A stretch of 64,000 nucleotides of DNA from Alphaproteobacteria bacterium (GTDB lineage Bacteria; Pseudomonadota; Alphaproteobacteria; JACZXZ01). The stretch covers positions 8,995 to 72,994 of the forward strand of contig JBKQRV010000142.1 of assembly GCA_052143835.1 (NCBI GenBank), written 5' to 3'. A model generated the notes under the pieces. It had not been told where the DNA came from. It ran no database searches and was given only the letters and a program-made list of their open reading frames with translations. A program made the position numbers and the translations under genes. Positions 1 through 64,000 of this stretch are shown in pieces (within the stretch, counting starts at the first letter, position 1; the number at the start of each line of letters is the position of its first letter).

Positions 1-1
1 C

Positions 2-598
2 AAGTCATTGACCGGCAGCCTCGAGCAGGAGATCGCGAGGCGCAAGCACGCCGAGGTCGAGTTGGCGCATCTTGCCCGTCACGACGCCCTTACGGGCCTC
101 TCCAACCGCACCACCTTCTTCGAGCGCCTCAAGCTGGAGATCGGCCGGGCGAAGCGCGGCGAGACGAGGTTCGCGGTGCATTACATCGACCTCGACCATT
201 TCAAGGACGTGAACGACACCTACGGCCACCAGATGGGAGACCGCCTGCTTGCGCTCATCGCCGAGCAGCTCGAGAAGAACGTGCGGCAGATCGACCTCGT
301 GTCGCGCCTCGGCGGGGACGAGTTCGCCATCCTCCAGGACGGCATCCACAATCGCTCCGATGCGGAAACGCTCGCGACCAAGCTGCTCGACCAGCTCTCG
401 GACACCTTCGAGATCGACGGCAACCATATTCACATCGCCCCCAGCATCGGCATCGCGCTCTACCACGCCGACGCCGTCAGCGCGGACATGATCCTGGAGC
501 AGGCCGACCTCGCCATGTACCAAGCGAAGTCCGCGGGCCGCAGGTGCTATCGCTGGTACGACGCAGCGCCCGCCGCCAAGACTACCGGGCGGCCTTGA
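2..598 (+). CDS. GGDEF-domain diguanylate cyclase, C-terminal fragment (5' end lies outside the window)
   Basis: ORF 8..598 is in frame to the window edge. It carries GGDEF hallmarks (YIDLDHFKDVNDTYGH, RLGGDEFAIL) and a coiled-coil segment upstream. Confidence 0.75.
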   Translation, partial: KSLTGSLEQEIARRKHAEVELAHLARHDALTGLSNRTTFFERLKLEIGRAKRGETRFAVHYIDLDHFKDVNDTYGHQMGDRLLALIAEQLEKNVRQIDLVSRLGGDEFAILQDGIHNRSDAETLATKLLDQLSDTFEIDGNHIHIAPSIGIALYHADAVSADMILEQADLAMYQAKSAGRRCYRWYDAAPAAKTTGRP

Positions 599-650
599 TC
601 GGCGCCGGCCGGTACCGGCTTGCGTGAAAGGTCGCTACATCATTCATTGC

Positions 651-2321
651 TCAGCGGGCGCTGCCAGAGCCGGACGGGCGATCCGCCGCCAGCATGGCGG
701 CGAAGCGGGCGGTCTCGTCGCGCCATGGCGGGTCGCGCGCCGGGTCGTACGCGAAGTAGTAGGCGTTGCGCGCCGAGAGCCATTCGCGTGCCATCTCGAG
801 TGACAAGTGCTCCGCGTCGGGCACCTGGAGCTCGTGGATGGTTGCGTCGAGATAGACGAGCCGAAAGAGATTGCCGTCGCCGAAGTCCCAGCCGTCGTGA
901 CCCTTGACGGAATAAAGAATCGTCGCTCCGCGCGGCATCGCCGCGGGTGCCACCGGCGGCCGCTGCATGGCCTCGGCGTTCAGCTTGAAGAGCGGCATGC
1001 GGACGCGCACCTCGCGCGCGAAATTGCCGTGCTCCATGACGACGACGACGGCGAAGCTCACCAAGAGCGCACCGCCGAGCACCGCCCGCTGCTGGCCCGC
1101 AACGCGCCGCGCCAGTACTGCAAACGCGCGTCCGGCCATCACCGCATAGGCGGCGACGCAAATCACGTAGTGCCACGGCCGGCCGCCGCTGATGATGGGC
1201 GGTACCGCGGCCGCCATGAAAAGCGCCAGAAGGACAGCGAAGCTCGCGAGCTCGGGCCTGTCGCGCTTGAGCGCCGCGGTGCCGACGTGCCAGGCTATCG
1301 CCGCGAGCAGGGCCGCGCCGAAGACTGTGTTCCACGGATTGTCCTGAATCCAGGTCATCCCCCAAGTGACCATGGGCCACTTGAAGATGTGGGCCACCCC
1401 GAACGGGCCGCTCACGAGATTGCTGAGGACGATCTGCGGATTGAATGCCACGCGATAGGCTGCGGCGGGGTCGTGCGAGACCGTGAACATAGCGAGGCCG
1501 TAGTGCGGGAAAAAGACGAGCCGGAGGTACGCCACCGAAAGTGCTGCGATCAGGAGGAAGCACGTCACGCGTCGCCGCCGCAGCCGCCGGCGCTCCGCCT
1601 CGGCAAGCCGAGCCTCGGCGGAGATCGGCCCCAGCAGGCGCTCGATGAGCAGCACCAGGAGGAGAAACCCCGGAAGTGCGATCGACTGCTCCTTCGAGGT
1701 CAGCGCAACAAGGTAGAGCACGACCGCGAGCGCCAGCCATGCCTTACCCCATCTGCCGGCGAACGCGCGGCCGCAAAACAGCACGGCGGCCGAGATGACG
1801 CAGAGATGATTGATTAAATAAAACCCGACCGCCTCGTAGATGTGCGTGAACATCAGCGGATGGACGACCGCGAACACCGCGGCAGCCGACGCCGCCAGGC
1901 GGTCTCCCTCCATGAGGGTGATCGCAAGCCCATACACGCCCACGCCGAAGGCGAAGAGGAGGACGAACGCGGCGGCCCTGTACGCCGCGATGTCATGCCA
2001 GCCGGCGAGGCGGCTCATCAGCTGGTAATAGACGTAGAAGTCCGTCGGTCGGTAGAAGAACGCCGTGAAATCGAGATATCTGTCGAGGAGGCCGCGCCAG
2101 GTGAGCCCGTCGTTGACCGCGAAGGATAACGCATGCTCGGGGTTGAAGGTCGGATAGTCGAAGCTCCGAGCATAAACGGCGGCCATCGCGAGTGCCACCG
2201 CAGACAGGCCGGCGATGCCCGACGCAAGGCCTCGGCGCGCGAAAAAGCTACCCGCGGGCATGTGCGGAACTTGTCCCGCGTCGTCGCTGATCGGATTCCG
2301 CAGTCGGGGACTCCACGGCAC
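651..2321 (-). CDS. polytopic membrane protein, GT-C fold glycosyltransferase-like (ArnT/PMT-type) candidate
   Basis: 556-aa ORF with many predicted TM helices and a large C-terminal soluble domain. It lies directly downstream of the GT2 polyprenyl-phosphate glycosyltransferase in the same operon. The N-terminal start is uncertain (alternative Met at 2261). Confidence 0.5.
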   Translation of the reverse strand: MPWSPRLRNPISDDAGQVPHMPAGSFFARRGLASGIAGLSAVALAMAAVYARSFDYPTFNPEHALSFAVNDGLTWRGLLDRYLDFTAFFYRPTDFYVYYQLMSRLAGWHDIAAYRAAAFVLLFAFGVGVYGLAITLMEGDRLAASAAAVFAVVHPLMFTHIYEAVGFYLINHLCVISAAVLFCGRAFAGRWGKAWLALAVVLYLVALTSKEQSIALPGFLLLVLLIERLLGPISAEARLAEAERRRLRRRRVTCFLLIAALSVAYLRLVFFPHYGLAMFTVSHDPAAAYRVAFNPQIVLSNLVSGPFGVAHIFKWPMVTWGMTWIQDNPWNTVFGAALLAAIAWHVGTAALKRDRPELASFAVLLALFMAAAVPPIISGGRPWHYVICVAAYAVMAGRAFAVLARRVAGQQRAVLGGALLVSFAVVVVMEHGNFAREVRVRMPLFKLNAEAMQRPPVAPAAMPRGATILYSVKGHDGWDFGDGNLFRLVYLDATIHELQVPDAEHLSLEMAREWLSARNAYYFAYDPARDPPWRDETARFAAMLAADRPSGSGSAR

Positions 2322-2646
2322 TGTTCGCCATCTTGGCCGACACGCACCGGATGGCTTGAATTCCGAGTCTCAGTATGCGCTCCCGGGCCCCCGCGGGCCA
2401 ATACGAAGCTCCACGCGGCTCGCTGCGGCGCGCGAGCACCGCAACCAGCTCCGCGTCGGGCTCGAGGCAAAGCCACGCCGCCTCTCGTCCGGAACACAGC
2501 ACCCGGGTCGTTCCGCCGATGCCTGGCCCCACCTCCAGCACGCGGCGGCCGATATAGGGTCTCAGCAGGCTGGCAAAATAGCCCTTCCACGTCGTCGCGT
2601 CGCGGAACAGCTCGAGTTCGCCACCTTGATAGCGGCAAACCGACAT
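2248..2646 (-). CDS. short class I SAM-dependent methyltransferase-like protein (possibly truncated or pseudogene)
   Basis: Internal Met of ORF 2248..3123. Motif I is VLEVGPGIGGTT and motif II-like is LCLEPD. The ORF is only about 132 aa and its C-terminus looks non-globular; the start abuts the stop of the GT2 gene. Confidence 0.35.
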   Translation of the reverse strand: MSVCRYQGGELELFRDATTWKGYFASLLRPYIGRRVLEVGPGIGGTTRVLCSGREAAWLCLEPDAELVAVLARRSEPRGASYWPAGARERILRLGIQAIRCVSAKMANSAVESPTAESDQRRRGTSSAHARG

Positions 2647-2648
2647 CG

Positions 2649-3656
2649 TCAGGCAACCGGCAGGAGCCGTCGCCAGCCGCGAACGAACACCGAGCCATGG
2701 ACGGCCGGCACCATCTGCATGGTGCCGCGCTCTCGAAGCGTGACAAGGCTGGCCGTCAACAGGATGAACAGCACCTGCATGACAATAATGAGCAGAAATC
2801 CCAACATCATCGATGTCCAGCCGCGGATCGCCAGGTCGGTGAAGAGCCGCACGTAGAGCACCACCGCGGCAGCCGCCACGCTGATCCCAATCACGAATCC
2901 GGCCAACCTGACGATCGCCGCATCGGAGAATACGGAAATGGCCTGCAGGCCGTGCTGGATCAGAGCGACGAAGTTCATGTGCGAATGACCAACGAACCGC
3001 CTGCCGCGGTGGCAAGGAACCAGGACGTAGGGTACCCGCGAACGCATCGCGGTCGCAGGCAAGCTGTTCCACATATTGGACATGTAGGCGAGGCGGCGCA
3101 CCACGTCCGGCGACGCCACGCAATAGTTTCCGAACGAGATGGCATATCCGGTCAGCAACCGGTAGAGCAGCTTGTAAATCTGGTAAAATACGGTGAAAAC
3201 CAAGCCCTCGGAGCGGCTGATCCGCTGGGCGAGCACGAGCTGCCTATCCCCTGTTTCATAGGCCTTCAACAGGCGAGGAACATCGTTGGGATCGTCCTCG
3301 CCGTCGGCGTCCATGACCACGAGGGCGTCATAGCCCTCCCGCTTGGCCAACTCGGAAAGGCCGACCGCGAGCGCGCGCTGATGGCCCATATTGCAATTGA
3401 GGTCGAGGATCTCCAATGAGCGCAGGTGTCGCAACCCGACCGTGCGGCCGAAATCGGCGGGCATCTCCACGGTCGAGCCGTCATTCACGCCGATCACCGA
3501 CGCCTCGAGCCCGAGCTCGTCAGAAACCCTGTCCAGATGCATCAACAGAATGCCGAACGCATCCCAGTCGTTGAAGACCGGGACCACGAACGAGACGCGC
3601 TTCACGGCAGCAGGCTTGGTTTGGAGGGAACCGTCGGTCATCGTGCCCTGGGTCAC
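2649..3656 (-). CDS. GT2 family glycosyltransferase, polyprenyl-phosphate sugar transferase (ArnC/GtrB/DPM1-like)
   Basis: 335 aa. N-terminal GT-A domain (VSFVVPVFND, VIGVNDGS, VVMDADGEDDP) followed by two C-terminal TM helices, typical of the ArnC/GtrB family. Confidence 0.8.
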   Translation of the reverse strand: MTQGTMTDGSLQTKPAAVKRVSFVVPVFNDWDAFGILLMHLDRVSDELGLEASVIGVNDGSTVEMPADFGRTVGLRHLRSLEILDLNCNMGHQRALAVGLSELAKREGYDALVVMDADGEDDPNDVPRLLKAYETGDRQLVLAQRISRSEGLVFTVFYQIYKLLYRLLTGYAISFGNYCVASPDVVRRLAYMSNMWNSLPATAMRSRVPYVLVPCHRGRRFVGHSHMNFVALIQHGLQAISVFSDAAIVRLAGFVIGISVAAAAVVLYVRLFTDLAIRGWTSMMLGFLLIIVMQVLFILLTASLVTLRERGTMQMVPAVHGSVFVRGWRRLLPVA

Positions 3657-3796
3657 TTCAATCGGCGCCGGCCAGCTCTGCTCTTGCCATCAACGAATAG
3701 CACACCACCCGACCGATGAGCCACAGCGGAGGCGCTCGGCGGACCATGCGAGCTTCGGCGGGGTTGCGCCCTAAACGCGGTTGGGGCCGAGAATGG

Positions 3797-4738
3797 CTAG
3801 CTCGCCAGGCCCCGGAAATAGTCGATCGTGCGCTTAAGTCCCTCCTCGAGCGGCACCTTGGGCGTCCAGCCGAGCGTCTTCTGGGCGAGCGAGATGTCGG
3901 GGCAGCGTTGCACGGGATCGTCGGCGGGAAGCGGATGGTGCTCGATCCTGGATTTCGATCCGGTGAGCGAGATCGTCAGCTCGGCCAGCTCGCGCATGCT
4001 GACTTCCTGGGGATTGCCGAGATTGATGGGCCCGGGGACATCGCCCGAGAGCGCCATGAAGCGCACGAACGCCTCGATCATGTCGTCGACGAAGCAAAAG
4101 GCGCGCGTCTGGCTGCCGTCGCCGAAGAGCGTGATCGGCTCGTTGCGCAAAGACTGCTGCACGAAATTGGATACCACACGGCCGTCGTTCGGGTGCATGC
4201 GCGGGCCATAGGTGTTGAAGACCCGGGCGACGCGGATCGACACGCCGTATTGCCGGTAATAATCGAAGAAAAGGGTCTCCGCGCAGCGCTTGCCCTCGTC
4301 GTAGCAGGCGCGGGGGCCGAGCGGGTTGACGTTGCCGCGGTAGCTCTCGGGCTGGGGATGGACCTCGGGGTCGCCGTATACCTCGCTGGTCGAGGCCTGG
4401 AAAACGCGCGCCTTGATGCGCGTGGCCAAGCTGAGGACGTTGATGGCGCCGAGCACGCTCGTCTTGGTGGTCTGCACTGGGTCGAACTGATAGTGGATGG
4501 GCGAGGCCGGGCAGGCCAGATTGTAGATCTCGTCGACCTCGACTTGGACCGGCACGCTGACGTCGTGGCGAAGCAGCTCGAAGTATGGATGGGAGACGAG
4601 GTGCGCGACGTTGTCCTTGAGTCCGGTGAAGAAGTTGTCCAGGCACAACACGTCGCAGCCCTCGGCGAGCAGCCGGTCGCACAGATGCGAGCCGATAAAT
4701 CCGGCGCCGCCGGTCACGAGCACGCGTCTTCTTACCAT
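3797..4738 (-). CDS. uxs: UDP-glucuronate decarboxylase (UDP-xylose synthase), SDR family
   Basis: 313 aa. Has the [13 protein letters not shown] Rossmann motif and the YDEGKR catalytic motif, with end-to-end similarity to UXS/ArnA-decarboxylase enzymes. Confidence 0.88.
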
Positions 4739-4822
4739 GGCTTCCCCCGCCGCCGTTCATCAGCGTAAGCTTACCGATACTACGGCATGCACGCCAGCCG
4801 AGCCGGTCCGAGCCGACTTCGG

Positions 4823-5785
4823 CTATGCCGCCGCGAGCCGGGGAAAGAGCTCGAGCGCATTGCCCCGCTCGATCGCAAGCAGGTCGGCAGCGGCAAGGCC
4901 GAGCGCTTTGAGGCCGCGCACGCTCGCCGTCATCGTCGCCTCGGGTGCGAAGGGATAGTCGCTGCCGAAGAGAACGTTCGCCGCCGGCACCAGCTCGAGA
5001 AGTGCGCGGAAGGCGAAGCGGTTGGCCGAGAGTGCGGTGTCGTAGCGCAGGCGCTTGAGCTCCGCCACCACGCCGTCGGGCACGCTCTTCTTGAATTCCG
5101 GCCTGGCCTCGAGGCGCGCTATGCGCTCGGCGAGGAAGGGCACCGCCCCGCCCGCGTGCGAGAAGATGAAGCGGATGTTGCGGCAGCGCGTGAAGGTGCC
5201 GCCGATGAGGAGGCTCACGATGGCGCGCGTCGTGTCGAAGGGGAACTCGAGCGTCGCGGCCGGGATGGTGTCGAGCGCGAAGCCGCAAAGCGCCGCGGTC
5301 GGATGGAAGTAGACGACGGCCTTGCGGCGATCGAGCTCGTCGAATACGGGCGCGAAGTCCGCCTCGCCCGGGTAGCGGCCGGCATAGTTCGTCATCAGGC
5401 CAATACCGTCCGCCTTGAGCACGTCGAGCGCATAGCCGATCTCGCTGAGACTCGCGTCCACGTCAGGAAGCGGCAGGCTCGCGAACATGCCGAAGCTCAT
5501 GGGACGGTCCCGCCTGAGCTCCGCCGCGTAGTCGTTGCAATGGCGGGCCAGGGCCTGGGTCGCCTTCGCATCGCCGAACCACAGGCCGGGCGTCGAAATG
5601 GAGGTCACCGCGCCCGCGATGCCGTTCCTCGCCATCGCCTCGAGCGAGCGCTCGGGCGACCACTCCGGCGTACGGCCGGAGACCGTGAGCGGGCCGATGC
5701 GCGCCTCTCCCACCGCCGCCACGTACTGCGGCGGCAGGATGTGGTGGTGCACGTCGATCAGGCCAGGCGTCGTCGCTGCGGCCAT
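4823..5785 (-). CDS. amidohydrolase-2 family metal-dependent hydrolase/decarboxylase (ACMSD-like)
   Basis: IDVHHHILP metal-binding motif near the N-terminus and TIM-barrel amidohydrolase_2 features. Start set at the internal Met (MAAATTPGLIDVHHH). Confidence 0.7.
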   Translation of the reverse strand: MAAATTPGLIDVHHHILPPQYVAAVGEARIGPLTVSGRTPEWSPERSLEAMARNGIAGAVTSISTPGLWFGDAKATQALARHCNDYAAELRRDRPMSFGMFASLPLPDVDASLSEIGYALDVLKADGIGLMTNYAGRYPGEADFAPVFDELDRRKAVVYFHPTAALCGFALDTIPAATLEFPFDTTRAIVSLLIGGTFTRCRNIRFIFSHAGGAVPFLAERIARLEARPEFKKSVPDGVVAELKRLRYDTALSANRFAFRALLELVPAANVLFGSDYPFAPEATMTASVRGLKALGLAAADLLAIERGNALELFPRLAAA

Positions 5786-5973
5786 TTCATTCCCTCCCAC
5801 GCACCCTTCGCGAGCCCCCTCGCCGCCCCGGCCCGCGCGCGGCCCTGCCAATCTAGCAGAGCCGCTCGAACGATGTCGATTTGGCGATCACGTTTCCGCC
5901 GGGGCGCGGGCATCGCAGAAGCCCGGCCGATCGATTAGAATGGGCGGAAACGCGCGCAAACGAGGTTCGCATC

Positions 5974-7464
5974 ATGGCTGAATACGACGTGATCGTGGTC
6001 GGCGCCGGCAACGCCGCGATGTGCGCGGCCCTTGCCGCGCGCGAGCAGGGCTGCCGCGTGTTGGCACTCGAGCGGGCACCGCTTGACGAGCGCGGCGGCA
6101 ACTCGACCTTCACGGCCGGCGCCATCCGCGTCGCCTACAACGGGCTCGAGGACCTGCTCGAGCTCATGCCCGACCTCTCCGAGGAGGAGCGGCGCAACAC
6201 CGATTTCGGGACCTACAGCGAGGACCAGTTCTTCGACGACATGGCGCGGATCACCCAGCATCGGGCCAACCCGGACCTCGTCGAGCTCTTGATCCGCCGC
6301 AGCCACCCGACGCTCAAATGGCTGCGCACCAAGGGCGTGCGCTTCGTGCCCATCTACGGCCGGCAGGCCTTCAAGGTCGACGGCAAGTTCAAGTTCTGGG
6401 GCGGGCTCACCGTCGAGACGTGGGGTGGGGGTCCCGGCCTGGTCGACGCGCTCCACAAGGCCGCCCAGGCGAACGGCATCGAGGTGCGCTACGAGAGCCG
6501 CGCGCTCGGCCTGCTCGCCGACGACTCGGGCGTGCGCGGCGTGCGCGTCAAGGCCAAGGGCGTCACCCAGGAGCTCGGCGCCAAAGCCGTGGTGCTCGCC
6601 TGCGGCGGCTTCGAGGCGAACGCCCATTGGCGCACGCGTTATCTCGGCCCCAATTGGGATCTGGCCAAGGTGCGCGGCACGCGCTTCAACACCGGCGACG
6701 GCATCCGCATGGCGCTCGAGGTCGGCGCGCAGTCATGCGGCAACTGGTCGGGCTGCCACGCCGTGGGCTGGGACCGCAACGCGCCCGAGTTCGGCGACCT
6801 CGCCGTCGGCGACGGCTTCCAGAAGCACAGCTATCCCTTCGGCATCATGGTCAACGCGAGGGGCTTGCGCTTCGTCGACGAGGGTGCGGACTTCCGCAAT
6901 TACACCTACGCCAAGTACGGCCGCGTGATCCTCGAGCAGCCCGGCCAGTTCGCCTGGCAGATCTTCGATCAGAAGGTGGTGCACCTGCTGCGCGATGAAT
7001 ATCGCATCCGGCGCGTGACCAAGGCGCAGGCCGACACGCTCGAGGAGCTCGCCGGCAAGCTCGAGGACGTGGACGCGGAGCGCTTCCTCGCGACGGTCAG
7101 CGAATACAATGCCGCCGTCGATCAGACGGTCCCCTTCAATCCGAACGTCAAGGACGGCCGTGCCGCGAAGGGCCTCGCCGTGCCGAAGAGCAACTGGGCG
7201 AACACGATCGAGCGCCCGCCCTTCCTCGCCTTCGCCGTCACCTGCGGCATCACCTTCACCTTCGGCGGCCTGCGCATTACCAACGGCGGCCAAGTGGTCG
7301 ACACGGAGGGGCAGCCGATTCCGGGCCTCTATGCCGCGGGCGAGCTCGTCGGCGACATCTTCTACTTCAACTACCCCGGCGGCACCGGCCTCATGTCGGG
7401 TGCCGTCTTCGGCAAGATCGCCGGCACCTCGGCGGCCGCCGCCGCGAGCGGGGGAAATGACTAA
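5974..7464 (+). CDS. tcuA: FAD-dependent tricarballylate dehydrogenase TcuA-like flavoprotein
   Basis: Starts MAEYDVIVVGAGNAAMCAALAAREQG (FAD Rossmann) and has a GGNS motif. Length about 496 aa, with a GAGG RBS 9 nt upstream; ORF 5881 is an N-terminal extension artefact. Confidence 0.75.
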   Translation: MAEYDVIVVGAGNAAMCAALAAREQGCRVLALERAPLDERGGNSTFTAGAIRVAYNGLEDLLELMPDLSEEERRNTDFGTYSEDQFFDDMARITQHRANPDLVELLIRRSHPTLKWLRTKGVRFVPIYGRQAFKVDGKFKFWGGLTVETWGGGPGLVDALHKAAQANGIEVRYESRALGLLADDSGVRGVRVKAKGVTQELGAKAVVLACGGFEANAHWRTRYLGPNWDLAKVRGTRFNTGDGIRMALEVGAQSCGNWSGCHAVGWDRNAPEFGDLAVGDGFQKHSYPFGIMVNARGLRFVDEGADFRNYTYAKYGRVILEQPGQFAWQIFDQKVVHLLRDEYRIRRVTKAQADTLEELAGKLEDVDAERFLATVSEYNAAVDQTVPFNPNVKDGRAAKGLAVPKSNWANTIERPPFLAFAVTCGITFTFGGLRITNGGQVVDTEGQPIPGLYAAGELVGDIFYFNYPGGTGLMSGAVFGKIAGTSAAAAASGGND

Positions 7465-7467
7465 GTC

Positions 7468-7635
7468 TCAACACGGAGGACACGGAGGACACGGAGGACA
7501 CGGAGAAGAAAGCGAAAGACCTCCAAGGCGGAATGATACGAAGGGGACGAGTACGCATCGCGCATAAGCCTGCCCTGGCGTCATCTTGTTCCCTTTTCCC
7601 ATTTTCCTCCGTGCCCTCCGTGTCCTCCGTGGTGA
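7468..7635. repeat. self-complementary intergenic repeat element (copy 1), terminal inverted arrays of nonamer CACGGAGGA
   Basis: 7472-7505 carries 3.8 tandem copies of CACGGAGGA. 7606-7632 carries 3 copies of the reverse complement TCCTCCGTG. About 100 bp separates the arms. A second copy is at 31975-32177. Confidence 0.7.
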
Positions 7636-7670
7636 ATACTTACCAGCGACGATGGCGCGGGGAGAAAGGC

Positions 7671-8558
7671 ATGGCGATGGCAGAGAAAGAGCCGATCGGA
7701 TTCATCGGGCTCGGCGTGATGGGCGAGCCGATGTGCGCGAACCTCGCGCGCAAATGCGGTGTACCCGTGATCGCCTACGACATCCGCGCGGAGCCGCTCG
7801 CGCGGCTCGGCGCAGACGGCGTGCGCCCGGCCACCTCGGCGGCCGAGCTCGCGCGCGAGGCTGGCGTCGTGATGCTCTCGCTGCCGAGCGGGAACGAGCT
7901 CAGCACCCTTGCCGAGGGCGAGGAGGGCCTCCTTGCGATTTGCCGTCCGGGACAGCTCGTCGTCGATCTCGGCACCTCGCCCGTCGGGCTCACGCGCGCG
8001 CTCGCCGAGCGCTTCGCCCGCAAGGGCGTGGATTACGCGGACGCCCCCGTGGCCCGCACGCGCGAGGCGGCGAAAGCGGGAACTCTCAGCATCATGGTCG
8101 GCGCCAGCAAGGCCGTATTCCGGCGCCTTGAGCCGCTTCTCGCGTGCTTTGCCAGCGACATCACCCATTGCGGCGAGGTCGGCGCGGGCCAGGTGGTCAA
8201 GCTCGTCAACAACATGGTGCTCTTCGAGATCGGCACAGCGCTCGGGGAAGGCCTGGCACTTGCGCGCCGCGCAGGCGTCGAGGGCGAGCTCCTTTTCGCC
8301 ACCCTCACCAAGGGCTCGGCCGACAGCTTCGCGCTGCGCAATCACGGGATGAAGGCGATGCTTCCGGGCCTCTTCCCGGAGCGCGCCTTCTCGGCCGAAT
8401 ACGCGCTCAAGGACGTGAGCTATGCGCTCGAGCTGGCGAAGACCGTCGGCCTCGATCTGCGGGGTGCTGAGCTCGCGCGCACCATCCTCGGCGAAGCGAT
8501 CGCGGCGGGCCATGGCGCCCTCTACTGGCCGGTGATCGCAAAGCTGATCGACGCCTGA
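7671..8558 (+). CDS. NAD(P)-dependent oxidoreductase, 3-hydroxyisobutyrate dehydrogenase / 2-hydroxy-3-oxopropionate reductase family
   Basis: IGFIGLGVMG dinucleotide-binding motif with a HIBADH-type catalytic and C-terminal helical domain; 295 aa from the internal Met. Confidence 0.8.
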   Translation: MAMAEKEPIGFIGLGVMGEPMCANLARKCGVPVIAYDIRAEPLARLGADGVRPATSAAELAREAGVVMLSLPSGNELSTLAEGEEGLLAICRPGQLVVDLGTSPVGLTRALAERFARKGVDYADAPVARTREAAKAGTLSIMVGASKAVFRRLEPLLACFASDITHCGEVGAGQVVKLVNNMVLFEIGTALGEGLALARRAGVEGELLFATLTKGSADSFALRNHGMKAMLPGLFPERAFSAEYALKDVSYALELAKTVGLDLRGAELARTILGEAIAAGHGALYWPVIAKLIDA

Positions 8559-8600
8559 CGCCCTGCCTCGCCCTGCCGCACCCGGAATGATATCAAACGA

Positions 8601-8628
8601 TTGACATTGTCGATCGATCGATATAAAT
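8601..8628 (+). promoter_or_regulatory. sigma70-like promoter (TTGACA ... TATAAAT) with embedded 12-bp palindrome TCGATCGATCGA (candidate TetR operator)
   Basis: TTGACA at 8601-8606, TATAAAT at 8622-8628, perfect palindrome at 8610-8621. The TetR gene start (8669, AGGAA RBS) lies about 40 bp downstream. Confidence 0.55.
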
Positions 8629-8668
8629 GACCTTCTCGCGCCGACCCCGGCGCACGAGGAAAAGGCGC

Positions 8669-9358
8669 ATGCCCCGAAAGACCTCGCGTCGCCGGCCCGG
8701 CACCTATCCGCGCGGCGAGGATACCCGCCGCCGCCTGGTCGAAACGGCGATCGAGATCTTCGCCATCCACGGCTACGAAGGCACCAGCACGCGCGCGCTC
8801 GCGGAGCGCGCCGGCGTGAACCTTCCCGCGATCCCCTACTATTTCGGCAGCAAGCAGGGCCTCTACCGCGCCGCGGTCGAGCACATCATCCGCCACATCG
8901 AGACGCGCATGGGCGCGATCGGCGAACGAGTGCGGAGCGCGCTCGCGCGAGTGAGGCCTCCGCGAAAGGAACTGCTCTCGCTGCTCTCCGAAATGCTCGA
9001 GACCTTCGTCGCGATGGTGGCGGAGCAGGACAATCCCGAGAGCCGCCGGCTCTTCTTTGCCCGCGCCGAGCTCGAGGACACCGCGGCCCTGGATCCGCTT
9101 CAGGAATGCGCGATGCGCCAGGTCCTCAGGCCCTCAGCCGCGCTCGTCGCTCGCCTCATCGGCCGGCCGGCCCGCGACAAGGAGGTCGTGGCTCGCACCC
9201 TCACGCTCCTCGGCCAAGTCGCGATCTTTTGCAACAAGGGGGCGCGCAAGGCGCTCGCGTGGGACGATTTTAGCAGCGACCGCGTGGCCCTCATCCAGCG
9301 TCTGGTGCGCGAGCAGACCGCCGCCATCTTCAAGGGCAGACGGAGCGCCAAGGCATGA
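8669..9358 (+). CDS. TetR/AcrR family transcriptional repressor (efflux regulator)
   Basis: Has an HTH TetR N-terminal domain (TSTRALAERAGVNLPAIPYYFGSKQGLY) and is first gene of the RND efflux operon. Start chosen at the internal Met downstream of the promoter. Confidence 0.8.
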   Translation: MPRKTSRRRPGTYPRGEDTRRRLVETAIEIFAIHGYEGTSTRALAERAGVNLPAIPYYFGSKQGLYRAAVEHIIRHIETRMGAIGERVRSALARVRPPRKELLSLLSEMLETFVAMVAEQDNPESRRLFFARAELEDTAALDPLQECAMRQVLRPSAALVARLIGRPARDKEVVARTLTLLGQVAIFCNKGARKALAWDDFSSDRVALIQRLVREQTAAIFKGRRSAKA

Positions 9359-10881
9359 CGCGGGCGAGCGAGGCGCTAGCTGCGGCTCTCTTGGCACTCG
9401 GCCTTCTTGCCGGATGCGAGGTGGGACCGGACTTCCTGCGTCCGGCACCACCTCCCGTCACGAGCTACACGCCCGAGCCGCTTGCGGCCAAGACCGCGGC
9501 GGCCGACGTGCCCTCCGGCCAGGCCCAGCGTTTCGTCGACGGCCTCGATATTCCGGGCGAGTGGTGGACGCTCTTCCATTCCGCGCCGCTCGATCAGCTG
9601 ATCGCGGAAGCGCTCAAGGCGAACCCGAGCCTCGCGGCGGCGCAAGCCGCGCTGCGCCAGGCGCGCGAGAACGTCTACGCGCAGGAGGGCGCGCTCTTCC
9701 CGAGCGCCGGCCTCGGCGCCTCGGCGACCGAGGAGGTCTTTCCCGGCGCCTCGACCGGCGTCCCAGGCGTCTCGCCCCCCTTCGGCGTCACCACGGCGGC
9801 CCTCAACGTCGCCTACGCGCCCGACTTCTTCGGCGGCGTGCGGCGGCAGATCGAATCGCTCGAGGCCGAGGAGCAGTTCCAGCGCTTCCAGCTCGAGGCG
9901 ACCTACCTGACGCTCACCTCGAACGTGGTGGTGGCCACGATCAACGAGGCCTCGCTCCGCGCCCAGATCGCGGCGACCGAGGACATCATCGAGATCGAGA
10001 GCCAGGAGCTCGGCGTGCTCGAGAAGCAGCTTGTGCTCGGCGGGGCCTCCAAGGCCGCGGTGCTGGCGCAGCAGGCAACGCTCGCGCAGGCCCAGGCGAC
10101 GCTGCCGCCGCTGCAAAGGCAGCTCGCCCAGACGCGCAATCAACTGGCGGCCCTGGCCGGCCACTATCCGAGCGAGGTCCCGGCCGGCAAGTTCGAGCTC
10201 GCCACCATGCATTTGCCCGACGATCTGCCGCTGAGCCTGCCCTCCAGGCTCGTCGAGCAGCGCCCCGACGTGCGCGCGGCGGAAGCGGAGCTCCACGCGG
10301 CGAGCGCGAATATCGGCGTCGCCACAGCGAACCAGCTGCCCCAGTTCAGCATCACCGCTGAGCTCGGCACCGCCTCGCTCGGCTTCGCCCAACTCTTCTC
10401 GCCGGGCACGGGCATTTGGAGCATCGGCGGCAGCGTTGCGCAAACGGTCTTCGACGCCGGAACGCTCCTTCACAAGAAACGCGCGGCGGTGGCGGCCTAC
10501 GAGCAAGCGGCGGCCCAGTACCGCACCACCGTGCTCGCGGCCTTCCAGAACGTGGCCGACGCGCTGCGCGCGCTCCAATCCGACGCCGATGCGGTGAAGG
10601 CGCAAGCGGAGGCCGTGCACTCCGCCGCCGACAGTCTCGCGATCTCGCGTGATCAGTACCAGGCGGGGGCCATCACCTACACGGCGCTGCTCACCGCCGA
10701 GCAGACCTATCAGCAGGCGCGCATAGCCCTCGTCCAGGCGCAGGCCGCCCGCTTCGCCGACACGGCGGCCCTCTTCCAGGCCCTCGGCGGCGGCTGGTGG
10801 AACCGCTCCGACATGGCCGCGAACAAAGCGGGCGAGCCCGAGCGCTTCTGGCTGCCGCCCCTACCCCCCGCCAAGGATTGA
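9355..10881 (+). CDS. RND efflux outer-membrane factor lipoprotein (NodT/OprM family)
   Basis: Lipoprotein signal (LLAGC), two-repeat OMF architecture; its start overlaps the TetR stop by 4 bp. Confidence 0.85.
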   Translation: MTRASEALAAALLALGLLAGCEVGPDFLRPAPPPVTSYTPEPLAAKTAAADVPSGQAQRFVDGLDIPGEWWTLFHSAPLDQLIAEALKANPSLAAAQAALRQARENVYAQEGALFPSAGLGASATEEVFPGASTGVPGVSPPFGVTTAALNVAYAPDFFGGVRRQIESLEAEEQFQRFQLEATYLTLTSNVVVATINEASLRAQIAATEDIIEIESQELGVLEKQLVLGGASKAAVLAQQATLAQAQATLPPLQRQLAQTRNQLAALAGHYPSEVPAGKFELATMHLPDDLPLSLPSRLVEQRPDVRAAEAELHAASANIGVATANQLPQFSITAELGTASLGFAQLFSPGTGIWSIGGSVAQTVFDAGTLLHKKRAAVAAYEQAAAQYRTTVLAAFQNVADALRALQSDADAVKAQAEAVHSAADSLAISRDQYQAGAITYTALLTAEQTYQQARIALVQAQAARFADTAALFQALGGGWWNRSDMAANKAGEPERFWLPPLPPAKD

Positions 10882-10898
10882 CGAACGAGACGGATGCG

Positions 10899-12029
10899 AT
10901 GGCCAAACGAATGATCCTGATGCTGCTCCTGGCCGTGGTGGTCCTGGGCGGCATTTTCGGCTTCGAGGCCTTCAAGAGCAACGCGATCAAGAAGTTTCTG
11001 GCAGCCTCGGGCAACCCGACGCAGACGGTATCGACCGTGGAGGCGAAGCTCGCTGAATGGCAGCCCCGGCTCGAGGCCGTCGGCAGCCTGCGCGCCGTGA
11101 GCGGCGCGGACTTGAGCGCGCAGGTGGCAGGCATCGTCTCGGCCATCCACTTCCAATCCGGCGCCGACGTGAAGCAGGGCACGCTTCTCCTCGAGCTGAT
11201 GGCGGCCGATGACATCGCCAAGCTGCAGTCGCTCAAGGCGACCGCGGCCTTGGCCAGGATCACCCTCGAGCGCGATCAGAAGCAGCTCGCCGCGCAAGCG
11301 GTGAGCCAGCAGACCGTGGATACCGATACGCAGACGCTCAAGAGCGACGAGGCGCAGGTCGTCCAGCAGCAGGCGCTGGTCGAGTACAAGTCCATCCGCG
11401 CGCCGTTTTCCGGTCGGCTCGGCATCCGCCAGGTGGATCTCGGCCAGTATCTCGCCGCGGGCACCGCAATCGCCACCCTGCAGTCCCTCGACCCGATCTA
11501 CGTCGATTTCTATCTGGCGCAGCAGGCGCTGGCCCAGATCAAGGTCGGCCAACCCGTGTCGGCGACGGTCGACACTTACCCGGGCACGGTGTTTCCCGGC
11601 GAAATCGCCGCCATCAATCCCAAGGTCGACCCGGCCACGCGCAACGTCCAGGTGCGGGCCGTGCTCAAGAACGCCGAGCTCAAGCTGCTGCCCGGCATGT
11701 TCGCAACCGTCAGGGTGGAGGTGGGCACGCCCGAGAGCCACCTCACGCTGCCGCAGACGGCGATCACCTACAATTCCTACGGCAGCACGGTCTACATCGT
11801 CGAGCAGAAGGGCAAGAACGCCAGGGGCGAGCCGATGCTCGCGGCGCGGCAGACATTCGTCACCACGGGTGCCACGCGCGGCGACCAGGTGGCGGTGCTC
11901 TCGGGCCTCAAGGCGGGCGAGACCGTGGTGAGCTCCGGCGGGATCAAGCTGCACAATGGCTCACCCGTGACAGTCAACAATTCGGTGCAGCCGAGCGACA
12001 ACCCCAACCCCGCTCCCCCCGACGAATAG
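10899..12029 (+). CDS. RND efflux membrane fusion protein (periplasmic adaptor subunit)
   Basis: Has an N-terminal TM anchor followed by coiled-coil, lipoyl, beta-barrel and MP domains, typical of AcrA/MdtA-family adaptors. Confidence 0.85.
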   Translation: MAKRMILMLLLAVVVLGGIFGFEAFKSNAIKKFLAASGNPTQTVSTVEAKLAEWQPRLEAVGSLRAVSGADLSAQVAGIVSAIHFQSGADVKQGTLLLELMAADDIAKLQSLKATAALARITLERDQKQLAAQAVSQQTVDTDTQTLKSDEAQVVQQQALVEYKSIRAPFSGRLGIRQVDLGQYLAAGTAIATLQSLDPIYVDFYLAQQALAQIKVGQPVSATVDTYPGTVFPGEIAAINPKVDPATRNVQVRAVLKNAELKLLPGMFATVRVEVGTPESHLTLPQTAITYNSYGSTVYIVEQKGKNARGEPMLAARQTFVTTGATRGDQVAVLSGLKAGETVVSSGGIKLHNGSPVTVNNSVQPSDNPNPAPPDE

Positions 12030-12044
12030 CAGGCAGCCCTCGCG

Positions 12045-15000
12045 ATGAAATTCACCGACATCTTCATCCGCAGGCCGGTGCTGGCGACCGTCGTCAGCCT
12101 GCTCATCCTCGTGCTCGGCCTGCGCGCGGGCGGCGCGCTTCCCATCCTGCAATATCCGCGCACCGAGAACGCGGTGGTGACGGTCTCCACCACCTATTAC
12201 GGCGCCGATCCCGACGTCATCGCGGGCTTCATCACCACGCCGCTCGAGAACGCCATCGCGCAGGCGAACGGCATCGACTACATGACCTCGACCAGCCAGA
12301 GCAGCGTGAGCACGATCACCGTCTACCTGCGTCTCAACTACGACCCGGACAAGGCGCTGACCGAGATCCAGACCAAGGTCACCTCGGTGCTCAACCAGCT
12401 GCCCCCGGGCTCGCAGCAGCCCGTGTTGACGGTCTCGATCGGCCAGACCATCGACGCCATGTACATGGGCTTCAACAGCGACGTGCTGGCCGCGAACCAG
12501 ATCACCGACTACCTCGTCCGCGTGGTGCAGCCGAAGCTGCAGGCGGTCCCGGGCGTGCAGACCGCGGAGATTCTCGGCGGGCAGAATTTCGCGCTGCGCG
12601 CCTGGCTCGACCCGGCGAAGCTTGCGGCCTACGGCCTGACCGCGGCCGACGTGAGCACGGCGCTGGCGCAGAACGACTACATCTCCGGCCTCGGCAACAC
12701 CAAGGGCCAGATGGTGCAGGTCAACCTCTCCGCCTCCACCAGCCTGCATTCGGCCGAGGAGTTCGCCAATCTCGTGCTCAAGCAGGCGAACGGCGCCATC
12801 GTGCGCCTCAAGGACGTGGCCAACGTCACGCTCGGCGCCGACGACTACGAATCGCAGGTCGGCTTCGACGGCGAGAAGGCGGTCTATATCGGCATCCAGG
12901 TGGCGCCCGCCGCCAACCTGCTCGACGTGATCGCGGGCGTGCGCAAGATCTTCCCCGGCATCCAGGCGCAATTGCCCGAGGGGCTCAAGGGCACCATCGT
13001 CTACGATTCGACCGCCTTCGTGAACAGCGCGATCCGCGAGGTCGAGCGCACGCTCGTCGAAGCGCTGGTGATCGTGACCTTGGTGATCTTCGCCTTCCTG
13101 GGCTCGCTGCGCTCCGTCTTCATCCCGACCGTCGCCATCCCGCTCTCCCTCATCGGCACGCTGGCGATGATGCTGGTCTTCGGCTTCTCCATCAACCTCC
13201 TGACCTTGTTGGCATTGGTGCTCGCGATCGGCCTCGTCGTGGACGACGCCATCATCGTGGTCGAGAACGTCAACCGTCACCTCGACGAGGGCATGAAGCC
13301 GATCCCCGCCGCGATCGCCGCCGCGCGCGAGCTCGGCGGGCCGATCGTCGCCATGACGGTGGTGCTGGTCGCGGTCTACGTGCCGATCGGCTTCCAGGGC
13401 GGGCTCACCGGCGCGCTCTTCACCGAGTTCGCCTTCACCCTCGTGGGCGCCGTCACGGTCTCCGCCGTCGTGGCGCTGACGCTCTCGCCGATGATGTGCT
13501 CGCGTCTCCTGAAGCCGCACGGCGCCGACCGCCGCGGCCGGCAGGAGCAGGTGGTCGACTTCATCGACCGCCGCTTCGAGGCGGTGCGCCGCGGCTACGA
13601 GCGCTGGCTCCGCGGCAGCCTGAATTTCCTGCCGGTGACGGGGGTCTTCGCGCTGATCGTGCTCGGGAGCATCTATTTGCTCTACAGCGGCGCCAAGAGC
13701 GAGCTGGCGCCGCAGGAGGACGAGGGGGTCATCATTACGCAGTCGACGCCGGCGCCGAACGCCACCCTCGCGCAGAAGCTGCTCTACTCCCGCCAGGTCT
13801 ACGAGCTCTTCGCCAAGTACCCCGAGACGGCGCACGTCTTCCAGCTTTCCACCCCGAGCCGAAACATCGACGGCATGGTCTTCACGCCGTGGGACAAGCG
13901 CACGCGCACCACGAACCAGCTGCAGCCCATCCTCCAGCAGCAGCTCAACGGCATCGCCGGCGTTAGGGTCGTCGCCTTCCAGCTGCCGCCGCTGCCGGGA
14001 AGCCAGGGCCTGCCGATCCAGTTCGTCATCGACACCACCGACTCTTTCGCCCGCCTCAACGACGTGTCGGAGCGCTTCCTCGCGGAGGCGATCAAGAGCG
14101 GGATGTTCCTCTTCCTCGATACCGACCTCAAGCTCGACGATCCCCAGTCGACGGTCGTCATCGACCGCGACAAGACGGCGCAGCTCGGCTTGCGCATGAG
14201 CGACGTGGGCAGCGCCATGGCCTGGATGCTGGGCGGGGGCTACGTCAACTACTTTAGCCTGGACCAGCGCTCCTACAAGGTCATACCGCAGGTGCAGCAG
14301 CGCTATCGCCTCAACACCGGCCAGCTCCTCGATTACTACGTCGGCAGTGTGGGCGGCATTCCGATTCCGCTCTCGTCGGTCGCGCGCATCACCACCGAGA
14401 CCGTGCCGGAATCGCTCAATCACTTCCAGCAGCTCAACGGCGCCACCATCCAAGGCGTCGCCGCACCGGGCGTCGCCCAGGAGGATGCGCTCAACTATCT
14501 CAAGGGACTCGCGGAGCGCACGCTGCCGCAGGGCTATTCGATCGATTACGGCGGGGTCTCGCGCCAGTACGTGCAGGAATCGAGCGGCTTCGTCGTCACC
14601 TTCGCCTTCGCGCTGATCATCATCTTCCTCTCGCTCGCCGCACTCTTCGAGAGCTTCCGAGATCCGCTCATCATCCTGGTCTCGGTGCCGATGTCGATCG
14701 CAGGTGCCTTGATCTTCATCAGCGTCGGCCTAGGCGGCGCCACGCTCAACATCTACACCCAGGTCGGGCTCGTCACGCTCATGGGGCTCATCAGCAAGCA
14801 CGGCATCCTCATCGTCGAGTTCGCCAACGAGCAGCAGCGCCAAGGCAAGTCCAAGCGCGCGGCGATCGAGTCGGCGGCGGGCATCCGGCTGCGGCCGATC
14901 CTGATGACGACGGCGGCCATGGTGCTGGGCGTGGTGCCGCTCCTCATCGCCGGAGGTGCTGGTGCCGTGTCGCGCTTCGACATGGGGCTCGTCATCTTCG

Positions 15001-15131
15001 CCGGCCTTTCGATCGGGACGATCTTCACCCTCTTCGTGGTTCCCGCCGTCTATATGATGATCGCGGCCGATCACGCGAAGGCGAGAGAAGCCGCAGACGA
15101 GCCCGTGAGCACGGCGCCGCGCGAGGCGTGA
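12045..15131 (+). CDS. RND multidrug efflux transporter permease (AcrB/MdtB/MexB family)
   Basis: 1028 aa, starting MKFTDIFIRRPVLATVVSLLILVLG, with the 12-TM two-large-loop RND architecture. Confidence 0.9.
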   Translation: MKFTDIFIRRPVLATVVSLLILVLGLRAGGALPILQYPRTENAVVTVSTTYYGADPDVIAGFITTPLENAIAQANGIDYMTSTSQSSVSTITVYLRLNYDPDKALTEIQTKVTSVLNQLPPGSQQPVLTVSIGQTIDAMYMGFNSDVLAANQITDYLVRVVQPKLQAVPGVQTAEILGGQNFALRAWLDPAKLAAYGLTAADVSTALAQNDYISGLGNTKGQMVQVNLSASTSLHSAEEFANLVLKQANGAIVRLKDVANVTLGADDYESQVGFDGEKAVYIGIQVAPAANLLDVIAGVRKIFPGIQAQLPEGLKGTIVYDSTAFVNSAIREVERTLVEALVIVTLVIFAFLGSLRSVFIPTVAIPLSLIGTLAMMLVFGFSINLLTLLALVLAIGLVVDDAIIVVENVNRHLDEGMKPIPAAIAAARELGGPIVAMTVVLVAVYVPIGFQGGLTGALFTEFAFTLVGAVTVSAVVALTLSPMMCSRLLKPHGADRRGRQEQVVDFIDRRFEAVRRGYERWLRGSLNFLPVTGVFALIVLGSIYLLYSGAKSELAPQEDEGVIITQSTPAPNATLAQKLLYSRQVYELFAKYPETAHVFQLSTPSRNIDGMVFTPWDKRTRTTNQLQPILQQQLNGIAGVRVVAFQLPPLPGSQGLPIQFVIDTTDSFARLNDVSERFLAEAIKSGMFLFLDTDLKLDDPQSTVVIDRDKTAQLGLRMSDVGSAMAWMLGGGYVNYFSLDQRSYKVIPQVQQRYRLNTGQLLDYYVGSVGGIPIPLSSVARITTETVPESLNHFQQLNGATIQGVAAPGVAQEDALNYLKGLAERTLPQGYSIDYGGVSRQYVQESSGFVVTFAFALIIIFLSLAALFESFRDPLIILVSVPMSIAGALIFISVGLGGATLNIYTQVGLVTLMGLISKHGILIVEFANEQQRQGKSKRAAIESAAGIRLRPILMTTAAMVLGVVPLLIAGGAGAVSRFDMGLVIFAGLSIGTIFTLFVVPAVYMMIAADHAKAREAADEPVSTAPREA

Positions 15132-15239
15132 CAGGCGATCGGGGCCGCCGTCGGATTGACGCACGGCCGCCACAGGCCCTACGCTTAAGCGTAAGCACAA
15201 GAGAATGGGGGCCGTATTTGCGCAGGCGGGAGGGCAATC

Positions 15240-15713
15240 ATGCGGTCAATCGCGGCAATCGCGTTCGGCTGGGCCGTGGCGGCGCTGAGGAGGCCGATGG
15301 CAGCGTTCAAGCTGATCCCGGCGATGGGGGCGGCGCTGGTCCTCGCGAGCTGCGCGCGTGAGGCGCCAAAGCCCGTCGCCCCTCCGCCACAAACGCTCGT
15401 GGGCACGTCCAAGCAGCACCTGCTTGCCTGCGCCGGGCCGCCCACGGTCGACTACGAGCAGGCCGGGCTCGAATACATGACCTACCGCGTGAAGATGACG
15501 GTCGGCGTGGGCTATTTGCAGAGCGCGCCGACGATTCCCGTCCTCGGCTCGGTCGGGATGGGGAGCAAAGGCAACGAGATTCTGTGCGAAGCCAGCGTCG
15601 TGCTCAAAGGCGGCGTGGTGGAGGCGCTGGCCTTCCGCAGCGATCCCCCGCAAGAGACACAGACCACCACCAAGATGTGCACACCGCTCGTGGCACCCTG
15701 CCTACAGCCCTAG
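15240..15713 (+). CDS. hypothetical lipoprotein
   Basis: Signal peptide with a lipobox-like LASC. No recognisable family. Alternative start at 15297. Confidence 0.4.
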   Translation: MRSIAAIAFGWAVAALRRPMAAFKLIPAMGAALVLASCAREAPKPVAPPPQTLVGTSKQHLLACAGPPTVDYEQAGLEYMTYRVKMTVGVGYLQSAPTIPVLGSVGMGSKGNEILCEASVVLKGGVVEALAFRSDPPQETQTTTKMCTPLVAPCLQP

Positions 15714-15757
15714 GAAACCTCGCAAGAGGATGCCGGCAAGCATGCGTCGGCAAGGCC

Positions 15758-15961
15758 TTAGTGCGGCTCCTTTAGCACTCCCCGCTGCGCGGCGAGCAAG
15801 GCCTCGCAAGCGACCATGACCCGCATCCAATGGGTCCGACTTTCCACATCGCCCGCCTCGAGAAGCGCGTGAGCCCAGCGCGACGCGCAATGGGGTGCTG
15901 CCTCACCTGCCTGATCGATAAGAACGCTTGCCGCCTGCCAGATTTCCCTCCCGGTCTCCAT
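15758..15961 (-). CDS. small conserved hypothetical protein
   Basis: About 68 aa from METGREIWQAASVLIDQAGE. It sits in an ORF-poor, lower-GC patch and its family is not recognised. Confidence 0.3.
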   Translation of the reverse strand: METGREIWQAASVLIDQAGEAAPHCASRWAHALLEAGDVESRTHWMRVMVACEALLAAQRGVLKEPH

Positions 15962-16810
15962 CGTCAACCTCCACTTGCTCGACGTGCTCTCAATTACTGT
16001 CTTGCCCCGGGAGCGGGCGGCACCGTTGGCGCACGACCACAATCACCACCAGGACCCGAACGGTCCCCTCTCTACCGCGGACTTAGCGCACCACACCCTC
16101 ATTTCAAGCGCTCCGGTGTTAATCTTTGGGGAATCTTTGGGGCACGTCGCCGCGCATCGCCTGCTCCGGACGAGGCCATGGGCCCGCGCAAGAGCGCCAC
16201 GCGCGATAGCGCGACTCGCTGCGCCGGCCGCATGAGCCCGCAATGAAATCATCATGTTGCGAAGCGAAGATGAAATGCCGCCCAAAGCGCGCGCGTTGAC
16301 GCCACAACAGCTCTTGTGCTCGCACCTTGAGGATCGCAGTCAAACACGTGCTCGCGCAGCCGCGGACAAGCGCAATGCCTTCCAAATACCGCTCGAAAGG
16401 TCGCGCTTCTTAGCTTATATTACTATATCTAGGGCATTGGGCTTCAAGAGGGCATATATCTGATGTCACACCGGGCAGGACGGGACGCCGACGAGGATCC
16501 CCGCGTCGGCCAGCAGTTCAAGCGCGTCGATGGCGCCGCCCTGGTTTTTGAGGTGGTCGGGCCGGTCGCGAGCTTCGGGCAACCGCATGTTCGCGTGCGC
16601 CGCGTGGATGATCCGACGGACATGCGGGTGTTCGCGCGCTCCGCACTGAACGATCGTCATATCTTCCGTGCGGTCGATCATCAGGCAGCCCCGACCCGCG
16701 CCGGCTACGGTCATCTCCGCCTGAAACCGACCTAAGATCGAGCGGCCGAGACGGCCCTGCCGGCCGCAGCCGTCCAGGAGCCGCAGAACGGAAAGACGCT
16801 GGAGGCAGCG

Positions 16811-17452
16811 ATGGCGGGTTTCATGCGCCAGGCTGGCGATGTGCTTCTCGTCGTCGACGTGCAGTACGATTTCTGCCCGGGCGGCAGTCTCGCGGTCACG
16901 GGCGGCGATGAGGTGATCCCCATCGTCAACCGCCTCGCCCAGAGCTTCGCCCACCTGGTGCTGACCCAGGACTGGCATCCCCGCGGTCATCTCTCCTTCG
17001 CCTCCGCGCACCCGGGCTGCAAGCCGTTCGAGACGATGCCCCTGCCCTACGGCATGCAGACGCTGTGGCCCGATCACTGCGTGCAAGGGACGCCCGGTGC
17101 CGAGTTCCACGAGGCGCTCGACGTCCCCCGTGCCGAGCTCGTGCTGCGCAAGGGCTTCAGGCGCGAGATCGACTCCTATTCGGCGTTCTTCGAGAACGAC
17201 CGCACCACACCCACGGGCCTCGCGGGCTATCTTCGCGAGCGCGGCCTCACGCACCTTTTCATCGCCGGGCTGGCGCTCGATTTTTGCGTGCGTTGGTCGG
17301 CCGAGGACGCCCGCAGGCTCGGCTTCGAGGTGGTCGTCATCGAGGACGCCTGCCGCGCCATCGACACGGGCGGCAGCCTCGCCGCCGCGCGCACGGCACT
17401 CGTGGACTGCGGCGCTAAGCTCGTGCCGAGCATCGGCCTCGGCTGCGGGTGA
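16811..17452 (+). CDS. pncA: nicotinamidase/pyrazinamidase, isochorismatase family
   Basis: Starts LLVVDVQYDFCPGGSLAV and has the conserved Cys in FIAGLALDFCV, a PncA-like catalytic triad context. Confidence 0.75.
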   Translation: MAGFMRQAGDVLLVVDVQYDFCPGGSLAVTGGDEVIPIVNRLAQSFAHLVLTQDWHPRGHLSFASAHPGCKPFETMPLPYGMQTLWPDHCVQGTPGAEFHEALDVPRAELVLRKGFRREIDSYSAFFENDRTTPTGLAGYLRERGLTHLFIAGLALDFCVRWSAEDARRLGFEVVVIEDACRAIDTGGSLAAARTALVDCGAKLVPSIGLGCG

Positions 17453-17468
17453 GCGCCCGCCTTAGAAT

Positions 17469-17672
17469 CTAATCCTCGAGCAGGAAGGTGAGCTCCATGG
17501 TGGAGCGATATTCAACGATCTTGCCGCGCTCGACCTTGGCCTTCATCTCGACCACCTCGAGTCCGGTGATGCCCCTGAGCGTCTTGGCGGCGCGCTTGAG
17601 CCCCTGATTGACGGCATCGTCGAAACTCCTCGTCGACGCGGCGGTGACCTTGGTGACGCGTGCAACGGCCAT
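17469..17672 (-). CDS. dodecin family flavin-binding protein
   Basis: About 67 aa with end-to-end similarity to dodecin (FDDAVNQGLKRAAKTLRGITGLEVVEMKAKVERGKIVEYRSTMELTFLLE). Confidence 0.7.
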   Translation of the reverse strand: MAVARVTKVTAASTRSFDDAVNQGLKRAAKTLRGITGLEVVEMKAKVERGKIVEYRSTMELTFLLED

Positions 17673-17796
17673 GGCGACCTCCCCTAAGATTGCCGGCGCG
17701 GCGCTCTCGAACGACATTGGCAGGGGCCGAGCCGGTGTTGCTCAGACAAAGCGGATGATGGGCCGCTTTCCGCCCCGAGTCGAGCCGTAAGCGGGC

Positions 17797-18891
17797 TCAG
17801 CGCCGCTCGGGGAAAAGGCCGAGGAGACCGTCGCGCGAGGCGGCCGCCACCCCACGCTCGGTGATGAGCCCGGAAACCAGCCGCGCGGGCGTCACATCGA
17901 AGGCATAGTTGGCGGCGGGGCTGCCGTCGGGCGTGAGCTGCACGGTGACGATATTTCCTTCCGCGGTCTTGCCCTGGATGCGCACGACCTCCTCGCCCGA
18001 GCGCTCCTCGATGGGGATCTCGCTGAGGCCGTCCTTGACCGTCCAATCGATGGTGGGGGACGGCAGCGCAACATAGAACGGCACCCCGTTGTCCTTGGCG
18101 GCGAGCGCCTTGAGATAGGTGCCGATCTTGTTGCACACGTCGCCCTCGGAAGTGGTGCGGTCCGTGCCGACGATGGCGAGATCGACGAGGCCGCGCTGCA
18201 TGAGATGCCCGCCCGCGTTGTCGACGATGACGGTATGGGCGACGCCGTGGCGGCCGAGCTCCCATGCGGTCAGTGCCGCACCCTGGTTGCGCGGCCGTGT
18301 CTCGTCGACCCAGACGTGGATGGGGATGCCGTTGTCGTAGGCCATGTAGACGGGGGCGAGTGCCGTTCCCCAGTCGACCGTCGCCAGCCAGCCGGCATTG
18401 CAGTGGGTGAGCACATTGACGCGGCCCCAGCCGCCTTTCTCCTGCCAGGCCTTGCGGATGAGCTTCTCGCCGTGGCCGCCGATCGCCCGGTTGATCTCGA
18501 CGTCCTCGTCGCAGATCTCGGCCGCGCGCTTGTAGGCGGCGGCGACGCGCGCCTCGCGCTTGGTGTTGTAGAGGCGCTCGCGCATGTCGTCGAGCGCCCA
18601 GCGCAGGTTGATCGCGGTCGGCCGCGTGGCCAGCAGGAGCTCGTAAGCGCGATCGAGGGCCGCATCGGAAGGATCGGCCCGCGTGGCGAGTGCCACGCCG
18701 TAAGCGGCGGTGGCGCCGATGAGGGGTGCGCCGCGCACCAGCATGGCGCTGATCGCGTGTGCCACCTCCTCGAGCGTGGCAAGACGCACGGTTTCGAAGC
18801 GATGAGGCAGCCTGGTCTGGTCGATGATGGTGACCGACCAGCCGTCGTCGGAGAGCCAGATCGTGCGATAGGGAACGCCGTTCACCTTCAT
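17797..18891 (-). CDS. mtnA: S-methyl-5-thioribose-1-phosphate isomerase
   Basis: 364 aa in the eIF-2B alpha/beta/delta-like MtnA family ([31 protein letters not shown]). Confidence 0.9.
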
Positions 18892-19207
18892 GGCGGCGCG
18901 ACGATAGCCGAGGGCGACGGCCGGCTCAACTGCTCTCGCACTCGAGCGGGCGAGGCGCTCGCTCTCTTGCCTCGAGTGCCATGCTCCAAACGGCCCCCGA
19001 CGGCGGACCCCGCCGCCCGATCGCGCGCACGATCACGCAAATGGCACTGGCCATGGCCTTCGCCACGGTGGCAGACTTTTAGGGAGAGGATCGGCCGCCC
19101 TTGCCGGTGGCGGACGGCCGAGCGTCGCAACCCCCGTGCGCTCCCGACCATGACGGGCGGCGCCGACACTCTCGCCGAAGGCGAGGAGGTGGCAGGAGCA
19201 CCGTCCC

Positions 19208-19657
19208 ATGGTTCATCTCGACATCAACGGCCATGCGCAGGACGTCGAGGTCGATCCCTCGACGCCGCTCCTCTGGGTGCTGCGCGATACGCTCGGCTTG
19301 ACCGGCACCAAGTACGGCTGCGGCATTGCCGAGTGCGGCGCCTGCACCGTCCATATCGACGGCAAGGCAGTGCGCTCCTGCGCGATGCCGGCGAGTGCCG
19401 CCCAAGGCAAGAAGATCGTGACCATCGAGGGCCTGTCGGCCGACGGCAGCCATCCCGTGCAAGTGGCTTGGCGCGAGCTCGACGTGCCGCAGTGCGGCTA
19501 TTGCCAGGTCGGCATGATCATGGCGGCCGCGGCCCTGCTGAGGCTAAAGCCCAAGCCGACGGACGCCGAGATCGACGAAGCCATCACCAACATCTGCCGC
19601 TGCGGCACCTACACGCGCGCCCGCAAGGCGATCCACCTGGCCGCGGCCAAGGTGTAA
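19208..19657 (+). CDS. iorA: (2Fe-2S)-binding small subunit of molybdenum hydroxylase (isoquinoline 1-oxidoreductase alpha / aldehyde dehydrogenase small subunit)
   Basis: Two [2Fe-2S] motifs (CGIAECGAC and CGYCQ ... CRCGTY); 149 aa. Confidence 0.85.
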
Positions 19658-19669
19658 CGGGAGGGTGCG

Positions 19670-21835
19670 GTGAGCATGCGTGAAACGAAGGGCATCGGCC
19701 GGCGCTCCTTCCTGGTGAGCACGGCCGCCGCCGGCGGGCTCATGCTCGGCTTCCGCCTACCCGGCCTCGCACAGGCACTCGCGGCCTCCGAGACGAGAGC
19801 CGCCGGCGAGGTGAATGCTTGGCTCCTCATCGCTCCCGACGACAGCGTCACCATCCGCGTGGCGCGCTCGGAGATGGGACAAGGCAGCTTCACCGCCCTT
19901 CCCATGCTCGTCGCCGAGGAGCTCGAGTGCGATTGGTCGAAGGTCAGGGCCGAATATGCCTCGGCGAGCGAGAATCTCGCGCGCAACCGCGTCTTCGGCT
20001 CGATGACGACCGACGGCAGCCGCGCGATCCGCGACTCCCAGGAATATCTGCGCAAGGCGGGGGCCGCCGCGCGCGCGATGCTGCTCGAGGCCGCGGCCGA
20101 GAAATGGGGCGTGCCGCGCGCCGAGCTCACGGTCGAGAAGGGCGTCATCATGCACGGCGTCTCTGGCCGCCGGATGCGCTACGGCGAGATTGCCGAAGCC
20201 GCCGCCAAGATGGCGCCGCCCCGGGAGGTGAAGCTGAAGGAGCCCGGCGAGTGGACGCTCATCGGCAAGCCGCAGAGGCGCCTCGATGTCGCCGACAAGG
20301 TCTTGGGCAAGCCGGTCTTCGGCATGGACGTCCGCCTTCCCGGAATGCTTTACGCGACGATCGCGCAATGCCCGGTCTTCGGCGGCAAGCTCAAGAGCTA
20401 CGACGACAGCAAGATAAAGAGCATGAGCGGCGTGCGGCAGGTGGTGGCCCTGGCGGGCGCGGTCGCCGTCGTCGCCGACAGCTACTGGCAGGCCAAGCAG
20501 GCGCTCGATGCGCTCCCGATCGCGTGGGACGAGGGCGCCAACGCCAAGGCGAGCGACGCCGGAATCAGGGCATACCTCGAGGACGGCTTGCGTGCTGGCT
20601 ACGCCGTCGCCGCGCGTCGCGAAGGCGATGTCGAGGCAGCGCTCGCCGGCGCCGCCAAGGTGCTCGAAGCCGAGTATTTTGCCCCCTTCCTCAGCCACGC
20701 GACGATGGAGCCGATGAACGCCACGGCGCGCGTCGGCGCCGACAAGGTCGAGGTCTGGGCGCCCTCCCAGAACGCCGAGGCCTCGCTCGCCGCGGCGGCC
20801 GAGGCAGCCGGGGTCGATCCGCGCAAGGTCGAGGTTCACCTCACCATGCTGGGCGGCGGCTTCGGACGGCGGGTCGCCGCCCAGGATTACGTCAAGCAGG
20901 CCGTCGTCATCTCGAAAGCCGCGGGCCGGCCGGTGAAACTGGTGTGGTCGCGCGAGGAGGACACGAGACACGACTTCTATCGCCCGGTGAGCATGGCGAA
21001 GTTCACCGCGGCACTCGACAAGGACGGCATGCCGATCGCGTGGCGGAATCGGGTCACGGGCCAATCGATCCTCGCCTTCATGAAGCCGAGCAGGGTCAGG
21101 CACGCCTACGACGAGGAATTCCTCGAGGGGCTCGTGGACCTCCCTTACGGCATACCCAACATTCTCGTCGACTATGCGATGCGCAACACGCACGTGCCGG
21201 TCGGCTACTGGCGCTCGGTCAACCATTCGCAGAACGCCTTCTACGAGGAAAGCTTCCTCGACGAGGTGGCCCATGCGGGCGGCAAGGACCCCTACGAGCT
21301 GCGGCGCATCCTGCTCAAGGACAAGCCGAAACAGCGCGCCGTGCTCGAGGCCGCGGCCAGGAAGGTCGAGTGGGAGAAGCCGCCGCCAAGCGGCGTCCAC
21401 CGCGGCATCGCCTATCACGACGCCCGCGGCAGCCTCACCTGCCAGATCGCCGAGGTCTCCGTCGGTGCCAAGGGCGAGATCACGGTGCGCCGCATCGTTT
21501 GCGCCATCGATCCCGGCCATGTCGTCAACCCGGACACGGTCGAGGCGCAGATCGAAAGCGGCATCGTCTACGGGCTTTCCGCAGCACTTTACGGCGAGAT
21601 CACGATCAAGGACGGCCGCGTCGAGCAGTCGAATTTCGACAATTACCAGGTGCTGCGCATGAAGGAGATGCCGAAGATAGAGGTCGTGCAGGTGCCGAGC
21701 GGCGGATTCTGGGGCGGGATCGGCGAGGTAGGCGTGCCCGGCGCGGCCCCGGCGCTCTGCAACGCCATCTTTGCCGCGACGGGAAAGCGCATCCGCTCCT
21801 TGCCGCTCAAGAACCACGACCTGCGCTCGGCATGA
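19670..21835 (+). CDS. iorB: molybdopterin-binding large subunit of molybdenum hydroxylase (IorB-like), Tat-exported
   Basis: Tat motif GRRSFLV; aldehyde oxidase/xanthine dehydrogenase MoCo-binding domains; 721 aa. Confidence 0.85.
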   Translation: MSMRETKGIGRRSFLVSTAAAGGLMLGFRLPGLAQALAASETRAAGEVNAWLLIAPDDSVTIRVARSEMGQGSFTALPMLVAEELECDWSKVRAEYASASENLARNRVFGSMTTDGSRAIRDSQEYLRKAGAAARAMLLEAAAEKWGVPRAELTVEKGVIMHGVSGRRMRYGEIAEAAAKMAPPREVKLKEPGEWTLIGKPQRRLDVADKVLGKPVFGMDVRLPGMLYATIAQCPVFGGKLKSYDDSKIKSMSGVRQVVALAGAVAVVADSYWQAKQALDALPIAWDEGANAKASDAGIRAYLEDGLRAGYAVAARREGDVEAALAGAAKVLEAEYFAPFLSHATMEPMNATARVGADKVEVWAPSQNAEASLAAAAEAAGVDPRKVEVHLTMLGGGFGRRVAAQDYVKQAVVISKAAGRPVKLVWSREEDTRHDFYRPVSMAKFTAALDKDGMPIAWRNRVTGQSILAFMKPSRVRHAYDEEFLEGLVDLPYGIPNILVDYAMRNTHVPVGYWRSVNHSQNAFYEESFLDEVAHAGGKDPYELRRILLKDKPKQRAVLEAAARKVEWEKPPPSGVHRGIAYHDARGSLTCQIAEVSVGAKGEITVRRIVCAIDPGHVVNPDTVEAQIESGIVYGLSAALYGEITIKDGRVEQSNFDNYQVLRMKEMPKIEVVQVPSGGFWGGIGEVGVPGAAPALCNAIFAATGKRIRSLPLKNHDLRSA

Positions 21836-21884
21836 TCCGCGAGCGAGGACGGCGTTGCCGCCCTCCCGCCTGACCGAGGTGCCC

Positions 21885-23702
21885 TCAGGGCCTCGCGCTT
21901 GGCTCTTTCGTCGCCCTGCGGATGGCGTAGAGCGAGACGTTGCCGTAGCCCTTGGCGAGCGGCACGCTGCCGACGTAATCGCGCGCGTAGGGCGCGTTCG
22001 TCTCGAGCGCCAGCGCCGCGGCAAAGGGCTCGGTGACGTAGACCGAGCCGACCGGGGTGATCGGCTCGATGCGCGCCGCGCGGGTGACGTGGGCGCCGAA
22101 GAAGGAGGTGCGATCGAGCACCGGGTCGGTCATCTCGTTGACCGGCCCGTAGTGGCAGCCGATGCGCAGCGCCGTGTTCGCCGGCAAAGCGCTCCGCGCC
22201 AAATCGACGCGCGCCACGCGCTCCTGGATGGCAAGCGCGCAGGCGGTCGCCGCCTCGACATCGTCGAAGACGATGAAGAGCCCGTCGCCCCAGGTATTGC
22301 ACCACAGCACGTGCTCGCGAAAGCCGCGGATCGCACCCCCCATCGCACCCAGTATCTCTTGCACGAAGGCCGGGATTTGCCGCTCCGTGAGCTTGCTGAA
22401 GCCGCGCACGTCGCCGAAGAGAAAGGCGCAGAGCCGCCGCCCCTCGCCCGCGAGCGGCCCGCTCGGCCCCTCCGGCACCTCCGTGCAAGGCCGCCCAGTG
22501 CCGTCGGGTGCAATGATCAAGGTGGGATGCCCGGCCATGCGCCAGATGCGCACTTCCGCCCCCGTGCCGGCCAAGCCGTGCGAATGGTCGGGCGGCGTGC
22601 CGTCCCATAAGGCGATCTGCATTGCCTTGCCGTCGAGGAAGTCGGCGCGCTGCAAGGCCAGCCCCATGGCGTAGCGGCCGCCATAGGAGAAGAGCGCGCT
22701 CGAGCCGGCGAAATCGTCGCTCGTCGCCACGACCACGCGGCTCGCGCGCGCGAGGCAGGCCTCGAAACGCTCGAGCCAGCGCTGCCCCGCGGGCGCCACC
22801 GAGACCGCGCGGAACTCGTTGAGCTCGAAAGGGATGACGAGATGAAGCTCGGCCCCGCGCGCGAGCAGCGCCTCGGCGAAGATCACGTCGGCCCCCGCCG
22901 CGAGCGAGCCGTAGCCGTAACCGACGTCTCGTTCCGCGAGCGCCTCGCTGATCGCGCGGGCCGCGGCCGGCTCGTCGCTCTCCTTGAAGTGCCGCCCGAT
23001 GAGATGGCCGACGTAATGGATGACGGGTGCGGGTGCGAGCGGTGCGAGGATGCCCTCGTCGAGACCGAGCTGGCGGCAGGTCCGGCGCAGCTGGCGCCGC
23101 GTCGCCGCGCGCGCCTGCGTATCGACCGGGCGCACATCGGCGGCGCGGCCGATGAGCGCGCGCGCGGCAGCGACATTGCCGAGAATCAATTGCGCTTCGG
23201 CCTGCGTGGCCAGGCCGTAATAGTCGTCGGCCTTGCAGACCGCGAGCACCGCCTCCGCCGTGCGGCGCGCTTCGGCGTCGCGGCCGGCCCAGAGCAGGAG
23301 GGCCGCGGCATTGACGCCGGGATAGGGGTCGCGGGTCAGCGTGAAGACCTGGGCGTAGGCGGCGGCGGCGGCCTCCAACCGCTCGTTGCGCCGGCTCGAG
23401 GAGTCGGCGAGCGCCACATCCTTGAGCAGGCGCGCCTGGAGCGAGGGAAGGTCGACCGCAAGTTTGGCGTCGTCCGTTGCCGCCTCGCCCAGCGCCCACT
23501 TGCCGTAGAGGTCGAGCGCGCGCGCGGTGGCGCCGGCACGCGCCATGGCGAGGAGCGCACGATGCTTGTAGGCGAGAGCATCCGGGAATTCCTCGACGGC
23601 GCGATGGGCGAGATCGCAGGCGACGATCAGGTCGCCCCGCCGCATCGCCGCGTCGATCTCGGCGAGGCGTGCCGCCCCCTCTTCACCCCCTTGCGCCGTC
23701 AT
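21885..23702 (-). CDS. multidomain signalling protein: N-terminal TPR-like helical domain, SLOG (DprA/Smf-like Rossmannoid) domain, C-terminal class III adenylate/guanylate (nucleotidyl) cyclase domain
   Basis: Cyclase motifs: FGDVRGFS and WGDGLFIVF (metal-binding Asp), GCHYGPV and FGAHVTRAARIE. SLOG motif GYGYGSLAAGADVIFAEALLARGAELHLVIP resembles DprA GxARGID...GG.TIAVL. Start at MTAQGG with an AGAGG RBS. Confidence 0.75.
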   Translation of the reverse strand: MTAQGGEEGAARLAEIDAAMRRGDLIVACDLAHRAVEEFPDALAYKHRALLAMARAGATARALDLYGKWALGEAATDDAKLAVDLPSLQARLLKDVALADSSSRRNERLEAAAAAYAQVFTLTRDPYPGVNAAALLLWAGRDAEARRTAEAVLAVCKADDYYGLATQAEAQLILGNVAAARALIGRAADVRPVDTQARAATRRQLRRTCRQLGLDEGILAPLAPAPVIHYVGHLIGRHFKESDEPAAARAISEALAERDVGYGYGSLAAGADVIFAEALLARGAELHLVIPFELNEFRAVSVAPAGQRWLERFEACLARASRVVVATSDDFAGSSALFSYGGRYAMGLALQRADFLDGKAMQIALWDGTPPDHSHGLAGTGAEVRIWRMAGHPTLIIAPDGTGRPCTEVPEGPSGPLAGEGRRLCAFLFGDVRGFSKLTERQIPAFVQEILGAMGGAIRGFREHVLWCNTWGDGLFIVFDDVEAATACALAIQERVARVDLARSALPANTALRIGCHYGPVNEMTDPVLDRTSFFGAHVTRAARIEPITPVGSVYVTEPFAAALALETNAPYARDYVGSVPLAKGYGNVSLYAIRRATKEPSARP

Positions 23703-23976
23703 GCTCCCTCTGACGTTGTCCGCCCTTCCGCAGGAAGGCGGCATTTCCTCGCGGCAGAGCACGCCACCCGCCGCGAGAGAGCATAGCCGACCCCTCGCCC
23801 TCGGCGAAAGCCGCTAATTGGCCCGGGCGGCCTGCCATCGCGATTCAGCGCTTGTCCTTTGCCGTGTTACACTTTCGGCCGTCGCGGAGAGGCGCGTTGC
23901 AGAGGGGTCGGCCGCAGCGCCCCGAGGCTGGATGCTCTCTTGGAAGTCATCCGCCCGGGCAAGAGGAACCAACCGA

Positions 23977-26900
23977 ATGGCAGAACCGCTCAGGATCTTC
24001 ATCTCCTCGCCCGGCGACGTCGAGGAGGAGCGTCGGCGCGCGGCAATCGTCGTGGGCAGGCTCGCCCGCGAATTCGCGCGCTTCTTCGAGATCAAGCCGG
24101 TGCTTTGGGAATACGAGCCCATGCTCGCATCGGGCCACTTCCAGGACATCATCGAGCCGCCTTCGCGCTCCGACATCGAGGTGGTGATTCTGTGGTCGCG
24201 CCTCGGCACGCCGCTGCCGGCCGAGCGTTACCGCGGGATCGATGGACGGGCACCCGTCACCGGCACGGAATGGGAGTTCGAGGACGCGCTCAAGGCCCAC
24301 CGCGAGCGAGGTGCTCCGGACCTCCTGGTCTACCGCAAGAAGACCAAGGGAATCGCCGAGTTCGACAGCACGGAAGAGCTCGAGGCGGCGGCACTTCAGC
24401 GCAAGGCGCTCGAGCAGTTCTGGGAGCGCTACTTCGGCAGCGCTCAGAGCGGCTTCAAGGCGGCGTTCAACCTCTTCACCGACCGCGACGAGTTCGAGCA
24501 AATGCTCGAGTCGCACCTGAGGACGCTCATCCGCGAGCGCCTGCCGCGGCTCGCGGAGTCGCGCCGAGCCTCCGCCGAGATCGCCTGGCACCAAGGCTCG
24601 CCCTATCGCGGGCTCCAGTACTTCGATCTCGAGCACGCGCCGATCTTCTTCGGCCGCGCGCGCGCGCAACGCCAAGTGACCGAGGCGCTGGCGCGCCGCG
24701 CGGCAGAGGGCTCTGCCTTCGTGCTCGTCTTGGGCATGAGCGGCTGCGGCAAGTCCTCGCTCGTGCGCGCCGGCGTGCTGCCCGAGCTGATGACGCCGGG
24801 CGTGGTGAGCGGCGTCGGGATGTGGCGGCACTGCGTGTTCCGGCCGAGCGAAGGCGAGGGCGACCTGATCGGCGGGCTGATCCGGGCGCTGTCGGAGCGG
24901 GAGCAGGCTCTGCCCGAGCTCTTGGAGGGCGGCCTCAGCGTCGAGCAGGTGAGCGCTCTTGTGCGCGACGTGCCGCATCAGGCGACCGTGACGATCGCAC
25001 CGAGCCTCAAGCGCGCGGCCGAGCGCGTCAAGGGTATCGCCGGCGAGGGCCGCCTCATCCTCGTCATCGACCAATTGGAGGAGATGTTCTCGCTCCCCTC
25101 GGTCGACAAGGAGGCGCGCGAGCGCTTCGTGACGCTCATCGCAGCCCTTGCGGAGAGCCGGGTCGTGTGGGTGATCGGCGTGATGCGCAGCGACTTCTAC
25201 CACCGCGCCGCCGAGTTGCCGGTCCTCGTGCGGCTTGCGGCCGGCCGGGGAAGCTACCTGCTCACCGAGCCGACCGCGCCGGAGATCGCGGAGATGATCA
25301 ATCAACCGGCCGCCGCCGCCGGGCTCGCCTTCGAGGTGGACGCGGAAAGCGGCGAGCGGCTTGACCGGGTGCTGCAGGAAGCGGCGGCCCGCGAGCCGGG
25401 CGCCTTGCCGCTTCTCGAGTTCGCGCTCGACCAGCTCTATCGCAAGGACATCGAGGAGAAGCACGGCGAGGTCCTGACCTTCGCGAGCTACCGCGATCTC
25501 GGCGAGCTAAGGGGTGCGGTGGCGCGCCACGCGGACGAGGTGTGCGACGCCTTGCCGGCGGACGCGCGAGCGGCGCTTCCGAGCGTATTGCGCGCGCTGG
25601 TCACCGTGGGGTCGGGGGAGGACCGCGCCACCGCGCGCGCGGTGCGTCGCGACGAGATCGGCGCCAATGCGGCGCGGGCCGCCGTCATCGACCGCTTGAT
25701 CGAGGCGCGCCTGCTCGTGAGCAGCGAAGAGGAGGGTGCCGGACAGGTTCGTCTCGCGCACGACATGCTCATCGCAAGCTGGCCGCGCCTCAGGGATCTC
25801 GTGGCCGAGGATCGCGACTTCCTGCGCACGCGCGAGCGGGTCGACCAGGCGGCGGTGGAATGGGAGCGGCGCGGCCGGGCCGACGATTTCCTTTTGCCGG
25901 GCGGCCGCTCGCTCGCCGAGGCGGAGGACCTGCTCGCGCGGCGCAGCGAGGATATCGAGAGCCGCGACCGCCTCTTCATCGAGACCTCGGTTCGGCGCGA
26001 GCGCGCGCAGCGGGAGCGGCGGCTGAAACAAACGCGCGCGGTCGCCGCCGTGATGGGGCTGCTCGCCGTGGTCGCCGCCGGCTTCGGCTGGTACGCCTAC
26101 GACCGCCGCGCCGCGGCGGAGCGCAATTACGAGATCGCCGTGCGCGCGGCTCAAACGCTCGTTCGCGACGTGGCGGACCGCCTGCGCAACCTCGGCCTGC
26201 CCGCAGCCAGCGTGCGCGACATCCTGACGAGCGCCGAATCGCTTTACAAAGACCTCACTCTCGACGCCGCCTCGCGGCCCGACCTTCTCGGCCGGAAGGC
26301 GGAGACGCTGATGTCGCTCGCCGACACCTACGCGGCACTCGGGGATACCGGTGCCGAGCGCAAGCGGGCCGAAGAGGCGCGCGCGGCCTTCCTCGATCTC
26401 ATCGCAAAGCACCCGAACGATACGACCTGGCAGCGCGACCTTTCCGTCAGCCAAAACAAGGTCGGAGACGCGCTTCGCGCCCAAGGTGATCTGGCCGGCG
26501 CGCTTGAGAGCTATCGCGCCGGCCTGGATACCACGGAGAAGCTCGCGGCGCGCGATGCTTCCAACGCCGTCTGGCAGCGCGATCTCGCCATCAGCCACGA
26601 GCGCATCGGCGACACGCTCACCGCGGAAGGAGACCTCGGCGGCGCGCTCGCCAGCTATCGCAAGGGCCTCGCGATCCACGAGGCGCTGGCGAAACGCAAT
26701 CCCTCCGATAGCGAGGGGCAGCGCGACCTTTCAGTCAGCGACAACAAGATCGGCGACGCGCTCCGCAATGGCGGAGAGCCGGCGGAGGCGCTCAAGAGCT
26801 ACCGCGCCGGCTTGGCGATCATGGAAGCGCTCACGGCGAAGGATCCCTCGAACACGCAGTGGCTGCGCGACCTCGCCATCAGCCACGAGCGGATCGGCAA

Positions 26901-28233
26901 TGTACTCCGCATCCAGGGCGACGAGACGGAGGCGCTTGCGAGCTACCGCAAGAGCCTCGCGATTCACGAGCAACTTGCGGCGCGCGACTTGTCCAACACG
27001 GTGTGGCAGCTCGACGTCTCCATCGGCAACGAGAGGATCGGCGACATGCTCGCCAGCCAGGGCAATCTCGCGGAGGCGCTCAAGAGCTACCGCACGTCCC
27101 TCGGGACGCGAGAGAGGCTGGTGGCGCGCGATCCCTCCAATTCCGACTGGCAGCGCGATCTCTCGGTTGGCGAAAACAAGGTGGGGGACGTGCTCCGCGT
27201 CCAGGGCGATGCGAAGGGCGCGCTTGCCAGCTATCGCACGGGCCTCGACATCATGGAGAAGCTCGTGGCGCGGGATCCCTCGAATGCCGGCTGGCAGCGG
27301 GATGTCTCAATCAGCTACGAGCGGATCGGCGATGCGCTGGCCGCCCAGGGAAACCAAGGAGAGGCGCTGGCGAGCTATCGCAAGAGCCTCGATATTCGCG
27401 AGAAGCTTGCCGCGCGCGACCCATCCAACATCGGCTGGACCTACGACCTGTCCATCAGCAATACCAAGATCGGCGACGCGCTCCGCGCACAAGGGGACCA
27501 GGACGGAGCGCTTGCGAGCTATCGCACGGAGCTCGCGATCGTCGAGAAGCTGGCGGCGCGCGACCCCACGAACGCGGAGTGGCAGCGCGACGTCTCCGTC
27601 GGGCAAAACCGCATCGGCGACGTGCTCCGCGCGAAGAACGACTTGGGGGGAGCGCTCGCGAGCTATCGTACCGGTCTTGCGGTCATGGAGAAGCTCTCGG
27701 CGCGCGATCGTGCGAACGCGCTTTGGCAGCACGATCTCTGCGTCAGCTACGAGCGCATCGGCGACGTGCTGGCGCTTCAACGGGATCCCGCGGGGGCGCT
27801 CGCATACTATCGGCAGGAGCTCGAGCTCATCGGCAAGCTTGCGGCGGCCAATCCCTCGAACCTCTCCTGGCAGCGCGAGCTCTACCTCACGCAAAACCGC
27901 GTCGGCAACGCGCTTGCCGCAACGGGTGATCAGGCGGGAGCGCTCGCGAGCTTTCGCGCCGGCCTTGAGACCATTTCGCCGCTGGCATCGCGCGATCCAT
28001 CCAACACCGGCGAGCAGCACGATCTCGCCGTCAGCCACGAGCGGATCGCGAGCGCGCTGAGCGCGCTCGGGAACCAGGCCGAGGCGCTTGCAAGCTACAA
28101 TAGGAGCCTCGAAATCATCGAGACGCTCCTCGCGAAGCAGCCGTCGAATACACTCTGGCAGCATGATCGCTCCTATTTGCGCGGCGAAATCGGGACTCTC
28201 GCAAAAAATTCGCCAAGCGGTTCCGCCCAATGA
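23977..28233 (+). CDS. STAND-type P-loop NTPase with N-terminal DUF4062/TIR-like domain, single TM helix and C-terminal array of about 13-14 TPR_10/12-type (42-aa) repeats
   Basis: N-terminal IFISSPGDVEEER plus a conserved acidic TEWEFEDAL. Walker A is VLVLGMSGCGKSSLV and Walker B is LILVIDQLEE. TM helix is AVAAVMGLLAVVAAGFGWYAY. The C-terminal repeats have WQRDL anchors. An AGGA RBS precedes the ATG at 23977; the ORF's upstream extension to 23818 is rejected. Confidence 0.75.
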   Translation: MAEPLRIFISSPGDVEEERRRAAIVVGRLAREFARFFEIKPVLWEYEPMLASGHFQDIIEPPSRSDIEVVILWSRLGTPLPAERYRGIDGRAPVTGTEWEFEDALKAHRERGAPDLLVYRKKTKGIAEFDSTEELEAAALQRKALEQFWERYFGSAQSGFKAAFNLFTDRDEFEQMLESHLRTLIRERLPRLAESRRASAEIAWHQGSPYRGLQYFDLEHAPIFFGRARAQRQVTEALARRAAEGSAFVLVLGMSGCGKSSLVRAGVLPELMTPGVVSGVGMWRHCVFRPSEGEGDLIGGLIRALSEREQALPELLEGGLSVEQVSALVRDVPHQATVTIAPSLKRAAERVKGIAGEGRLILVIDQLEEMFSLPSVDKEARERFVTLIAALAESRVVWVIGVMRSDFYHRAAELPVLVRLAAGRGSYLLTEPTAPEIAEMINQPAAAAGLAFEVDAESGERLDRVLQEAAAREPGALPLLEFALDQLYRKDIEEKHGEVLTFASYRDLGELRGAVARHADEVCDALPADARAALPSVLRALVTVGSGEDRATARAVRRDEIGANAARAAVIDRLIEARLLVSSEEEGAGQVRLAHDMLIASWPRLRDLVAEDRDFLRTRERVDQAAVEWERRGRADDFLLPGGRSLAEAEDLLARRSEDIESRDRLFIETSVRRERAQRERRLKQTRAVAAVMGLLAVVAAGFGWYAYDRRAAAERNYEIAVRAAQTLVRDVADRLRNLGLPAASVRDILTSAESLYKDLTLDAASRPDLLGRKAETLMSLADTYAALGDTGAERKRAEEARAAFLDLIAKHPNDTTWQRDLSVSQNKVGDALRAQGDLAGALESYRAGLDTTEKLAARDASNAVWQRDLAISHERIGDTLTAEGDLGGALASYRKGLAIHEALAKRNPSDSEGQRDLSVSDNKIGDALRNGGEPAEALKSYRAGLAIMEALTAKDPSNTQWLRDLAISHERIGNVLRIQGDETEALASYRKSLAIHEQLAARDLSNTVWQLDVSIGNERIGDMLASQGNLAEALKSYRTSLGTRERLVARDPSNSDWQRDLSVGENKVGDVLRVQGDAKGALASYRTGLDIMEKLVARDPSNAGWQRDVSISYERIGDALAAQGNQGEALASYRKSLDIREKLAARDPSNIGWTYDLSISNTKIGDALRAQGDQDGALASYRTELAIVEKLAARDPTNAEWQRDVSVGQNRIGDVLRAKNDLGGALASYRTGLAVMEKLSARDRANALWQHDLCVSYERIGDVLALQRDPAGALAYYRQELELIGKLAAANPSNLSWQRELYLTQNRVGNALAATGDQAGALASFRAGLETISPLASRDPSNTGEQHDLAVSHERIASALSALGNQAEALASYNRSLEIIETLLAKQPSNTLWQHDRSYLRGEIGTLAKNSPSGSAQ

Positions 28234-28264
28234 GAGCCCTCAGCTGCGCCGCCGAGCCGGAACC

Positions 28265-28741
28265 ATGAGCAACGCCTATCTCTTGATCAGGACCATTCAC
28301 ATCCTGAGCGCCACCCTGCTCCTCGGCACCGGCATCGGAACGGCTTTCCACATGTGGTTCGCCCATCGTACGGGCGACCTGCACGCGATCGCGGCGGTGT
28401 CCGCCAACGTCGTGCTGGCGGATTTTCTCTTCACCACGCCCGCAATCATCGCGCAGCCGCTGAGCGGCGTCGCCCTCATCTGGCTCCAGCACGGCGATCC
28501 CTGGGCGCCCTGGCTCATTGCGTCCTACGCCCTCTTTGTCGTCGCAGGCACGTGCTGGCTGGCCATCGTCGGACTGCAGATCAGGGTGCGCGATCTCGCC
28601 CGCGCGGCGCTTGCGGCGGGACGGCCGCTCCCCCCCGAATACCACCACTCGATGCGGCTCTGGTTCAGACTCGGCTGGCCGGCCCTCGCGGCCGTGCTGG
28701 CGATCTTCTGGTTGATGACGGCGCAGCCGCGGCTTTGGTAG
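28265..28741 (+). CDS. DUF2269-family integral membrane protein
   Basis: 158 aa with four TM helices (MSNAYLLIRTIHILSATLLLGTGIG ...). Confidence 0.6.
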   Translation: MSNAYLLIRTIHILSATLLLGTGIGTAFHMWFAHRTGDLHAIAAVSANVVLADFLFTTPAIIAQPLSGVALIWLQHGDPWAPWLIASYALFVVAGTCWLAIVGLQIRVRDLARAALAAGRPLPPEYHHSMRLWFRLGWPALAAVLAIFWLMTAQPRLW

Positions 28742-28916
28742 GTGCCGGCGCCGACGCGCGCTCGAACGCCGCGAAGCCGGCCCGCCCGGGTCCCTATTTG
28801 ATTCAGATCAATGCGCGTTCCAGGCACCTATCGCATCCCCTCACGCTAACCCCAGCAGTCGGCGCGCCTCATAGCGTGGGCGATCCACGAAGGTGTGAGC
28901 CGCAGGACGGAGGCAG

Positions 28917-29597
28917 ATGATGAACTATCCCCCGGTGCCCGAGGCGAGCGAGGTCGCGCGTCACTTCAGCGAGGCCGTGCGCCGCTCGCGGCCCGCCGAC
29001 TGGCCCTACCGCCATTGGAAACTCAGCGACGTTTTGCCGGAGAGCATGTGCACCGGCATCCTTACCCTCCCGATCGTCCCCCCGATGCTCGGGAAAACCG
29101 ATGGCACGCGCAATACCTACAACAGCCGGCGCACCTTCATAACCCCATCGCTGCGCGCCAAATTCCCGACGTGCGCGGTGCTCGCGGACGCGCTGCAACG
29201 GCCGGACGTGGCACGGCTGATGGCCGAGACCTGCCACATCGAGGCCGCCGGCAGCTATCTGAGGATGGAATACATTCAGGATACCGACGGCGCTTGGCTC
29301 GAGCCGCATCGCGACATTCCCGAAAAGCTGTTCTCGATGGTGATCTATCTCTGTACCGGGCCGGAGGCGAAGGACTGGGGTACGGATATCTATGATAGCG
29401 AACGCCGCTGGGTCGGGCGCTCCTCGGCCGAGTTCGACTCCGGTGTGATTTTCGTTCCCGGCCCCGCGACCTGGCACGGCTTCGATCCGCGGCCCATCAT
29501 CGGCGTGCGGCGCCTGATGGAGATCAATTATGTCCGGCCGGACTGGCGTGACCGCGAACAGCTGTCAATCCCGGATCGGCCGATCGTGCTCGCCTAG
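28917..29597 (+). CDS. putative 2OG-Fe(II) oxygenase superfamily protein
   Basis: Has an HxD (LEPHRDIPE) and a distal His (ATWHGF) in a double-stranded beta-helix-like context. The family assignment is tentative. Confidence 0.45.
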   Translation: MMNYPPVPEASEVARHFSEAVRRSRPADWPYRHWKLSDVLPESMCTGILTLPIVPPMLGKTDGTRNTYNSRRTFITPSLRAKFPTCAVLADALQRPDVARLMAETCHIEAAGSYLRMEYIQDTDGAWLEPHRDIPEKLFSMVIYLCTGPEAKDWGTDIYDSERRWVGRSSAEFDSGVIFVPGPATWHGFDPRPIIGVRRLMEINYVRPDWRDREQLSIPDRPIVLA

Positions 29598-29668
29598 CGA
29601 CTTCCGTTAAGGCTGCCTCCTCCGATATCCCCTCGATACTCCCTTGACTCGTTCCTTTCCCTTGGTTA

Positions 29669-29698
29669 GAACAAATAAGGAACGAACAAATCGCGAAC
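29669..29698 (+). promoter_or_regulatory. tandem alphaproteobacterial LexA SOS boxes (GAAC-N7-GAAC x2) upstream of imuA
   Basis: GAACaaataagGAAC at 29669-29683 is immediately followed by GAACaaatcgcGAAC at 29684-29698, about 20 bp upstream of the imuA ATG at 29717. Confidence 0.75.
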
Positions 29699-29716
29699 GA
29701 TTTCTGGGAGAATTCC

Positions 29717-30493
29717 ATGAGCTATCGCCACGATCTCGTCTCGGTCGAGGCGCTCAAGAGCCGCATCCTGGCGCTCGAGGGCGCCTGGCAGGGTGTCGGC
29801 CGGCACGAGGAAGCACGGCCCGCAGCCCCGCTTGGGCTCGAGCCGTTGGACCGTGCCTTGCCCTGGGGCGGTCTGCCCACGGCCTGTCTCCACGAGGTCT
29901 CGGCAGGAGCCGCGGCCGATGGTGCCGTTGCCGGCTTCGCTGCCTATCTCCTCGCCCGCTTGAGCGCCGCGGCGGGAAGGCGGCAGTCCGCCGTGCTTTG
30001 GTGTGCCGCGGGCGAGGGGCTTTACGGGCCGGGTCTTGCCGCCTACGGGCTGGATACGCACCGGCTCATCCTCGTGCGCGGACGGCGCCAGGCCGACCTT
30101 CTGTGGGCGCTCGAAGAAGCCTTGCGCTCGGGTGCCCTCGCCGCCGTGCTGGGCGAGATCGAGGAGGCGGACTTGACTGCCACGCGCCGGCTCCAGCTTG
30201 CCGCCGAGGCCGGGCGCACGACGGCCCTCCTGCTCCGTCCTCTGGGCGGCAAGCCCGCCCCCTCGGCCGCCGTCACCGCTTGGCGCATTGCCGCCGCCCC
30301 CTCGGGAGCGGCCCCCTGGGGCGCCGGACTCGGCCGTGAGCGCTGGCGCCTCGAGCTCGTGCGTTGCCGCGGAGGGTTGCCGCGTCAATGGCTTGTGGAG
30401 TGGAACGATGAGGCGAATCGTCTCGCTGTCGCTGCCGAGTTTCGCGACCGATCGGTTGACGCGCCTACCGGCGCTCGCCGCCTGGCGGGCTAA
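29717..30493 (+). CDS. imuA: translesion DNA synthesis-associated protein ImuA (SulA/RecA-like)
   Basis: 258 aa, first gene of the imuA-imuB-dnaE2 cassette, LexA boxes upstream, with a RecA-fold-like core. Confidence 0.8.
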   Translation: MSYRHDLVSVEALKSRILALEGAWQGVGRHEEARPAAPLGLEPLDRALPWGGLPTACLHEVSAGAAADGAVAGFAAYLLARLSAAAGRRQSAVLWCAAGEGLYGPGLAAYGLDTHRLILVRGRRQADLLWALEEALRSGALAAVLGEIEEADLTATRRLQLAAEAGRTTALLLRPLGGKPAPSAAVTAWRIAAAPSGAAPWGAGLGRERWRLELVRCRGGLPRQWLVEWNDEANRLAVAAEFRDRSVDAPTGARRLAG

Positions 30494-31949
30494 GCCCTTC
30501 GCGACCACCGCGAAAGCGGGCGGCCGGCTCGTCATCGTCGCCGCCAATGCGCCGGCCGAGGCCGCCGGCATTGCTCCCGGCCAAGTGCTGGCGGACGCGC
30601 GCGCGCTTGAGCCGGGCTTGCGTGTCGTCGCCGCCGACCCCTCTGCCGACGGCTCTGCCCTTGCAGCCCTTGCCGACGGGTTGACGCGCTACACCCCTTG
30701 GGTGGCCGTCGACGAGCAGGGGGAAGGTGGCGCGCGCGGCGCGCTTCTCGACATCACCGGCTGCGCCCATCTCTTCGGCGGCGAGGCGGCCCTCTTGGCC
30801 GACCTCATAGGCCGGCTCGAGCGCTGCGGCTTCGCCGCGCGTGCGGCAATCGCAGCGAGTGCGGGGGCCGCCTGGGCGGTCGCCCGCTTCGCTCCTCACG
30901 ATCGCCTCATCATCGCGCCCGGCGCCGAGGGCGAAGCGCTCGCGGCTCTCCCCGTTGCCGCCTTGAGGCTGCCGGCCGAGACGGCGGGCAGGCTCGAGCG
31001 CCTCGGGCTGCGCCGCATCGGCGCCCTCTATACGCTGCCGCGGGCACCCCTCGCACGCCGCTTCGGGAGCCTCGTCGGCCGCCGTCTCGACCAAGCGCTC
31101 GGCCGCGTGCAGGAGCCGATCTCGCCGCGCCGGCCGGTCGAGCCCTGGCGCCTCCAGCTCGCCTTTGCCGAGCCGATCGCGCAACGCGAGGATATCGCGG
31201 CCGCCACTGAGCATCTCACGGCCGCGCTCTGCCGCCGCTTGGCCGAGGAGATGAAGGGCGCGCGCCGGCTCGTCCTCGCACTTTACCGGGTCGACGGCAC
31301 CCTCGCGCGCGTCGAGATCGGCACCAGCCGCCCGGTGCGCGAGACCAAGCATCTCATGCGTCTCTTCGCCGAGAAGCTCGACGGCCTCGACGTCGGGCTC
31401 GGCCTCGACCTCGTGGCGCTTTCCGCCCCCGTGGTCGAGCCGCTCGCGGCGTCCCAGAGCGGCCTGCTCGCTGGCGCGAGCGAGGCAGCGCTGCCCGCGC
31501 TCGCTGCCCTTGTCGACCGCCTCGCCAACCGCCTCGGCGCGAGCGAGGTACGCCGGCTGGTCCCCGTCGCGAGCCACCTTCCCGAGCGCGCCCAGCGCGC
31601 GGCCCCGGCACTGGCCTCGGCGGGTGCCGCGGAAGCTCCTTGGCGTAAGCGCCGGCCGCGTCCCTTGCGCCTCTTCACGCGACCCCAGCCGGTCGATGCG
31701 ATCGCCCCCGTGCCCGATGATCCCCCCCTCCTCTTCCGCTGGCGCGCGCAGCTCCACCGCATCCGCCGCGCCGACGGGCCCGAGCGCATCGCCGGCGAGT
31801 GGTGGCAGGGCAACACCCCCGCCCAAGCCGAGGTGCGCGACTATTATAGGGTCGAGGACGAGGCGGGCAGGCGCTTCTGGCTCTATCGCGAGGGCCTCTA
31901 CCACCCCGAGCGCCGCCCGCGCTGGTTCCTCCACGGGCTGTTCGCGTGA
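30408..31949 (+). CDS. imuB: Y-family DNA polymerase-like protein ImuB
   Basis: 513 aa starting MRRIVSLSLPSFATDRL (UmuC-like N-terminus). It overlaps the imuA 3' end in another frame and lies upstream of dnaE2. Confidence 0.8.
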   Translation: MRRIVSLSLPSFATDRLTRLPALAAWRAKPFATTAKAGGRLVIVAANAPAEAAGIAPGQVLADARALEPGLRVVAADPSADGSALAALADGLTRYTPWVAVDEQGEGGARGALLDITGCAHLFGGEAALLADLIGRLERCGFAARAAIAASAGAAWAVARFAPHDRLIIAPGAEGEALAALPVAALRLPAETAGRLERLGLRRIGALYTLPRAPLARRFGSLVGRRLDQALGRVQEPISPRRPVEPWRLQLAFAEPIAQREDIAAATEHLTAALCRRLAEEMKGARRLVLALYRVDGTLARVEIGTSRPVRETKHLMRLFAEKLDGLDVGLGLDLVALSAPVVEPLAASQSGLLAGASEAALPALAALVDRLANRLGASEVRRLVPVASHLPERAQRAAPALASAGAAEAPWRKRRPRPLRLFTRPQPVDAIAPVPDDPPLLFRWRAQLHRIRRADGPERIAGEWWQGNTPAQAEVRDYYRVEDEAGRRFWLYREGLYHPERRPRWFLHGLFA

Positions 31950-31974
31950 GGTGACCGCGCCGTCAAAGTGTTTT

Positions 31975-32177
31975 CACCACGGAGACACGGAGGACACGGA
32001 GGACACGGAGAAGAAGAAAGCAAGATCTAACGCAGAGGTCGCGAAGGATGCGACGCCAGAGGCGTCGCATCAGTGGACGCAGAGGAATAATTTTTCTCCG
32101 CGTCCTCTGCGCATCCTCCGCGTCCTCTGCGCTGAACAATGCCTTCTCTTCTCCGTGTCTTCCGTGTCTCCGTGGTG
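31975..32177. repeat. self-complementary intergenic repeat element (copy 2) between imuB and dnaE2
   Basis: Near-perfect terminal inverted repeats: CACCACGGAGACACGGAGGACACGGAG (31975-32010) and CTCCGTGTCTTCCGTGTCTCCGTGGTG (32151-32177). Internal features are CGCAGAGG/CCTCTGCG inverted pairs and a 17-mer direct repeat CTCCGCGTCCTCTGCGC x2. Confidence 0.7.
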
Positions 32178-32202
32178 CATCTGTCGTGCACTGGGATTAC
32201 CC

Positions 32203-35487
<3,285 letters not shown>

Positions 35488-35509
35488 GCGGAGACGGACC
35501 CTCTACCTC

Positions 35510-36523
35510 TCAGAATCCCGCGAGCACGACCTTGCCGCGCGCGCGGCCGCTCTCGATGAGCGCATGCGCCTTCCTGAGCGTCGCGGCATCGATCCGGCCC
35601 ATCGTCTCGGTCGCGGTCGTGCGGATCAAGCCGTCGTCGACAAGGGCGGAAACCTCGTTGAGCAGGCGGTGTTGGGCGATCATATCGGGCGTCTCGAACA
35701 TGGAACGCGCGAACATCGCCTCCCAGTGAATGGACACGGCCTTGCGCTTGAAGGGCATCGCATCGAGGGACTTGGGGTCGTCGATCAGGCCGAACTTGCC
35801 CTGGGGTGCCACGATCTCGACGATCTCCGCGAGGTGCCGGTCGGTCGCGGTGACGCCGAAGACGTACTCGACGCTCGGAAAGCCGAGGGCCGCGAGCTGC
35901 GGGGCGAGGGGCTGGCCATGATCCACGACGTGGTGCGCGCCAAGCTCGAGGCACCAGGCCCTGGTCTCGGGCCGCGAGGCCGTGGCGATGACCGCAAGCC
36001 CGGTAAGCCGGCGCGCCAATTGGATGGCGATCGAGCCCACACCACCGGCACCTCCGATGATAAGAAGCGCACCCCCTGCTGCGGGCTTGCCGATGCGGAT
36101 GCCGAAGCGGTCGAACAGCATCTCCCAGGCGGTGATCGCGGTGAGCGGAAGGGCCGCGGCCTCGGCGAAGGAGAGGCGCTTCGGCATGGCGCCCACGATG
36201 CGCTCGTCGACGAGATGGAACTCGGCGTTCGTCCCTTGGCGCAGGATGCTGCCTGCGTACCAGACCTTGTCGCCGGGCTTGAAGAGGCTTGAGCCCGGTC
36301 CCACGGCCTCGACCGTGCCGGCGCCGTCGAAGCCGAGCACCTTGGCCTTGCCCGGCTCGGGCTGGGCGCGCAGCCGCACCTTGGTATCGACCGGGTTGAC
36401 CGACACGGCCTCGATCTTGACGAGAAGGTCGCGCCCGCTCGGCGCCGGCTTCTCGAGCTCGAGGTCGAGGAGCGACTTCGCCTCGCCGATCGGCAAGGAG
36501 CGGTAGTAGCCCACGGCTTTCAT
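35510..36523 (-). CDS. zinc-binding alcohol dehydrogenase / NADPH:quinone oxidoreductase (MDR superfamily)
   Basis: 337 aa with a GroES-like N-terminal domain and a Rossmann domain (LIIGGAGGVGSIAIQLA). Confidence 0.8.
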   Translation of the reverse strand: MKAVGYYRSLPIGEAKSLLDLELEKPAPSGRDLLVKIEAVSVNPVDTKVRLRAQPEPGKAKVLGFDGAGTVEAVGPGSSLFKPGDKVWYAGSILRQGTNAEFHLVDERIVGAMPKRLSFAEAAALPLTAITAWEMLFDRFGIRIGKPAAGGALLIIGGAGGVGSIAIQLARRLTGLAVIATASRPETRAWCLELGAHHVVDHGQPLAPQLAALGFPSVEYVFGVTATDRHLAEIVEIVAPQGKFGLIDDPKSLDAMPFKRKAVSIHWEAMFARSMFETPDMIAQHRLLNEVSALVDDGLIRTTATETMGRIDAATLRKAHALIESGRARGKVVLAGF

Positions 36524-37152
36524 CCAATCCTCCCTTTGCGCATGAGATGACGGCGCAGCAGCGCCAGCCGGTCATTGCCCCAAAAGAGCCGGTCGCCCGC
36601 GATAAAGGTCGGGACCCCGAAGGCCCCGCGTGCGAGCGCTTGGCGCAAGATGCGCTCTTGCTCGGCCCTGCTCGCGCGGCTGTCAAGCTCCGCCTCGAAG
36701 CGGGCGCGCTCGAGGCCGGCCCGCTCGGCCAGCTCCGCGCAAAGTGCGCGGTCGATCCGCGCTCGCTCTTCCACGAAGATCGCCGCGAACAGCGCGCGCG
36801 CGTATCCTTCGACCGCGCCCAGGCGCCGCGCCGTGACGGCGGCGCGCGACAACAGGTCGGGCTCGAGTGCCAGACGCCCGTGGGGCTCGCGGAAGGCAAT
36901 GCCGTAATACTCCGCCCACGCCTCGGCATCGCGCCGCCGATAGCCCCAGTCATATTGCCCCGCGGCTTTTCCCGCCTTGAAGGGATTGTCGCCCCGCGTC
37001 TCGATGAGCTTGGCGCTATCGACCGGGAGCCAGTCGAACGCGGCGCCGGTCTCGGCGGCGAGTGCGGTCAACTGGCTCGCCGCGAGATAGGAATAACGGC
37101 TGCCCAGCCCGAAATAGAACTCGACAACCGAGCCGGGTGCTGAGCTCGTCAC
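36520..37152 (-). CDS. 2-hydroxychromene-2-carboxylate isomerase / DsbA-like thioredoxin-fold protein
   Basis: VEFYFGLGSRYSYL ... FGVPTFIAGDRLFWGNDRL is typical of HCCA isomerase. A GTG start at about 37152 is inferred; the ORF's upstream extension is Arg-rich junk. Confidence 0.65.
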   Translation of the reverse strand: MTSSAPGSVVEFYFGLGSRYSYLAASQLTALAAETGAAFDWLPVDSAKLIETRGDNPFKAGKAAGQYDWGYRRRDAEAWAEYYGIAFREPHGRLALEPDLLSRAAVTARRLGAVEGYARALFAAIFVEERARIDRALCAELAERAGLERARFEAELDSRASRAEQERILRQALARGAFGVPTFIAGDRLFWGNDRLALLRRHLMRKGRIG

Positions 37153-37163
37153 GCCGGCCGCCG

Positions 37164-38411
37164 TCACGCCGTACCGCCGCCGGGGGCGAGCGTCGTCACG
37201 ATGCTGATCTCGGAGGTGAGCGTGCGGTGCACCGGGCACTTGTCGGCGATCTCCATCAGGCGCTGGCGCCCGGCGGCGTCGAGCGGTCCCTCGAGCTCGA
37301 TCAGGCGCTCGATGCGGTCGAGCATGCCCTCCTTGGTCTCGCACTCGGCGCAGTCCTCGGCGTGGATCTTGCGGTGGCTGAGGCGCACGATCGTGCGCGC
37401 AAGCGGCAGGCCCTTGCGCTCGGCATAGAGGCGAAGCGTCATCGCGGTGCAGGCGCCGAGGGCGGCCAGGAGATAATCGTAAGGCCCAGGGCCGCTGTCG
37501 TTGCCGCCTGCGGCCTCGGGCTCGTCTGCAGCGAGGCGGTGGCGGCCGACCGTGATCGCTTCGCTAAAGCGCCCTTCGCGCGTCTCGGCCACCACGACTT
37601 CGCCCGCCCGGGTCGGGGCTATGTCTGGCAGTGCCGCTCCTTGCGCGGCGCCCACATAGCGCTGGGCCCAGGCGGCCAGCACCTCCGCCACGAATTCGGC
37701 ATCCTCGCGCCGGCGCAAGAGATGGTCCGCCTGGTCGAGCGAGACGAAGCTCTTGGGGTGGCGCGCCGCCTCGAAGATGCGCGTCGCATTCTCGATGCCC
37801 ACGATCTCGTCGCGCGGCGCGTGAAAGATGATGAGCGCCTTGCGCAAGTCGCGGATGGCGTCCTCGAGGCGGTGCCGTGTGATGTCCTCGAGGAACTGCC
37901 GCTTGATGCGGAAGGGCCGGCCGCCGATCGAGACCTCCGCCTCCCCCGCGGCCTCGATCTCGGCGGCGCGCTCGCCCAAGAGCTGCCTCACATGGTCCGG
38001 CTCGGCGGGCGCCGCGATGGTCGCGACCGCGGTCGCCTCCGGCACGCGGGCGGCCGCGGCCAGCACGGCGGCACCGCCCAGGCTGTGGCCGATGAGGAGC
38101 TTCGGCGCCGCGTGGTGCTCGCGCAGGAAATCGGCCGCGGCGACGAGATCGCCGAGGTTCGAGGAGAAATTGGTGTTGGCGAACTCGCCCTCGCTTGCGC
38201 CGAGACCGGTGAAATCGAAGCGCAGCACGGCAAAGCCGCGCTCCGCGAGGCCGCCCGCGATGCGCGCCGCGGCGAAGATGTCCTTCGAGCAGGTGAAACA
38301 ATGGGCGAAGAGCGCATAAGCGCGCGGCGTTGCCGCCGGCAGCTCGAGGAGGGCCGCGAGACGCTGGCCGCCGCTGCCCTCAAAATCGACGCGCTCGGCT
38401 CGTCTTGCCAT
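37164..38411 (-). CDS. fusion protein: alpha/beta hydrolase (N-terminal) + OsmC/Ohr-family peroxiredoxin-like domain (C-terminal)
   Basis: Nucleophile elbow GHSLGG. The C-terminal OsmC-like segment is PYDYLLAALGACTAMTLRLYAERKG. Start at the internal Met MARRAERVDFEG. Confidence 0.7.
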   Translation of the reverse strand: MARRAERVDFEGSGGQRLAALLELPAATPRAYALFAHCFTCSKDIFAAARIAGGLAERGFAVLRFDFTGLGASEGEFANTNFSSNLGDLVAAADFLREHHAAPKLLIGHSLGGAAVLAAAARVPEATAVATIAAPAEPDHVRQLLGERAAEIEAAGEAEVSIGGRPFRIKRQFLEDITRHRLEDAIRDLRKALIIFHAPRDEIVGIENATRIFEAARHPKSFVSLDQADHLLRRREDAEFVAEVLAAWAQRYVGAAQGAALPDIAPTRAGEVVVAETREGRFSEAITVGRHRLAADEPEAAGGNDSGPGPYDYLLAALGACTAMTLRLYAERKGLPLARTIVRLSHRKIHAEDCAECETKEGMLDRIERLIELEGPLDAAGRQRLMEIADKCPVHRTLTSEISIVTTLAPGGGTA

Positions 38412-38530
38412 GGTCCCCTCCCCGTGCGCGCTGCCGGTCGATGCAGCTCGGCCTTGCCGAGCGATCACGGCAGGCTGTGCTTTCCGGAGCGCACGGTTAA
38501 TATGGCGCGCCCCAGCCGACGAGGACAAGG

Positions 38531-39133
38531 ATGACCAGGGACGATGTCGAGATTCTTTCGCACGAGAGGCTCTATCAGGGCTTCTTCAGCCTCGAGCGCT
38601 TCACGCTCCGGCACCGGCTCCACGCCGGCGGCTGGAGCGGCGTCATCGAGCGCGAGCTCTTCGTGCGCGGCGCGGCCGCCGGCGTTCTGCTCTACGATCC
38701 GCGGCTCGATGCCGTGGTCCTGATCCGGCAGTTCCGTATGGGCGCCTTCGGCGCCGGGCGCGGCCCATGGATCACCGAGATCGTGGCGGGCATCGTCGAT
38801 CCCGACGAAAGTGCCGAGGCGACGGTGCGCCGGGAGGCGGTCGAGGAGGCGGGGGTCGCCATCACCGACCTCGTTCCCATCACGACCTACTTGACCTCGC
38901 CGGGCGCGTGCTCCGAGACGGTCGCGCTCTTTTGCGGCCGCGTCGACGCCTCGAACGCCGGCGGCATTCACGGCATCGGCCGCGAGCACGAAGACATCCG
39001 CGTCATCGTCCTCCCCGTGGCCGAGGCCTTCGCCCTGCGGCGCAAGAACGACGACATCCAGGACTCGATCACCGTCAACGCGCTGCTCTGGCTCGAGCTC
39101 GAGCATCAAGCATTGCGCCAACGCTGGAGCTGA
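38531..39133 (+). CDS. nudF: ADP-ribose pyrophosphatase, Nudix hydrolase
   Basis: Nudix box GIVDPDESAEATVRREAVEEAGV; 200 aa. Confidence 0.8.
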   Translation: MTRDDVEILSHERLYQGFFSLERFTLRHRLHAGGWSGVIERELFVRGAAAGVLLYDPRLDAVVLIRQFRMGAFGAGRGPWITEIVAGIVDPDESAEATVRREAVEEAGVAITDLVPITTYLTSPGACSETVALFCGRVDASNAGGIHGIGREHEDIRVIVLPVAEAFALRRKNDDIQDSITVNALLWLELEHQALRQRWS

Positions 39134-39149
39134 GACAGCCGCGCGCGCG

Positions 39150-39806
39150 TCAGAAGATGCCGAGCCAGCCACCGCTGCTCGGGGGTGGCGCGGTGATGCT
39201 GCACCATTCTAGCGCCTGCGCGCGGCTGAGCTGCCCGTCTTGGCTCGCATTGAGGGAATCGAAGACCTTGCCGGCGTGCCGCAAGAATTCAGGCTCGGTG
39301 ACCTGCAAGCGCAGGCTCGTATCCGCGGACATCACCGGATCAGGGACGTCGCGCGAGATGTCGACGCCGCCGGTGTCCGTGCGGCCCGAGCCAGGCTTCT
39401 TCATGTGGCCGGGATGTCCCGTCTTGTCGCTGTCGCTCTCGCTGTCGCGCGCGACTTGTTGCGGTGCCACGCCCGCCGAATAGGGCTCGCGGTAGCGCAG
39501 CAGAACCTCCGGCGTGAGGACGCCGTCGCCGTTGAGGTCCATCGCCTTGAACTGGCGGCGCGCATCGGCAAGGAAGGTCGCGCGGTCGATCGCACCCTTG
39601 TGCGCGGTGTCGAGGCGGTCGAACCAACCGCCCATCGCCGTCTCGCATTTGGGAAAGCCGAGCGGCCCGCCGGAAAGCGGCTCGCCGTTCGGGCTGAAGA
39701 TGGCGCGGTGCGGCGGATTATCCGAATGCGAACGTGAGCAGCCGGCCGCCGAGAGAAGCGCCAGCAGCGCCAGGCAAAGCCCAGCTTGCCGCAACACGCG
39801 GGTCAC
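39150..39806 (-). CDS. EF-hand calcium-binding lipoprotein
   Basis: Lipoprotein signal (LLSAAGC), EF-hand loops DLNGDGVLT and NASQDGQLS. Confidence 0.6.
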   Translation of the reverse strand: MTRVLRQAGLCLALLALLSAAGCSRSHSDNPPHRAIFSPNGEPLSGGPLGFPKCETAMGGWFDRLDTAHKGAIDRATFLADARRQFKAMDLNGDGVLTPEVLLRYREPYSAGVAPQQVARDSESDSDKTGHPGHMKKPGSGRTDTGGVDISRDVPDPVMSADTSLRLQVTEPEFLRHAGKVFDSLNASQDGQLSRAQALEWCSITAPPPSSGGWLGIF

Positions 39807-39809
39807 TCC

Positions 39810-40808
39810 TCACGCCGCATGGTGGGTCGGACAGGCATTGACCTCGACGGTCAGGTGCGCGAGCTCGCGCCGGTGCGCGAGCCTGCTCTTGAACTCGGAC
39901 GCGGGGCGCGGGCGATCGCTCACGATCGAGACGATGGCCCCGAAATGGCCGGGGCCCAAGCGCCAGAGATGGAGGTCGGCGACGCGGTCCTCGCTCCCCG
40001 CCTCGACCGCGCGGCGTATCTCGGCGGCGAGCTCAGGGCTCGCCTGGGCATCGAGCAAGACCTTCGCGGAGTCGCGCATGAGCCCGTAGGACCAGCGCGC
40101 GATCACGATGGAGCCGACGATACCCATCATCGGATCCATCCAGACCCAGCCGTAATTGCGCCCGGTCACCAGTGCGATGACCGCAAGGAACGAGGTGAGC
40201 CCGTCGGCGAGCACGTGGAGGTGGGCCGAGCGAATGTTGTAGTCGCGATGCTGGGCGTGATCATGATCCTCGCGATGGCCATGGGAGTGCCCATGCTGGT
40301 GAGCAGCGGTCGCCTCATGCCCGTGGCGGTCGGGGCTGTCTCCGCCCTCCAGGCGCTCATGCAGCAGATAGGCGCTCAGGAGATTGACGCAGAGGCCGAC
40401 TGAGGCCACGAGGATCGCCTCGTCGAAGGAGATGGTGACGGGCGCGAAAAGGCGTGTCACCGATTGATAGGCGATGATCAAAGAGATGACGGCGAGGATC
40501 ATGGCACTCGAGAAGCCGGCGAGATCGCCGAATTTGCCGGTGCCGAAGGAGAAGGCAGGGTCGCTCGCGTGCCGGCGCGCGTAATAGTAGGCGAGGGCCG
40601 TGATGCCGAGTGCCCCCACGTGCGTCGCCATGTGCCAGCCGTCGGCGAGGAGCGCCATCGAGCCGTAAAGCGAGCCCGCCACGAGCTCGACCACCATCAT
40701 GGTCGCGGTGAGGCCGATCACGGCCCAGGCCTTGCGCTCGTTCTTGCGGTGCGAGCGGCCGAGGAAAACGTGCTCGTGCCGCCACCGGCTGAGATCGATC
40801 GTGTGCAT
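39810..40808 (-). CDS. cation diffusion facilitator (CDF) family Co/Zn/Cd efflux transporter
   Basis: Six TM helices, a His-rich cytoplasmic loop (HGHSHGHREDHDH) and a C-terminal CTD. Start at the internal Met MHTIDLS. Confidence 0.85.
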   Translation of the reverse strand: MHTIDLSRWRHEHVFLGRSHRKNERKAWAVIGLTATMMVVELVAGSLYGSMALLADGWHMATHVGALGITALAYYYARRHASDPAFSFGTGKFGDLAGFSSAMILAVISLIIAYQSVTRLFAPVTISFDEAILVASVGLCVNLLSAYLLHERLEGGDSPDRHGHEATAAHQHGHSHGHREDHDHAQHRDYNIRSAHLHVLADGLTSFLAVIALVTGRNYGWVWMDPMMGIVGSIVIARWSYGLMRDSAKVLLDAQASPELAAEIRRAVEAGSEDRVADLHLWRLGPGHFGAIVSIVSDRPRPASEFKSRLAHRRELAHLTVEVNACPTHHAA

Positions 40809-40982
40809 AGTGCGCGTCCTTTTGCCCGCAACCCGGCAGTATAGCGCGCCGGGGCCGGGGCCGGAACCCGTCAAGGCGGCACCCGTCAAGCCGATGGCCG
40901 CACTCGTCGAGGCTGTCGCTTGATCGGCCCTGAGGCTCTGGCTACTGTGCCGGGAGAGGAAACGACCCGGTAAAGGTCCCCC

Positions 40983-41984
40983 ATGCAAATCCGAGACGGC
41001 TTCGTCGGGAGCATCGGCAACACCCCGCTCATCAAGCTGCACCACGCGTCCGAGTTGACCGGCTGCACCATCCTCGGCAAGGCCGAGTTCCTCAATCCGG
41101 GCGGCTCGGTCAAGGACCGCGCGGCCCTGGCCATCATCAAGGACGCCGAGGCGCGCGGCACCTTGCGCCCGGGAGGCGTCATCGTCGAGGGTACCGCGGG
41201 CAATACCGGCATCGGCCTGGCGCTCGTCGGCAACGCGCGCGGCTACCGCACCGTGATCGTCATGCCGGAGACGCAGAGCCAGGAGAAGAAGGACATGCTA
41301 CGGCTCTGCGGTGCCGAGCTTCACTTGGTACCCGCCGTCCCCTACAAGGATCCCGGCAATTACGTGCACGTTTCCGAGCGTATGGCGAACGAGCTCGCCA
41401 AGCGCGAGCCGCAGGGCGCCATTTGGGCCAATCAGTTCGACAATATCGCCAACCGGCGCGGCCATTACGAGACGACCGGGCCAGAGATCTGGGAGCAGAC
41501 CGAGGGCAAGGTGGACGGCTTCATCTGCTCGGCCGGCACCGGCGGCACGCTCGCAGGCGTCGCGAATTTCCTCAAGGAGCGCAAGGCGAAGGTCATGATC
41601 GGGCTCGCCGACCCGTTGGGCTCGACCAACTACAATTGGTTCAGGTTCGGCACCATCAAGGTGGAGGGCAGCTCGATCACGGAGGGCATCGGCCAGGGCC
41701 GCATCACCAAGAACATCGAGGGCGCGCCGATCGACTTTCCCTGCCAGGTTCCCGACGAGGAGGCCCTTCCCCTCATCTTCGCGCTGCTCAAGGACGAGGG
41801 GCTGTGCGTGGGCGGCTCCACCGGCATCAATGTCGCGGGCGCCATCAGGCTCGCCCGCGAGCTCGGCCCGGGCCATACCGTCGTGACCATCCTTTGCGAC
41901 TACGGCACGCGCTACCAAAGCAAGCTGTTCAATCCCGAGTTCCTGCGCTCGAAGAAATTGCCGGTGCCGAGCTGGCTCGCCTGA
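40983..41984 (+). CDS. cysK: cysteine synthase (O-acetylserine sulfhydrylase), PLP-dependent
   Basis: PLP-lysine motif SVKDRAA and a GTGGT loop (SAGTGGTLAG); 333 aa. Confidence 0.85.
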   Translation: MQIRDGFVGSIGNTPLIKLHHASELTGCTILGKAEFLNPGGSVKDRAALAIIKDAEARGTLRPGGVIVEGTAGNTGIGLALVGNARGYRTVIVMPETQSQEKKDMLRLCGAELHLVPAVPYKDPGNYVHVSERMANELAKREPQGAIWANQFDNIANRRGHYETTGPEIWEQTEGKVDGFICSAGTGGTLAGVANFLKERKAKVMIGLADPLGSTNYNWFRFGTIKVEGSSITEGIGQGRITKNIEGAPIDFPCQVPDEEALPLIFALLKDEGLCVGGSTGINVAGAIRLARELGPGHTVVTILCDYGTRYQSKLFNPEFLRSKKLPVPSWLA

Positions 41985-42022
41985 CCCGGCCCGGGGAAAT
42001 AAGACAATCGCGAGGAAACGCC

Positions 42023-42898
42023 ATGGAGTACGTCAACAAGGAGGCGCTCGTCACGACCGAGTGGCTCACCCGCCATCTCTCCGCACCCGACGTGCGGGTG
42101 GTCGACGCCTCGTGGTATTTGCCCACGCTCAAGCGCGATGCCAAGGCGGAGTACGCCAAGCAGCACATCCCGGGTGCGGTCTTCTTCGACATCGACGACA
42201 TCGCCGATACCTCGAGCCCGCTGCCCCACATGCTGCCGAGCGCCGAGAAATTCGCCGCGCGCGTGCGCAAGATGGGGCTCGGCGACGGCATCCGCATCAT
42301 CGTCTACGACGGCGGGGTGATGGCGAGTGCAGCGCGCGTGTGGTGGACGTTCCGCGTCTTCGGGCACGACGACGTGGCGGTCCTCGACGGCGGCTTGAGG
42401 AAATGGCTCAAGGAGGGCCGCCCCCTCGAGAGCGACAAACCGATGCCGCGCGAGCGGCATTTCACCGCGCGCTTCAACCACGCCCTCGTGCGCGACCTCG
42501 AGGAGATCAAACGCAACATCGCGAACGCGCGCGAGCAGGTGCTCGACGCCCGCTCGCGCGGCCGCTTTGCCGGCACCGAGCCCGAGCCGCGCGCGGGCCT
42601 GCGCGGCGGCCATATCCCGCGCAGCCTCAACCTGCCCTATGACCTCATCATCGATGCCGCGTCGGGCACCATGCGGCCTGCCGACGAGCTCGCGCGACTC
42701 TTCAAGGAGAGCGGCGTCGACATGCGGCGACCGGTCGTCACCAGCTGCGGCTCCGGCGTCACGGCGTCGCTCTTGGCGCTCGGCCTCTTCCTCCTCGGCC
42801 ACGAGGACGTGGCGGTCTACGACGGCTCGTGGAGCGAATGGGGTGCGCGCAGCGACACGCCGGTCGAGGCGGGTGCTGCGGCGGGTGCGGCGAGCTGA
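42023..42898 (+). CDS. sseA: 3-mercaptopyruvate sulfurtransferase (tandem rhodanese)
   Basis: Two rhodanese domains, active site CGSGVTA, GAGGAA RBS upstream. Confidence 0.85.
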   Translation: MEYVNKEALVTTEWLTRHLSAPDVRVVDASWYLPTLKRDAKAEYAKQHIPGAVFFDIDDIADTSSPLPHMLPSAEKFAARVRKMGLGDGIRIIVYDGGVMASAARVWWTFRVFGHDDVAVLDGGLRKWLKEGRPLESDKPMPRERHFTARFNHALVRDLEEIKRNIANAREQVLDARSRGRFAGTEPEPRAGLRGGHIPRSLNLPYDLIIDAASGTMRPADELARLFKESGVDMRRPVVTSCGSGVTASLLALGLFLLGHEDVAVYDGSWSEWGARSDTPVEAGAAAGAAS

Positions 42899-42904
42899 GC
42901 CGCG

Positions 42905-43333
42905 GTGTTGCGCATCCGCCCATACCGCGCGGGCGACCTCGAGGCAATCGCCGCGCTCTGGCGCGCGTGCGGTCTCGTCGTCCCCTATAACGACCCGGAG
43001 CAAGACATCGCCTTCTGCCGCGAGAGCGCCCACGGCGAGGTCTTCGTCGGCGAGGACGAGCAAGGGCGCGTGATCGCAAGTGCCATGGCCGGCCACGACG
43101 GCCATCGCGGCTGGCTTTACTACGTGGCCGTAACACCCCGGCTGCGCAAGGGCGGGCTCGGCCGCCTGATCGTGCGTCACGCCGAGGAGTGGCTCAAGGG
43201 GCTCGGCGTGCGCAAGGTGCAGCTCCTCGTGCGCCCGGGCAACCTGGCCGCCACGAGCTTCTATGAGCGGCTCGGCTACGAGCGCTCGCCCGTCGCCGTC
43301 TTGCAGCGCTGGCTCACCCCGCCCGAGGCCTGA
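42905..43333 (+). CDS. GNAT family N-acetyltransferase
   Basis: 142 aa. Acetyl-CoA binding motif RLRKGGLGRLIV. Confidence 0.7.
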   Translation: MLRIRPYRAGDLEAIAALWRACGLVVPYNDPEQDIAFCRESAHGEVFVGEDEQGRVIASAMAGHDGHRGWLYYVAVTPRLRKGGLGRLIVRHAEEWLKGLGVRKVQLLVRPGNLAATSFYERLGYERSPVAVLQRWLTPPEA

Positions 43334-43343
43334 GCGAGCGCCT

Positions 43344-43913
43344 ATGCCCGCCATCCCGCCACCCCGATCCGACGGCAAGCTCGAGCTCACCGTCACCTAT
43401 CTCGAGATGCGCGCAGCGCCTACGCGCCCGCCGCACCCGGCACCCAAGCGCAAGCTCGCCCTTTTGCGCGCCGAGGCGATGCCGGTTCATTTCTATCGTT
43501 ATCTTTACAACACGGTCGGCGAGCCGTGGCTCTGGTACGAGCGGCGCCTGATGGACGATGCGGCCCTCGCGGCCGTGATCCACGATGCGCGCGTCGAGAT
43601 CTACGTGCTCTACGCGGGCGGCGTTCCCGCCGGCTACGCCGAGCTCGACCGGCGCACGGACGACGAGATCGAGCTCGCGTATCTCGGCCTCGTGCCCGAT
43701 TTCATCGGCACGGACCTCGGCGGCTATCTCCTCGACTGGACGATCGACACGGCGTGGCGCTACCGCCCGCGCCGGCTCTGGGTCCACACCTGCAACCTCG
43801 ACCATCCGCGCGCGCTGCAGACCTACCAGAAGGCGGGTCTCGTCGCCTACCGGCAGGAGACGAGGACGATCGACGATCCGCGGGCGACGGGCGTGATCCC
43901 CTACAAGGGCTGA
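43344..43913 (+). CDS. GNAT family N-acetyltransferase
   Basis: 189 aa from the internal Met. GNAT fold features (LGLVPDFIGTDLGGYLL). Confidence 0.65.
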   Translation: MPAIPPPRSDGKLELTVTYLEMRAAPTRPPHPAPKRKLALLRAEAMPVHFYRYLYNTVGEPWLWYERRLMDDAALAAVIHDARVEIYVLYAGGVPAGYAELDRRTDDEIELAYLGLVPDFIGTDLGGYLLDWTIDTAWRYRPRRLWVHTCNLDHPRALQTYQKAGLVAYRQETRTIDDPRATGVIPYKG

Positions 43914-43982
43914 GGACCGCTCTGCAGGCGGCGACGCGCGACCCACGTGCGGGCGTGTGGTGCAGCTTGAGTTAACGGCGTC

Positions 43983-44483
43983 TCATAATTGGACAAGTCG
44001 CTTTTCGAGAAAGATGCTGGTTACGATGGTGTGCGGCGGCATGGACGAATAGGGTTCGAACACTTTGCACGGCTGGAACCCGCAGCGTCGATAAAAGCGA
44101 AGGGCCGCGAGCTGGCGCGTTCCGGTCTCCAGCCGCAACACGGTCAGGCCGGCATCCGATGCCTCCGCCGCCAGTCTCGCGATGATGGCATCGGCCACGC
44201 CTTGCCCGCGCGCTTCGCTGCGCACGTACATGCGCTTTATCTCGGCGAAATCGGAAAACAAGGCCACCCCGCCGCAGCCTACGGGTGATCCTCTCATACG
44301 GGCCACGAAAAATCTGACATGCGGCTGAAAGATCGCAGCCAATGCAAGCCCGTGTCGCTGCTCGGCAGCGTAATTCTCTGAAAGCTCTTGATCGAGCTCG
44401 CCGATCAATGCACGAACCTCGTCGGTCGCGGCGAGAGCACGCTCGATCTCGACGGGAATCCGCGCCCGGCTCGTCTCATCCAT
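43983..44483 (-). CDS. GNAT family N-acetyltransferase
   Basis: 166 aa. Motif RSEARGQGVADAI. Confidence 0.7.
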   Translation of the reverse strand: MDETSRARIPVEIERALAATDEVRALIGELDQELSENYAAEQRHGLALAAIFQPHVRFFVARMRGSPVGCGGVALFSDFAEIKRMYVRSEARGQGVADAIIARLAAEASDAGLTVLRLETGTRQLAALRFYRRCGFQPCKVFEPYSSMPPHTIVTSIFLEKRLVQL

Positions 44484-44705
44484 CGTCCCGCCCCCAATCC
44501 TCCAACAGCTTCACCATATCAGAAATTTCCCAAAGCTCGGTAGCGGCACCCGCCGCCAGCGCCGGCGCGATCTTCAAGGTTTGATGGATATGCAAGAGCA
44601 ATGCCTTGCCAGAAGCACGCAACTCTGCACAGAATTGCACACGGAGAGGCGACCAAACGGGACGTCTCGGTCAACCACAGCCGGTTCAGGCGAGCAAGAG
44701 CACAC

Positions 44706-46025
44706 ATGCAGGATTTGGAAGCCCGGACCATCCGGAAGGCGTCGGCGCGGCTGATTCCCTTCCTGATCGTTTGCTATTTCATCGCCTATCTCGACCGCGT
44801 GAACGTCGGCTTCGCCGCGCTCACGATGAACAAGGCGCTCGGTCTGACCGCGACCATGTTCGGCTTCGGGTCCGGCATCTTCTTCCTCGCCTATTTCCTC
44901 TTCGAGGTGCCCTCGAATCTGTGCCTCGACCGCTTCGGGGCCCGCAAGTGGATCGCGCGCATCATGATCAGCTGGGGCATCCTCTCCGGCCTGACGGCGT
45001 TCATCCCCGGCATCGCCCGCGCGACCGGGCTCAGCGACGGGACCACTTTCTACGTGCTCCGCGCGCTGCTCGGCTTCGCCGAGGCCGGCTTCTTCCCCGG
45101 CATCATCTTTTACCTGACGCTGTGGTTCCCCTCGGTCTACCGCGGCCGCATCATCGGCGCCTTCATGGCCGCGGTCCCGGTCTCCTCGGCCATCGGCGCG
45201 CCGATTTCCGGCATGATCCTCGGCATGGACGGCGTCGGCGGCTTCGCGGGCTGGCAGTGGCTCTTTCTCATCGAGGCCGCACCCGCGATGCTGCTCGCCA
45301 TCGTCACCTATTTCTATCTCACCGACCGGCCGGCCGACGCGCACTGGCTGGCGGCGGACGAGCGCGCCTGGCTGAGCGGCCGCCTCGAGGCCGAACGCCG
45401 GCAGCGCGAGGCGGTGCACGACCTCTCGGTCTGGCAGGCCATGCTCAATCCGCGCGTGTGGGCACTGTCGCTCGTCTATTTCGGCGCGGTGGCCTGCCTC
45501 TACGGCGTCGGCTTCTGGCTGCCGCAGATCATCAAGGCCTTCGGACTCTCGAATGCCATGACCGGCTGGGTCACGGCCATCCCCTACGCCGTCGGCGCCG
45601 TGTTCATGGTCTGGTACGGCCGTCGCTCGGACGCCAAGGCCGAGCGCAAGGGCCATGCTGCCTTAGCCCTCCTGATCGCCGCCGCCGGCATCGCCGGCTC
45701 CACGCTGACCAGAGACCCGACGCTGACCGTCGTTGCCTTCACCATCGGCGCCTGCGGCGTGTTCGCGATTCTGCCGGTGTTCTGGACCCTGCCGACCGCT
45801 GTGCTGTCCGGCACCGCCGCCGCCGCCGGCATCGCCGTGATCAACTCGCTCGGCAATCTCTCGGGCTTCTTCGGGCCCTATGCCATGGGCTGGATCAAGG
45901 ACGCGACGGGAAGCTTCGCCGGCGGGCTATTGCTGATTGCAGCCCTTGCGGTCATGGGTGCTGTCATCGTGCTCGTGCTCGGTCACGACCCCGCCCTCGA
46001 AAGGGCACCGGCTGCGGGGAAATGA
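44706..46025 (+). CDS. MFS transporter (anion:cation symporter-like)
   Basis: 12 TM helices and the MFS motif A-like AYLDRVNVGFA. Start at the internal Met MQDLEARTIRK. Confidence 0.8.
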   Translation: MQDLEARTIRKASARLIPFLIVCYFIAYLDRVNVGFAALTMNKALGLTATMFGFGSGIFFLAYFLFEVPSNLCLDRFGARKWIARIMISWGILSGLTAFIPGIARATGLSDGTTFYVLRALLGFAEAGFFPGIIFYLTLWFPSVYRGRIIGAFMAAVPVSSAIGAPISGMILGMDGVGGFAGWQWLFLIEAAPAMLLAIVTYFYLTDRPADAHWLAADERAWLSGRLEAERRQREAVHDLSVWQAMLNPRVWALSLVYFGAVACLYGVGFWLPQIIKAFGLSNAMTGWVTAIPYAVGAVFMVWYGRRSDAKAERKGHAALALLIAAAGIAGSTLTRDPTLTVVAFTIGACGVFAILPVFWTLPTAVLSGTAAAAGIAVINSLGNLSGFFGPYAMGWIKDATGSFAGGLLLIAALAVMGAVIVLVLGHDPALERAPAAGK

Positions 46026-46064
46026 CGGACAGTCCCGCGGTATCGGGTGTTCTGCCTCGTCCGT

Positions 46065-46925
46065 CTACACCGGATACTTGGCGAGGTGTGCGAGCAGCAG
46101 GCCGTTGACCCGGTCCGGAGCCTGGTCGGCGGCAAAATGACCGATGTCCGAGAGGATTTCGAACTGGTAGGGGCCGGATACGAACTCGCCCGTACCCTCC
46201 GCCGCCGCGCGCCCGACGGTGTCGTCGGCGTCCCCCCAGATGTAGAGGACCGGAACGCCGATCACGCCGAGCGGCGCGCGGATGGCACCGCGCGCGCGGT
46301 ACCACGCAAGCGCCGCTTCCATCGCCGCTTCGTTGCCGAGCACAGAGAGGTATTGCTCGATCGCGACAGCCGGAACGCCGGACTTGCCCAGCCGCTCACG
46401 CAAGCGCCGCGCACCGTCGGCCAACAGAAGCGGCCCCGCATCGGGCTCGAGAAAGGCCTTATGATGGCGCGAGCGCCGCGCCTGCTCGCCGTCCGGCATC
46501 CGCAGCGCGCGATTGAACGCGTTGGGATGCGGGCGCGACAAGACGGTAAGGGAGGCGACGCGGTCCGGATAACGGTCCGCTATTCCCCACGCGATGCTGG
46601 CGCCCCAGTCATGGCCGACGAGGTGAAAGCGGGATTTGGCGTGACCGCACGCGGCCACCAAGTCGATCGCATCGGCAACCAGCCGGTCGAAGCGGTAGTT
46701 GGCGGTGTCGGCCGCGTCCGGCCGCGCGCCCGGAGAATAGCCGCGCTGGCTCGGCGCCACCGCGCGGTATCCCGCCGCCGCCAAGGCGGGGAGCTGCGCG
46801 CGCCACATGTGGAATGATTCCGCAAAGCCGTGGAGCAGCAACACGAGGGGCCCATTTGCCGACCCATCGACAAAGGCATCAAAGACGAGACCCGGCCCGG
46901 TCTCGATTTTGAGCAGCTCGGCCAT
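46065..46925 (-). CDS. alpha/beta hydrolase fold protein
   Basis: HGFAESFHMW and nucleophile elbow GHDWGA; 286 aa from the internal Met. Confidence 0.75.
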   Translation of the reverse strand: MAELLKIETGPGLVFDAFVDGSANGPLVLLLHGFAESFHMWRAQLPALAAAGYRAVAPSQRGYSPGARPDAADTANYRFDRLVADAIDLVAACGHAKSRFHLVGHDWGASIAWGIADRYPDRVASLTVLSRPHPNAFNRALRMPDGEQARRSRHHKAFLEPDAGPLLLADGARRLRERLGKSGVPAVAIEQYLSVLGNEAAMEAALAWYRARGAIRAPLGVIGVPVLYIWGDADDTVGRAAAEGTGEFVSGPYQFEILSDIGHFAADQAPDRVNGLLLAHLAKYPV

Positions 46926-47105
46926 AGCGTGCCCCCCAATCTGCCCGTTGTCCGCGGATCGCAGGAAATCGATGGCGTCGGCAGGCAACCGCCGTCGCGC
47001 CAACTCTAGCAGCGTTTCTCCCGCTGTCTTATGCCCCCTGGCGCACGACGCCCCGCAATGCCACACTGCGCCTCATCTGGGGAGCCCCCTGACAGCAGCC
47101 GGTCC

Positions 47106-48275
47106 ATGAAAAAGGAAACCATCGTCACCACCGCGGGCCGTCGGCCGAAGGAGAACTTCGGCATCGTCAATCCGCCCGTCTATCGCGCCTCGACCGTGCT
47201 CTTTTCCTCGATGGCCGCGCACGACGAGGCGCGCAAGCATCTACTCGAGGGAGTCACTTACGGCCGCATGGGCACGCCGACGACGTGGGCCTTCGAGGAA
47301 GCGGTCGCCGCACTCGAGGGCGGCTTTCGCACGGTCTCCCTCGCGTCCGGCTTGAACGCGCTGACCACCGCCGTGCTCGCGTTCGTCAAGAGCGGCGACC
47401 ACATCCTGGTGAGCGACAGCGTCTACGGCCCCTTGCGCAAATTCTGCGACGAGTTTCTCACGCGCTTCGGCGTCGAGACCACCTATTTCGATCCGCTGAT
47501 CGGCGGCGCGATCGCAACGCTCATGCGCAAGAGCACGCGCCTCGTTTGCACCGAATCGCCCGGCTCGCTCACCTTCGAGGTGCAGGACATCCCGGCGATC
47601 GCGCTTGCGGCGCACGCCAAGGGCGCCCTCGTCATGACCGACAACACCTGGAGTGCTGGGCTCTATTTCCAGCCCTTCGCCCACGGCGTCGACATCTCCG
47701 TGCAGGCGGCGACCAAATATATCGTGGGACACTCGGATGCCATGCTGGGCGCGATCACGCTCGCGAGCGAGGAGCATTGGCAGTCGGTCAAGACGACCGC
47801 GGTCAAGCTCGGCCTTTGCGCCGGGCCCGATGACTGTTACCTGGGCCAGCGCGGCATCCGCACGCTCGCGGTGCGCCTCGCACGCCACCAGGAGAATGGG
47901 CTCAAGCTCGCGCGCTGGCTCCAGGGCAGGCCCGAGGTCACGCGCGTCGTGCATCCGGCATTGCCGCAGGACCCCGGCTACCGGCTGTGGAAACGGGATT
48001 TCACTGGCGCCTCGGGGCTCTTCGGCGTGATGTTGCGGCCGTTCCGCAAAGAGGCCGTCGATGCTTTGATCGACGCGCTCGAGCTCTTCGGCCTCGGCTA
48101 CAGCTGGGGCGGCTACGAGAGCCTGATCGTGCCGGCCAAGCCTGAGGGCGCGCGCAGCGCCGTGCCCTGGCAGGCGTCAGGCCCCTACTTGCGGCTGCAC
48201 GCCGGCCTCGAGGATTCCGCCGACCAGATCGCCGATCTCGAGCGCGGCTTCGCGGCCCTGCACAAGGCGGCATAG
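47106..48275 (+). CDS. metC: cystathionine beta-lyase, PLP-dependent
   Basis: Cys/Met metabolism PLP-dependent enzyme family. PLP-lysine context AATKYIVGHSD; 389 aa. Confidence 0.8.
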   Translation: MKKETIVTTAGRRPKENFGIVNPPVYRASTVLFSSMAAHDEARKHLLEGVTYGRMGTPTTWAFEEAVAALEGGFRTVSLASGLNALTTAVLAFVKSGDHILVSDSVYGPLRKFCDEFLTRFGVETTYFDPLIGGAIATLMRKSTRLVCTESPGSLTFEVQDIPAIALAAHAKGALVMTDNTWSAGLYFQPFAHGVDISVQAATKYIVGHSDAMLGAITLASEEHWQSVKTTAVKLGLCAGPDDCYLGQRGIRTLAVRLARHQENGLKLARWLQGRPEVTRVVHPALPQDPGYRLWKRDFTGASGLFGVMLRPFRKEAVDALIDALELFGLGYSWGGYESLIVPAKPEGARSAVPWQASGPYLRLHAGLEDSADQIADLERGFAALHKAA

Positions 48276-48279
48276 GGCG

Positions 48280-48711
48280 ATGGGCAGCGTCATGGCCGAG
48301 GAGCGCAAGGTTGCGGGCAGAAAGGCGATCGACGAGGTGCTTGCAGCACTTGCCTTCGATCAAGACGGCCTGATCGGCGCTATCGCCCAGCAGTTCGACA
48401 CCGGCGAGGTGCTCATGTTCGCTTGGATGGACCGCGCCGCGGTCGCCGAGACCCTCAGCACCGGCCGGGTGTGCTACTGGTCGCGCTCGCGCCGCGCGCC
48501 TTGGCGCAAGGGCGAGCGCTCGGGCCAGGAGCAGCGCCTCGTCGAGCTGCGCTTCGATTGCGATCAGGACGCGCTTCTATTGCAGGTCGACCAGAAGGGG
48601 GTCGCCTGCCATACCGGCCGGCGGAGCTGCTTCTTCACCGCCTTCCGCGGCGGCAGGCTCGAGACCATCGCCGAAGTCATCGTCGACCCCGAGACGCTCT
48701 ACGGCGAGTGA
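48280..48711 (+). CDS. hisI: phosphoribosyl-AMP cyclohydrolase
   Basis: HisI motifs (YWSRSRRAPWRKGERSGQEQRLVELRFDCDQDALL, CHTG). Confidence 0.85.
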   Translation: MGSVMAEERKVAGRKAIDEVLAALAFDQDGLIGAIAQQFDTGEVLMFAWMDRAAVAETLSTGRVCYWSRSRRAPWRKGERSGQEQRLVELRFDCDQDALLLQVDQKGVACHTGRRSCFFTAFRGGRLETIAEVIVDPETLYGE

Positions 48712-48823
48712 GCCTGTTCGCGCTGACGCTGCCCGCCCTTGTCGCAAATCGGCGGAATCGCTACCCTGGCCGGATCATGCCCTGCTCAAGCGCGCCCTCA
48801 AGCGAGGGCGGGAGGAGATTGCG

Positions 48824-49468
48824 ATGCCAGCCGACGCTTGCCATCCCGCAGCACCGCACAAGAAGCTCCGCATCCCGGATTGGTACGTCTCCGGCCTCAT
48901 GCTCGACCGCGCGCTCGACGCCATCCTGCGGCGGGTGAAGAAGCTCGACCGCAGCCACGATGTTCCCTATCTCGCGGGCTACAGCGTCGACGGCAAGACG
49001 ATCTTCATCGATCGCCACCTGCCGAGGACGTTCAAGTTCCGCGGCCGGGAGATCGCCGTCGACCGCTACCTCATTCTGCACGAGGAGGTCGAGAAGACGC
49101 TCATCGACCAGCTCGGCCTGCATTATCTGCACGCGCATCAGATCGCCACGCGCGCGGAGCAGGCCGCGGTGCGCGCGGATCGCATCGAGTGGCGCGATTA
49201 CGACCGCTTCATGCAGAGATACGTGAAACGGATCGGCGACGAGCGGCTCACCAAGGTGCCCGACGACCTCGATCTCAAGCCGTACCGGGACGAGCACGAC
49301 TTCGATCTCATCAAGCGCATGATCACCGCACTCGACGGCAGGCGGCTGCCGCGCGCGCTCGCCGCTCGCAAGCTGCGGCCGCTCCTCGAGGAGGCGGCGA
49401 AGACGCTCGCGACCAAGCGCCGCAAGCGCCCCGAGCACAAGAGGAAGCAGCTAAAAAGTGCCGCGTGA
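48824..49468 (+). CDS. conserved hypothetical protein
   Basis: 214-aa ORF with coding-like composition and a basic C-terminal tail. No family recognised. Confidence 0.4.
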   Translation: MPADACHPAAPHKKLRIPDWYVSGLMLDRALDAILRRVKKLDRSHDVPYLAGYSVDGKTIFIDRHLPRTFKFRGREIAVDRYLILHEEVEKTLIDQLGLHYLHAHQIATRAEQAAVRADRIEWRDYDRFMQRYVKRIGDERLTKVPDDLDLKPYRDEHDFDLIKRMITALDGRRLPRALAARKLRPLLEEAAKTLATKRRKRPEHKRKQLKSAA

Positions 49469-49492
49469 GCGCGGCCCGCGCGACACGGGCGC

Positions 49493-50482
49493 CTAACCGA
49501 GCACCTCCTGGTTGATCACGTTCTCGCGGATCGGCTGACCGTCGATCTCGCTCAAGACGTTGCGCACTGCGGCGAGCGCCATGCGGGCGACCGCCTCGAC
49601 CGTGACGCCGGCCATGTGCGGCGCGGTGACGACGTTCGGAAGCTTGAGCAGCGGGTTGTCGGTCGGCGCCGGCTCGAGCGCGAAGACGTCGAGCCCCGCG
49701 CCGGCGAGCCGGCCCTCGCTGAGGGCGGCATGGAGTGCCGTCTCCTCGATGATGCCGCCGCGCGCGGTATTGACGAGGTAGGCGGTCGGCTTCATGCGTC
49801 GCAGCCTTGCGTCATCGAACATGGCGAGCGTCTCCGGCGTCTTCGGGCAATGGAGGGTGACGAAGTCGGCCTCCGCTACGGCCGCGTCGAGATCCCTTGC
49901 CGGCTCGCATCCCGCCGCGCGCACGCTCTCCGCCGGCACATATGGGTCGTAGACGAGGACCCGCATCTCCATGGCGAGGCAGCGTTTGGCCGTGCGCGTG
50001 CCGATGCGCCCGAAGCCCACGATGAGCGCGGTCTTGCCGAGAAGATCGACGGGCTTGACCTTGAGCCGCTCGGGCCAGCGCCCCTCCTTGACCATCGCGT
50101 CGAAGTGCGCACCCCGCCGCGCCAAGGTCATCATGAAGAAGATCGCCTGCTCCGCCACCGAGGGCGAATTGGCGATGCCGACGACCATCAGCGGAATCCG
50201 CCTTTTGGTCAGCGCCGGCACGTCCACCGAGTCGTAGCCGACGCCGATGCGCGCCACGACCTGGAGCCGCGGCGCCTCGGCAAGCTCCGCCTCGCCGAAA
50301 CGCATCGGCCCGATAATGACGCCGTCGACTCCGCCCTCCGCCCGTATGCGCAGGACGAAGTCCGGAGGCTTGATGAGATGGGAAAAGGATGTGGCCTCGA
50401 TGTCGTCGCGCGCCGCGAGCACGTCCCAGCCGGCCTTGCCCATGCTATCTGCGATCAAGAGCTTCTTCTTGTTGGTCGTCAT
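49493..50482 (-). CDS. D-isomer-specific 2-hydroxyacid dehydrogenase (phosphoglycerate dehydrogenase-like)
   Basis: NAD-binding GFGRIGTRTA; catalytic domain with conserved His (TAPHMAG). Confidence 0.8.
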   Translation of the reverse strand: MTTNKKKLLIADSMGKAGWDVLAARDDIEATSFSHLIKPPDFVLRIRAEGGVDGVIIGPMRFGEAELAEAPRLQVVARIGVGYDSVDVPALTKRRIPLMVVGIANSPSVAEQAIFFMMTLARRGAHFDAMVKEGRWPERLKVKPVDLLGKTALIVGFGRIGTRTAKRCLAMEMRVLVYDPYVPAESVRAAGCEPARDLDAAVAEADFVTLHCPKTPETLAMFDDARLRRMKPTAYLVNTARGGIIEETALHAALSEGRLAGAGLDVFALEPAPTDNPLLKLPNVVTAPHMAGVTVEAVARMALAAVRNVLSEIDGQPIRENVINQEVLG

Positions 50483-50503
50483 GCCTTTTCCCCCTCATAG
50501 CGC

Positions 50504-50622
50504 GCGCCCAGTACCCGCCATCGCCGAAAGCTGAGTCTTGAAAACAGCGATTTGCGCAGCGATGGCGGGTACATAGCTTATGACCGATGTACCGACTTTC
50601 TGCGAAAGTCGGTACTGGGCGA
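50504..50622. promoter_or_regulatory. nested palindromic intergenic element (three concentric/adjacent inverted repeats with GTAC cores)
   Basis: Outer pair CGCCCAGTAC (50505-50514) and GTACTGGGCG (50613-50622). Middle pair GTACCCGCCATCGC (50511-50524) and GCGATGGCGGGTAC (50559-50572). Inner hairpin GTACCGACTTTC-tgcg-GAAAGTCGGTAC (50589-50616). Confidence 0.5.
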
Positions 50623-50700
50623 TTGACCGGACCGCCGCCGCCGAGCAGAATCCCAGCAACACCGGGAACGGGATTGTCGCACAGAGGGAGGACCGACGCG

Positions 50701-51498
50701 ATGCTGCTCATGCACCAGGGACGCCGCCTTTATTACGACCTCATGGGGCCGGAGAAGGGCCCGGTCGTCTGCTTCACGCATTCGCTATCCTCCGACAGCG
50801 GCATGTGGGCGGAGCAGGTGCCCCTCCTGCTCGGCGCCGGATACCGCGTGCTGCGCCTCGACATGCGCGGGCACGGCGGCAGCGACCCCGTGCCGGGCGA
50901 TTACACCATGGCGGCCCTCGCCGCCGACGTGGCGGCAGCCCTCGAGGCGCTCGCGATCAAGCAGGTGCACTTCATCGGCCTCTCGATCGGCGGCATGATC
51001 GGCCAGGCCTTCGCGATCGCCTACGGCGCCAAGCTCAAGTCGCTCATGCTGTGCGACACGCTTCCCGCGACGCTGCCGGACGCCAAGGTGGGGTGGGCGC
51101 CGCGCATCGCCGCGGTCAAGGGAGCGAACTCGCTCGCCCCGACTGCCGCGGCCACCATGGAACGCTGGTTCACGGATGCCTTCAAGGGGCGCAATCCCGC
51201 GCGCTGGAAGGAGGTCCACGACACCGTCGCGGCCAGCACGCCCGTGGGCTACCTCGGCTGTGCCGCCGCCATCCTCAACTTCGATTTCACCTCGAAGCTG
51301 CCCTCGCTCAAGGTGCCGACACTCGTGGTGTGCGGCGCCGGAGACCCGGGCACGCCGCCGGCCGAGAACAAGCGCATTGCCTCGCTCATCCCCGGGGGGC
51401 GCTACGAGGAGATCGCAGACGCGCGTCACTTCTGCAACGTCGAGCAGCCCGAGGTCTTCAACCGCATCATGATGGGCTGGCTCAAGGCGCAACGGTGA
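50701..51498 (+). CDS. alpha/beta hydrolase (3-oxoadipate enol-lactonase-like)
   Basis: Nucleophile elbow GLSIGG and His in ADARHF; 265 aa from the internal Met. Confidence 0.75.
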   Translation: MLLMHQGRRLYYDLMGPEKGPVVCFTHSLSSDSGMWAEQVPLLLGAGYRVLRLDMRGHGGSDPVPGDYTMAALAADVAAALEALAIKQVHFIGLSIGGMIGQAFAIAYGAKLKSLMLCDTLPATLPDAKVGWAPRIAAVKGANSLAPTAAATMERWFTDAFKGRNPARWKEVHDTVAASTPVGYLGCAAAILNFDFTSKLPSLKVPTLVVCGAGDPGTPPAENKRIASLIPGGRYEEIADARHFCNVEQPEVFNRIMMGWLKAQR

Positions 51499-51582
51499 GC
51501 TGCCCGCAACCCGATGCTTCCTCGTGCTACTTGATCGACGAGCCGCCCTACGGCCGATCGGCGGATCGTGGGGCATAAGCGC

Positions 51583-52860
51583 ATGCCAAGCGATGTCGCA
51601 GCCCGGGCCCTGGCGGTCTTTCCCGCGGGGGTCTCGAACGGTGAGTTCGGCCTGCCCGAGGAGGCCATCGTCGCCATCGCGCGCGGGAACGGTGCCCGGC
51701 TGTGGGACCATGAGGGGCGCGAATATCTCGACTTCTCGATGGGCTGGGGCTCGGCGCTCGTCGGCCACGCCTGCCCGGAGGTCGTCGCAGCCGTCGTTCG
51801 CCAGGCGCCGCTCGGCTCGAATTTCGCCTATCTGAACGGCGAGGTCTTAGCACTCGCGGAAGAGATACGGCGCGTGAGCCCGGCGGCCGAGCGCCTGCGC
51901 TTCTGCGCCTCGGGCACCGAGGCAAACATGTATTGCCAGCGCCTGGCCCGCGCTTTCACGGGGAAGCCGAAGATCCTCAAGTTCGAGGGCGCCTATCACG
52001 GCGCCAACGAGGCCGGCGTCACCAGCCTCTTCCCCAAGGAGATGCTCGAGTTTCCGCGGCCCGAGCACACCAGCGCCGGCACGCCGTCCGTCGATCGCGA
52101 GCTCCTGGTTGCCCCCTACAACGATCTCGAGCACACCTCGGCCATCGTCCAAACCCACCGCGAGGAGCTCGCCGGCGTGATCATGGAGCCCTTGCAGCGT
52201 TGCACCCCGCCGGAGCCAGGCTTTCTCGAAGGCGTGAGACGGCTCACGACGGAGAACGGCGTGCTCCTGATCTTCGACGAGGTCGTCACCGGATTCCGCC
52301 TCGCCTATGGCGGCGCCCAGGAGTACTACGGCGTCGTTCCCGATCTCGTCGCCTACGGCAAGGCGCTCGGCGGCGGTTACCCGATCGGCGCCTTCGGCGG
52401 CCGGCGGGACATCATGGAGCTGGTGAACGAGCATCGCATCGGCACGGACAAGTATGTCTGGATGGCGTCCACGCTCGGCGGCAATCCCATTTCCGCCGCG
52501 GCGGCGAATGCGGCGCTCACGGTGCTGCGCCGACCCGGCACCTACGAGCGGCTGCACGCGCTCGGGCGATCGTTCCGCGACGCGCTGCGCACCGTGCTGC
52601 GCGAGCGCCAAGTCATTGCCCAGGTCATCGGCGACGGCCCGCTTGCACAGGTCGTTTTCACGGACGCGCCGGTCAAGGACTACCGCTCGCTCAACCGCGG
52701 CGACAGGGCGCGCGCGCGCCGGCTGATGCTCGGATTGTTCTCCCGCGGAGTGTTCATCAATCCGATGGGGACGAAGCTCTACCTCTCGCTCGCGCACGAC
52801 GAAGGCATATGCCACGCCTTCTGCGAGCGCTTCAACGACGCGCTCGGCGAGATGCGATAG
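51583..52860 (+). CDS. class III aminotransferase (glutamate-1-semialdehyde aminomutase-like), PLP-dependent
   Basis: DEVVTGFR, and PLP-lysine in AYGKALGGG. Confidence 0.8.
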   Translation: MPSDVAARALAVFPAGVSNGEFGLPEEAIVAIARGNGARLWDHEGREYLDFSMGWGSALVGHACPEVVAAVVRQAPLGSNFAYLNGEVLALAEEIRRVSPAAERLRFCASGTEANMYCQRLARAFTGKPKILKFEGAYHGANEAGVTSLFPKEMLEFPRPEHTSAGTPSVDRELLVAPYNDLEHTSAIVQTHREELAGVIMEPLQRCTPPEPGFLEGVRRLTTENGVLLIFDEVVTGFRLAYGGAQEYYGVVPDLVAYGKALGGGYPIGAFGGRRDIMELVNEHRIGTDKYVWMASTLGGNPISAAAANAALTVLRRPGTYERLHALGRSFRDALRTVLRERQVIAQVIGDGPLAQVVFTDAPVKDYRSLNRGDRARARRLMLGLFSRGVFINPMGTKLYLSLAHDEGICHAFCERFNDALGEMR

Positions 52861-53186
52861 CTGGACCGTCTTTGCGCGAGATCGCGCGCTATCGGCTCGA
52901 AATTCTCCACTGCCCGACATTGCCGAGAAAAACAGCCGGAAGTTGAATAGACGGCGCAAAGATTGGCATCGACAGAATCGATTTGAACGACGGCAATCGC
53001 TCCACCGATAATCGACTGAACGAGAGCAAATCGGGAAATCGAGCCGCCTCGACACATGACGCACCGCAGACCCCAGCTTTTATCGCCCCGCGCTTGGACG
53101 AGCGGGAACGGTGCAAGAGCACCATTGCCTGGCCGCAGCCTTCCATTGAGCCATCATTCCCGTTTCCGCCGATTCCGGGGTCTTGC

Positions 53187-54581
53187 GTGACCGCGGCCTT
53201 GAGAGCAGCCCTCCGGCTCGCGGGCGAAAGCCGCGAGCGGAGCATCGAGGCCCTGCGTGCTTTGGTGAGAATCCCCAGTCCGACGGGCGAGGAAGGCGAG
53301 GCGCAAGCCCACATCCGGCACCTCCTCACTGAGGCCGGTGCAGAGACGATCGCGGCCGAGCCCGACATCGAGGCCCTCTTCGCGCGATTTCCCCTGGTTG
53401 CCCAATATCCGACGCACTGGCAGCACGATCTCATCCTGCCCTACGAGAGACTGCCGAGCTATGCAGCACTCCGCGATAGCGGATTGGAGCCCGTGCTCAA
53501 CTATCGGGGGCGGCCGAACGTGGTCGGCTGCTTCCGCGGAAGCGGCGGCGGGCGCTCGCTCATCTTGAACGGCCATATCGACACGGTCACCGTCGAGCCC
53601 CTCAGCGAATGGACGCGCGAGCCCTACGGGGCCCAGCTCGAGCACGGGCGCATCTATGGCCGCGGCACTTCCGACATGAAGGGCGGCCTCATGGCCAGCC
53701 TCATGGCGCTTGCCTATCTCAAGGCCGCGGGTGCCGAGCTCCGCGGCGACGTGATGCTGCAGAGCGTCGTCAACGAGGAGCATGCCGGCAATGGCACGCT
53801 CGACCTTGTGCGCCGGGGCTTCAGAGCGGACGCGGCGATCGTGCTCGAGCCCACCAATAACAAGGTCGCAGTCAGCCACTATGGCGGGCTATATTGGCAA
53901 GTCACGGTGCCGGGCCGACCGCGCGCACCCGGCGCGCGCTGGGAGGCCGGCACGCAGCAGGGCGTGAGTGCCATCGAGAAGCTGCCCCCCGTCATCGAGG
54001 CTCTGATCGCGCTCGAGCGACAGCATAACGCGCGGCCCGAAGCGGCACTCGAGCCCGGCCAGGCGCCCTTCTCGCTCGTGATCGGCAAGGTCGCGGGCGG
54101 CCATTACGAGACGGTGACGGCGAGCGAGGTGGTGCTGCGCGGCGGCGCCTATTTCTCGCCGCAGGTCGGCGACGTGCACGAGGTCATGGCCGGTTTTCGC
54201 AACTGCGTCGCCGCCGCGGGTGCCAGCGACCCGTTCCTCAAGGACCATCCCGCCCGGCTCGAGTTCCTGCACCACGACGACAGCACGCGGCAGAGCCCGC
54301 AAATACCGATCGCTGCGGCGATGGCCGGGCTCCTCGCCGAGCGCGGCGGCGAGCGCGCGATCCGCCCCGGGCCTTTCGCCTGCGACATGCGCCATCTCGT
54401 CAACCAAGGCGGCATTCCCGCGATCGTTTTCGGTCCGGGAAGCGTCGCCGAGATCCACAAGCCGAACGAGTCGATCGCGGTCGAGGAATATCTCGACTGC
54501 ATCGGCCATCTCATCGAGTTCATTTGGACTTGGTGCAACGGAGAGCCGGAGGGAGTTCCCGCCGGGACCTCAGGGAACTAG
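53187..54581 (+). CDS. M20 family metallopeptidase (ArgE/DapE/acetylornithine deacetylase-like)
   Basis: LVRIPSPTGEEGEA N-terminus, metal ligands in GHIDTV and GTSDMKGG. The GTG start is inferred; the upstream part of the ORF is low-GC and probably noncoding. Confidence 0.65.
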   Translation: MTAALRAALRLAGESRERSIEALRALVRIPSPTGEEGEAQAHIRHLLTEAGAETIAAEPDIEALFARFPLVAQYPTHWQHDLILPYERLPSYAALRDSGLEPVLNYRGRPNVVGCFRGSGGGRSLILNGHIDTVTVEPLSEWTREPYGAQLEHGRIYGRGTSDMKGGLMASLMALAYLKAAGAELRGDVMLQSVVNEEHAGNGTLDLVRRGFRADAAIVLEPTNNKVAVSHYGGLYWQVTVPGRPRAPGARWEAGTQQGVSAIEKLPPVIEALIALERQHNARPEAALEPGQAPFSLVIGKVAGGHYETVTASEVVLRGGAYFSPQVGDVHEVMAGFRNCVAAAGASDPFLKDHPARLEFLHHDDSTRQSPQIPIAAAMAGLLAERGGERAIRPGPFACDMRHLVNQGGIPAIVFGPGSVAEIHKPNESIAVEEYLDCIGHLIEFIWTWCNGEPEGVPAGTSGN

Positions 54582-54657
54582 ACCGGAAATCGTCGGGGGC
54601 GTCCAGCCGTTCCACAAGAGAGCCCGCATCCGGTCGCGCGAACAGGGAGATGAACCA

Positions 54658-56262
54658 ATGCTGCGCATTACGCCGAAAGCTTTGCTCGCCTTCGCCCTGG
54701 CTTGGGCGACCCTCACTCCGGGACTGGGCCACGCCGCCGAAGTGGCGAAGGGCGGCACGCTCACGTATTCCTTCACGCCCGAGCCGACCGCGCTCTCCAC
54801 CATTGCGACGACCGCCGTGCCGACTGCGCTCGCGTCGACCAAAATCTTCGAAAGCCTGCTGACCTATGCCGGACCGGCGCTCGACCCCAAGCCGGGCCTC
54901 GCCGAGTCTTGGAGCATCTCGCCCGATCAACTGAGCTACACCTTCAAGCTCCGGCCCGGCGTGAAATGGCACGACGGCCAGCCCTTCACGAGCGCCGACG
55001 TGAAGTTCAGCATAGAGAAGATCGTCAAGCCCATGCATCCGCGGGGCAATATTTATTTCAAGCACCTCGTCGCGGTCGAGGCGCCCGATGCGCTCACGGC
55101 CGTCTTCAAGCTCGACAAGGCGGTGCCGTTCTTCCTGAAGGCTTTCCAGCCGACCGAGGCGCCGATGTTCCCCGAGCATATACTGGGGAAGACGGATCTC
55201 GCCACCTTCCGGCAGTCGGACTTCATGCGCCAGCCGATCGGCACCGGTCCCTTCATGCTCAAGGAATGGAAGAAGGGCAGCTACCTCATCCTCGAGCGCA
55301 ACCCGAACTATTGGAACCCCGGCCATCCCTATCTCGACCGCATCGTCATGCGCGTCATCCCGGACGACAACGCCAAGGTCGCGGCCCTCGAGAGCGGCGA
55401 GATCGACCTGGCCCCGATGAACACCATCGCGGGCGCCACGCTGCAACTGCTCGCCAAGCGCAAGGACCTCGTTATTTCGCACGACGGCAGCGAGGGCCTC
55501 GGGCCCGTTATGGGTCTCCTCGTGAACCTGCGCGAGAAGCCCTTGAGCGAGCTCAAGGTGCGCGAAGCGATCAGCCTCGGCCTCGATCGCAAGAAGATCG
55601 CGTCGATCATCTTCTACGGTCAGGGCGAGCCGGCGAACAATCCCATCGTGCACGCCAATCCCGTCTATTACGACAAGAGCCTCGCGCCCTACGAGTTCGA
55701 CCCGGCGAAAGCGAACAAGCTTCTGGACGAGGCAGGCTATCCGCGCGGCGCCGACAAGATGCGCTTCAAGATCAGATTGGCCGGTCTGCCTTACGGGTCG
55801 GCCTACGACCGGCTCGCCGAATACGTCAAGCTCGCCCTCGGGAACGTCGGCATCGAGGTAACGCTGGTCAACCAGGACATGGCGAGCTGGCTCAAGCAGG
55901 TATACACCGATTGGGACTACGACCTCGCCAACGCCTTTCTGCATGATTACTCCGATCCCTCGATCGTGTTCGAGCAGGAGTTTACCACCGCGGCGATCAA
56001 GAAAGGCGGCACCTTCAACAACAACATGGATTATCGCAATCCGAAGCTCGACGAGATCCTCGAGCAGGCTTCCGGAGAGAGCGACGTGGCCAAGCGCCAG
56101 AAGCTCTACTTCGAGGCCGAGCGGATCCTGCACCACGACATGCCGGAGATCTTTCTCCTCGACCAGTACTACACGAACGTTTGGAACAAGCGGGTGCATG
56201 GGCTGATCACCAACGGCATTTCCATGTATTCCAGTTGGGACTCGGTGTGGGTCGAGAAGTAG
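54658..56262 (+). CDS. ABC transporter substrate-binding protein, family 5 (peptide/nickel, DppA/OppA-like)
   Basis: Signal peptide followed by an SBP_bac_5 domain; first gene of the ABC operon. Confidence 0.85.
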   Translation: MLRITPKALLAFALAWATLTPGLGHAAEVAKGGTLTYSFTPEPTALSTIATTAVPTALASTKIFESLLTYAGPALDPKPGLAESWSISPDQLSYTFKLRPGVKWHDGQPFTSADVKFSIEKIVKPMHPRGNIYFKHLVAVEAPDALTAVFKLDKAVPFFLKAFQPTEAPMFPEHILGKTDLATFRQSDFMRQPIGTGPFMLKEWKKGSYLILERNPNYWNPGHPYLDRIVMRVIPDDNAKVAALESGEIDLAPMNTIAGATLQLLAKRKDLVISHDGSEGLGPVMGLLVNLREKPLSELKVREAISLGLDRKKIASIIFYGQGEPANNPIVHANPVYYDKSLAPYEFDPAKANKLLDEAGYPRGADKMRFKIRLAGLPYGSAYDRLAEYVKLALGNVGIEVTLVNQDMASWLKQVYTDWDYDLANAFLHDYSDPSIVFEQEFTTAAIKKGGTFNNNMDYRNPKLDEILEQASGESDVAKRQKLYFEAERILHHDMPEIFLLDQYYTNVWNKRVHGLITNGISMYSSWDSVWVEK

Positions 56263-56320
56263 CCTCGCTATCGCGCGACGCGGCGCGCGCGCCGAGGGCC
56301 GACCGGCACGCCCTCGGACC

Positions 56321-57304
56321 ATGACGAGCGCTGCGCTCCTGTCGTTCCTCGTGCGGCGGCTGATCCAGCTCCTGCCCGTGGTGCTGGCGATCGCCGTCCT
56401 CAACTTCGTGCTGGTCCATCTGGCGCCCGGCGACGTGGCGCAGCTGCTCGCCGGCCAGTCGGGACAGGCGAGCGCCGAGTTCGTTCAGCAGCTGCGGCAC
56501 GACTTCGGCCTCGACCGGCCGCTCTACGTGCAGTTCCTGCTCTACATCGGGCGGCTTCTCACCTTCGACCTCGGCTATTCGTACGTCCAGCAGGCCCCGG
56601 TGCTCGGTCTCATCCTCGACCGCCTGCCGGCGACCCTTCTGCTCATGGTCAGCTCGATCGCCCTCGCCATCGCGTTCGGCATATTGCTCGGCGTCACCGC
56701 CGCGCGGCGCTACGGCACGCTGGTGGACAATGTCATCTCCGTGGCCGCACTCGTGGCCTACGCGACGCCGGTCTTCTGGCTCGGCCTCGTCCTCATCGTG
56801 CTCTTCTCGGTCGACCTCGGATGGCTCCCGCCCGACGGCATGACGGATACCAGCCGAAGCGCCAGCGGTCTCGCCTACGCGCTCGACGTGCTGCGCCACC
56901 TTATTCTGCCGGCGGTCAGCCTCGCGCTCTTCTATGTTGCCGTCTATACGCGGCTCATGCGCAGCTCGATGCTCGAGATCCTGGGGCGGGAGTTCATCAC
57001 GGCCGCGCGCGCAAAGGGGCTTGCCGAGCGGACCATCGCCTGGCTGCACGCGGCCCCCAACGCCATCCTTCCCGTCATCACCATTGCAGGCGTCATGTTC
57101 GGCAACATGCTTGGAGGCTCGATCCTGGTCGAGACCGTGTTCGGCTGGCCCGGGCTCGGGCGGCTGATCTTCGATGCGCTCCTGCAGCGCGACCTCAACC
57201 TGCTTCTCGGCATCCTCTTCGTCTCGTCCTTTGTCGTCGTCGTCGCCAACCTTCTGGTCGATCTTGCCTATGGCCTGCTCGACCCGCGGATCGTGCACAA
57301 ATGA
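56321..57304 (+). CDS. ABC transporter permease (DppB-like)
   Basis: Six TM helices and the EAA motif region; 327 aa. Confidence 0.85.
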   Translation: MTSAALLSFLVRRLIQLLPVVLAIAVLNFVLVHLAPGDVAQLLAGQSGQASAEFVQQLRHDFGLDRPLYVQFLLYIGRLLTFDLGYSYVQQAPVLGLILDRLPATLLLMVSSIALAIAFGILLGVTAARRYGTLVDNVISVAALVAYATPVFWLGLVLIVLFSVDLGWLPPDGMTDTSRSASGLAYALDVLRHLILPAVSLALFYVAVYTRLMRSSMLEILGREFITAARAKGLAERTIAWLHAAPNAILPVITIAGVMFGNMLGGSILVETVFGWPGLGRLIFDALLQRDLNLLLGILFVSSFVVVVANLLVDLAYGLLDPRIVHK

Positions 57305-58137
57305 ACGGCATGCGCGCGTTCCTTCGCCGCTACGGGAGGAACCGCGCGGCCCTCGGCGCCGCAGTCGTGCTGGCACTCGTCGTCCTCTCAGCGATCGTGG
57401 GCCCGCTCCTCTACGCGATCGATCCCTTCGACATGGTAGGGCTGCCCTACGCGACACCGTTCGGCGAATTTCCGCTCGGCACCGACGTGTCGGGGCGCGA
57501 CATCCTTGCCGGTATCCTGAACGGCGCGCGCATCTCGCTCCTGATCGGCGTCACGGCGGCATTGACCGCAACCACGATCGGCGTGGCGCTCGGCGCGCTC
57601 GCCGGCTATTACGGCGGGCTCATCGACGATCTTCTGATGCGGACGACCGAATTCTTTCTCACCATTCCCTCTTTCGTGTTCGCGCTGGTCCTGGTGGCGA
57701 TCTTCTCGCCCACCGTGCTGAGCGTCACCGCCGCGATCGCGGTGGTGTCCTGGCCCTCGATGGCGCGTCTGGTGCGCGGCGAGTTCATCGCGCAGCGCGG
57801 GCGGACCTATGTCCAGGCCTGCCGGGCGCTCGGCATGCCGGATTGGGAGATCATCCTGCGCCAGATCCTTCCGAACGCGCTGCCGCCCGTCATCGTCGTC
57901 GGATCGCTCACCGTGGCGACCGCGATCCTCACCGAATCGGGCCTCTCCTTCCTCGGCCTGAGCGACCCGAACGTGGTGACGTGGGGCTACATGGTCGGCG
58001 TCGCGCGCACGGCGCTCTTCGCGGCCCCTTGGATGATCTCGATCCCCGGTCTTGCCATCCTCATCACCGTACTCGCGATCAATCTCGTGGGTGAAGGGCT
58101 GAACGACGCCTTCAACCCCTCGCTCAGGGGCCGATGA
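57301..58137 (+). CDS. ABC transporter permease (DppC-like)
   Basis: 278 aa from MNGMRAFL; overlaps the previous stop by 4 bp. Confidence 0.85.
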   Translation: MNGMRAFLRRYGRNRAALGAAVVLALVVLSAIVGPLLYAIDPFDMVGLPYATPFGEFPLGTDVSGRDILAGILNGARISLLIGVTAALTATTIGVALGALAGYYGGLIDDLLMRTTEFFLTIPSFVFALVLVAIFSPTVLSVTAAIAVVSWPSMARLVRGEFIAQRGRTYVQACRALGMPDWEIILRQILPNALPPVIVVGSLTVATAILTESGLSFLGLSDPNVVTWGYMVGVARTALFAAPWMISIPGLAILITVLAINLVGEGLNDAFNPSLRGR

Positions 58138-59111
58138 GCGCGCTCCTCGACATCCGCGGCCTCAGCGTCGAATTTCGCACCTCGGCCGGCGTGCTGCGCG
58201 CGACCGAGGAGCTCTCCTTCACCGTCGGGCGGGGCGAGACGGTAGCGCTCGTCGGCGAGTCCGGCTCGGGCAAGACCACGGCGGCACTCTCGATCCTGCG
58301 CCTCATACCCGACCCGCCCGGCCGGATCACCGGCGGCGAGATTCGCTTCGGCGGACGCGACCTGGCGGCGCTGCCGGAGCGCGAGCTCAGCGAGGTGCGC
58401 GGCCGGGACATCGCCATGGTGTTCCAGGATCCGCTCGCGGCCCTCAATCCGATCCAGACGATCGGGGACCAGATGACCGAGATGCTGCGTCGGCATCGGA
58501 AGGTTGCGCGGGAGGAGGCGAAAGAGCGCGCGATCGAGATGCTGCGCCTCGTCGGCATGCCGAGCCCCGAGCGCCTCTTTGGCCGATATCCGCACAGCCT
58601 CTCGGGCGGCATGCGCCAGCGCGTGGTCATCGGCATCGCGCTGATGTGCCATCCCCAGCTCCTCGTCGCCGACGAGCCTACCAGCGCGCTCGACGTCACG
58701 GTCCAGGCGCAGGTGCTGGCCCTCCTGCTCGAGCTCAAGCGCCGCCTCGGCATGGCGGTGCTGCTCATCACGCACGACCTCGGCGTGGTGGCCGAGGTAG
58801 CCGACCAGGTCGTGGTCATGTATGCCGGGCGCAAGGTCGAGGAAGGCGAGGTCAACGACATCTTCGCCCGGCCGCGCCATCCCTACACCGCAGCCCTCCT
58901 CGACGCAGCACGGCTCGAGCTTTCGCGCGACGGCTATCTCCCCGAAATTCCGGAGTCCGCACCCGCACATCCGGGCCAGGCGGCCGGCTGCAGCTTCGCG
59001 CCGCGCTGCGCCCATGCGATCGAGCGCTGCCGCAGCGAGACGCCGCGGCTCGAGGACGTGGCTCCCGGCCGCCCCGTGGCATGCTTCCGCGCGGCCGAGA
59101 TGCTCAAATGA
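58134..59111 (+). CDS. ABC transporter ATP-binding protein (DppD-like)
   Basis: Walker A GESGSGKT and signature LSGGMRQR, plus a C-terminal oligopeptide-transporter extension. Confidence 0.9.
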   Translation: MSALLDIRGLSVEFRTSAGVLRATEELSFTVGRGETVALVGESGSGKTTAALSILRLIPDPPGRITGGEIRFGGRDLAALPERELSEVRGRDIAMVFQDPLAALNPIQTIGDQMTEMLRRHRKVAREEAKERAIEMLRLVGMPSPERLFGRYPHSLSGGMRQRVVIGIALMCHPQLLVADEPTSALDVTVQAQVLALLLELKRRLGMAVLLITHDLGVVAEVADQVVVMYAGRKVEEGEVNDIFARPRHPYTAALLDAARLELSRDGYLPEIPESAPAHPGQAAGCSFAPRCAHAIERCRSETPRLEDVAPGRPVACFRAAEMLK

Positions 59112-60115
59112 GCGCTCCCCTCCTCGAAGTGCGCGAGCTCGTCAAGCGCTACCCCCTTGGCGGCGGGCTTTTCGGCAGTCCGCAGGTGGTGCATGCGCTC
59201 GAGGGCGTCTCCTTGGCGCTCCGCGCGGGCGAGACGCTCGCGGTGGTCGGCGAATCGGGTTGCGGCAAATCGACCCTTGCGCGCTGCGTGCTCCGTCTCG
59301 AGGCGCCGACGAGCGGGTCCATACTGGTGGCGGGGCGCGATATCGTGCGCGCCAAGGGCCGCGAGCTGCGCCGGCTACGCAAGCGCGTGCAGATCGTCTT
59401 TCAGGATCCGTATTCGAGCCTCAATCCGCGGCGAACGGTGTTCCAAGCGGTCGCGGATGCCCTGCGTCTGCACGACATCTGCAAACGGAAAGAGCGCCGC
59501 GCACGCGTCGAGCGGCTGCTCAACCGGGTCGGCCTCGGCGCCGATCACATGGATCGGCTGCCGCACGAGCTCTCCGGCGGACAGCGCCAGCGCGTGGCCG
59601 TCGCGCGCGCGCTTGCGGTCGAGCCCGAGGTGCTCGTCTGCGACGAGCCCGTCTCGGCACTCGACGTCTCGGTCCAGGCACAGGTAATCAACCTGCTCAA
59701 GCGCCTGCAGCGCGAGCTCGGCATCTCCTATCTCTTCATCTCGCATAACCTCGGCCTGGTGCTGCAGATCGCCGATCGGGTGGCGGTGATGTATCTGGGC
59801 CGCGTCGTCGAGCTTGCGGAGACGCGCGCATTGCGCGCTCGCGCCCTCCACCCCTATAGCGAGGCCCTGCTCTCCGCGGTGCCGGTGGCGGACCCTCAAG
59901 CGACGCGCCGCAAGCGCCACCTCGTTCTCGCAGGCGAGATCCCGAGTGCGACGGAAATGCCTGCCGGCTGCGCCTTCGCCTCGCGCTGTCCGTACCGGCA
60001 GGAGATCTGTACGGCCGAAGCCCCGGCGCTCCGCCTGGTCGAAGAGCGCCTCGTTCGCTGCCACTTCGCCGGCGAATGGCCGGCGCCGGCCGCGGCCGTT
60101 GCTCCGGGCTTGTGA
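59108..60115 (+). CDS. ABC transporter ATP-binding protein (DppF-like)
   Basis: Walker A GESGCGKST and signature LSGGQRQR; overlaps the previous stop by 4 bp. Confidence 0.9.
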   Translation: MSAPLLEVRELVKRYPLGGGLFGSPQVVHALEGVSLALRAGETLAVVGESGCGKSTLARCVLRLEAPTSGSILVAGRDIVRAKGRELRRLRKRVQIVFQDPYSSLNPRRTVFQAVADALRLHDICKRKERRARVERLLNRVGLGADHMDRLPHELSGGQRQRVAVARALAVEPEVLVCDEPVSALDVSVQAQVINLLKRLQRELGISYLFISHNLGLVLQIADRVAVMYLGRVVELAETRALRARALHPYSEALLSAVPVADPQATRRKRHLVLAGEIPSATEMPAGCAFASRCPYRQEICTAEAPALRLVEERLVRCHFAGEWPAPAAAVAPGL

Positions 60116-60154
60116 GCGCCCGCCGGGCCGGCGAGCCGCCGATCCGTCGAAAGT

Positions 60155-60469
60155 TCACCGCGTGATCGTCACCCGTAGTTGACGGCCGGTCTGCCTTTGT
60201 AGGTAGCTGATCACGCTGAAGAGGTTCTTCGCCTGCGGATTGCCGCGGGGGCCGAACATGCGGATCAGGCTCTTGGCTTGCGTTCCTGTGGCTTCACCGA
60301 GCCTTTCGAAACCGACAGTTGCCTTGATGTAGTCGCGAAGGATCGCTTTGCCCGTCTCGACATCTCCGGAAAGTAGCGTCTCCACACCGTCGCGCAGCAG
60401 CGCCTCGGCAAACGCCGGGTCGTCTGCCACATGCTTTTGCACCAGCTCCTTGAAACTCTTCGTTGCCAT
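60155..60469 (-). CDS. HigA-like addiction-module antidote protein (antitoxin)
   Basis: 104 aa from MATKSFKELVQKH, located immediately downstream of the RelE/ParE-like toxin. Confidence 0.7.
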   Translation of the reverse strand: MATKSFKELVQKHVADDPAFAEALLRDGVETLLSGDVETGKAILRDYIKATVGFERLGEATGTQAKSLIRMFGPRGNPQAKNLFSVISYLQRQTGRQLRVTITR

Positions 60470-60482
60470 CACACGCCTCCGC

Positions 60483-60818
60483 TCAACGCTTGCTGCGTTT
60501 GCCTTGCCTGTAAGCCTTCCAGAATTCCGCAGCGGCACGGATGTCCCGCTGTTGCCGCTTCTTGGTTCCGGCGGTGAGCAGGATCACCAGCACGTCACCA
60601 TCGCGGCCCAAATACACCCGGTAGCCTGGCCCGAAGTCGATCCTGTATTCGAGCACGCCCTGACCGAGGGACTTCATGTTGGAAAGATTGCCCTGCCCGA
60701 TGCGGGCAATCGCGGTCGCTACACTGGCTCGGGCCACGGGACCGAGGGAGGCAAACCAGTCGGCAAACGGGCTGTCTCCGGTCTCGGTCACGTAGTAACG
60801 CACTTCGAGCATGAACAT
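60483..60818 (-). CDS. RelE/ParE-superfamily addiction-module killer protein (HigB-like toxin)
   Basis: About 110 aa (FMLEVRYYVTETGDSPFADWFASL ... GYRVYLGRDGDVLVILLTAGTKKRQQRDI). Start is at 60818 or 60812. Confidence 0.7.
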   Translation of the reverse strand: MFMLEVRYYVTETGDSPFADWFASLGPVARASVATAIARIGQGNLSNMKSLGQGVLEYRIDFGPGYRVYLGRDGDVLVILLTAGTKKRQQRDIRAAAEFWKAYRQGKRSKR

Positions 60819-60820
60819 GG

Positions 60821-60836
60821 GTAACACATATGTTAC
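60821..60836. promoter_or_regulatory. near-perfect 16-bp palindrome GTAACAcataTGTTAC abutting the toxin start (candidate TA autoregulatory operator)
   Basis: Inverted hexamers GTAACA/TGTTAC at 60821-60836, immediately 5' of the toxin ATG on the minus strand. Confidence 0.45.
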
Positions 60837-61047
60837 TCTGCTGTCAAAGGCCAAATGGCGTCGCCGCCGCGGGTTTTCAGCCTGGGTGGCACTGGGATTC
60901 TTCCCTGGGGGCCGCTTGACACGATACCCGCGGCGTCACCGTCCTCGGGCGACTGCCATCTGCCGGCTGACCTCTGGGACTATGTCGTTGAGTCCATCTC
61001 TTAGGTACGTTCCGTTACCCATGTCTCCGGGCCGGACAATGAAATAA

Positions 61048-61123
61048 TTGGCGCGCCCTGGAGGATTCGAACCTCCGACCCACAGCTTAGAAGGCTGTTG
61101 CTCTATCCTCTGAGCTAAGGGCG
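61048..61123 (-). tRNA. tRNA-Arg (anticodon TCT)
   Basis: Hand-folded cloverleaf: acceptor GCGCCCT/AGGGCGC, D-stem GCTC/GAGC, anticodon stem ACAGC/GCTGT with loop CTTCTAA, T-arm GGAGG-TTCGAAT-CCTCC, encoded CCA. Confidence 0.85.
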
Positions 61124-61161
61124 CGCTCTCGCGAGGCATCCCGGGCCGCGCGGCGCGGTCC

Positions 61162-61458
61162 TCACGCCGGGCGATTATATCTGAAATTGTCCGCGTAGCT
61201 CTTGGGGCGGATCTGGCGCGCGTGCGGCTCGGAGAGCGTGTAGCTGTAGCCCTGGCGCTCGGCGTAGGCGATGGCCTCGGCCTCGCTGGCAAAGCGCAGC
61301 TGCACTTGCGTCCGCGTGTCGGCCGAGCTGGTCCAGCCCATGAGCGGATCGTGCGTCCGCGGGTGTTGCTGCTCGAACTCCATCACCCACTCGCGCGTGT
61401 TGGCGGTGCCCGACTGCATGGCACTCTTGGCCGGGCGGTATATGCGCACGTTCGCCAT
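61162..61458 (-). CDS. NDUFS4-like ETC complex I subunit family protein
   Basis: 98 aa (MANVRIYRPAKSAMQSG ... EWVMEFE ... PLMGWTSS ... FASEAEAIAYAERQG). Confidence 0.7.
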   Translation of the reverse strand: MANVRIYRPAKSAMQSGTANTREWVMEFEQQHPRTHDPLMGWTSSADTRTQVQLRFASEAEAIAYAERQGYSYTLSEPHARQIRPKSYADNFRYNRPA

Positions 61459-61603
61459 GACGTTCCTCTTCTCCCAGCAGCGCCTCGCGGCCGCGATAGG
61501 GCCCGCGACCAGGCGCAAGCCCGCGGCAAAGCTATAGTGCGGAACGCGCGCTCCGGCAAGAGCCACGCGCGCTAAGCGGGCCCGGCCCGGCCGAGAGGCG
61601 GAG

Positions 61604-62044
61604 CTACTTGAGCTCGACGTGAACGTTGCGGTTATCCTGCGAGGCGGTGCCGCGCGGCGTGGGCACCCGCGGATCGCTCTCGCCCTTGGCAACGGTGGTG
61701 ATGTCGTCCGCAGGCACGCCGTGCTTGACGAGATACTTCTTGACCTCCTCCGCCCGCCATTTGCTGAGCCGCACGTCGCTGGTATGCAGGCCCGTCATGT
61801 CGGTATGGCCGGTGAGCACGACCTTTGGCTGCCCCAATTTCGCGATCGCGGCTGCCGCCTGGTCCAGGATGCCTGCGTCGCCGGGGCGAATTTTGAACTG
61901 GCCGGAATCGAAGAAGATCCAATATTCCCTCGCCGGCGGCGCCTCGTCCTGAGCCGGCGCGGCGCTGCCCGGCCCCGCCGCGTGCGCCAATGCCAACGGC
62001 GCCAGGATGAAAAATAGCGCGGCGATGCGTCCCACGATTCTCAT
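61604..62044 (-). CDS. OmpA-family peptidoglycan-binding protein
   Basis: Signal peptide and an OmpA C-like domain (TGHTDMTG ... SKWRAEEVKKYLVKHGV). Confidence 0.75.
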   Translation of the reverse strand: MRIVGRIAALFFILAPLALAHAAGPGSAAPAQDEAPPAREYWIFFDSGQFKIRPGDAGILDQAAAAIAKLGQPKVVLTGHTDMTGLHTSDVRLSKWRAEEVKKYLVKHGVPADDITTVAKGESDPRVPTPRGTASQDNRNVHVELK

Positions 62045-62065
62045 GGCCCCCCTCTTCCGATTATT

Positions 62066-62142
62066 TGGTCGGGGCGAGAGGATTCGAACCTCCGGCCTCC
62101 TGCTCCCAAAGCAGGCGCTCTACCAGGCTGAGCTACGCCCCG
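62066..62142 (-). tRNA. tRNA-Pro (anticodon TGG)
   Basis: Hand-folded: acceptor CGGGGCG/CGCCCCG, D-arm GCTC-AGCCTGGTA-GAGC, anticodon stem CCTGC/GCAGG with loop TTTGGGA, T-arm GGAGG-TTCGAAT-CCTCT, discriminator A, encoded CCA. Confidence 0.85.
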
Positions 62143-62403
62143 ACCGCATGCGCCTAGGCTTGCAAGCATTAGGCTTGTAGAGAGTCTGCCGCGCGCGGGC
62201 AAGCCTCAACTGGCGCCCTCCGAGCATCGGCTTGCCGAGCCTGCCGGGCGCGTCCGCCTAACGCCCCCGCTCCCTGGTACCCCGCACGAAGAAATAAGCG
62301 CGCGTCACTGCGCACATGAGGACGCGCGCCCGGGCGGCCTCTTTCCGTTGCCGCCGAGCTCGGGCACAATCGCACCACGCCAAGCCCAGAGAGAGGTATC
62401 CCC

Positions 62404-63069
62404 TTGTCCGTGCGATCAACCCATCTGACAGACAAGCTTTACGACTATCTGCTCGCCGTCTCCTTGCGCGACGACAGGCTCTTGCGCCGCCTGCGCCGCG
62501 AGACGGAGCGCATGCCGATGGGCGGCATGCAGATCTCGCGCGAGCAGGGCCAATTCATGGGCCTCCTCGTCGAGCTGATGGGTGCGAGGAAGGCGCTCGA
62601 GGTCGGCACCTTCACCGGTTACAGCTCCCTTTGCGTCGCCCGCGCGCTGCCCGCGGACGGCCGGCTCGTCTGCTGCGACGTGAGCGAGGCGTTCACCAGG
62701 ATCGCGCGCAACTATTGGCGGCAGGCCGGCGTCGCCCGCAAGGTGACGCTTGAGCTCGGCCCGGCGCTTCGCACCCTCGACCGGCTCATCGCCGGCGGTG
62801 CGGCTGGAAGTTTCGATTTCGCCTTCATCGATGCCGACAAGCCGAACTACCGGAATTACTACGAGCGCTGTCTCGAGCTCGTGAGGCCCGGCGGCCTGAT
62901 CGCCGTCGACAACGTGTTGTGGGGCGGCAGGGTCGTGGATGCGCGCAAAAAGGATGCCGACACCAAGGCGATCCGCGCCTTCAACAGGCGCCTCAAGGAG
63001 GACCGGCGCATCCTTCTCAGCATGCTCCCGCTCGGCGACGGCCTGAGCTTGGCGCTCAAGCGCCGCTGA
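62404..63069 (+). CDS. class I SAM-dependent O-methyltransferase (caffeoyl-CoA OMT-like)
   Basis: ALEVGTFTGYSSL motif I and a LVRPGGLIAVDNVLW region; TTG start as given by the ORF track. Confidence 0.8.
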   Translation: MSVRSTHLTDKLYDYLLAVSLRDDRLLRRLRRETERMPMGGMQISREQGQFMGLLVELMGARKALEVGTFTGYSSLCVARALPADGRLVCCDVSEAFTRIARNYWRQAGVARKVTLELGPALRTLDRLIAGGAAGSFDFAFIDADKPNYRNYYERCLELVRPGGLIAVDNVLWGGRVVDARKKDADTKAIRAFNRRLKEDRRILLSMLPLGDGLSLALKRR

Positions 63070-63105
63070 GCGCCGCGCCCGCGGGTGCGGGCGGAACAAT
63101 TCGCC

Positions 63106-63702
63106 TCAGTTGCCGAAGATCGGGTGGATGACGCGGTCGCCCGGCTTGATCTTGAGCCGCGACGCCGTGCCGCTGTTGAGCTCGAGCACCGCAAATACCG
63201 GCTCGCCCGAGGAGATGGTCGCGAGCGAGAACGGCACGGTGCGCTCGGCGATATGGACGATGCGGCCGTCCCGCGCGATGAAAAGCATGTCGAGCGGCAG
63301 GACGGTGTCCTTCATCCACATGGCGACCGGCTCGACCTCCTTGAAGTCGAACAGCATGCCCGCGTCGGGCGCCATCGCGGTGCGGAACATGAGGCCTTGC
63401 TCGCGCTCTGTGTCCGTGGTCGCGACCTCGACGGTGAAGCGATGCTCGACCCCGTCGGACGTCTTGATCACGAGCGGGCTCGTCGGCAGCTCCGCCGCGC
63501 GCGCCGAATCCGGCATCGCAAGCAAGAGCGCGCCGAGTGCCATGAGCGGAAGCAACAGCTTGAGCGCGCGCAGGATCGGCCAGCCTCGCGGCGCGAGCGG
63601 AGGCCTGGTTCCGCAGCTCGAGCGACGACGAATCTCGTCGCCGCTGAAGTGTCGAGGGCCCGACATGGCGCCCAAGTCTAGCGAAGTTGGCGACGAAGAC
63701 AA
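63106..63702 (-). CDS. DUF192-domain secreted protein
   Basis: Signal peptide (LLLPLMALGALLLAMPDSARA) followed by a DUF192-like core (GLMFR ... MWMKDTVLPLDMLFI). The true start is probably the internal Met at about 63666. Confidence 0.6.
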   Translation of the reverse strand: MSSSPTSLDLGAMSGPRHFSGDEIRRRSSCGTRPPLAPRGWPILRALKLLLPLMALGALLLAMPDSARAAELPTSPLVIKTSDGVEHRFTVEVATTDTEREQGLMFRTAMAPDAGMLFDFKEVEPVAMWMKDTVLPLDMLFIARDGRIVHIAERTVPFSLATISSGEPVFAVLELNSGTASRLKIKPGDRVIHPIFGN

Positions 63703-63780
63703 CGCCCGAGCGAGCCGCTCCCGGACGTGCGCTGATTGTCCCCGAGCTCGGAGGGAGGCCCGCGCCTTTTCCGGCTCGTC

Positions 63781-64000
63781 TCAGCGAGCGCCCTTTGGCG
63801 GCTTCAGGAGGGCAAGAATCCGCGACGGAATCGGCTCGCCTGCGAATGCCTGATAAAGCGAGCGCAGCTCGGATAGGCGGGCATCGTCGTCGGGATTGCG
63901 CTTGCTCCGGCCGAGGCGTCCATTGCCCCGTGTGGCGCTCGACCTCGCCTCCGGCCCTCGCCGGGCGCTTGCCTCCCGCCCGCGCGGTTTTCCCTCGGAA
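63781..64000 (-). CDS. C-terminal fragment of unidentified protein (5' end beyond window)
   Basis: The open minus-strand frame runs from the window edge to a TGA at 63781-63783 (... RLSELRSLYQAFAGEPIPSRILALLKPPKGAR*). No family recognised. Confidence 0.3.
   Translation of the reverse strand, partial: SEGKPRGREASARRGPEARSSATRGNGRLGRSKRNPDDDARLSELRSLYQAFAGEPIPSRILALLKPPKGAR

Follow-up and report, generated by a model that had tools for sequence, protein, structure and literature searches.

Does the cluster at positions 651-4738 of the window (the whole stretch of DNA analysed here, 64,000 nucleotides from an uncultured alphaproteobacterium) encode a pathway in which xylose is carried on a lipid and handed to a periplasmic acceptor? 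The first-pass annotation had proposed this for four tightly packed minus-strand genes following the logic of the ArnC/ArnT and GtrB/GtrC pathways. Our analysis partly supports this reading and partly confirms the observation on which it was built, and the reading withstood each of the refutation tests named in the first-pass annotation that can be run in silico. On balance, we lean towards a locus formed by a cassette of a polyprenyl-phosphate glycosyltransferase (GT2), a SAM methyltransferase and a GT-C-type glycosyltransferase, preceded by a UDP-xylose synthase (UXS) and serving lipid-linked xylose transfer.

The genes of the locus and their boundaries

The locus comprises the following features:

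3797-4738, minus strand: UXS gene, 313 aa
3642-3796, no strand: UXS/GT2 spacer, 155 nt
2649-3641, minus strand: GT2 gene from its ATG start, 330 aa, start as in public records
2649-3656, minus strand: GT2 gene from the alternative GTG start at 3656, 335 aa
2248-2646, minus strand: truncated SAM-methyltransferase remnant, 132-aa ORF
2280-2432, no strand: window-specific 153-nt segment inside the methyltransferase region
651-2261, minus strand: predicted GT-C-fold membrane glycosyltransferase gene, 536 aa from the ATG at 2261

The four minus-strand ORFs were thus found as annotated, but the third is a truncated methyltransferase rather than an intact gene. Likewise, tight packing holds for the GT2, the methyltransferase stump and the GT-C, which are separated by a 2-nt gap and joined by a 14-nt overlap respectively, but not for UXS and GT2, whose spacer has an identical length in the relative L003. 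No promoter-like site was found in this spacer, and the gaps of the locus contained neither terminator-like sites nor matches to Rfam families. UXS is itself preceded, at a distance of 84 nt, by a co-oriented amidohydrolase gene. The window contained no gene for a flippase or for Ugd.

In a phmmer search against the PDB, the 3797-4738 product matched human UXS1 at 1e-119 (403 bits; 57% identity across 307 columns), the next PDB family being at 1e-50; its Pfam matches were Epimerase and GDP_Man_Dehyd. All six active-site residues, including the UXS-specific Ser, Glu and Arg, are kept (roles taken from PMC3438964):

4382-4390, minus strand: T117, S118 and E119
4301-4303, minus strand: Y146
4289-4291, minus strand: K150
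3905-3907, minus strand: R278

Because the UXS1 score is far above that of the next family and the Ser/Glu/Arg set is present, the product is, judged by its sequence, a true UDP-xylose synthase (UDP-glucuronate decarboxylase) and not an epimerase or dehydratase, which upholds the earlier assignment. The gene has a dN/dS of 0.09 (versus L003).

The GT2 product matches Glycos_transf_2 in Pfam. In NCBIfam it scores highest with the ArnC equivalog (50 bits, below the cut-off of 529), then with PgfS and PpgS, and its PDB matches include ArnC (8vxh, 4e-13) and the GtrB protein sll0501 (5ekp, 9e-10). It carries a DXD motif, D111-A-D113 (3303-3311), and hydropathy predicts two hydrophobic C-terminal helices at residues ~243-267 and ~277-302. 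Several of its 1387 homologues are named polyisoprenyl-phosphate glycosyltransferase by their source. As the first-pass annotation had stated, the enzyme is classed by these similarities as being of the ArnC/GtrB polyprenyl-phosphate type. Its dN/dS is 0.23.

What remains at 2248-2646 is a truncated SAM methyltransferase gene. In the 87%-identical relatives L003 and L004, the gene is intact (235-245 aa) and its product matches Methyltransf_11/23/25 in Pfam. DNA alignment with these relatives limits the native part of the stump to codons 1 to ~71 (2433-2646), including motif I (VLEVGPGIGG); the rest of the 132-aa ORF, which as a whole has no Pfam match, is out-of-context sequence. The 153 nt at 2280-2432 are unrelated sequence lying in place of 496 nt that form the 3' two-thirds of the gene. 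A 69-nt stretch (2262-2330), made of the promoter-proximal part of this insert and the 18 nt before the GT-C ATG, is 84% identical (blastn) to the region upstream of a stand-alone GT-C homologue in L100.

A membrane protein with a predicted GT-C fold

The membrane protein had been described as 556 aa long; its length is 536 aa, as the upstream GTG at 2321 lies in non-conserved sequence and all eight close homologues begin with MPxxxF. No match to the 536-aa sequence was found in Pfam, NCBIfam or the PDB, and the HMM search proposed for it, PMT_2 included, therefore returned nothing directly. The anticipated GT-C signature was recovered from structure and from profile-profile comparison. The AlphaFold (AF2) model has a pLDDT of 92.9 and a pTM of 0.93, and its top 32 Foldseek PDB matches are all GT-C enzymes, the best being ArnT (5f15; E 1.3e-5, TM 0.52). 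With hhalign, the family aligned with TMTC_DUF1736/PMT_2-annotated proteins at 97.95% (A1) and 99.4% (A4), the latter with an E of 5e-21 over 393 columns. Eleven TM helices are predicted, with the N-terminus in and the C-terminus out, as well as a C-terminal periplasmic alpha/beta domain at residues ~434-536 (654-962). Fold, topology and TMTC/PMT_2 motif homology are demonstrated as predictions from model and sequence, and the protein is most likely a GT-C-type glycosyltransferase, by presumed activity, of a previously unclassified family.

Its nearly invariant residues are all on the predicted periplasmic side:

2136-2138, minus strand: conserved E42
2046-2054, minus strand: conserved Y70-R71-P72
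1818-1820, minus strand: position 148, Tyr where the family has Asp
1686-1694, minus strand: conserved K190-E191-Q192
1452-1457, minus strand: conserved Y269-R270
1170-1172, minus strand: conserved H364

In the alignment, E42 corresponds to the second Asp of the TMTC/PMT_2 loop-1 DD motif, and the YRP, HP, RxD and KE(Q) positions align with TMTC motifs M2-M4. At position 148, which aligns with the RxD Asp of M3, 66 of the 71 family members have Asp, whereas the window protein and P0002 carry Tyr, a substitution that the first-pass annotation had missed. Matches to PMT_2 or TMTC_DUF1736, together with TPR, Malectin or PAN domains, occur in some of 69 more distant relatives. The gene evolves under relaxed constraint, with a dN/dS of 0.455 compared to 0.09 for UXS and 0.09-0.23 across the neighbouring genes.

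As these comparisons place the GT-C sequence nearer to the TMTC/PMT_2 group, which is of the protein O-glycosylation type, than to ArnT, lipid A is not a favoured target; a protein or glycan acceptor would be at least as likely. Choice of the acceptor presumably falls to the small periplasmic domain at the C-terminus.

Gene linkage in relatives and alternative readings

The order UXS-GT2-methyltransferase-GT-C is common to the window, L003 and L004, and L020 has amidohydrolase-UXS-GT2 at its contig end. UXS orthologues (65-72% identity) adjoin GT2s in L035, L038, L079 and L090, these GT2s being 40-50% identical to one another. UXS is immediately upstream of the GT2 and co-directional in L038, where a methyltransferase follows, and in L090; UXS, GT2 and Ugd are clustered in L035, and a UXS-like gene occurs with Ugd and GT2 in L033. 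The UXS-GT2 linkage recurs in at least four independent lineages, and a UXS or UXS-like gene was near the GT2 in 5 of 79 loci, against ~0.3 expected by chance within 8 kb (a rough estimate). No UXS was found within the flank of most GT2-methyltransferase loci, so xylose need not be the general sugar of the clade.

The conserved partner of the window's GT2 clade, missed by the first-pass annotation, is the SAM methyltransferase, an orthologue of which accompanies the GT2 in 45 of the 79 loci. Of the 48 loci whose flank was long enough, 24 have a large polytopic membrane protein as a neighbour; ten of these proteins were tested, and four proved to be PMT_2/PMT proteins and one DUF6311. A GT2, a methyltransferase and a polytopic membrane protein (a GT-C in those cases that can be identified) together make up an uncharacterised cassette that is widespread. 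On the AT-rich contig of L101, a 27%-identical GT-C family member directly follows a 48%-identical methyltransferase orthologue after a 21-nt gap. The neighbourhood is, however, only partly conserved: the 71-81% identical GT-C homologues (L002/L009, L006, L007, L100) and P0011 (L018) have no UXS, GT2 or methyltransferase adjacent, which leaves one shallow lineage and L101 as the basis of the GT-C link. In a clade of 40% identity (L008, L010, L011, L012), a divergent GtrA-family neighbour is always present.

Could the cassette be decaying, with a methyltransferase pseudogene, a GT-C inactive or on its way out, and UXS possibly persisting in a relic locus to feed other glycans? The replacement of two-thirds of the methyltransferase, the Tyr at the nearly invariant Asp148 (a predicted sugar or metal contact) and the raised dN/dS of the GT-C all point this way. 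However, we consider it unlikely, though by no means negligible: that dN/dS is well below 1, all 536 codons of the GT-C form an uninterrupted ORF in the window and in L003, the E42, YRP, KEQ, YR and H364 residues are kept, and purifying selection acts on both GT2 and UXS. Moreover, D148Y is also found in P0002, whose methyltransferase is intact, so that the substitution is older than the truncation and has been maintained since.

It is rather doubtful that the GT-C lies beside UXS and GT2 by a recent accident and uses another shared lipid-linked donor made elsewhere (e.g., Und-P-glucose, -mannose or -arabinose), a different enzyme consuming the UXS-GT2(-methyltransferase) product. The stand-alone homologues, found in four contexts including one beside integrase, resolvase and relaxase genes, the clade linked to GtrA only and the 69 nt resembling a stand-alone homologue's native upstream region are consistent with such an event, but the very distant family member of L101 again follows the same methyltransferase family, polytopic proteins occupy the same slot in other lineages (PMT_2/PMT or DUF6311 in 5 of 10), and the 14-nt overlap in the window and the 20-nt methyltransferase/GT-C gap in L003 suggest translational coupling. 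Least probable is that UXS supplies Leloir glycosyltransferases of the cytoplasm, for xylose in O-antigen or exopolysaccharide, while GT2 loads a different sugar. The 155-nt spacer and the rarity of nearby UXS genes would fit, and some loci carry DegT aminotransferase, transketolase-like, radical-SAM or DprE1/E2-like genes instead, which implies other sugars in the GT2 clade; against this, UXS directly precedes a divergent GT2 in L038 and L090, clusters with Ugd and GT2 in L035 (UXS-like in L033), and no further glycosyltransferase gene was found in the neighbourhood as a UDP-xylose user.

Known systems and the proposed pathway

Like ArnA/ArnC/ArnT, the locus would combine a UDP-glucuronate-decarboxylating SDR yielding a UDP-pentose, a GT2 with C-terminal TM helices and a periplasmic-side GT-C; among proteins of solved structure, ArnC is the closest to the GT2, and the GT-C finds its best structural match in ArnT (GT83). 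However, the SDR is of the UXS1 type, predicted to complete the reduction to UDP-xylose (Glu/Arg gate; ArnA scores 104 bits, UXS1 403), the locus has no aminotransferase, formyltransferase, deformylase or ArnE/F, the GT2 is well short of the ArnC cut-off, and the GT-C resembles ArnT by a TM of only 0.52, with no sequence match. The three-component transmembrane glycosylation systems (GtrA/GtrB/GtrC O-antigen glucosylation, CsbB/YfhO etc.; reviewed in PMC8035078) similarly pair a GT2 polyprenyl-phosphate sugar synthase, of which GtrB (sll0501) is a solved relative, with a GT-C transferase, and distant members of the window GT-C family adjoin a GtrA-family gene; in contrast, the window locus has no GtrA, its cassette includes UXS and a SAM methyltransferase, and a pentose is predicted. 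The nearest sequence relatives of the GT-C are the TMTC1-4/PMT clan of GT-C O-mannosyltransferases (PMC7801869; Pfam PMT_2, TMTC_DUF1736), with which it shares the 11-TM N-in/C-out topology, loop-1 YRP, the HP/RxD region, loop-3 KE(T/Q) and a long TM7-TM8 periplasmic loop. It differs by Pro-Glu at the loop-1 DD motif, Tyr for the RxD Asp, a ~100-aa alpha/beta domain instead of TPR, no Pfam model at threshold and a predicted xylose rather than mannose donor.

To our knowledge, the one known system with a xylose-type sugar on polyprenyl phosphate is MtxS/MtxT, which pairs a GT2 (MtxS) with a GT-C (MtxT). In the methylthioxylose capping of Mycobacterium tuberculosis lipoarabinomannan, MtxS (Rv0539) makes the polyprenyl-phosphate sugar and MtxT (Rv0541c) transfers it outside the cytoplasm (PMC8780516, PMC12088412). 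Compared by description only, this division between two enzymes is alike, but the sugar is 5-methylthio-xylofuranose, not made via UXS. In the pentofuranose systems (polyprenyl phosphoribose synthase, MATE flippase and GT136 GT-C; Kelly et al. 2024, PMC11127046), a GT-C also adds an envelope-glycan pentose outside the cytoplasm from a lipid-linked donor, and auxiliary DprE1/E2-like epimerases, whose genes also accompany some GT2-methyltransferase loci, diversify the sugar. However, that donor derives from PRPP through polyprenyl phosphoribose synthase rather than from GT2 and a UDP-sugar, and the pentofuranose systems further differ in having furanose sugars, a MATE-type flippase and a GT-C of another family.

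In the pathway that we propose, UXS would convert UDP-glucuronate to UDP-xylose, as its homology and active-site residues indicate, and GT2, by its enzyme type, would load the sugar onto undecaprenyl phosphate at the cytoplasmic face to give Und-P-xylose. Xylose as GT2 donor and as the transferred sugar is what we infer from the gene linkage recurring in independent lineages. Where the methyltransferase is intact, as in the relatives, it probably adds a methyl group to the sugar, either on the lipid or after transfer, a step that would be lost in the window genome. An enzyme encoded elsewhere may flip the lipid-linked sugar, and the 536-aa GT-C would pass it to a periplasmic acceptor, its putative active site being formed by the periplasm-facing E42, YRP, KEQ, YR and H364. 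Because of the truncated methyltransferase and D148Y, the pathway is altered and possibly weakened in the window genome. The locus plausibly encodes a new version of periplasmic glycosylation of the GtrB/GtrC and ArnC/ArnT types and, if this is true, would extend an established mode of envelope decoration to a new sugar.

Gene layout and the methyltransferase stump

In this metagenome-assembled genome, labelled Alphaproteobacteria bacterium, positions 651-4738 of the window hold three intact genes and one gene stump on the minus strand, with a co-oriented gene upstream:

Genes of the locus, in order of transcription
4823-5785, minus strand: Amidohydro_2 gene, co-oriented, 84 nt upstream of UXS
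3797-4738, minus strand: UDP-xylose synthase (UXS), 313 aa, intact gene
between 3797 and 3641: UXS-GT2 spacer, 155 nt
2649-3641, minus strand: polyprenyl-phosphate-type glycosyltransferase (GT2), 330 aa (335 aa from the alternative GTG at 3656)
2248-2646, minus strand: 132-aa ORF, methyltransferase (MTase) stump, 2 nt after GT2
651-2261, minus strand: GT-C membrane protein, 536 aa, overlapping the 132-aa ORF by 14 nt

As the gaps between UXS, GT2, the 132-aa ORF and GT-C are 155, 2 and -14 nt, all on one strand, and no terminator-like site was found within them, co-transcription of UXS, GT2 and GT-C is plausible from the layout. No Rfam family was found in window positions 1-7000. The first-pass annotation had described four tightly packed genes; the common strand, the 2-nt gap and the 14-nt overlap bear this out, but the 155-nt spacer does not, and the "fourth gene" is a stump. 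It had also given the membrane protein 556 aa. We shorten this to 536 aa, since the GTG at 2321 lies in non-conserved sequence and both the public gene call and 8/8 close homologues begin MPxxxF.

The Amidohydro_2 gene (dN/dS 0.22) occupies the same place in L003 and L004, two close relatives with the intact cassette, and in L020, and the sole sigma-70-like site in 400-6200 (5879-5850, minus strand) directly precedes it. This gene may head the transcription unit, with no evident role in a sugar pathway. At the other end, a GGDEF diguanylate cyclase gene (8-598, plus strand), incomplete because the window begins within it, is convergent with the 3' end of the GT-C gene. Upstream of the cluster (~5881-12000), the gene calls of the window's own contig, L001, comprise FAD_binding_2 and NAD_binding_2 oxidoreductases, a TetR regulator and an OEP/MFP/ACR_tran RND efflux operon; tRNA-Arg(TCT) (61049-61124, minus strand) and tRNA-Pro(TGG) (62066-62142, minus strand) are encoded near the opposite end of the window. 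Beyond the window start, ~7 kb past the GT-C gene, the contig carries an IS1595-family transposase (L001 18192-19109) that is missing from the syntenic region of L003, where a 608-aa gene with no Pfam match is found instead.

The 132-aa ORF, which the first-pass annotation did not recognise, is what is left of a class I SAM methyltransferase gene. L003 and L004 (87% identical) have an intact Methyltransf_11/23/25 gene of 235-245 aa at the same position; the window keeps codons 1 to ~71, followed by 153 nt of unrelated sequence (2280-2432) in place of 496 nt. Partly within this replacement, the stretch of 69 nt that precedes the GT-C ATG (2262-2330) is 84% identical to positions 853-921 of L100, upstream of a stand-alone GT-C homologue, and L003 keeps only 18 nt of this region, which suggests an ancestor with a longer MTase-GT-C spacer and independent deletions in the window and L003 lineages. 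Because the PDB relatives of the MTase are only weak (phosphoethanolamine N-methyltransferase and MitM, E ~1e-4), its substrate is not readable from homology. L100 and L007 also have methyltransferases near their stand-alone GT-C homologues, but these are not relatives of the cassette MTase.

UDP-xylose synthase and the polyprenyl-phosphate-type glycosyltransferase

In a phmmer search of the PDB, UXS matched human UXS1 (hUXS1) at 1e-119 and 403 bits, the next family being UDP-glucose 4-epimerase at 1e-50, with ArnA at ~1e-28. UXS and hUXS1 are 57% identical over 307 columns. The hUXS1 active site comprises Thr118, Tyr147 and Lys151 together with the UXS-specific residues Ser119, Glu120 and Arg277, which hold the 4-keto-pentose in the active site until its reduction (PMC3438964). 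At the aligned positions all six are present (T117, S118, E119, Y146, K150 and R278). Sequence evidence thus gives good support to a genuine UXS, as opposed to an epimerase, a dehydratase or an ArnA-type enzyme; the first-pass annotation, which had made its claim depend on this SDR being a UXS-type UDP-glucuronate decarboxylase and no other kind, is borne out on this point. With a dN/dS of 0.09 against L003, the gene is under strong purifying selection. No Ugd homologue was found elsewhere in the window, and the source of UDP-glucuronate lies outside it.

GT2 matches Pfam Glycos_transf_2 (38.9 bits, cut-off 23.3), and its best NCBIfam matches are ArnC (50.2 bits, far under the equivalog cut-off of 529), PgfS and PpgS, enzymes that load a sugar onto polyprenyl phosphate. 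Its only solved relatives are ArnC (8vxh; 4e-13, residues 11-276) and the GtrB homologue sll0501 (5ekp; 9e-10, residues 16-296), and both alignments extend beyond the catalytic domain. The DXD motif MDADGED (residues 110-116) is invariant across the clade, and two hydrophobic segments lie near the C-terminus (~243-267 and ~277-302). The motif, the C-terminal helices and the similarity to ArnC and GtrB argue that GT2 works like GtrB or ArnC, yet is neither: it is predicted to be a synthase of the polyprenyl-phosphate type (GtrB/ArnC/DPMS), a relative of ArnC rather than ArnC itself, in agreement with the type first assigned to it. Its donor sugar is not readable from its sequence.

The membrane protein as a GT-C enzyme

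The HMM search against PMT_2 and ArnT models that the first-pass annotation proposed gave no direct result for the membrane protein, which has no Pfam or NCBIfam match, PMT_2, PMT and ArnT-type models included. Neither its sequence nor a 110-sequence family profile matched the PDB. In a set of 5.8 billion clustered proteins it has only eight close homologues; searching 1.84 billion representatives with a profile returned 273 relatives, 56 of them with E < 1e-30. AlphaFold2 gave a pLDDT of 92.9 and a pTM of 0.93 on a 72-sequence alignment, against a pLDDT of 57 on only eight sequences. When the model was compared with the PDB by Foldseek, ranks 1-32 were all GT-C enzymes, ArnT (5f15) being first (E 1.3e-5, TM 0.52), followed by STT3/PglB/AglB, DPY19, Pmt4 and AftA/B/D; the other matches listed were transporters with probability < 0.2 and two GT-C chains (EmbB, EmbA-EmbB). 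In hhalign comparisons with bacterial proteins annotated as TMTC_DUF1736/PMT_2 (TMTC/PMT_2 being a GT-C O-mannosyltransferase group), the probability rose from 97.95% with the eight close sequences to 99.4% with the 72-sequence alignment (E 5e-21, 393 columns, TM1-TM11), and among 69 more distant relatives four match Pfam PMT_2 and two TMTC_DUF1736. A GT-C signature in profile or structure searches, on which the first reading of this protein had been staked, is therefore present in both.

The TMTC motif set consists of M1 (DD), M2 ((SHKS)YRP), M3 (RxD) and M4 (KE(T/Q)xxT) (PMC7801869). In our alignment, E42, within the invariant YPTFNPEH and Glu in 67/69 members, falls on the second Asp of DD in loop 1, Y70-R71-P72 on SHKSYRP, position 148 (D148 in the family) on the RxD Asp and K190-E191-Q192 on KE(T/Q)xxT. 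The window protein keeps M2 (YRP) and M4 (KEQ), has Pro-Glu for Asp-Asp in M1 and Tyr148 for the M3 Asp. No TPR domain was matched by Pfam at its C-terminus, where the model shows an alpha/beta domain of ~100 residues. Searching the PDB with A6, a TMTC-like alignment, drew TPR matches in such number that it gave no information. The protein is related to TMTC-type proteins and is not a member of them. Eleven model helices and Arg/Lys clusters in alternate loops give an N-in/C-out topology by the positive-inside rule. In the model, the nearly invariant residues (E42, YRP, P135, D148, T188/K190/E191, Y269/R270, N281 and P355/G359/H364) are all placed on the periplasmic side, as is, by the same prediction, the C-terminal domain. 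More distant family members (P0009-P0157) carry C-terminal periplasmic TPR, Malectin, PAN or DUF1349 modules, which would fit a C-terminal domain that recognises the acceptor and is exchanged between lineages. Taken together, the AlphaFold2 model and its Foldseek matches, hhalign, the motif alignment and the Pfam matches of distant relatives establish the fold, the topology as modelled and the clan membership; transferase activity, donor and acceptor are what we infer for the window protein.

Of 71 family members, 66 have Asp at position 148 and two have Glu; Tyr148 is confined to the window protein and P0002, the family member whose cassette retains an intact MTase, both in a UXS cassette. 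The GT-C gene also evolves faster, with a dN/dS of 0.455 between the window and L003, compared with 0.09-0.23 in the neighbouring genes. Since M3 has been modelled as a sugar-contacting motif in TMTCs (PMC7801869), the substitution and the faster evolution could reflect a changed donor specificity; they could equally reflect relaxed constraint. As an explanation of the higher divergence, a recombination tract spanning the GT-C gene was set aside, since sliding identity to L003 (90-95% in the GT-C gene, 94-97% in its neighbours) has no sharp boundaries. With methylation lost and Asp148 replaced by Tyr in GT-C, the pathway in this genome may therefore be altered or weakened.

Gene neighbourhoods and the proposed pathway

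The full UXS-GT2-MTase-GT-C order was found in L003 and L004, and amidohydrolase-UXS-GT2 in L020 up to its contig end, all three being close relatives. GT-C homologues with 71-81% identity stand alone in four contexts (L002/L009, L006, L007 and L100), as does the family member P0011. In L002 (12123-21567), a 71%-identical stand-alone homologue is followed by a phage integrase, a resolvase, a TacA/acetyltransferase toxin-antitoxin pair and a relaxase, and so lies at the edge of an integrative mobile element. In the clade of 40% identity (L008, L010, L011 and L012), a divergently transcribed GtrA-family gene is the neighbour in 4/4 loci. GtrA proteins are flippase components of Gtr systems, and this neighbour fits a lipid-linked donor. 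On the AT-rich contig L101, the 27%-identical family member P0015 lies 21 nt downstream of an MTase 48% identical (3e-79) to that of the cassette, so the MTase-GT-C pairing recurs over a very large evolutionary distance.

From the GT2 side, we collected 80 metagenome loci with 38-46% identical GT2s, of which the near-identical L020 was left out, giving 79. An MTase orthologue is present in 45/79, mostly directly downstream. A large polytopic membrane protein is the direct neighbour in 24 of the 48 loci with enough flank, in half of these (12/24) after the MTase; among ten such proteins tested, four match PMT_2/PMT (one with TPR), one DUF6311 and five nothing, as is the case for the window protein. 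Linkage of GT2 and GT-C genes is conserved in the GT2 clade. The large no-Pfam proteins beside GT2 homologues in L015 and L017 were rejected as relatives of the GT-C family (hhalign probability < 1%). UXS orthologues of 65-72% identity accompany GT2s only 40-50% identical to each other in L038, L090, L079 and L035, and a more distant UXS-like gene is found in L033:

UXS genes at loci of GT2 homologues
L038: UXS-GT2-MTase, order as in the window
L090: UXS-GT2
L079: UXS with a DUF6044/YfhO-like membrane protein
L035: UXS with UDP-glucose dehydrogenase and a DprE1/E2-like pair
L033: 48%-identical UXS-like gene with Ugd

The UXS-GT2 association thus amounts to five independent cases in 79 loci, many of them short, against a chance expectation within 8 kb of ~0.3 (a rough estimate for a gene occurring about once per genome). 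It is from this recurrent linkage that we infer xylose as the sugar. Other GT2 loci have, instead of UXS, genes of the DegT, transketolase-like, B12-radical-SAM or DprE1/E2-like kind, and several sugars are probably handled across the clade. The conservation in relatives that had been suggested as a check mostly fails for GT-C, which stands alone at 71-81% identity, and holds for the GT2-MTase and UXS links, which recur.

Several GT2-methyltransferase loci (L015/L016 9330-11392, L017 7738-9770, L022 and L035) carry a pair of FAD_binding_4 and short-chain dehydrogenase genes resembling mycobacterial DprE1/DprE2, the epimerase pair for decaprenyl-phospho-ribose; in L035 it lies beside Ugd and UXS. 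The pair hints at epimerisation of a sugar on its lipid carrier. Clusters near a GT-C homologue (L007 6583-12663) and near a 55%-identical GT2 (L013 170-7947) contain split transketolase-like E1 genes, methyltransferases, a DegT aminotransferase, a GT2-SDR fusion protein and a B12-radical-SAM enzyme, and suggest elaborate tailoring of lipid-linked sugars. No GtrA, DprE1/E2-like or radical-SAM homologue was found elsewhere in the window, nor was a dedicated flippase gene, in the form of a GtrA-like ORF, seen in the window or among the gene calls around the locus.

The cassette has the logic of ArnA/ArnC/ArnT and GtrA/B/C. UXS would make UDP-xylose from UDP-glucuronate, as its enzyme family indicates, and GT2, judged by its type, would form undecaprenyl-phosphate-xylose. 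In intact cassettes the MTase would modify the sugar, an unlinked flippase would move the lipid-linked sugar across the membrane, and GT-C, by its family and fold, would transfer it to a periplasmic acceptor presumably chosen by the C-terminal domain. By sequence, GT-C groups with TMTC/PMT_2 and not with ArnT, so a protein or glycan acceptor is at least as likely as lipid A. Our joint reading goes further, and we hold it only tentatively, as rather doubtful in its entirety: GT2-SAM methyltransferase-GT-C would be a widespread, unrecognised class of periplasmic glycosylation cassette in which the lipid-linked sugar receives its methyl group either before it is transferred or afterwards, with undecaprenyl-phosphate-xylose or O-methyl-xylose built by the UXS-linked subset, the window protein founding a new GT-C family (Pro-Glu for the loop-1 DD) and D148Y being a donor-specificity switch gained on joining the UXS cassette.

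Pairs of GT2 and GT-C enzymes decorate LPS, teichoic acids, arabinogalactan and surface proteins in the periplasm, and this decoration controls phage receptors, antibiotic resistance (Ara4N) and antigenicity. A full-text literature search turned up neither undecaprenyl-phosphate-xylose nor a GT2/GT-C system fed by UXS, an absence that is no proof; the sole lipid-linked xylose-type donor found was mycobacterial polyprenyl-phospho-methylthioxylose (MtxS/MtxT; PMC8780516, PMC12088412), and three-component systems for pentofuranoses use a PRPP-dependent synthase in place of GT2 (PMC11127046). The mechanism itself is conventional and this copy partly degraded. For this genome the practical gain is modest: "hypothetical protein" becomes "GT-C family glycosyltransferase", and the 132-aa ORF is to be marked as a methyltransferase pseudogene. 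The GT2-methyltransferase-GT-C cassette is uncharacterised, widespread and readily testable. If the proposal is true, xylose, and possibly methyl-xylose, would be added to the few sugars that undecaprenyl phosphate is known to carry, a new GT-C family missed by current Pfam and NCBIfam models would be defined, and a very common cassette of soil and peat bacteria would become a target for glycan discovery.

Follow-up and report, generated by a model that had tools for sequence, protein, structure and literature searches.

Two palindromic elements were found at 7468–7635 and 31975–32177 of the 64,000-nucleotide stretch of DNA analysed here (hereafter the window). They are probably gene-less members of a nuclease-associated family of foldback cassettes, a family analogous to REP/REPIN sequences with RAYT. 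Three points went beyond the earlier note on this DNA: the spread of the family over many phyla, a unit of seven rather than nine nucleotides, and the existence of full-length members which enclose a gene for a GxxExxY nuclease.

Element 1 was a complete gene-less foldback of 168 bp (7468–7635), as delimited by the repeat search and the fold. It was located in a 206-nt spacer between the end of an FAD-binding (tcuA-like) gene at 7464 and the start of a HIBADH-like gene at 7671. The left arm (7468–7507, + strand) consisted of the outer end TCAA and four CACGGAG heptamers in a 9-nt register, at 7472–7478, 7481–7487, 7490–7496, and 7499–7505. The right arm (7596–7635, + strand) contained CTCCGTG at 7607–7613, 7616–7622, and 7625–7631, followed by the outer end GTGA. 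The heptamer count was therefore 4 + 3, close to the three per arm of the family. Between the arms, an interior of 88 nt (7508–7595) had no ORF and no GxxExxY match, and was partly self-complementary in the fold. Tandem Repeats Finder gave 3.9 copies of ACACGGAGG at 7471–7505 with 100% matches, and 2.9 copies of CCTCCGTGC, the complement of the left-arm unit, at 7606–7631. Thus, the tandem nonamers in the tcuA-like/HIBADH-like spacer and the reverse-complement copies at the right end, both reported in the earlier note, were recovered. The nonamer itself did not hold as the unit, as the conserved part was the heptamer CACGGAG with a free spacer of 1–2 nt. In the inverted-repeat search the arms were 40 nt each and 85% complementary, with the 88 nt between them. 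The termini were TCAACACGG...CCGTGGTGA, which corresponded to the inverted arms and outer ends of the cassette family. The single-strand fold had an energy of −90.3 kcal/mol (z = −8.2), and none of 200 shuffles was as good.

Element 2 was a gene-less foldback of 203 bp (31975–32177), located between the end of an imuB-like gene at 31949 and the start of a dnaE2-like gene at 32203. Its left arm (31975–32012, + strand) had the outer end CAC and then a CACGGAG array, with heptamers at 31978–31984, 31986–31992, 31995–32001, and 32004–32010. The right arm (32147–32177, + strand) carried CTCCGTG at 32151–32157, TTCCGTG at 32160–32166, and CTCCGTG at 32168–32174, with the outer end GTG. The heptamer count was again 4 + 3, and the interior was about 134 nt. 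Tandem Repeats Finder gave 3.8 copies at 31978–32010 and 3.0 copies at 32150–32174, and the inverted-repeat search showed that 31975–32001 and 32151–32177 were 96% complementary. The same search revealed a nested inner foldback (32026–32133) built on variant heptamers, with CGCAGAG/CGCGAAG on the left (about 32030–32052) and CTCTGCG/CTCCGCG on the right (32096–32131). This inner foldback enclosed a perfect 11-bp hairpin at 32047–32071. The termini of element 2, TTCACCACGG...CCGTGGTGC, also had the inverted arms and outer ends of the cassette family. Its single-strand fold was −134.8 kcal/mol (z = −13.1), a value equalled by none of 200 shuffles. The folding check proposed with the earlier note gave strongly stable structures for both elements.

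The second element was homologous to the first, as had been claimed; their similarity was confined to the arms and some 40 nt of the interior. The flanks were unrelated, which excluded a segmental duplication, the condition named beforehand as refuting. Both host spacers were located between co-directional genes. All exact matches to the 9-mer in the window were inside the two elements, and with one mismatch allowed the bare 9-mer showed no enrichment in the window as a whole (25 matches compared with 19.5 expected). No promoter-like or terminator-like site was found inside either element, which did not favour the suggested sRNA gene or attenuator. The sequence following the arms was rich in A and not in T, without the U-tract of an intrinsic terminator. 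In Rfam 15, only two tRNAs in the window reached the gathering threshold, and none of the hits at the elements did. At lax thresholds the elements matched generic hairpins resembling miRNA precursors, such as MIR1858, which scored 51 bits where the threshold was 137. Each window copy would form a very stable hairpin in the tcuA-like/HIBADH-like or imuB/dnaE2 intercistronic transcript, and may be a processing site.

The distribution of the arms was investigated in one genome per species with the 16-mer CACGGAGGACACGGAG as the query, and at least 120 loci were obtained. A 16-mer was estimated to occur by chance a few hundred times in about 600 Gb, so single matches mean little. Among the matches listed, however, 69 of the 120 loci had a window-like architecture, with the shared layout (T)TCACC-ACGGAG-n-CACGGAG-nn-CACGGAG ... 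variable interior ... CTCCGTG-nn-CTCCGTG-n-CTCCGTGGTGAA. The 222 arrays among these matches had the consensus tTcACC-ACGGAG-g(a)-CACGGAG-ga-CACGGAG-aa and a spacing of 8 or 9 nt followed by 9 nt; 138 of them contained exactly three heptamers. The listed loci belonged to Acidobacteriota, Planctomycetota, Verrucomicrobiota, Gemmatimonadota, Bacteroidota, Spirochaetota, Chloroflexota, Cyanobacteria, Actinomycetota, Bacillota, and several proteobacterial classes. The arm family thus spans more than 10 bacterial phyla and is not a lineage-specific MITE. Cultured organisms were among the carriers: an element was present between gmd and fcl in Bacteroides ovatus, and others were found in B. finegoldii and on megaplasmids of Gemmatirosa kalamazoonensis. 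The Bacteroides copies mostly had CACAGAG units. Many gene-less copies were found in IMG/VR viral contigs, with no GxxExxY gene among 120 fetched stretches, while E. coli genomes and GenBank phages gave no match to the consensus element. In addition, the arrays produced mis-called ORF starts, with N-termini such as ...HHGDTEDTEKK....

The interiors were unrelated between genomes and homologous within one genome. In Rhodocyclaceae UBA2271, four copies on three contigs were 81% identical over their whole length, and their flanks were unrelated. With these copies and more in many other genomes, the view that the structure is not a one-off palindrome was supported. Nested copies, one inside another, were seen at three loci (L071, L114, and L251) as well as in element 2, and at another locus (L007) arrays occupied three consecutive intergenic gaps, two of them being complete elements. 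Terminal inverted repeats, variable interiors, multiple copies, and nesting are what would be expected of a classical MITE, that is, a deletion derivative of an IS mobilised by a DDE or Y1/HUH transposase recognising the terminal inverted repeats. This explanation is nevertheless very improbable for the present family. The 79 elements examined for target-site duplication showed nothing beyond chance, with no flank match in 48 and a single-base match in 23. Moreover, all-against-all clustering of the ORFs at the 120 listed loci gave no transposase, no integrase, and no IS with the same ends; the sole recurrent protein family abutting the arrays was PF13366. No transposase was enclosed by the inspected array pairs 0.5–2 kb apart. 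An autonomous element between more distant arrays was also considered and rejected, as the ORFs between arrays 1.5–2.3 kb apart at the three loci with listed ORFs (L015, L036, and L007) were ordinary host genes. Of the dispersed MITE- or REP-like family proposed earlier, the dispersed foldbacks in many genomes therefore stood, and the classical DDE MITE, for want of target-site duplication and transposase, did not.

The recurrent partner was assigned to TIGR04256, "GxxExxY protein" (E ~1e-44), which is equivalent to Pfam PF13366, PDDEXK_3 (E ~1e-42). The association was tested in both directions. In the forward direction, 7 of the 120 listed loci had a GxxExxY ORF, and in 6 of these 7 an array was located within 60 nt of the gene. 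Two loci, L080 and L065, were full arm–gene–arm units of about 480–530 bp. In the reverse direction, 80 GxxExxY genes were chosen from metagenomes by protein patterns alone. An array was present upstream in 57, downstream in 59, and on both sides in 49. By the strict pattern 13 of the 80 had no array; in several of these the heptamers were variants (CGCCGAG, CACGGAA) or the arms stood in swapped order. The commonest heptamers near the GxxExxY genes were CACAGAG, CGCAGAG, and CACGGAG, which give the consensus CRCNRAG for the cassette family, and both arms usually had the same variant. The variation between A and G at positions 2 and 4 may reflect base composition rather than the specificity of the nuclease.

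The complete cassette was about 430–480 bp, with a median of 452 bp for the full unit. The left arm consisted of three CRCNRAG heptamers in an 8–9-nt register with the outer end TTCACC, and the outer ends in general were T(T/G)(C/A)ACC ... GGT(G/T)(A/C)A, the purine-rich arm coming first whichever strand is read. The ORF of about 123 codons started 0–20 nt past the last heptamer, and the inverted right arm began a few nucleotides past the stop codon. The best-defined case was a 434-bp unit between gatA and gatB (L332), exact to the base: TTAACCACGGAGAACACGGAGAGCACGGAG|ATG...TGA|ACCTCCGTGGCCCTCCGTGTCCTCCGTGGTTAA. In this unit the start codon followed the third heptamer, and the second GGAG was located about 9 nt upstream of the ATG. 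The cassettes occupied short spacers within host operons, usually in the sense orientation; the gene pointed the same way as the host genes on both sides in 19 cases and the opposite way to both in 3. Furthermore, among cultured organisms, arrays were present on both sides of RefSeq-annotated GxxExxY genes in Bacteroides finegoldii (L342, radA-X-FAD protein) and Bernardetia (L345). In Sphingomonas (L343, fabD-X-fabG) only the left arm was present. The layout was not uniform, as the gene was located between swapped arms at four loci (L283, L300, L306, and L329), and between direct, tandemly amplified left arms at L297.

The window elements were connected with these cassettes by an arm profile (nhmmer) built from 84 GxxExxY-flanking arms, none of which came from the window or the 16-mer scan. 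The profile matched the left and right arms of element 1 with E = 7.1e-6 and 1.3e-7, and those of element 2 with E = 2.6e-8 and 1.1e-3, respectively. The inner arms of element 2 gave weak matches (E 0.07–0.18). All matches in the 64-kb window were within the two elements, and 20 shuffled windows gave one match, with a score of 10.8. Neither window element enclosed a GxxExxY ORF, and searches with the family HMM detected no remnant of the gene in either interior and no such gene in the window or the fetched flanks of close relatives. The window copies fall in the short, gene-less size class.

The paired arrays had a bimodal interior, either 0–150 nt without a gene or 350–450 nt with one, which would fit a population of full units and their deletion products. 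The main alternative, conceivable if unlikely, is that only the gene-bearing cassettes insert, that the ORF between the arms is subsequently lost by deletion, and that the leftover hairpins are scars which are inert in trans. The arms would then serve the expression of the nuclease, by providing the Shine-Dalgarno-like GGAG, by masking the start codon, by coupling translation to that of the upstream gene, or by allowing RNase III to release the ORF. The exact bounding of the ORF by the arms, the start codon just after the third heptamer, and the bias towards co-orientation with the host genes would suit such a role. Decay of the gene was also visible: it was frameshifted at L065 and partial at L032 and in Gemmatirosa (L346), where the partial gene was followed by a gene-less hairpin. 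Simple deletion, however, does not readily account for the proportions, since among the listed matches the 69 gene-less complete copies outnumbered the 7 gene-bearing loci about ten to one. It also sits poorly with the window interiors, in which no trace of the gene remained, and with gene-less copies that had homologous interiors, were dispersed to unrelated loci in one genome, and nested in each other. In addition, gene-less arms stayed conserved at 71% identity of the flanking protein while the interiors were replaced.

This replacement was seen at the sites orthologous to those of the window. At the imuB-dnaE2 site, one relative (L244, DnaE2 95% identical) had element 2 shortened by a 9-nt unit and by a 20-nt inner unit, and another (L245, DnaE2 94% identical) had kept the arms around an unrelated interior. 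In two more distant relatives (L246 and L247) the spacer contained a FitA/PIN pair instead of the element. The element 1 site was occupied in L249 and L250, in which the HIBADH-like protein was 90–91% identical, and in L251, with 71% identity, where the interior contained a nested CACAAAG-type copy. Element 1 was missing from L248 (HIBADH-like protein 92% identical), which had a 23-nt spacer; this was the sole empty site found, and it was approximate, the flanks being too diverged to define the junctions. The results showed that the arms persist or are restored while the interiors turn over, and that the copy number of the arrays varies. The gatA-GxxExxY-gatB cassette had the same context in 10 of 10 sampled assemblies. 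As this cassette was fixed and the window elements were common to relatives, much of the pattern could be due to vertical inheritance rather than active movement. An identical nuclease at several loci was sought as a sign of recent movement and was discarded, as the candidate protein (P0266) occurred in the gatA-X-gatB context only.

The position of the elements raised the question of a function in RNA. Of 99 classified elements, 55 were located in co-directional intercistronic spacers, and convergent spacers were favoured over divergent ones (27 vs 14). The median distance from the upstream stop codon to the element was 35 nt, and for a quarter of the elements it was 9 nt or less, so that many abutted the stop codon. 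The arrays could mark hotspots of insertion inside operons. These positions, together with the very stable predicted hairpins and their persistence at the same site in relatives, would also be consistent with hairpins that benefit the host by stabilising upstream cistrons, acting as RNase III sites, or attenuating read-through, with the nuclease as an occasional passenger. The REP elements of E. coli are a precedent for such a role. The pattern of mismatches did not agree with it, and we consider it improbable. For 66 elements, the exact 16-mer fixed one arm and the unconstrained partner arm was scored. Mismatches occurred in 3.5% of cases at the heptamer columns and in 42% at the spacer columns, and on the sense strand in co-directional contexts the G·U-type mismatches were not above the A·C-type (59 vs 63). 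The result indicated selection on the heptamer sequence in both arms, and neither on an uninterrupted stem nor specifically on an RNA helix. Stems which are broken at the spacers and keep their heptamers point to recognition of sequence rather than of pairing. Moreover, the same heptamer occurred across phyla with different RNA-processing machinery, the elements had no U-tract, terminator-like site, or Rfam family, and a single cargo family is hard to explain as a passenger. A sponge for SD/anti-SD pairing or for CsrA-type GGA binding was considered because of the GGAGG/CCUCC content. It was set aside, as the match to the 16S tail was limited to the core, the Bacteroides units were mostly CACAGAG, and there was no RNA-specific wobble signal.

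The GxxExxY protein is a minimal predicted member of the PD-(D/E)XK nuclease superfamily, which is defined by an alpha-beta-beta-beta-alpha-beta core and a D...(D/E)XK catalytic motif, according to its motif, model, and profile matches. Residues D67, E77, K79, Q91, and Y95 were invariant across 26 sequences, which were 62–92% identical to the first, and formed a PD-(D/E)XK motif and a QxxxY motif. This combination is typical of nucleases of the RecB/Cas4/lambda-exonuclease type. The AlphaFold2 model had a mean pLDDT of 93.5, and the top folds in Foldseek were Cas4 SSO0001, LHK-Exo, and lambda exonuclease, with weak E-values (~1e-3) and TM-scores of 0.5–0.6. No solved structure was detectable by sequence. 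Membership in a defence system or a phage family was also considered and gave no match in PADLOC or PHROGs. The family was large, with 35,152 clusters at 50% identity for E <= 1e-3 and 15,714 for E <= 1e-10. In a survey of PD-(D/E)XK proteins (PMC3424549), the function of PF13366 was given as "Unknown", and the family was listed with multiple transfers between divisions. In the open-access full text, GxxExxY, PDDEXK_3, TIGR04256, or PF13366 appeared in five papers only, and those examined drew no link of the family to repeats; no relevant paper contained the repeat strings or their variants. Likewise, nothing on heptameric or small dispersed repeats, or on PDDEXK mobile elements, fitted this family.

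Taken together, these findings would be consistent with a mechanism in which the CACGGAG-type heptamers, three per arm, are the probable recognition sites of the GxxExxY nuclease. The enzyme would act in trans on the gene-less copies, in a similar way to RAYT on REP/REPIN. Other copies would serve as templates for the repair of breaks at the arms or close to them, with the arms as short homology, and such repair between copies would homogenise the arms, exchange the interiors, and give rise to nested copies within hairpin loops. Break and repair from other copies would explain the spread of the elements as well as their uniform arms, exchanged interiors, and nesting. From the geometry, the arm may also supply the GGAG to which ribosomes bind at the nuclease gene, and a folded RNA arm may sequester the start codon, in which case expression could depend on translation of the upstream gene. 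We tentatively suggest, at somewhat less than an even chance, that the CRCNRAG-array/GxxExxY cassette represents an unrecognised class of minimal selfish element. Such an element, of about 450 bp, would encode only a Cas4/lambda-exonuclease-like PD-(D/E)XK nuclease of about 123 residues, with the triple heptamer arrays at both ends as its recognition sites. Homing-like break and repair between copies would allow the element to spread, and to mobilise about ten-fold more gene-less hairpins, across more than 10 phyla.

The association provides the large GxxExxY/PF13366 family with a defined DNA signature, and makes it directly testable whether the protein is a nuclease specific for the sequence or structure of three CACGGAG-type heptamers. 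The association also accounts for unannotated hairpins inside essential operons, such as gatA-gatB, fabD-fabG, imuB-dnaE2, and gmd-fcl, even in the well-studied Bacteroides. If the cassette is indeed a minimal selfish element, a role would be available for a family of more than 15,000 clusters at 50% identity, and hairpins that are intergenic and pan-bacterial would be explained.

Foldback intergenic repeats are a known general kind of element. The partner enzyme, the three-heptamer ends, and the conservation across phyla were not found described in the open-access full text and Rfam searched. Several known systems resemble the present family in part. Like attC sites, the elements have imperfect inverted repeats, short conserved end boxes, and a variable centre of 10 to more than 100 nt, and lie between co-oriented genes. 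However, their ends do not match the core sites RYYYAAC/GTTRRRY, there is no integrase, and the flanking genes are housekeeping genes. The intervening sequences of 23S rRNA (S23p/four-helix-bundle, PF05635) have a long inverted-repeat stem around an ORF of about 120 codons whose function is unknown. The host tolerates their insertion in a transcribed gene, as the stem is open to processing. In the present family both the ORF and the host site are of another kind, and examination of the long-interior elements gave no PF05635-like cargo. Homing endonuclease genes, whether free-standing or intron-borne and including the PD-(D/E)XK type such as I-Ssp6803I, are also small selfish nuclease genes in host transcription units, and the proposed mechanism of spread, in which a break at an empty site is repaired from a filled copy, is that of homing. 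Unlike the site of a homing endonuclease, the putative empty site would be a dispersed hairpin repeat rather than a unique host sequence, and its cleavage is likewise putative.

Bacterial MITEs have in common with the elements terminal inverted repeats, a non-coding interior, a length of 60–250 bp, multiple copies, and nested insertions. In contrast to MITEs, the elements have neither target-site duplication nor a DDE transposase, and their ends are three short direct repeats. The likeness to REP/REPIN and RAYT extends further. Both are short extragenic hairpin repeats of which many copies have no gene and a few flank one small enzyme gene; both lack target-site duplication and show a preference for spacers that follow the 3' end of a gene; and, having no obvious function, both have been regarded simply as repeats. 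The differences are also clear. The partner is a PD-(D/E)XK nuclease (PF13366) instead of a Y1 HUH transposase, and the arms are direct triple heptamer repeats without an internal palindrome or a GTAG/CGTC tag. Furthermore, a given REP sequence is confined to one species or genus, whereas the arm sequence was nearly the same across phyla. If the elements do move as proposed, they would constitute a REP/RAYT-like system based on a different enzyme and unusual in its near-identical ends across phyla.

The spacer between the imuB-like and dnaE2-like genes of the window, which holds the gene-less foldback element at 31975-32177, was occupied differently in relatives. A FitA-like/PIN toxin-antitoxin pair filled this same spacer in two more distant relatives, L246 (9355-10004) and L247 (9283-10004). 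Within the imuA-imuB-dnaE2 cassette, this spacer therefore seems to serve selfish elements of different kinds as a landing site. In a third relative, L245, the interior of the orthologous element was substituted by an unrelated palindromic sequence (5675-5770; ...TCGCGATGACGGCTTGAGTTCGTCATTGCGAGGAGGCGAAGCCGACGAAGCAATC...). The replacement seems to belong to a different alphaproteobacterial repeat family, with this copy sitting in the loop of the hairpin.

The arrangement of the CRCNRAG heptamer arrays (arms) around the gene for the GxxExxY nuclease was also variable. The arms were swapped in the loci L283, L300, L306, and L329 (about 1430-1930 in each), with a CTCTGTG-type array upstream of the gene, a CACAGAG-type array downstream, and the TTAAC ends pointing toward the gene. 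In all four, the downstream neighbour began with a methylmalonyl-CoA-mutase-like B12-binding sequence (MAEKKIRVLIAKPG...). This layout is not accounted for by the simple model of a left array, the gene, and an inverted right array. Furthermore, left-type arms in L297 (280-1220) were amplified in tandem, as units of about 87 nt, to either side of a GxxExxY gene; the orientation was direct throughout, and the right-type arm was absent from this segment. The arrays appear prone to local amplification. In Prevotella nigrescens (L347, 1360-1990), the GxxExxY gene was flanked by different short-unit repeats, of the ACAAATC/G type in place of CRCNRAG (e.g., ACAAATCGGGACAAATCGAACAAATAGAA), and the encoded nuclease was 43% identical to the query. 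These repeats may be a divergent arm type co-varying with a divergent nuclease. In addition, some proteins of 240-295 residues in the representative library (P0361-P0375) possessed two GxxExxY domains, which may be tandem cassettes read through the arms or genuine fusions.

Two further repeats of the window lay within coding sequences. A diverged 144-nt tandem repeat (26427-27914; 10.3 copies, 65% matches) was located in a large ORF, for which the Pfam matches of the source contig were nSTAND/AAA_16/TPR, and it probably represents coding TPR repeats. The second, a C/G-rich imperfect palindrome of about 100 nt (34610-34715; CCCTCCCCCCTCAAGGGGGAGGGGGA ... TCCCCCTCCCCCCTTGAGGGGGAGGG), was found inside dnaE2 (32203-35487), with the in-frame translation ...SPPPQPSPLKGEGEVSEHADAPPPPLRGRVREGG.... 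The segment occurred with variations in close relatives and was absent from DnaE2 of the more distant relatives P0007, P0009, P0010, P0013, and P0037. It appears to be a palindromic repeat that was inserted in frame into a surface loop, as with the Rickettsia palindromic elements. Heptamer arrays occurred in three consecutive intergenic gaps of a Pyrinomonadaceae sugar-modification operon (L007, 1246-3548), as complete elements in two gaps and a single array in the third, an arrangement reminiscent of attC sites between cassettes.

Follow-up and report, generated by a model that had tools for sequence, protein, structure and literature searches.

A divergently transcribed gene pair proposed to relay a NAD-derived signal to a class III nucleotidyl cyclase

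Two genes, A and B (Table 1), diverge from a 274-bp spacer in the 64-kb stretch of DNA that was analysed (the window), as read from open reading frames and start codons. At a probability of roughly one half, the pair is proposed to be a relay that chains two second messengers on Thoeris-type logic, and to represent a variant of Thoeris-type TIR signalling that is conserved but has no name. The sequence of events, to which we give the same even odds, would be that the NADase head of the gene B product makes a NAD-derived signal, the TPR-S and SLOG modules of the gene A product bind it, and its cyclase answers with a cNMP. Most likely, though this is not established, the pair responds to a threat from outside or at the envelope, for instance phage or competitors.

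Gene A lies within a minus-strand open reading frame (21885..23762), in which the likeliest start is the ATG at 23702, the same point at which its homologues start. Gene B lies within a plus-strand open reading frame (23818..28233), with its likeliest start at the ATG at 23977, just behind AAGAGGA. The length of the spacer follows from these two starts, and agrees with the reading frames and 274-bp shared region claimed in an earlier note on this DNA. The flanking genes named there were also found: an iorB-like gene (MoCo-binding), a DUF2269 gene and imuB. The context is that of a conserved chromosomal locus with no recognisable defence island. A block of the spacer at about 23778-23820 (...GAGAGCATAGCCGACC...GGCGAAAGCCGCTAATTGG...) was kept even in relatives whose gene A is only 74-77% identical, and a near-palindrome, GTGTTACAC, occurs at about 23864-23872. 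Neither a sigma-70 consensus nor a terminator was found in the 274 bp. The PADLOC models recognised neither gene as a system component, and its Thoeris models did not call the pair, which is in keeping with the earlier statement that the combination has no name. The further statement that the module is undescribed holds only in part, as TPR-S, the cADPR response of type VIII Thoeris and the NIR NADase have all been described.

Table 1. Positions in the window of the two genes, their domains and motifs, and the region between them.
Feature	Position	Strand	Details
Gene A	21885..23702	-	605 aa; soluble TPR-S/SLOG/class III cyclase protein; predicted receptor and relay
Class III cyclase homology domain	21912..22442	-	gene A residues 421-597
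Cyclase Arg544	22065-22097	-	GAHVTRAARIE
Cyclase Asp473	22281-22298	-	NTWGDG; metal-binding
Cyclase Asp431	22395-22418	-	FGDVRGFS; metal-binding
YpsA-like SLOG Rossmannoid domain	22503..23036	-	gene A residues 223-400
TPR-S module, all-helical	23037..23702	-	gene A residues 1-222; Pfam TPR-S at residues 28-136; helices H3-H222 in model
Shared divergent control region	23703-23976	.	274 bp; sequence and alignment with L001, L084, L002, L003
Gene B	23977..28233	+	1418 aa; membrane-anchored, NLR-like; NIR/DUF4062, nSTAND1, one TM helix, TPR array; predicted sensor and signal generator
DUF4062/NIR-type head	23977..24591	+	gene B residues 1-205
Head motif	24262-24288	+	G96-T-E98-W-E100-F-E102-D-A104; invariant; includes candidate catalytic Glu
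nSTAND1 NTPase	24601..25884	+	gene B residues 209-636; Pfam PF20703 (E 8.7e-96) and AAA_16
Walker A	24733-24759	+	GMSGCGKSS; in nSTAND1
Walker B	25060-25083	+	LVIDQLEE; in nSTAND1
Juxtamembrane linker and TM region	25891..26100	+	helical linker, Arg/Lys-rich stretch, single TM helix
Helical linker	25891-25935	+	LLxGxxLxxAExLL
TM helix	26038-26100	+	gene B residues 688-708; hydropathy 1.92
TPR array	26314..28176	+	gene B residues about 780-1400; Pfam TPR_12, TPR_10 and related families

Genes with a TIR or DUF4062 head were found within 2 kb of a gene A relative at 48 of the 80 genome loci, and at 36 of 56 when only loci with 3 kb or more on each side of the relative are counted. There were 49 genes of this type in 292 kb near gene A relatives and 7 in 959 kb farther out, a 23-fold difference in density. 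Among the taxa were Alpha-, Beta- and Gammaproteobacteria, Actinomycetota, Cyanobacteria and Eremiobacterota, and the genes were oriented divergently, in tandem upstream or in tandem downstream. Co-localisation across genomes, which the earlier note proposed as a check, was recovered, with divergence as one of several arrangements. Among 47 partner N-termini, Pfam TIR_2 was found in 37, DUF4062 in 7 and nSTAND1 in 8, and the TIR catalytic Glu was kept in all 30 of 30 partners. The partners shared a plan in which a TIR/NIR head, in some cases joined to a STAND NTPase, is followed by a single TM helix and by WD40, TPR or Sel1 repeats that are predicted to be extracellular. In one natural fusion (P0313), TPR-S, SLOG, cyclase, TIR and TM segments were joined in a single polypeptide. 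Adjacency, enrichment and fusion together bear out the view that genes A and B work as one module.

The linkage was weaker when viewed from gene B. Gene A was present at 5 of 80 metagenome loci with gene B-type NIR-nSTAND1 proteins, and in neither of two long-contig look-ups. Since B-type proteins mostly lack gene A, gene A appears to depend on a TIR/NIR partner, and not the reverse. The pair itself was kept at two related loci, L002 and L003 (gene A 74-77% and gene B 71-86% identical in protein sequence), where the neighbouring iorAB was not. NIR-nSTAND1 was again combined with gene A, now 39-53% identical and in varied arrangements, at seven further loci (L019, L028, L034, L058, L111, L125 and L147); in L111 a GAF protein and an S8 subtilase are encoded between the two. 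This conservation and recurrence make it very unlikely, close to negligibly so, that genes A and B are independent and adjacent by chance in the present genome, even though their divergent orientation implies no shared transcript and most gene B relatives stand without gene A.

Gene A had more than 890 full-length homologues, its product contained no hydrophobic segment, and the AlphaFold model had a pLDDT of 92.7 and a pTM of 0.91. The N-terminus matched Pfam TPR-S (PF20308, E 3e-10) above the gathering threshold, and also MAP3K_TRAF_bd (PF13281, E 2.7e-6) above the cut-off. The next domain, with an invariant Gly-rich loop (GYGSLAxGADxxFAE, 22872-22916), had been called a DprA-like SLOG; it is a SLOG, but its fold is nearer to YpsA than to DprA, and the SLOG of ThsA with bound 3'cADPR is a further structural neighbour. 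The cyclase domain retains both metal-binding Asp residues and the Arg, numerous residues are invariant across the family, and the fold is nearer to canonical AC/GC than to PycC. Judged by these residues the domain looks active. It departs from the canonical residues at the purine-specificity (Asn469) and transition-state (Thr/Ser540) positions, which makes the substrate, and even activity, uncertain.

Gene A thus holds two ligand-sensor modules tied to NAD-derived signals, TPR-S and the YpsA-like SLOG. As later works report it, Burroughs and Aravind 2020 (J Bacteriol 202:e00365-20) introduced TPR-S as a module predicted to sense NAD+-derived signals made by TIR domains. In type VIII Thoeris a TPR-bearing effector, whose TPR is credited to the same 2020 paper, responds to cADPR. 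The relay logic, so far as these later works convey the paper, is predicted by Burroughs and Aravind 2020 and partly validated by type VIII Thoeris.

Gene B had more than 2097 homologues, usually of about 1190 aa. DUF4062 was the sole Pfam match of the head, covering the full profile in 16 of the 16 family members tested, with scores of 18-20 bits that fall below the gathering threshold of 24.7 (best E among the 16, 1.6e-5); PADLOC PDC-S60 also matched the N-terminus (E 5e-6). With hhalign, no link emerged between this head and the other partners' TIR profile. Work from 2026 identified DUF4062 experimentally as a NADase ('NIR') that serves as effector of Avs2 and other NLR-like proteins, with a TIR-like fold and a catalytic Glu at about residue 100 (bioRxiv 10.64898/2026.09.04.749371). 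The GTEWExExA motif of gene B occupies residues 96-104; characterised NIR domains have their catalytic Glu at E98-E108. Every domain call of the earlier note was upheld, with DUF4062 as a sub-threshold match. Tandem Repeats Finder resolved the TPR array into 48-aa units (144-nt period, 10.3 copies, 26427-27914).

Of 113 gene B homologues that exceed 900 aa, 88 had exactly one TM-like segment (median position 706), and the linker-plus-TM plan was also found in TIR-TM-WD40 partners. Eight K/R residues lie upstream of the gene B helix and four downstream; 42 of 44 partners had more K/R on the N-terminal than on the C-terminal side of the helix, and none had the reverse. By the positive-inside rule, the TPR array of gene B is predicted to lie outside the cytoplasm. 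A membrane between a STAND sensor and its own repeat array is mechanistically unusual.

One alternative casts gene B as an NLR-like defence protein that depletes NAD+ on its own, and gene A as a metabolic-alarm or regulatory cyclase, only loosely co-selected with it and not its receiver; the gene A SLOG would then be an enzyme or a sensor of the general nucleotide pool. Gene B relatives are usually solo, NIR-STAND proteins function as single-gene systems, LOG-clade SLOG domains are enzymes, and about 40% of gene A relatives had no TIR/NIR gene within 10 kb. We consider this unlikely, as the 23-fold enrichment, the 60% adjacency over phyla and orientations and the A-TIR-TM fusion are not easily accounted for unless the two are directly coupled in function, and both TPR-S and the YpsA-like SLOG are tied in the literature specifically to TIR-derived ligands.

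Coupling could also run in the opposite direction, in the Pycsar-like manner suggested by the earlier note: gene A would sense an infection cue through TPR-S/SLOG, and its cNMP would activate the gene B NIR for terminal NAD+ depletion. Validated cyclase-plus-TIR pairs of this logic exist, Pucsar cGMP activating a TIR NADase, and the NIR domains characterised so far are terminal effectors that use up NAD+, leaving plain ADPR, and do not act to generate a signal. This direction is nonetheless quite improbable, because the cNMP-binding domain present in Pycsar/Pucsar TIR effectors is absent from gene B and its TIR counterparts. Given that absence and B-type proteins that mostly lack gene A, flow from a NADase head to SLOG/TPR-S fits better. 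That gene B comes with a SLOG/TPR-S cyclase of its own suggests a signalling use for the gene B product, beyond NAD+ depletion.

For flow in this preferred direction, from gene B to gene A, we infer the following steps. Gene B would be a single-pass membrane protein with its NIR head and nSTAND1 in the cytoplasm and its TPR array across the membrane. A cue detected by the repeat array or the STAND module may cause NTPase-driven oligomerisation, in which NIR heads would meet and cleave NAD+ to ADP-ribose, or to cyclic or otherwise modified ADP-ribose. This product would be bound by the soluble receptor, gene A, through its TPR-S scaffold and YpsA-like SLOG. The ligand would bring gene A into a dimer or oligomer, assembling the obligately dimeric class III cyclase, which would then make a 3',5'-cyclic nucleotide of uncertain base. 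The cNMP would be read by proteins with cNMP-binding domains, like those beside or fused to gene A in other genomes.

Genes for such readers were found within about 5 kb of a gene A relative at about 25 of the 80 loci, and none was found across the 64-kb window. They encoded Crp-type regulators, twin-CNB C39-ABC exporters, a CNB-patatin and a CNB histidine kinase, and SARP-CNB modules were fused to four gene A relatives (P0284, P0310, P0312 and P0287). Outputs in relatives are mostly transcription and export, as opposed to cell suicide. The same coupling might serve no immunity at all, but a housekeeping transmembrane pathway comparable to receptor kinases or receptor cyclases, from an extracytoplasmic cue through a NAD-derived messenger and cAMP/cGMP to Crp/SARP transcription. 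The prevalence of transcription factors and exporters, the chromosomal context conserved in relatives, the absence of a PADLOC system and the predicted extracytoplasmic repeats are consistent with such a pathway. It is nevertheless somewhat unlikely: TIR/NIR, STAND, SLOG and TPR-S are all found overwhelmingly in conflict systems, CNB-patatin and C39 bacteriocin-type exporters belong among outputs of the conflict type, and swapping of the sensor repeats, here among WD40, TPR and Sel1, typifies arms-race receptors.

The proposed relay from gene B to gene A most resembles Thoeris, a two-gene arrangement in which a TIR-class NADase makes a NAD-derived messenger that a second protein reads. Type I ThsA (SIR2-SLOG, with ThsB) reads 3'cADPR by its SLOG, and type VIII ThsI reads cADPR, presumably by its TPR, as its authors suggest; gene A bears both kinds of reader module, and most of its partners bear a catalytically intact TIR. 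In contrast to Thoeris, the output here is a class III cyclase and a second messenger instead of a killing enzyme or pore, gene B has a DUF4062/NIR head and no TIR, with a STAND NTPase, TM helix and repeats where ThsB is small and soluble, and no defence phenotype is known for the pair. The TPR-S systems of Burroughs and Aravind share with gene A the TPR-S and MAP3K_TRAF_bd matches above threshold, and the linkage of TPR-S to TIR and to YpsA-type SLOG domains that later work attributes to the 2020 paper; the TPR scaffold of animal ASK/MAP3K5 is related to TPR-S. The partners listed in secondary sources are TIR, YpsA, patatin, LSDAT and calcineurin, and those lists contain no cyclase fusion, membrane-anchored TIR-TM-repeat partner or NIR-nSTAND1 partner. 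Nor did the accessible literature, in which the 2020 paper is represented by later works, contain the cyclase output, this membrane topology or the NIR-nSTAND1 form.

NIR-headed Avs2 and NLR-like proteins resemble gene B in the head with a Glu at about residue 100, the central STAND NTPase and the C-terminal TPR-type repeats. They differ in that the NTPase of gene B is an nSTAND1, no PADLOC Avs model matches it, a TM helix separates NTPase from repeats, and it is paired with a dedicated SLOG/TPR-S cyclase. Pycsar and Pucsar likewise place a class III-type cyclase beside a TIR-class NADase and use a cyclic mononucleotide messenger, but their effector TIR is fused to a cNMP-binding domain that gene B lacks, their cyclases stand alone or carry accessory domains other than TPR-S-SLOG, and the signal direction proposed here is the opposite. 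Toll-like receptors are a functional analogy only. They too cross the membrane once, with a solenoid or repeat sensor on the extracytoplasmic side and a TIR-class domain in the cytoplasm, a topology that is predicted for the bacterial proteins, and their downstream cascade often ends in transcription. Homology is limited to the TIR class, and the bacterial heads, with their Glu kept, look enzymatic, whereas the TIR domains of Toll-like receptors are adaptors.

Gene A and gene B are two large, divergent ORFs. The longest reading frame of gene A starts at a GTG at 23762, and its homologs have their first Met where the codon at 23702 lies; alignment with relatives revealed no coding conservation upstream of 23702. 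For gene B, the longest ORF runs from 23818, and the homologs likewise start at the position of the ATG at 23977, which is preceded by AAGAGGA. These starts leave a spacer of 274 bp, the same length that had been read from the sequence in the earlier note. One block of the spacer, GAGAGCATAGCCGACC...GGCGAAAGCCGCTAATTGG, was kept down to relatives in which gene A is 74-77% identical, and a near-palindrome, GTGTTACAC, was common to the window and to L003, one of the close relatives. The block or the near-palindrome could be an operator or promoter, and a consensus scan of the spacer matched no sigma-70 promoter and no terminator.

Features of the gene pair and its surroundings
Feature	Position	Strand	Remarks
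MoCo-binding iorAB-like genes	19154-21841		adjoin gene A
Gene A	21885..23702	minus	ORF, 605 aa
Conserved spacer block	~23778-23820		
Spacer near-palindrome	23864-23872		
Gene B	23977..28233	plus	ORF, 1418 aa
TPR array of gene B	26427-27914		144-nt (48-aa) period, 10.3 copies, 65% identity
DUF2269 integral membrane protein gene	28283-28741	plus	~50 bp downstream of gene B
ImuB-like gene	30198-31949	plus	IMS, IMS_C, DUF6504
Very long ORF after ImuB-like gene	31510-35487		

The G+C content across the pair (0.66-0.72) was the same as that of the flanks. The iorAB-like genes were present in the 95-96% relatives (L004) and were missing or replaced at the same site in the 74-77% relatives (L002 and L003), in which both the flank synteny and the A/B pair were kept. 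In other words, among the closest relatives the pair was retained while the adjacent iorAB genes came and went. The DUF2269 gene had no counterpart beside the pair in L003 and is therefore probably not a member of the module. The very long ORF that follows the ImuB-like gene fits an imuA-imuB-dnaE2 mutagenesis cassette, of which ImuB alone was checked. A mobile-element origin of the pair was rejected because its composition was ordinary and its synteny with relatives was kept; only two full-length plasmid matches were found, both of them distant.

Whether the two genes are functionally linked was addressed from the side of gene A with a set of at least 567 relatives, taken from one genome per species. 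From these the 80 best loci, each with no more than 10 kb of flank, were scanned with HMMs built from the large direct neighbors of A, which were delineated by all-against-all ORF clustering. A gene with a TIR or DUF4062 head was found within 2 kb of A in 48 of the 80 best loci, and within the same distance in 36 of the 56 loci whose flanks reached 3 kb or more in each direction. Such genes were 23-fold denser near A (49 in 292 kb) than farther away (7 in 959 kb). The proportion of 48 of 80 is probably an underestimate, since the TIR and NIR HMMs (NIR being the newer name of DUF4062) missed some large, TM-containing neighbors of A that look related, among them partners in L022 and L044 that begin MEYDGFISYSHAADG... 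and nSTAND-type neighbors without a recognizable head in L038 and L069. Pfam analysis of 47 partner N-termini identified TIR_2 in 37, DUF4062 in 7, and nSTAND1 in 8, and the TIR catalytic Glu was conserved in all 30 of the partners tested for it. The association spanned Alpha-, Beta-, and Gammaproteobacteria, many Actinomycetota, one cyanobacterium, and one Eremiobacterota genome, and occurred in divergent and both tandem orientations. The NIR-nSTAND1 form of partner seen in the window was also found in L019, L028 (Desertibaculum), L034, L058, L111, L125, and L147, where gene A is 39-53% identical to that of the window.

A search with gene A residues 1-420 against 1.8 billion cluster representatives returned 709 relatives at E ≤ 1e-30. 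Almost all of these were 590-620 aa long and therefore included the cyclase. One of the proteins from this search, P0313 (925 aa), carried TPR-S, SLOG, cyclase, TIR, and TM segments in a single chain. Gene A is thus tied genomically to a TIR-class NAD+-processing enzyme, as is expected of TPR-S systems, and the functional pairing proposed from the window sequence was upheld by the 48 loci, the 23-fold enrichment, and this fusion.

The picture from the side of gene B was different. In a B-centered scan, only 5 of the 80 metagenome loci that encode a B-type head also encoded A, two of the five being from the window's own lineage, and no other conserved partner emerged from these loci. Two megabase-scale contigs with B-type genes contained no A, their neighbors being a membrane protein and a patatin. 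The proposition that B always needs A was rejected on these grounds: A usually has a TIR or NIR partner, and B-type proteins are usually solo. Two rival readings would be consistent with the many solo B-type genes: a gene B that works autonomously with A unrelated to it, which is unlikely, and chance adjacency of A and B, which is very unlikely. The density of TIR/DUF4062-headed genes around A, the P0313 fusion, and the retention of the pair beside changing iorAB genes argue for a partnership. In L082 (6638-7786), a divergent patatin phospholipase gene was the immediate neighbor of a solo B-type NIR-nSTAND1 gene (P0154), an arrangement seen once. A more distant gene A homolog (36% identity) was found on a mobilizable plasmid, pSBC2-4 of Caballeronia sp. 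SBC2 (L163, 24385-40046), with a TIR-domain gene and a DUF4231 gene 3.4-7 kb away. DUF4231 is presumably a SLATT-type family, in which case this locus would resemble type VII Thoeris. The 'hypothetical protein' overlapping upstream of the plasmid homolog was lipoprotein-like and was rejected as a TIR, NIR, or cNMP-binding (CNB) protein.

The domains assigned to the two proteins at first reading were upheld by Pfam, by alignments, and, for gene A, by a confident AlphaFold model built with 48 homologs (pLDDT 92.7, pTM 0.91), with the head of gene B a sub-threshold match. In the model, the N-terminal third is helical and is followed by two alpha/beta domains, one central and one C-terminal. TPR-S (PF20308) matched residues 28-136 (E 3e-10, 41 bits versus a cut-off of 27.6) and was found throughout the gene A family; MAP3K_TRAF_bd, which is related to TPR-S, was also matched above its curated cut-off. 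The central domain had no Pfam match and no sequence relative in the PDB. In the model, it is a member of the SLOG superfamily, with the Rossmannoid fold and Gly-rich nucleotide-binding loop of that superfamily, and the YpsA clade was nearest. Lower structural matches included ShosA/DprA (11-12), LOG phosphoribohydrolases (~10), the MoCo carrier protein, the TRPM2 MHR domain, and the ThsA SLOG domain bound to 3'cADPR (7.3).

The C-terminal domain matched Guanylate_cyc (PF00211) above its curated cut-off (residues 425-594, E 4e-7) and has the class III cyclase fold. Its structural matches included the class III cyclases CyaB (21.0), Cya2 (20.5), and Rv1900c (19.7), with the uridylate and cytidylate cyclases of Pycsar below these canonical enzymes (14.6-16.1). 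Alignment with PDB sequences identified the metal-binding residues D431 and D473 and the transition-state Arg, R544, all invariant in 48 homologs, so that the conserved residues suggest a cyclase that is probably active. In class III cyclases, substrate specificity is set by a residue pair, Lys/Asp for ATP and Glu/Cys for GTP, and a transition-state Asn is also typical. Gene A has neither the canonical pair nor this Asn: the Lys/Glu position is Asn469, which is invariant in the family, the second specificity position is Ser534, which is variable, and the transition-state Asn position is Thr540, replaced by Ser in most relatives. With these residues, the cyclase product is not predictable from sequence; the nucleotide formed in this non-canonical pocket (Asn469, Ser/Thr540) might be an unusual one.

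In gene B, nSTAND1, a family named by Kaur et al. 2021, matched residues 209-636 (E 8.7e-96). Its Walker A (GMSGCGKSS) and Walker B (LVIDQLEE) motifs are both intact. Many TPR families matched between residues ~780 and 1400. The length of the array varied among relatives, with B homologs of 977 to 1421 aa, and this variation suggests repeat expansion and contraction. A single hydrophobic helix was found at residues 688-708 after an Arg/Lys-rich stretch, with 8 K/R upstream versus 4 downstream, and exactly one such helix was present in 88 of the 113 long B homologs, at a median position of 706.

In the head of gene B, DUF4062 alone was matched in the N-terminal 135-205 residues, over the full profile and below the gathering threshold. 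All 16 B family members examined gave the same full-length, sub-threshold match, with a best E of 1.6e-5. Residues 96-104 form a motif that is invariant across the family, G-T-E-W-E-x-E-x-A, and its residues E98, E100, and E102 vary little or not at all. NIR domains have a TIR-like fold and are NADases, converting NAD+ to ADPR and nicotinamide, with a catalytic Glu at 98-108, and are the effector heads in Avs2 and in further NLR-like proteins (bioRxiv 10.64898/2026.09.04.749371). Profile-profile comparison of the B head with the partner TIR domains by hhalign was not significant (probability 0.3%), and a PDB sequence profile search with the B head returned chance matches only. Because of the hhalign result, the term 'TIR-like' for gene B depends on the sub-threshold DUF4062 match together with the published NIR work, which make a NIR-type NADase a well-motivated candidate.

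The partners of A share a general plan: a TIR or NIR head, in some cases joined to nSTAND1, then a helical linker in which the motif LLRGxxLxxAExW recurs, and then a juxtamembrane stretch rich in Arg. A single TM helix was predicted in 43 of 48 partner proteins. The repeat domain was variable, with WD40 propellers in Actinomycetota and, in Proteobacteria, segments of TPR, Sel1, or Pro-rich type. According to the positive-inside rule, the Lys/Arg-rich flank of a TM helix is the cytoplasmic side. More Lys/Arg residues were present on the N-terminal than on the C-terminal flank in 42 of 44 partners, and the reverse was found in none; the heads are thus predicted to be cytoplasmic and the repeats to be outside the cell.

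Candidate readers of the cyclase product were also encoded near A. In roughly 25 of the 80 loci, an HMM from one neighbor family detected proteins with a cNMP-binding domain at distances of up to about 5 kb from A. By Pfam they were Crp-type regulators, bacteriocin-type C39 peptidase ABC exporters with twin cNMP_binding domains, cNMP_binding-patatin proteins, and one cNMP_binding histidine kinase. Crp-type proteins occurred beside A relatives in L012, L017, L023, L033, L051, and L062, and CNB proteins of neighbor cluster 9 in L015, L018, L021, L038, L039, L066, and L076, of which L021 and L066 only were twin-CNB C39-ABC exporters by Pfam. A CNB-patatin was beside A in L079, CNB and patatin were found in L039 (with MFS also in the stop-to-stop ORF), and a further cNMP-binding-domain protein was found in L072. 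Four proteins from the search with residues 1-420 (P0284, P0310, P0312, and P0287) placed an OmpR-type wHTH, BTAD (as in SARP-type activators), and CNB before TPR-S-SLOG-cyclase, which suggests that these fusions are self-contained signal-to-transcription proteins. The CNB proteins near A relatives probably form the system's third tier. In the 64-kb window, no cNMP-binding gene was detected with two HMMs derived from the neighbors. In L111 (1-11547), 5 kb separated the A relative from a NIR-nSTAND1 gene of the B type, and the interval encoded a GAF-domain protein, an S8 subtilase, and an ABC ATPase, a set that may represent alternative effectors.

Going beyond architecture and genomic association, we infer a relay from a NADase head through a TPR-S/SLOG cyclase to a cyclic nucleotide, and put its probability at roughly one half. 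The repeat sensor, plus the STAND NTPase in gene B, would activate the TIR or NIR head, which would cleave NAD+; an NAD-derived product would be bound by the TPR-S/SLOG module of gene A, and this binding would assemble the cyclase dimer and lead to cNMP synthesis; the cNMP-binding proteins would then carry out the response. It is known that the ThsA SLOG domain binds 3'cADPR and that type VIII Thoeris signals via cADPR, with a TPR in ThsI. The direction of the relay was deduced from the asymmetric co-occurrence of A and B, the two modules in A of kinds linked to TIR-derived ligands, the lack of CNB domains in the partners, and the existence of separate cNMP readers. Confidence in the relay is limited by the chance that the B head yields plain ADPR instead of a specific signal, by the non-canonical cyclase pocket, by the membrane predicted between the STAND module and the repeats that would control it, and by the lack of a reader gene near the pair in the window. 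A reverse, Pycsar-like flow, in which the cyclase would act on the TIR or NIR protein, would use the same enzyme classes; it is unlikely and was set aside because the partners have no CNB domain. A non-immune signaling role for the pair is a further, less likely alternative, with which the Crp-type regulators and wHTH-BTAD fusions would agree; the NADase-type heads and the STAND-repeat plan of gene B are features shared with defense proteins. An extended form of the NADase-to-cyclase relay, a receptor pathway of Toll-like-receptor geometry with two chained messengers, running from an extracytoplasmic TPR/WD40/Sel1 sensor through the TM helix, a cytoplasmic NADase (sometimes with STAND), and the TPR-S/SLOG cyclase to CNB-bearing transcription factors, exporters, or phospholipases, is more tentative than the relay itself.

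The gene A family is widespread and the predicted receptor-like topology of its partners is striking. If the relay is correct, a TIR- or NIR-made NAD-derived signal would be converted to a cyclic-nucleotide signal, for which no earlier case was found, linking two kinds of messenger system, the Thoeris type and the Pycsar or cAMP type, on which work has until now been separate. It would provide a function for the orphan gene A family (with relatives in at least 567 species-level genomes and in 709 clusters at 50% identity), would make the membrane-anchored TIR-TM-repeat proteins a large class of probable transmembrane receptors, and would extend the NIR NADase from terminal effector to possible signal generator. 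It would also offer a testable bacterial counterpart to two arrangements in animals, namely receptors with TIR domains and the ASK signalosome with its TPR-S scaffold. In the more tentative, Toll-like reading, bacterial TIR-class signaling would reach beyond intracellular abortive infection to transmembrane sensing with transcriptional output.

TPR-S was reportedly described by Burroughs and Aravind in 2020 as a predicted sensor of TIR-made NAD+-derived signals, akin to the ASK/MAP3K5 scaffold. The kind of system is therefore known, and the description of the pair as undescribed had to be narrowed to the cyclase output (a two-messenger relay), the membrane partner with repeats predicted to face outward, and the NIR-nSTAND1 form of that partner, none of which was found in the portions of the literature consulted. 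Those portions give TIR, YpsA, patatin, LSDAT, and calcineurin as partners of the TPR core and do not mention a cyclase fusion; if such a fusion is already in the 2020 work, the locus is less novel. Neither NCBIfam nor PADLOC gave a system-level match to the two proteins, and the matches obtained were weak and partial.

Like Avs proteins, gene B combines an effector head, a STAND NTPase, and C-terminal repeats (DUF4062-like, nSTAND1 at E 9e-96, and TPR). However, the Avs1-5 clades are soluble, single-gene systems, whereas gene B has a TM helix and is paired with A in several lineages; no PADLOC Avs model matched it, and only weak PDC-S60 and mad8 matches were obtained. Pycsar and Pucsar also contain a cyclase and TIR, but in the opposite order and with CNB-TIR effectors, while B and its counterparts have no CNB. 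Gene A is not a member of the PycC/PucC cyclase clade, with PycC structures ranking below canonical adenylate and guanylate cyclases and no PADLOC Pycsar match. The analogy to Pycsar drawn in the earlier note was abandoned, as the inferred signal direction is the opposite. The pair also has a likeness to Thoeris. PADLOC found no Thoeris match in the pair, and the parts consulted of the tables of a 2025 survey of 29 putative Thoeris types show no class III cyclase effector. The position of the Thoeris TIR signal producer would be occupied by a DUF4062/NIR head in the window and by TIR_2 in 37 of the 47 partners, with the Glu kept in 30 of 30. Gene A has signal-binding modules (SLOG and TPR-S), but its output is a cyclase rather than a known Thoeris effector. 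The pair was filed as putative Thoeris/TPR-S-type NAD-derived signaling.

Follow-up and report, generated by a model that had tools for sequence, protein, structure and literature searches.

A TPR-S, SLOG and class III cyclase protein encoded beside TIR-domain genes in many bacterial genomes

A 605-residue protein encoded in the genome of an alphaproteobacterium joins a TPR-S region, a SLOG domain and a divergent class III nucleotidyl cyclase domain, and in many genomes the genes of its family lie beside genes for TIR-domain proteins. This genomic context, chiefly the TIR association, is the new result reported here; genes for proteins that bind cyclic mononucleotides (cNMP) were also enriched nearby. 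Because an immune-type TIR gene stands beside the cyclase gene in most genomes, the protein probably turns one alarm signal into a second. Our preferred reading, to which we assign a probability of about one half, is a Thoeris-like relay, in which a TIR protein would signal through TPR-S and SLOG to the cyclase and the cyclase would answer with a cNMP. In accounts of bacterial immunity and regulation, signalling by TIR proteins (Thoeris) and signalling by cyclic mononucleotides (Pycsar, cAMP/CRP) count as separate branches. If correct, the relay would form a natural bridge between these branches, with one protein in hundreds of species joining two TIR-signal-type sensors to a cyclase.

The gene occupies positions 21885–23702, minus strand, of the analysed stretch of 64,000 nucleotides from contig JBKQRV010000142.1, hereafter the window. 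Its ATG, at 23702 on the minus strand, is preceded by a ribosome-binding site, GAGGGAG. Several overlapping open reading frames are present in this sequence (68% GC), and we chose this one as the coding frame because of its codon-position GC values (0.73, 0.53 and 0.88 at the first, second and third positions). All of the motifs that had been quoted for the protein in the sequence-only reading were found in the 605-residue product. A Pro/Gly-rich linker (residues 404–424; 22431–22493, minus strand), variable in length and sequence in the alignment of homologues, separates the SLOG and cyclase domains.

The N-terminal repeat region (residues 1–221; 23040–23702, minus strand) had been described as all-alpha and TPR-like, over the first ~240 residues of the protein. 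The description could be made specific: residues 28–136 (23295–23621) matched the Pfam family TPR-S ("Tetratricopeptide Repeats-Sensor"; PF20308) over profile positions 5–102 of 102 and above the curated threshold (E 3e-10; 41 bits, cutoff 27.6), and a match to PF13281 (MAP3K_TRAF_bd; 27.1 bits) overlapped it. A precomputed TPR-S annotation was carried by nearly all homologues. TPR-S, reportedly defined by Burroughs and Aravind in 2020, is predicted to sense signals that derive from TIR proteins.

The middle domain (residues 222–403; 22494–23039, minus strand) belongs to a SLOG clade that is missed by current domain libraries. Residues ~140–420 gave no match in Pfam, NCBIfam or PADLOC, and the Pfam SLOG families (YpsA, DprA, LOG, STALD, TPALS, LSDAT and others) yielded nothing at E ≤ 1 with the protein or at E ≤ 10 with 38 domain sequences. 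No PDB sequence match was obtained with a profile of 38 homologous middle-domain segments. In structural alignments, the domain matched SLOG proteins rather than an unrelated Rossmann fold, and on this ground the earlier assignment to SLOG was right; its finer description as DprA-like was not, the domain being YpsA-like instead. Residues invariant across the family fall in the expected loops (G232-H233, Y264-G265, G270-x-D272, A276-E277, P291-F292 and W366-D367), and a G-x-A-G-T-x-x-[DE]-[VI]-x-x-W motif is also conserved. The conserved Gly-rich loops and acidic residues would be compatible with binding or processing of a nucleotide ligand. Bacillus subtilis YpsA (PDB 2nx2), a member of the SLOG superfamily, shares only 17% identity with the domain, and the Pfam YpsA model did not match here. 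YpsA is a stand-alone cell-division regulator, as described in the part of its Bacillus literature used here (PMC6459960), whereas the SLOG unit in question is one domain of a cyclase protein. Iyer et al. (2022; PMC9503650) grouped TIR, DRHyd and SLOG domains as a single Rossmannoid clade and placed cADPR-sensing SLOGs in its YpsA-like part.

The C-terminal domain (residues 425–594; 21921–22430, minus strand) matched PF00211 across residues 425–594, above the curated threshold (30.2 bits, cutoff 21.9). PDB cyclases were matched down to E 1e-10, and profile alignment to the solved cyclases 3mr7, 3et6, 2w01 and the ANP receptor fixed the register. Conservation was then counted over 121 homologue sequences from several phyla. 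The metal-binding Asp residues that had been proposed in FGDVRGFS and WGDGLFIVF were confirmed, D431 and D473 each being Asp in 121 of 121 sequences. Also invariant were R513, for phosphate binding, and K584, for the triphosphate in a KGKG-like hairpin (Arg and Lys, respectively, in 121 of 121), and R544, for the transition state, was Arg in 120 of 121; the roles of these last three positions we take from mammalian adenylate cyclase numbering. Substitution of the catalytic Asp or Arg residues, the sign of a pseudo-cyclase, was thus not observed. Other positions depart from the canonical enzymes. At position 540, the site of the transition-state Asn in the VN-x-A-S-R motif, the protein has Thr, and the homologues have Ser (111), Thr (7) or, in just 2 of 121, Asn. 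The canonical base-specifying pair (Lys/Asp for ATP, Glu/Cys for GTP) was not found at positions 469 and 533: the first, the Lys (adenylate cyclase) or Glu (guanylate cyclase) site, was Asn in 121 of 121, and the second, the Asp/Cys site, is Ser here and mostly Asn (86), Ser (19) or Ala (11) among the 121. The claim that the catalytic residues are intact therefore holds for the strongly constrained core of metal-binding Asp, Arg and Lys residues, but not for the transition-state Asn or the specificity pair, where the pocket is non-canonical. By its profile match and core residues the domain classifies as a class III cyclase that lacks the canonical Asn and specificity pair. Cyclic-nucleotide synthesis is predicted, with a product base that cannot be read from the sequence.

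Two features of this pocket, the invariant Asn and the Ser in place of Asn, appear to be new for cyclases, and the invariance of N469 points to selection on the substrate pocket. In Rv1900c and Rv0386, class III cyclases of mycobacteria, Asn or Gln/Asn take the place of the substrate-specifying Lys/Asp pair and the enzymes remain active, a likeness to the present protein; their regulatory domains are unrelated to TPR-S and SLOG. Among sequence matches in the PDB up to E 10, there was no solved structure named as PycC or as a pyrimidine cyclase.

The departures from canonical residues raise the prospect of a pseudo-cyclase, a C-terminal module serving nucleotide binding or dimerisation while the real activity resides in SLOG, for example as a LOG-like N-glycosidase with a nucleotide as its substrate. 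Besides the Ser or Thr at the transition-state site and the missing Lys/Asp or Glu/Cys pair, the low Pfam score (30 bits) would fit such a module, as would a relative at one locus (L084) that carries a decayed cyclase remnant. The SLOG domain, moreover, retains a GT-x-x-[DE] motif that resembles PGGxGTxxE, the motif of LOG proteins. Five core residues invariant or nearly so across 121 sequences from several phyla are not easily reconciled with this account, which we consider very unlikely because of that conservation; the strong constraint on the core argues against a dead domain. The enrichment of cNMP-binding genes near the gene and the existence of active class III cyclases with unusual specificity residues likewise speak for catalysis.

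The family is large and uniform. At least 890 protein clusters matched over the full length (44–95% identity, about 590–620 residues), and relatives are encoded in at least 567 species-representative genomes of Alpha-, Beta- and Gammaproteobacteria, Actinomycetota, Cyanobacteria, Myxococcota, Acidobacteriota and Binatota. The three-domain architecture was the same throughout. Among the matches listed, the closest came from metagenome-assembled genomes of soil Alphaproteobacteria (95–96% identity). Database names for the family are limited to "TRAFs-binding domain-containing", "TPR repeat" and "adenylate/guanylate cyclase domain-containing", and the TPR-S-SLOG-cyclase architecture may already have been catalogued computationally, for instance by Burroughs and Aravind in 2020.

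Gene neighbourhoods were examined at 83 loci (80 genomes, two contigs and the window). Neighbouring families were found by targeted HMM searches, and distances to TIR genes were computed with a guard against over-extended open reading frames. With an iterated TIR HMM, a TIR open reading frame was found at 51 of the 83 loci; the nearest lay within 400 bp of the cyclase gene at 34 of 83 and within 2 kb at 45 of 83. Pfam's TIR_2 matched 24 of 51 immediately upstream genes. The association decayed steeply with distance: 52 TIR frames occurred within 5 kb, as compared to 4 between 5 and 10 kb, in shells that were sampled to a similar extent (715 and 603 kb, respectively; binomial p = 3e-10). Several TIR-cyclase pairs were operonic, with gaps of 0–10 bp. 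When TIR-like genes were included by counting DUF4062 partners, 58 of 83 loci had such a neighbour.

The catalytic Glu of the TIR domains was at least 90% conserved. The remainder of the TIR protein varies widely and the cyclase protein is constant, a combination of constant module and hypervariable sensor that has been described for conflict systems (PMC8195603). The partners include TIR alone, TIR with ~230 residues of unknown sequence, TIR-WD40 (~940 residues), TIR-nSTAND1-WD40 (at locus L031), TIR-NACHT-FGE, TIR-TPR, TIR-Sel1 and TIR-LprI. They showed no similarity to the domains of the cyclase family, lacking both TPR-S and SLOG. In PADLOC, the TIR proteins gave only weak, generic matches, to ThsB, SAVED-TIR and Ago-TIR models. 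Downstream neighbours contained no third conserved gene other than TIR or WD40 genes, and for the Caballeronia homologue, the lipoprotein-like gene on its upstream side had no informative match.

In the window itself the neighbouring gene is of a related kind. It encodes 1418 residues from an ATG at 23977 (23977–28233, plus strand) and is divergent from the cyclase gene across an intergenic region of 274 bp (23703–23976, placed from the two start codons), in which neither a sigma-70 consensus site nor an inverted repeat was found. The N-terminal domain (23977–24600, plus strand) is DUF4062-like and belongs to the TIR/DRHyd group of Rossmannoids, by a small margin of ~2 Z units over generic flavodoxin-like folds. 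It is followed by an nSTAND1 NTPase domain (24601–25884, plus strand; PF20703, E 9e-96, 322 bits, residues 262–689 of the open reading frame) and an array of TPR repeats (26308–27549, plus strand; TPR_12, TPR_1, TPR_2, TPR_10 and other TPR families, residues ~831–1244 of the frame), which is the probable sensor region. A canonical TIR gene is missing from the window's clade, and in the window only this partner, by its TIR-like fold, would count as a TIR-type neighbour. The divergent pairing is kept in the window and at four other loci (L001, L003, L004 and L028); a related partner gene adjoins the cyclase gene at L019 and lies 4.9 kb away at L014. The TIR-nSTAND1-WD40 protein of L031, with the same architecture and a bona fide TIR domain, supports the functional equivalence of the DUF4062-nSTAND1-TPR and TIR partners. 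On the other side of the cyclase gene in the window, a convergent gene for a MoCoBD oxidoreductase (19670–21835) was considered as a functional partner and rejected; it is kept only in the closest relative (L005), and other genes take its place at L001.

The second association, with cNMP-binding proteins (PF00027), is weaker than the first. HMM searches located such proteins at 23 of 83 loci, within 5 kb at 22 and adjacent to the cyclase gene at 7; counted by distance, 23 open reading frames lay within 5 kb and 2 between 5 and 10 kb (p = 5e-5). None was present in the window. The products would serve varied outputs: CRP-type regulators, a cNMP-gated ion channel, cNMP-C39 peptidase-ABC exporters, cNMP-MFS, cNMP-histidine kinase and cNMP-oxidoreductase proteins, and stand-alone domains. 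At three loci (L012, L017 and L033) a CRP/FNR-family regulator is encoded directly downstream, with Mycobacterium tuberculosis CRP and Corynebacterium GlxR as best PDB matches (E 2e-25).

Such regulators adjoining the gene would also suit a housekeeping cyclase, one whose SLOG and TPR-S sense an endogenous metabolite (NAD(P) or ADPR status, for example) and thereby set the level of cAMP or cGMP to which CRP-type regulators respond. The TIR genes would then be neighbours because they share a regulon with the cyclase gene or serve an NAD-linked pathway outside immunity. The cell-division role of YpsA, as given in the part of PMC6459960 used here, agrees with this account, as does the distribution of the gene, which is chromosomal and vertically widespread, rare on plasmids and without relatives on viral contigs. 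Furthermore, 25 of 83 loci had no TIR or TIR-like gene; about a third of these were truncated contigs, and the rest had unremarkable genes nearby, for instance those for ABC transporters, glyoxalase and histidine kinases. We nevertheless regard a housekeeping role as unlikely. Against it stand the strength and distance decay of the TIR association, the neighbourhood in the relative L001, where a caspase-Sel1 gene and PIN/RHH toxin-antitoxin pairs surround the gene, and the hypervariable sensors and STAND NTPases of the partners, which are typical of conflict systems (PMC8195603).

We return to the relay, in which the cyclase gene would supply both reception and output in a Thoeris-like module of two genes. 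The proposed order of events is as follows: a triggered partner, either a TIR protein or, in the window, the TIR-like DUF4062-nSTAND1-TPR protein, would make an NAD+-derived nucleotide; the TPR-S region, the YpsA-like SLOG domain or both would bind it; and binding would bring the C-terminal cyclase domains together into productive dimers or oligomers. Class III cyclase domains must dimerise to form their active sites. The activated cyclase would then make a cyclic mononucleotide, of a base that the model leaves unspecified, which would act on the cNMP-binding proteins encoded nearby at about a quarter of the loci. The analysis establishes the three domains, the conserved catalytic core and the two genomic associations; which way the signal runs, what ligand is bound, activation by ligand-induced oligomerisation and the immune role we infer from genomic context and homology. 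The suggestion, made earlier from the sequence, that the protein couples ligand sensing to synthesis of a second messenger gains support as a prediction from the linkage to TIR-domain and cNMP-binding genes. We favour the relay because the partner TIR proteins have variable sensor parts, the cyclase protein is constant, and the YpsA-like SLOG clade includes cADPR sensors (PMC9503650).

Signal could instead run in the opposite direction, in a Pycsar-like manner: the cyclase protein would both sense the trigger and produce the signal, and cNMP would switch on the TIR or DUF4062 protein as an effector that depletes NAD+. TIR domains indeed often serve as NADase effectors, in Pycsar and STAND/Avs proteins among others, according to the portion used here of a December 2025 survey of TIR systems (bioRxiv 10.64898/2025.12.03.692087). 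TPR repeats can sense proteins, and the conserved catalytic Glu of the TIR domains fits either role. However, none of 58 TIR open reading frames encoded a cNMP-binding domain, and the TIR proteins bear sensor-type modules of their own (WD40, TPR, Sel1, NACHT and nSTAND1), for which reasons we judge this direction quite improbable. The cyclase protein also has two domains otherwise tied to perception of TIR products, and PycC models in PADLOC did not match it. Pycsar cyclases resemble it in being of class III type with non-canonical base-specifying residues, and some loci of the family have cNMP-binding proteins nearby, but TPR-S and SLOG are absent from Pycsar cyclases, as cNMP-binding domains are from the present TIR partners.

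The closest precedent for the relay is Thoeris. In type I, ThsA (SIR2-SLOG) works with the TIR protein ThsB, and the SLOG domain of ThsA senses TIR-made 3'cADPR. The cyclase protein carries two domains, SLOG and TPR-S, for which perception of a TIR product is predicted, as expected of a Thoeris-type effector, although no defence-system model in PADLOC matched it. In the parts of the December 2025 survey used here, 29 putative Thoeris types were defined, with effectors of SLOG, Macro, SLATT, caspase and hydrolase kinds, and canonical cADPR activated ThsI, the effector of type VIII, given there as "CMP hydrolase and TPR" (bioRxiv 10.64898/2025.12.03.692087). We take the TPR of ThsI to be Pfam's TPR-S, a name not used in those parts of the survey, so that the two proteins are compared by description only; the TPR-S match is above threshold in the cyclase protein. 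ThsI differs in joining its TPR to a DRHyd/CMP hydrolase domain, where the present protein has SLOG and a cyclase. No adenylate or guanylate cyclase effector was found in the survey's main text or in the part of its supplements that was covered. The system would thus be Thoeris-like in its working, although it cannot be filed as a Thoeris member from sequence alone.

In its most specific form the proposal is that the family is an undescribed Thoeris-type effector, converting a TIR-made NAD-derived signal into a further messenger of different chemistry, a cNMP, possibly other than cAMP or cGMP, through its invariant Asn/Ser-type pocket, to be read by local regulators, channels and exporters. 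We advance this form tentatively, as a possibility that falls short of even odds. If true, it would describe a three-tier cascade in which STAND-type TIR or DUF4062 sensors stand upstream and Thoeris signalling meets that of Pycsar and cNMP; conceptually, the cascade would be akin to plant TNL-to-EDS1 signalling.

A link to animal ASK kinases through TPR-S adds evolutionary interest. ASK1 (MAP3K5), whose domains Burroughs and Aravind reportedly named DRHyd-TPR-S-PH-kinase in 2020, also combines TPR-S/MAP3K_TRAF_bd repeats with a Rossmannoid of the TIR/DRHyd/SLOG class and an enzymatic signalling output. The two proteins differ in domain order, Rossmannoid type and output (kinase in one, cyclase in the other), and the profile match of the N-terminal repeats to the central regulatory region of ASK1 (PDB 5ulm) was weak, at E 0.066.

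Three genes of the window are ordinary chromosomal ones: an AcrB-type RND pump gene (12045-15131, plus strand; E 1.6e-256), a member of the isochorismatase family (16811-17452) and, on the minus strand, an IF-2B/MtnA-like gene (17797-18891). The latter two are syntenic with L001, the locus of a close relative. Between the conserved IF-2B (MtnA-like) gene and the cyclase gene, the close relatives differ. In L001 (12003-17254) a PIN/RHH toxin-antitoxin pair is encoded there, alongside a second cyclase-domain gene and a protein that joins a caspase domain (Peptidase_C14) to Sel1; the window stretch (18891-21885) contains only a MoCoBD oxidoreductase (19670-21835). This stretch looks like a variable, island-like hotspot.

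On the other side, the immediate neighbour of the nSTAND1 gene looks like an imuA-imuB-dnaE2 mutagenesis cassette (28917-35487, plus strand). It consists of two plus-strand ORFs (28917-29597 and about 30198-31949) ahead of a DnaE-type polymerase gene (31510-35487, plus strand) with PHP, DNA_pol3_alpha, finger, HHH_6, and OB domains. At the equivalent position in L001, a DnaE-type polymerase comes after a 258-aa gene and a 480-aa gene (IMS/DUF6504).

PDC-S60, a candidate single-gene defence system in PADLOC, is matched by the nSTAND1 protein's N-terminal domain (23977-24540, plus strand) at E 5e-6, over profile positions 3-169 of 906. This domain is common to at least 983 database proteins. Many of them are entered as short ORFs, about 200-350 aa in length; some come from short contigs and so may be fragments.

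In Novosphingobium sp. RL4 (replicon NZ_CP141945.1; L084, 3796-8123), a 497-aa relative retains both TPR-S and SLOG. All that is left of the cyclase at its C-terminus is a decayed remnant that lacks the metal-Asp half, and this copy may be degenerating. A TIR ORF lies upstream of it, and downstream is a CRP-like ORF with a cNMP-binding domain. Plasmid pSBC2-4 of Caballeronia sp. SBC2 (L083) carries a family member and, about 3.4 kb or two genes away from it, a separate gene pair (1-2545) encoding a TIR protein and a DUF4231 protein. In the DUF4231 protein, the SLOG portion of the family HMM is matched by residues 106-224 (E 1.4e-5), and the pair resembles Thoeris configurations of the TIR + SLOG/SLATT type.

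In three actinobacterial loci (L021, L056, and L080), large fusion proteins combine two N-terminal cNMP-binding domains with a C39 peptidase-ABC exporter of the bacteriocin-exporter type. These proteins recur within a few kb of the cyclase gene; as an output, export regulated by cNMP would be unusual.
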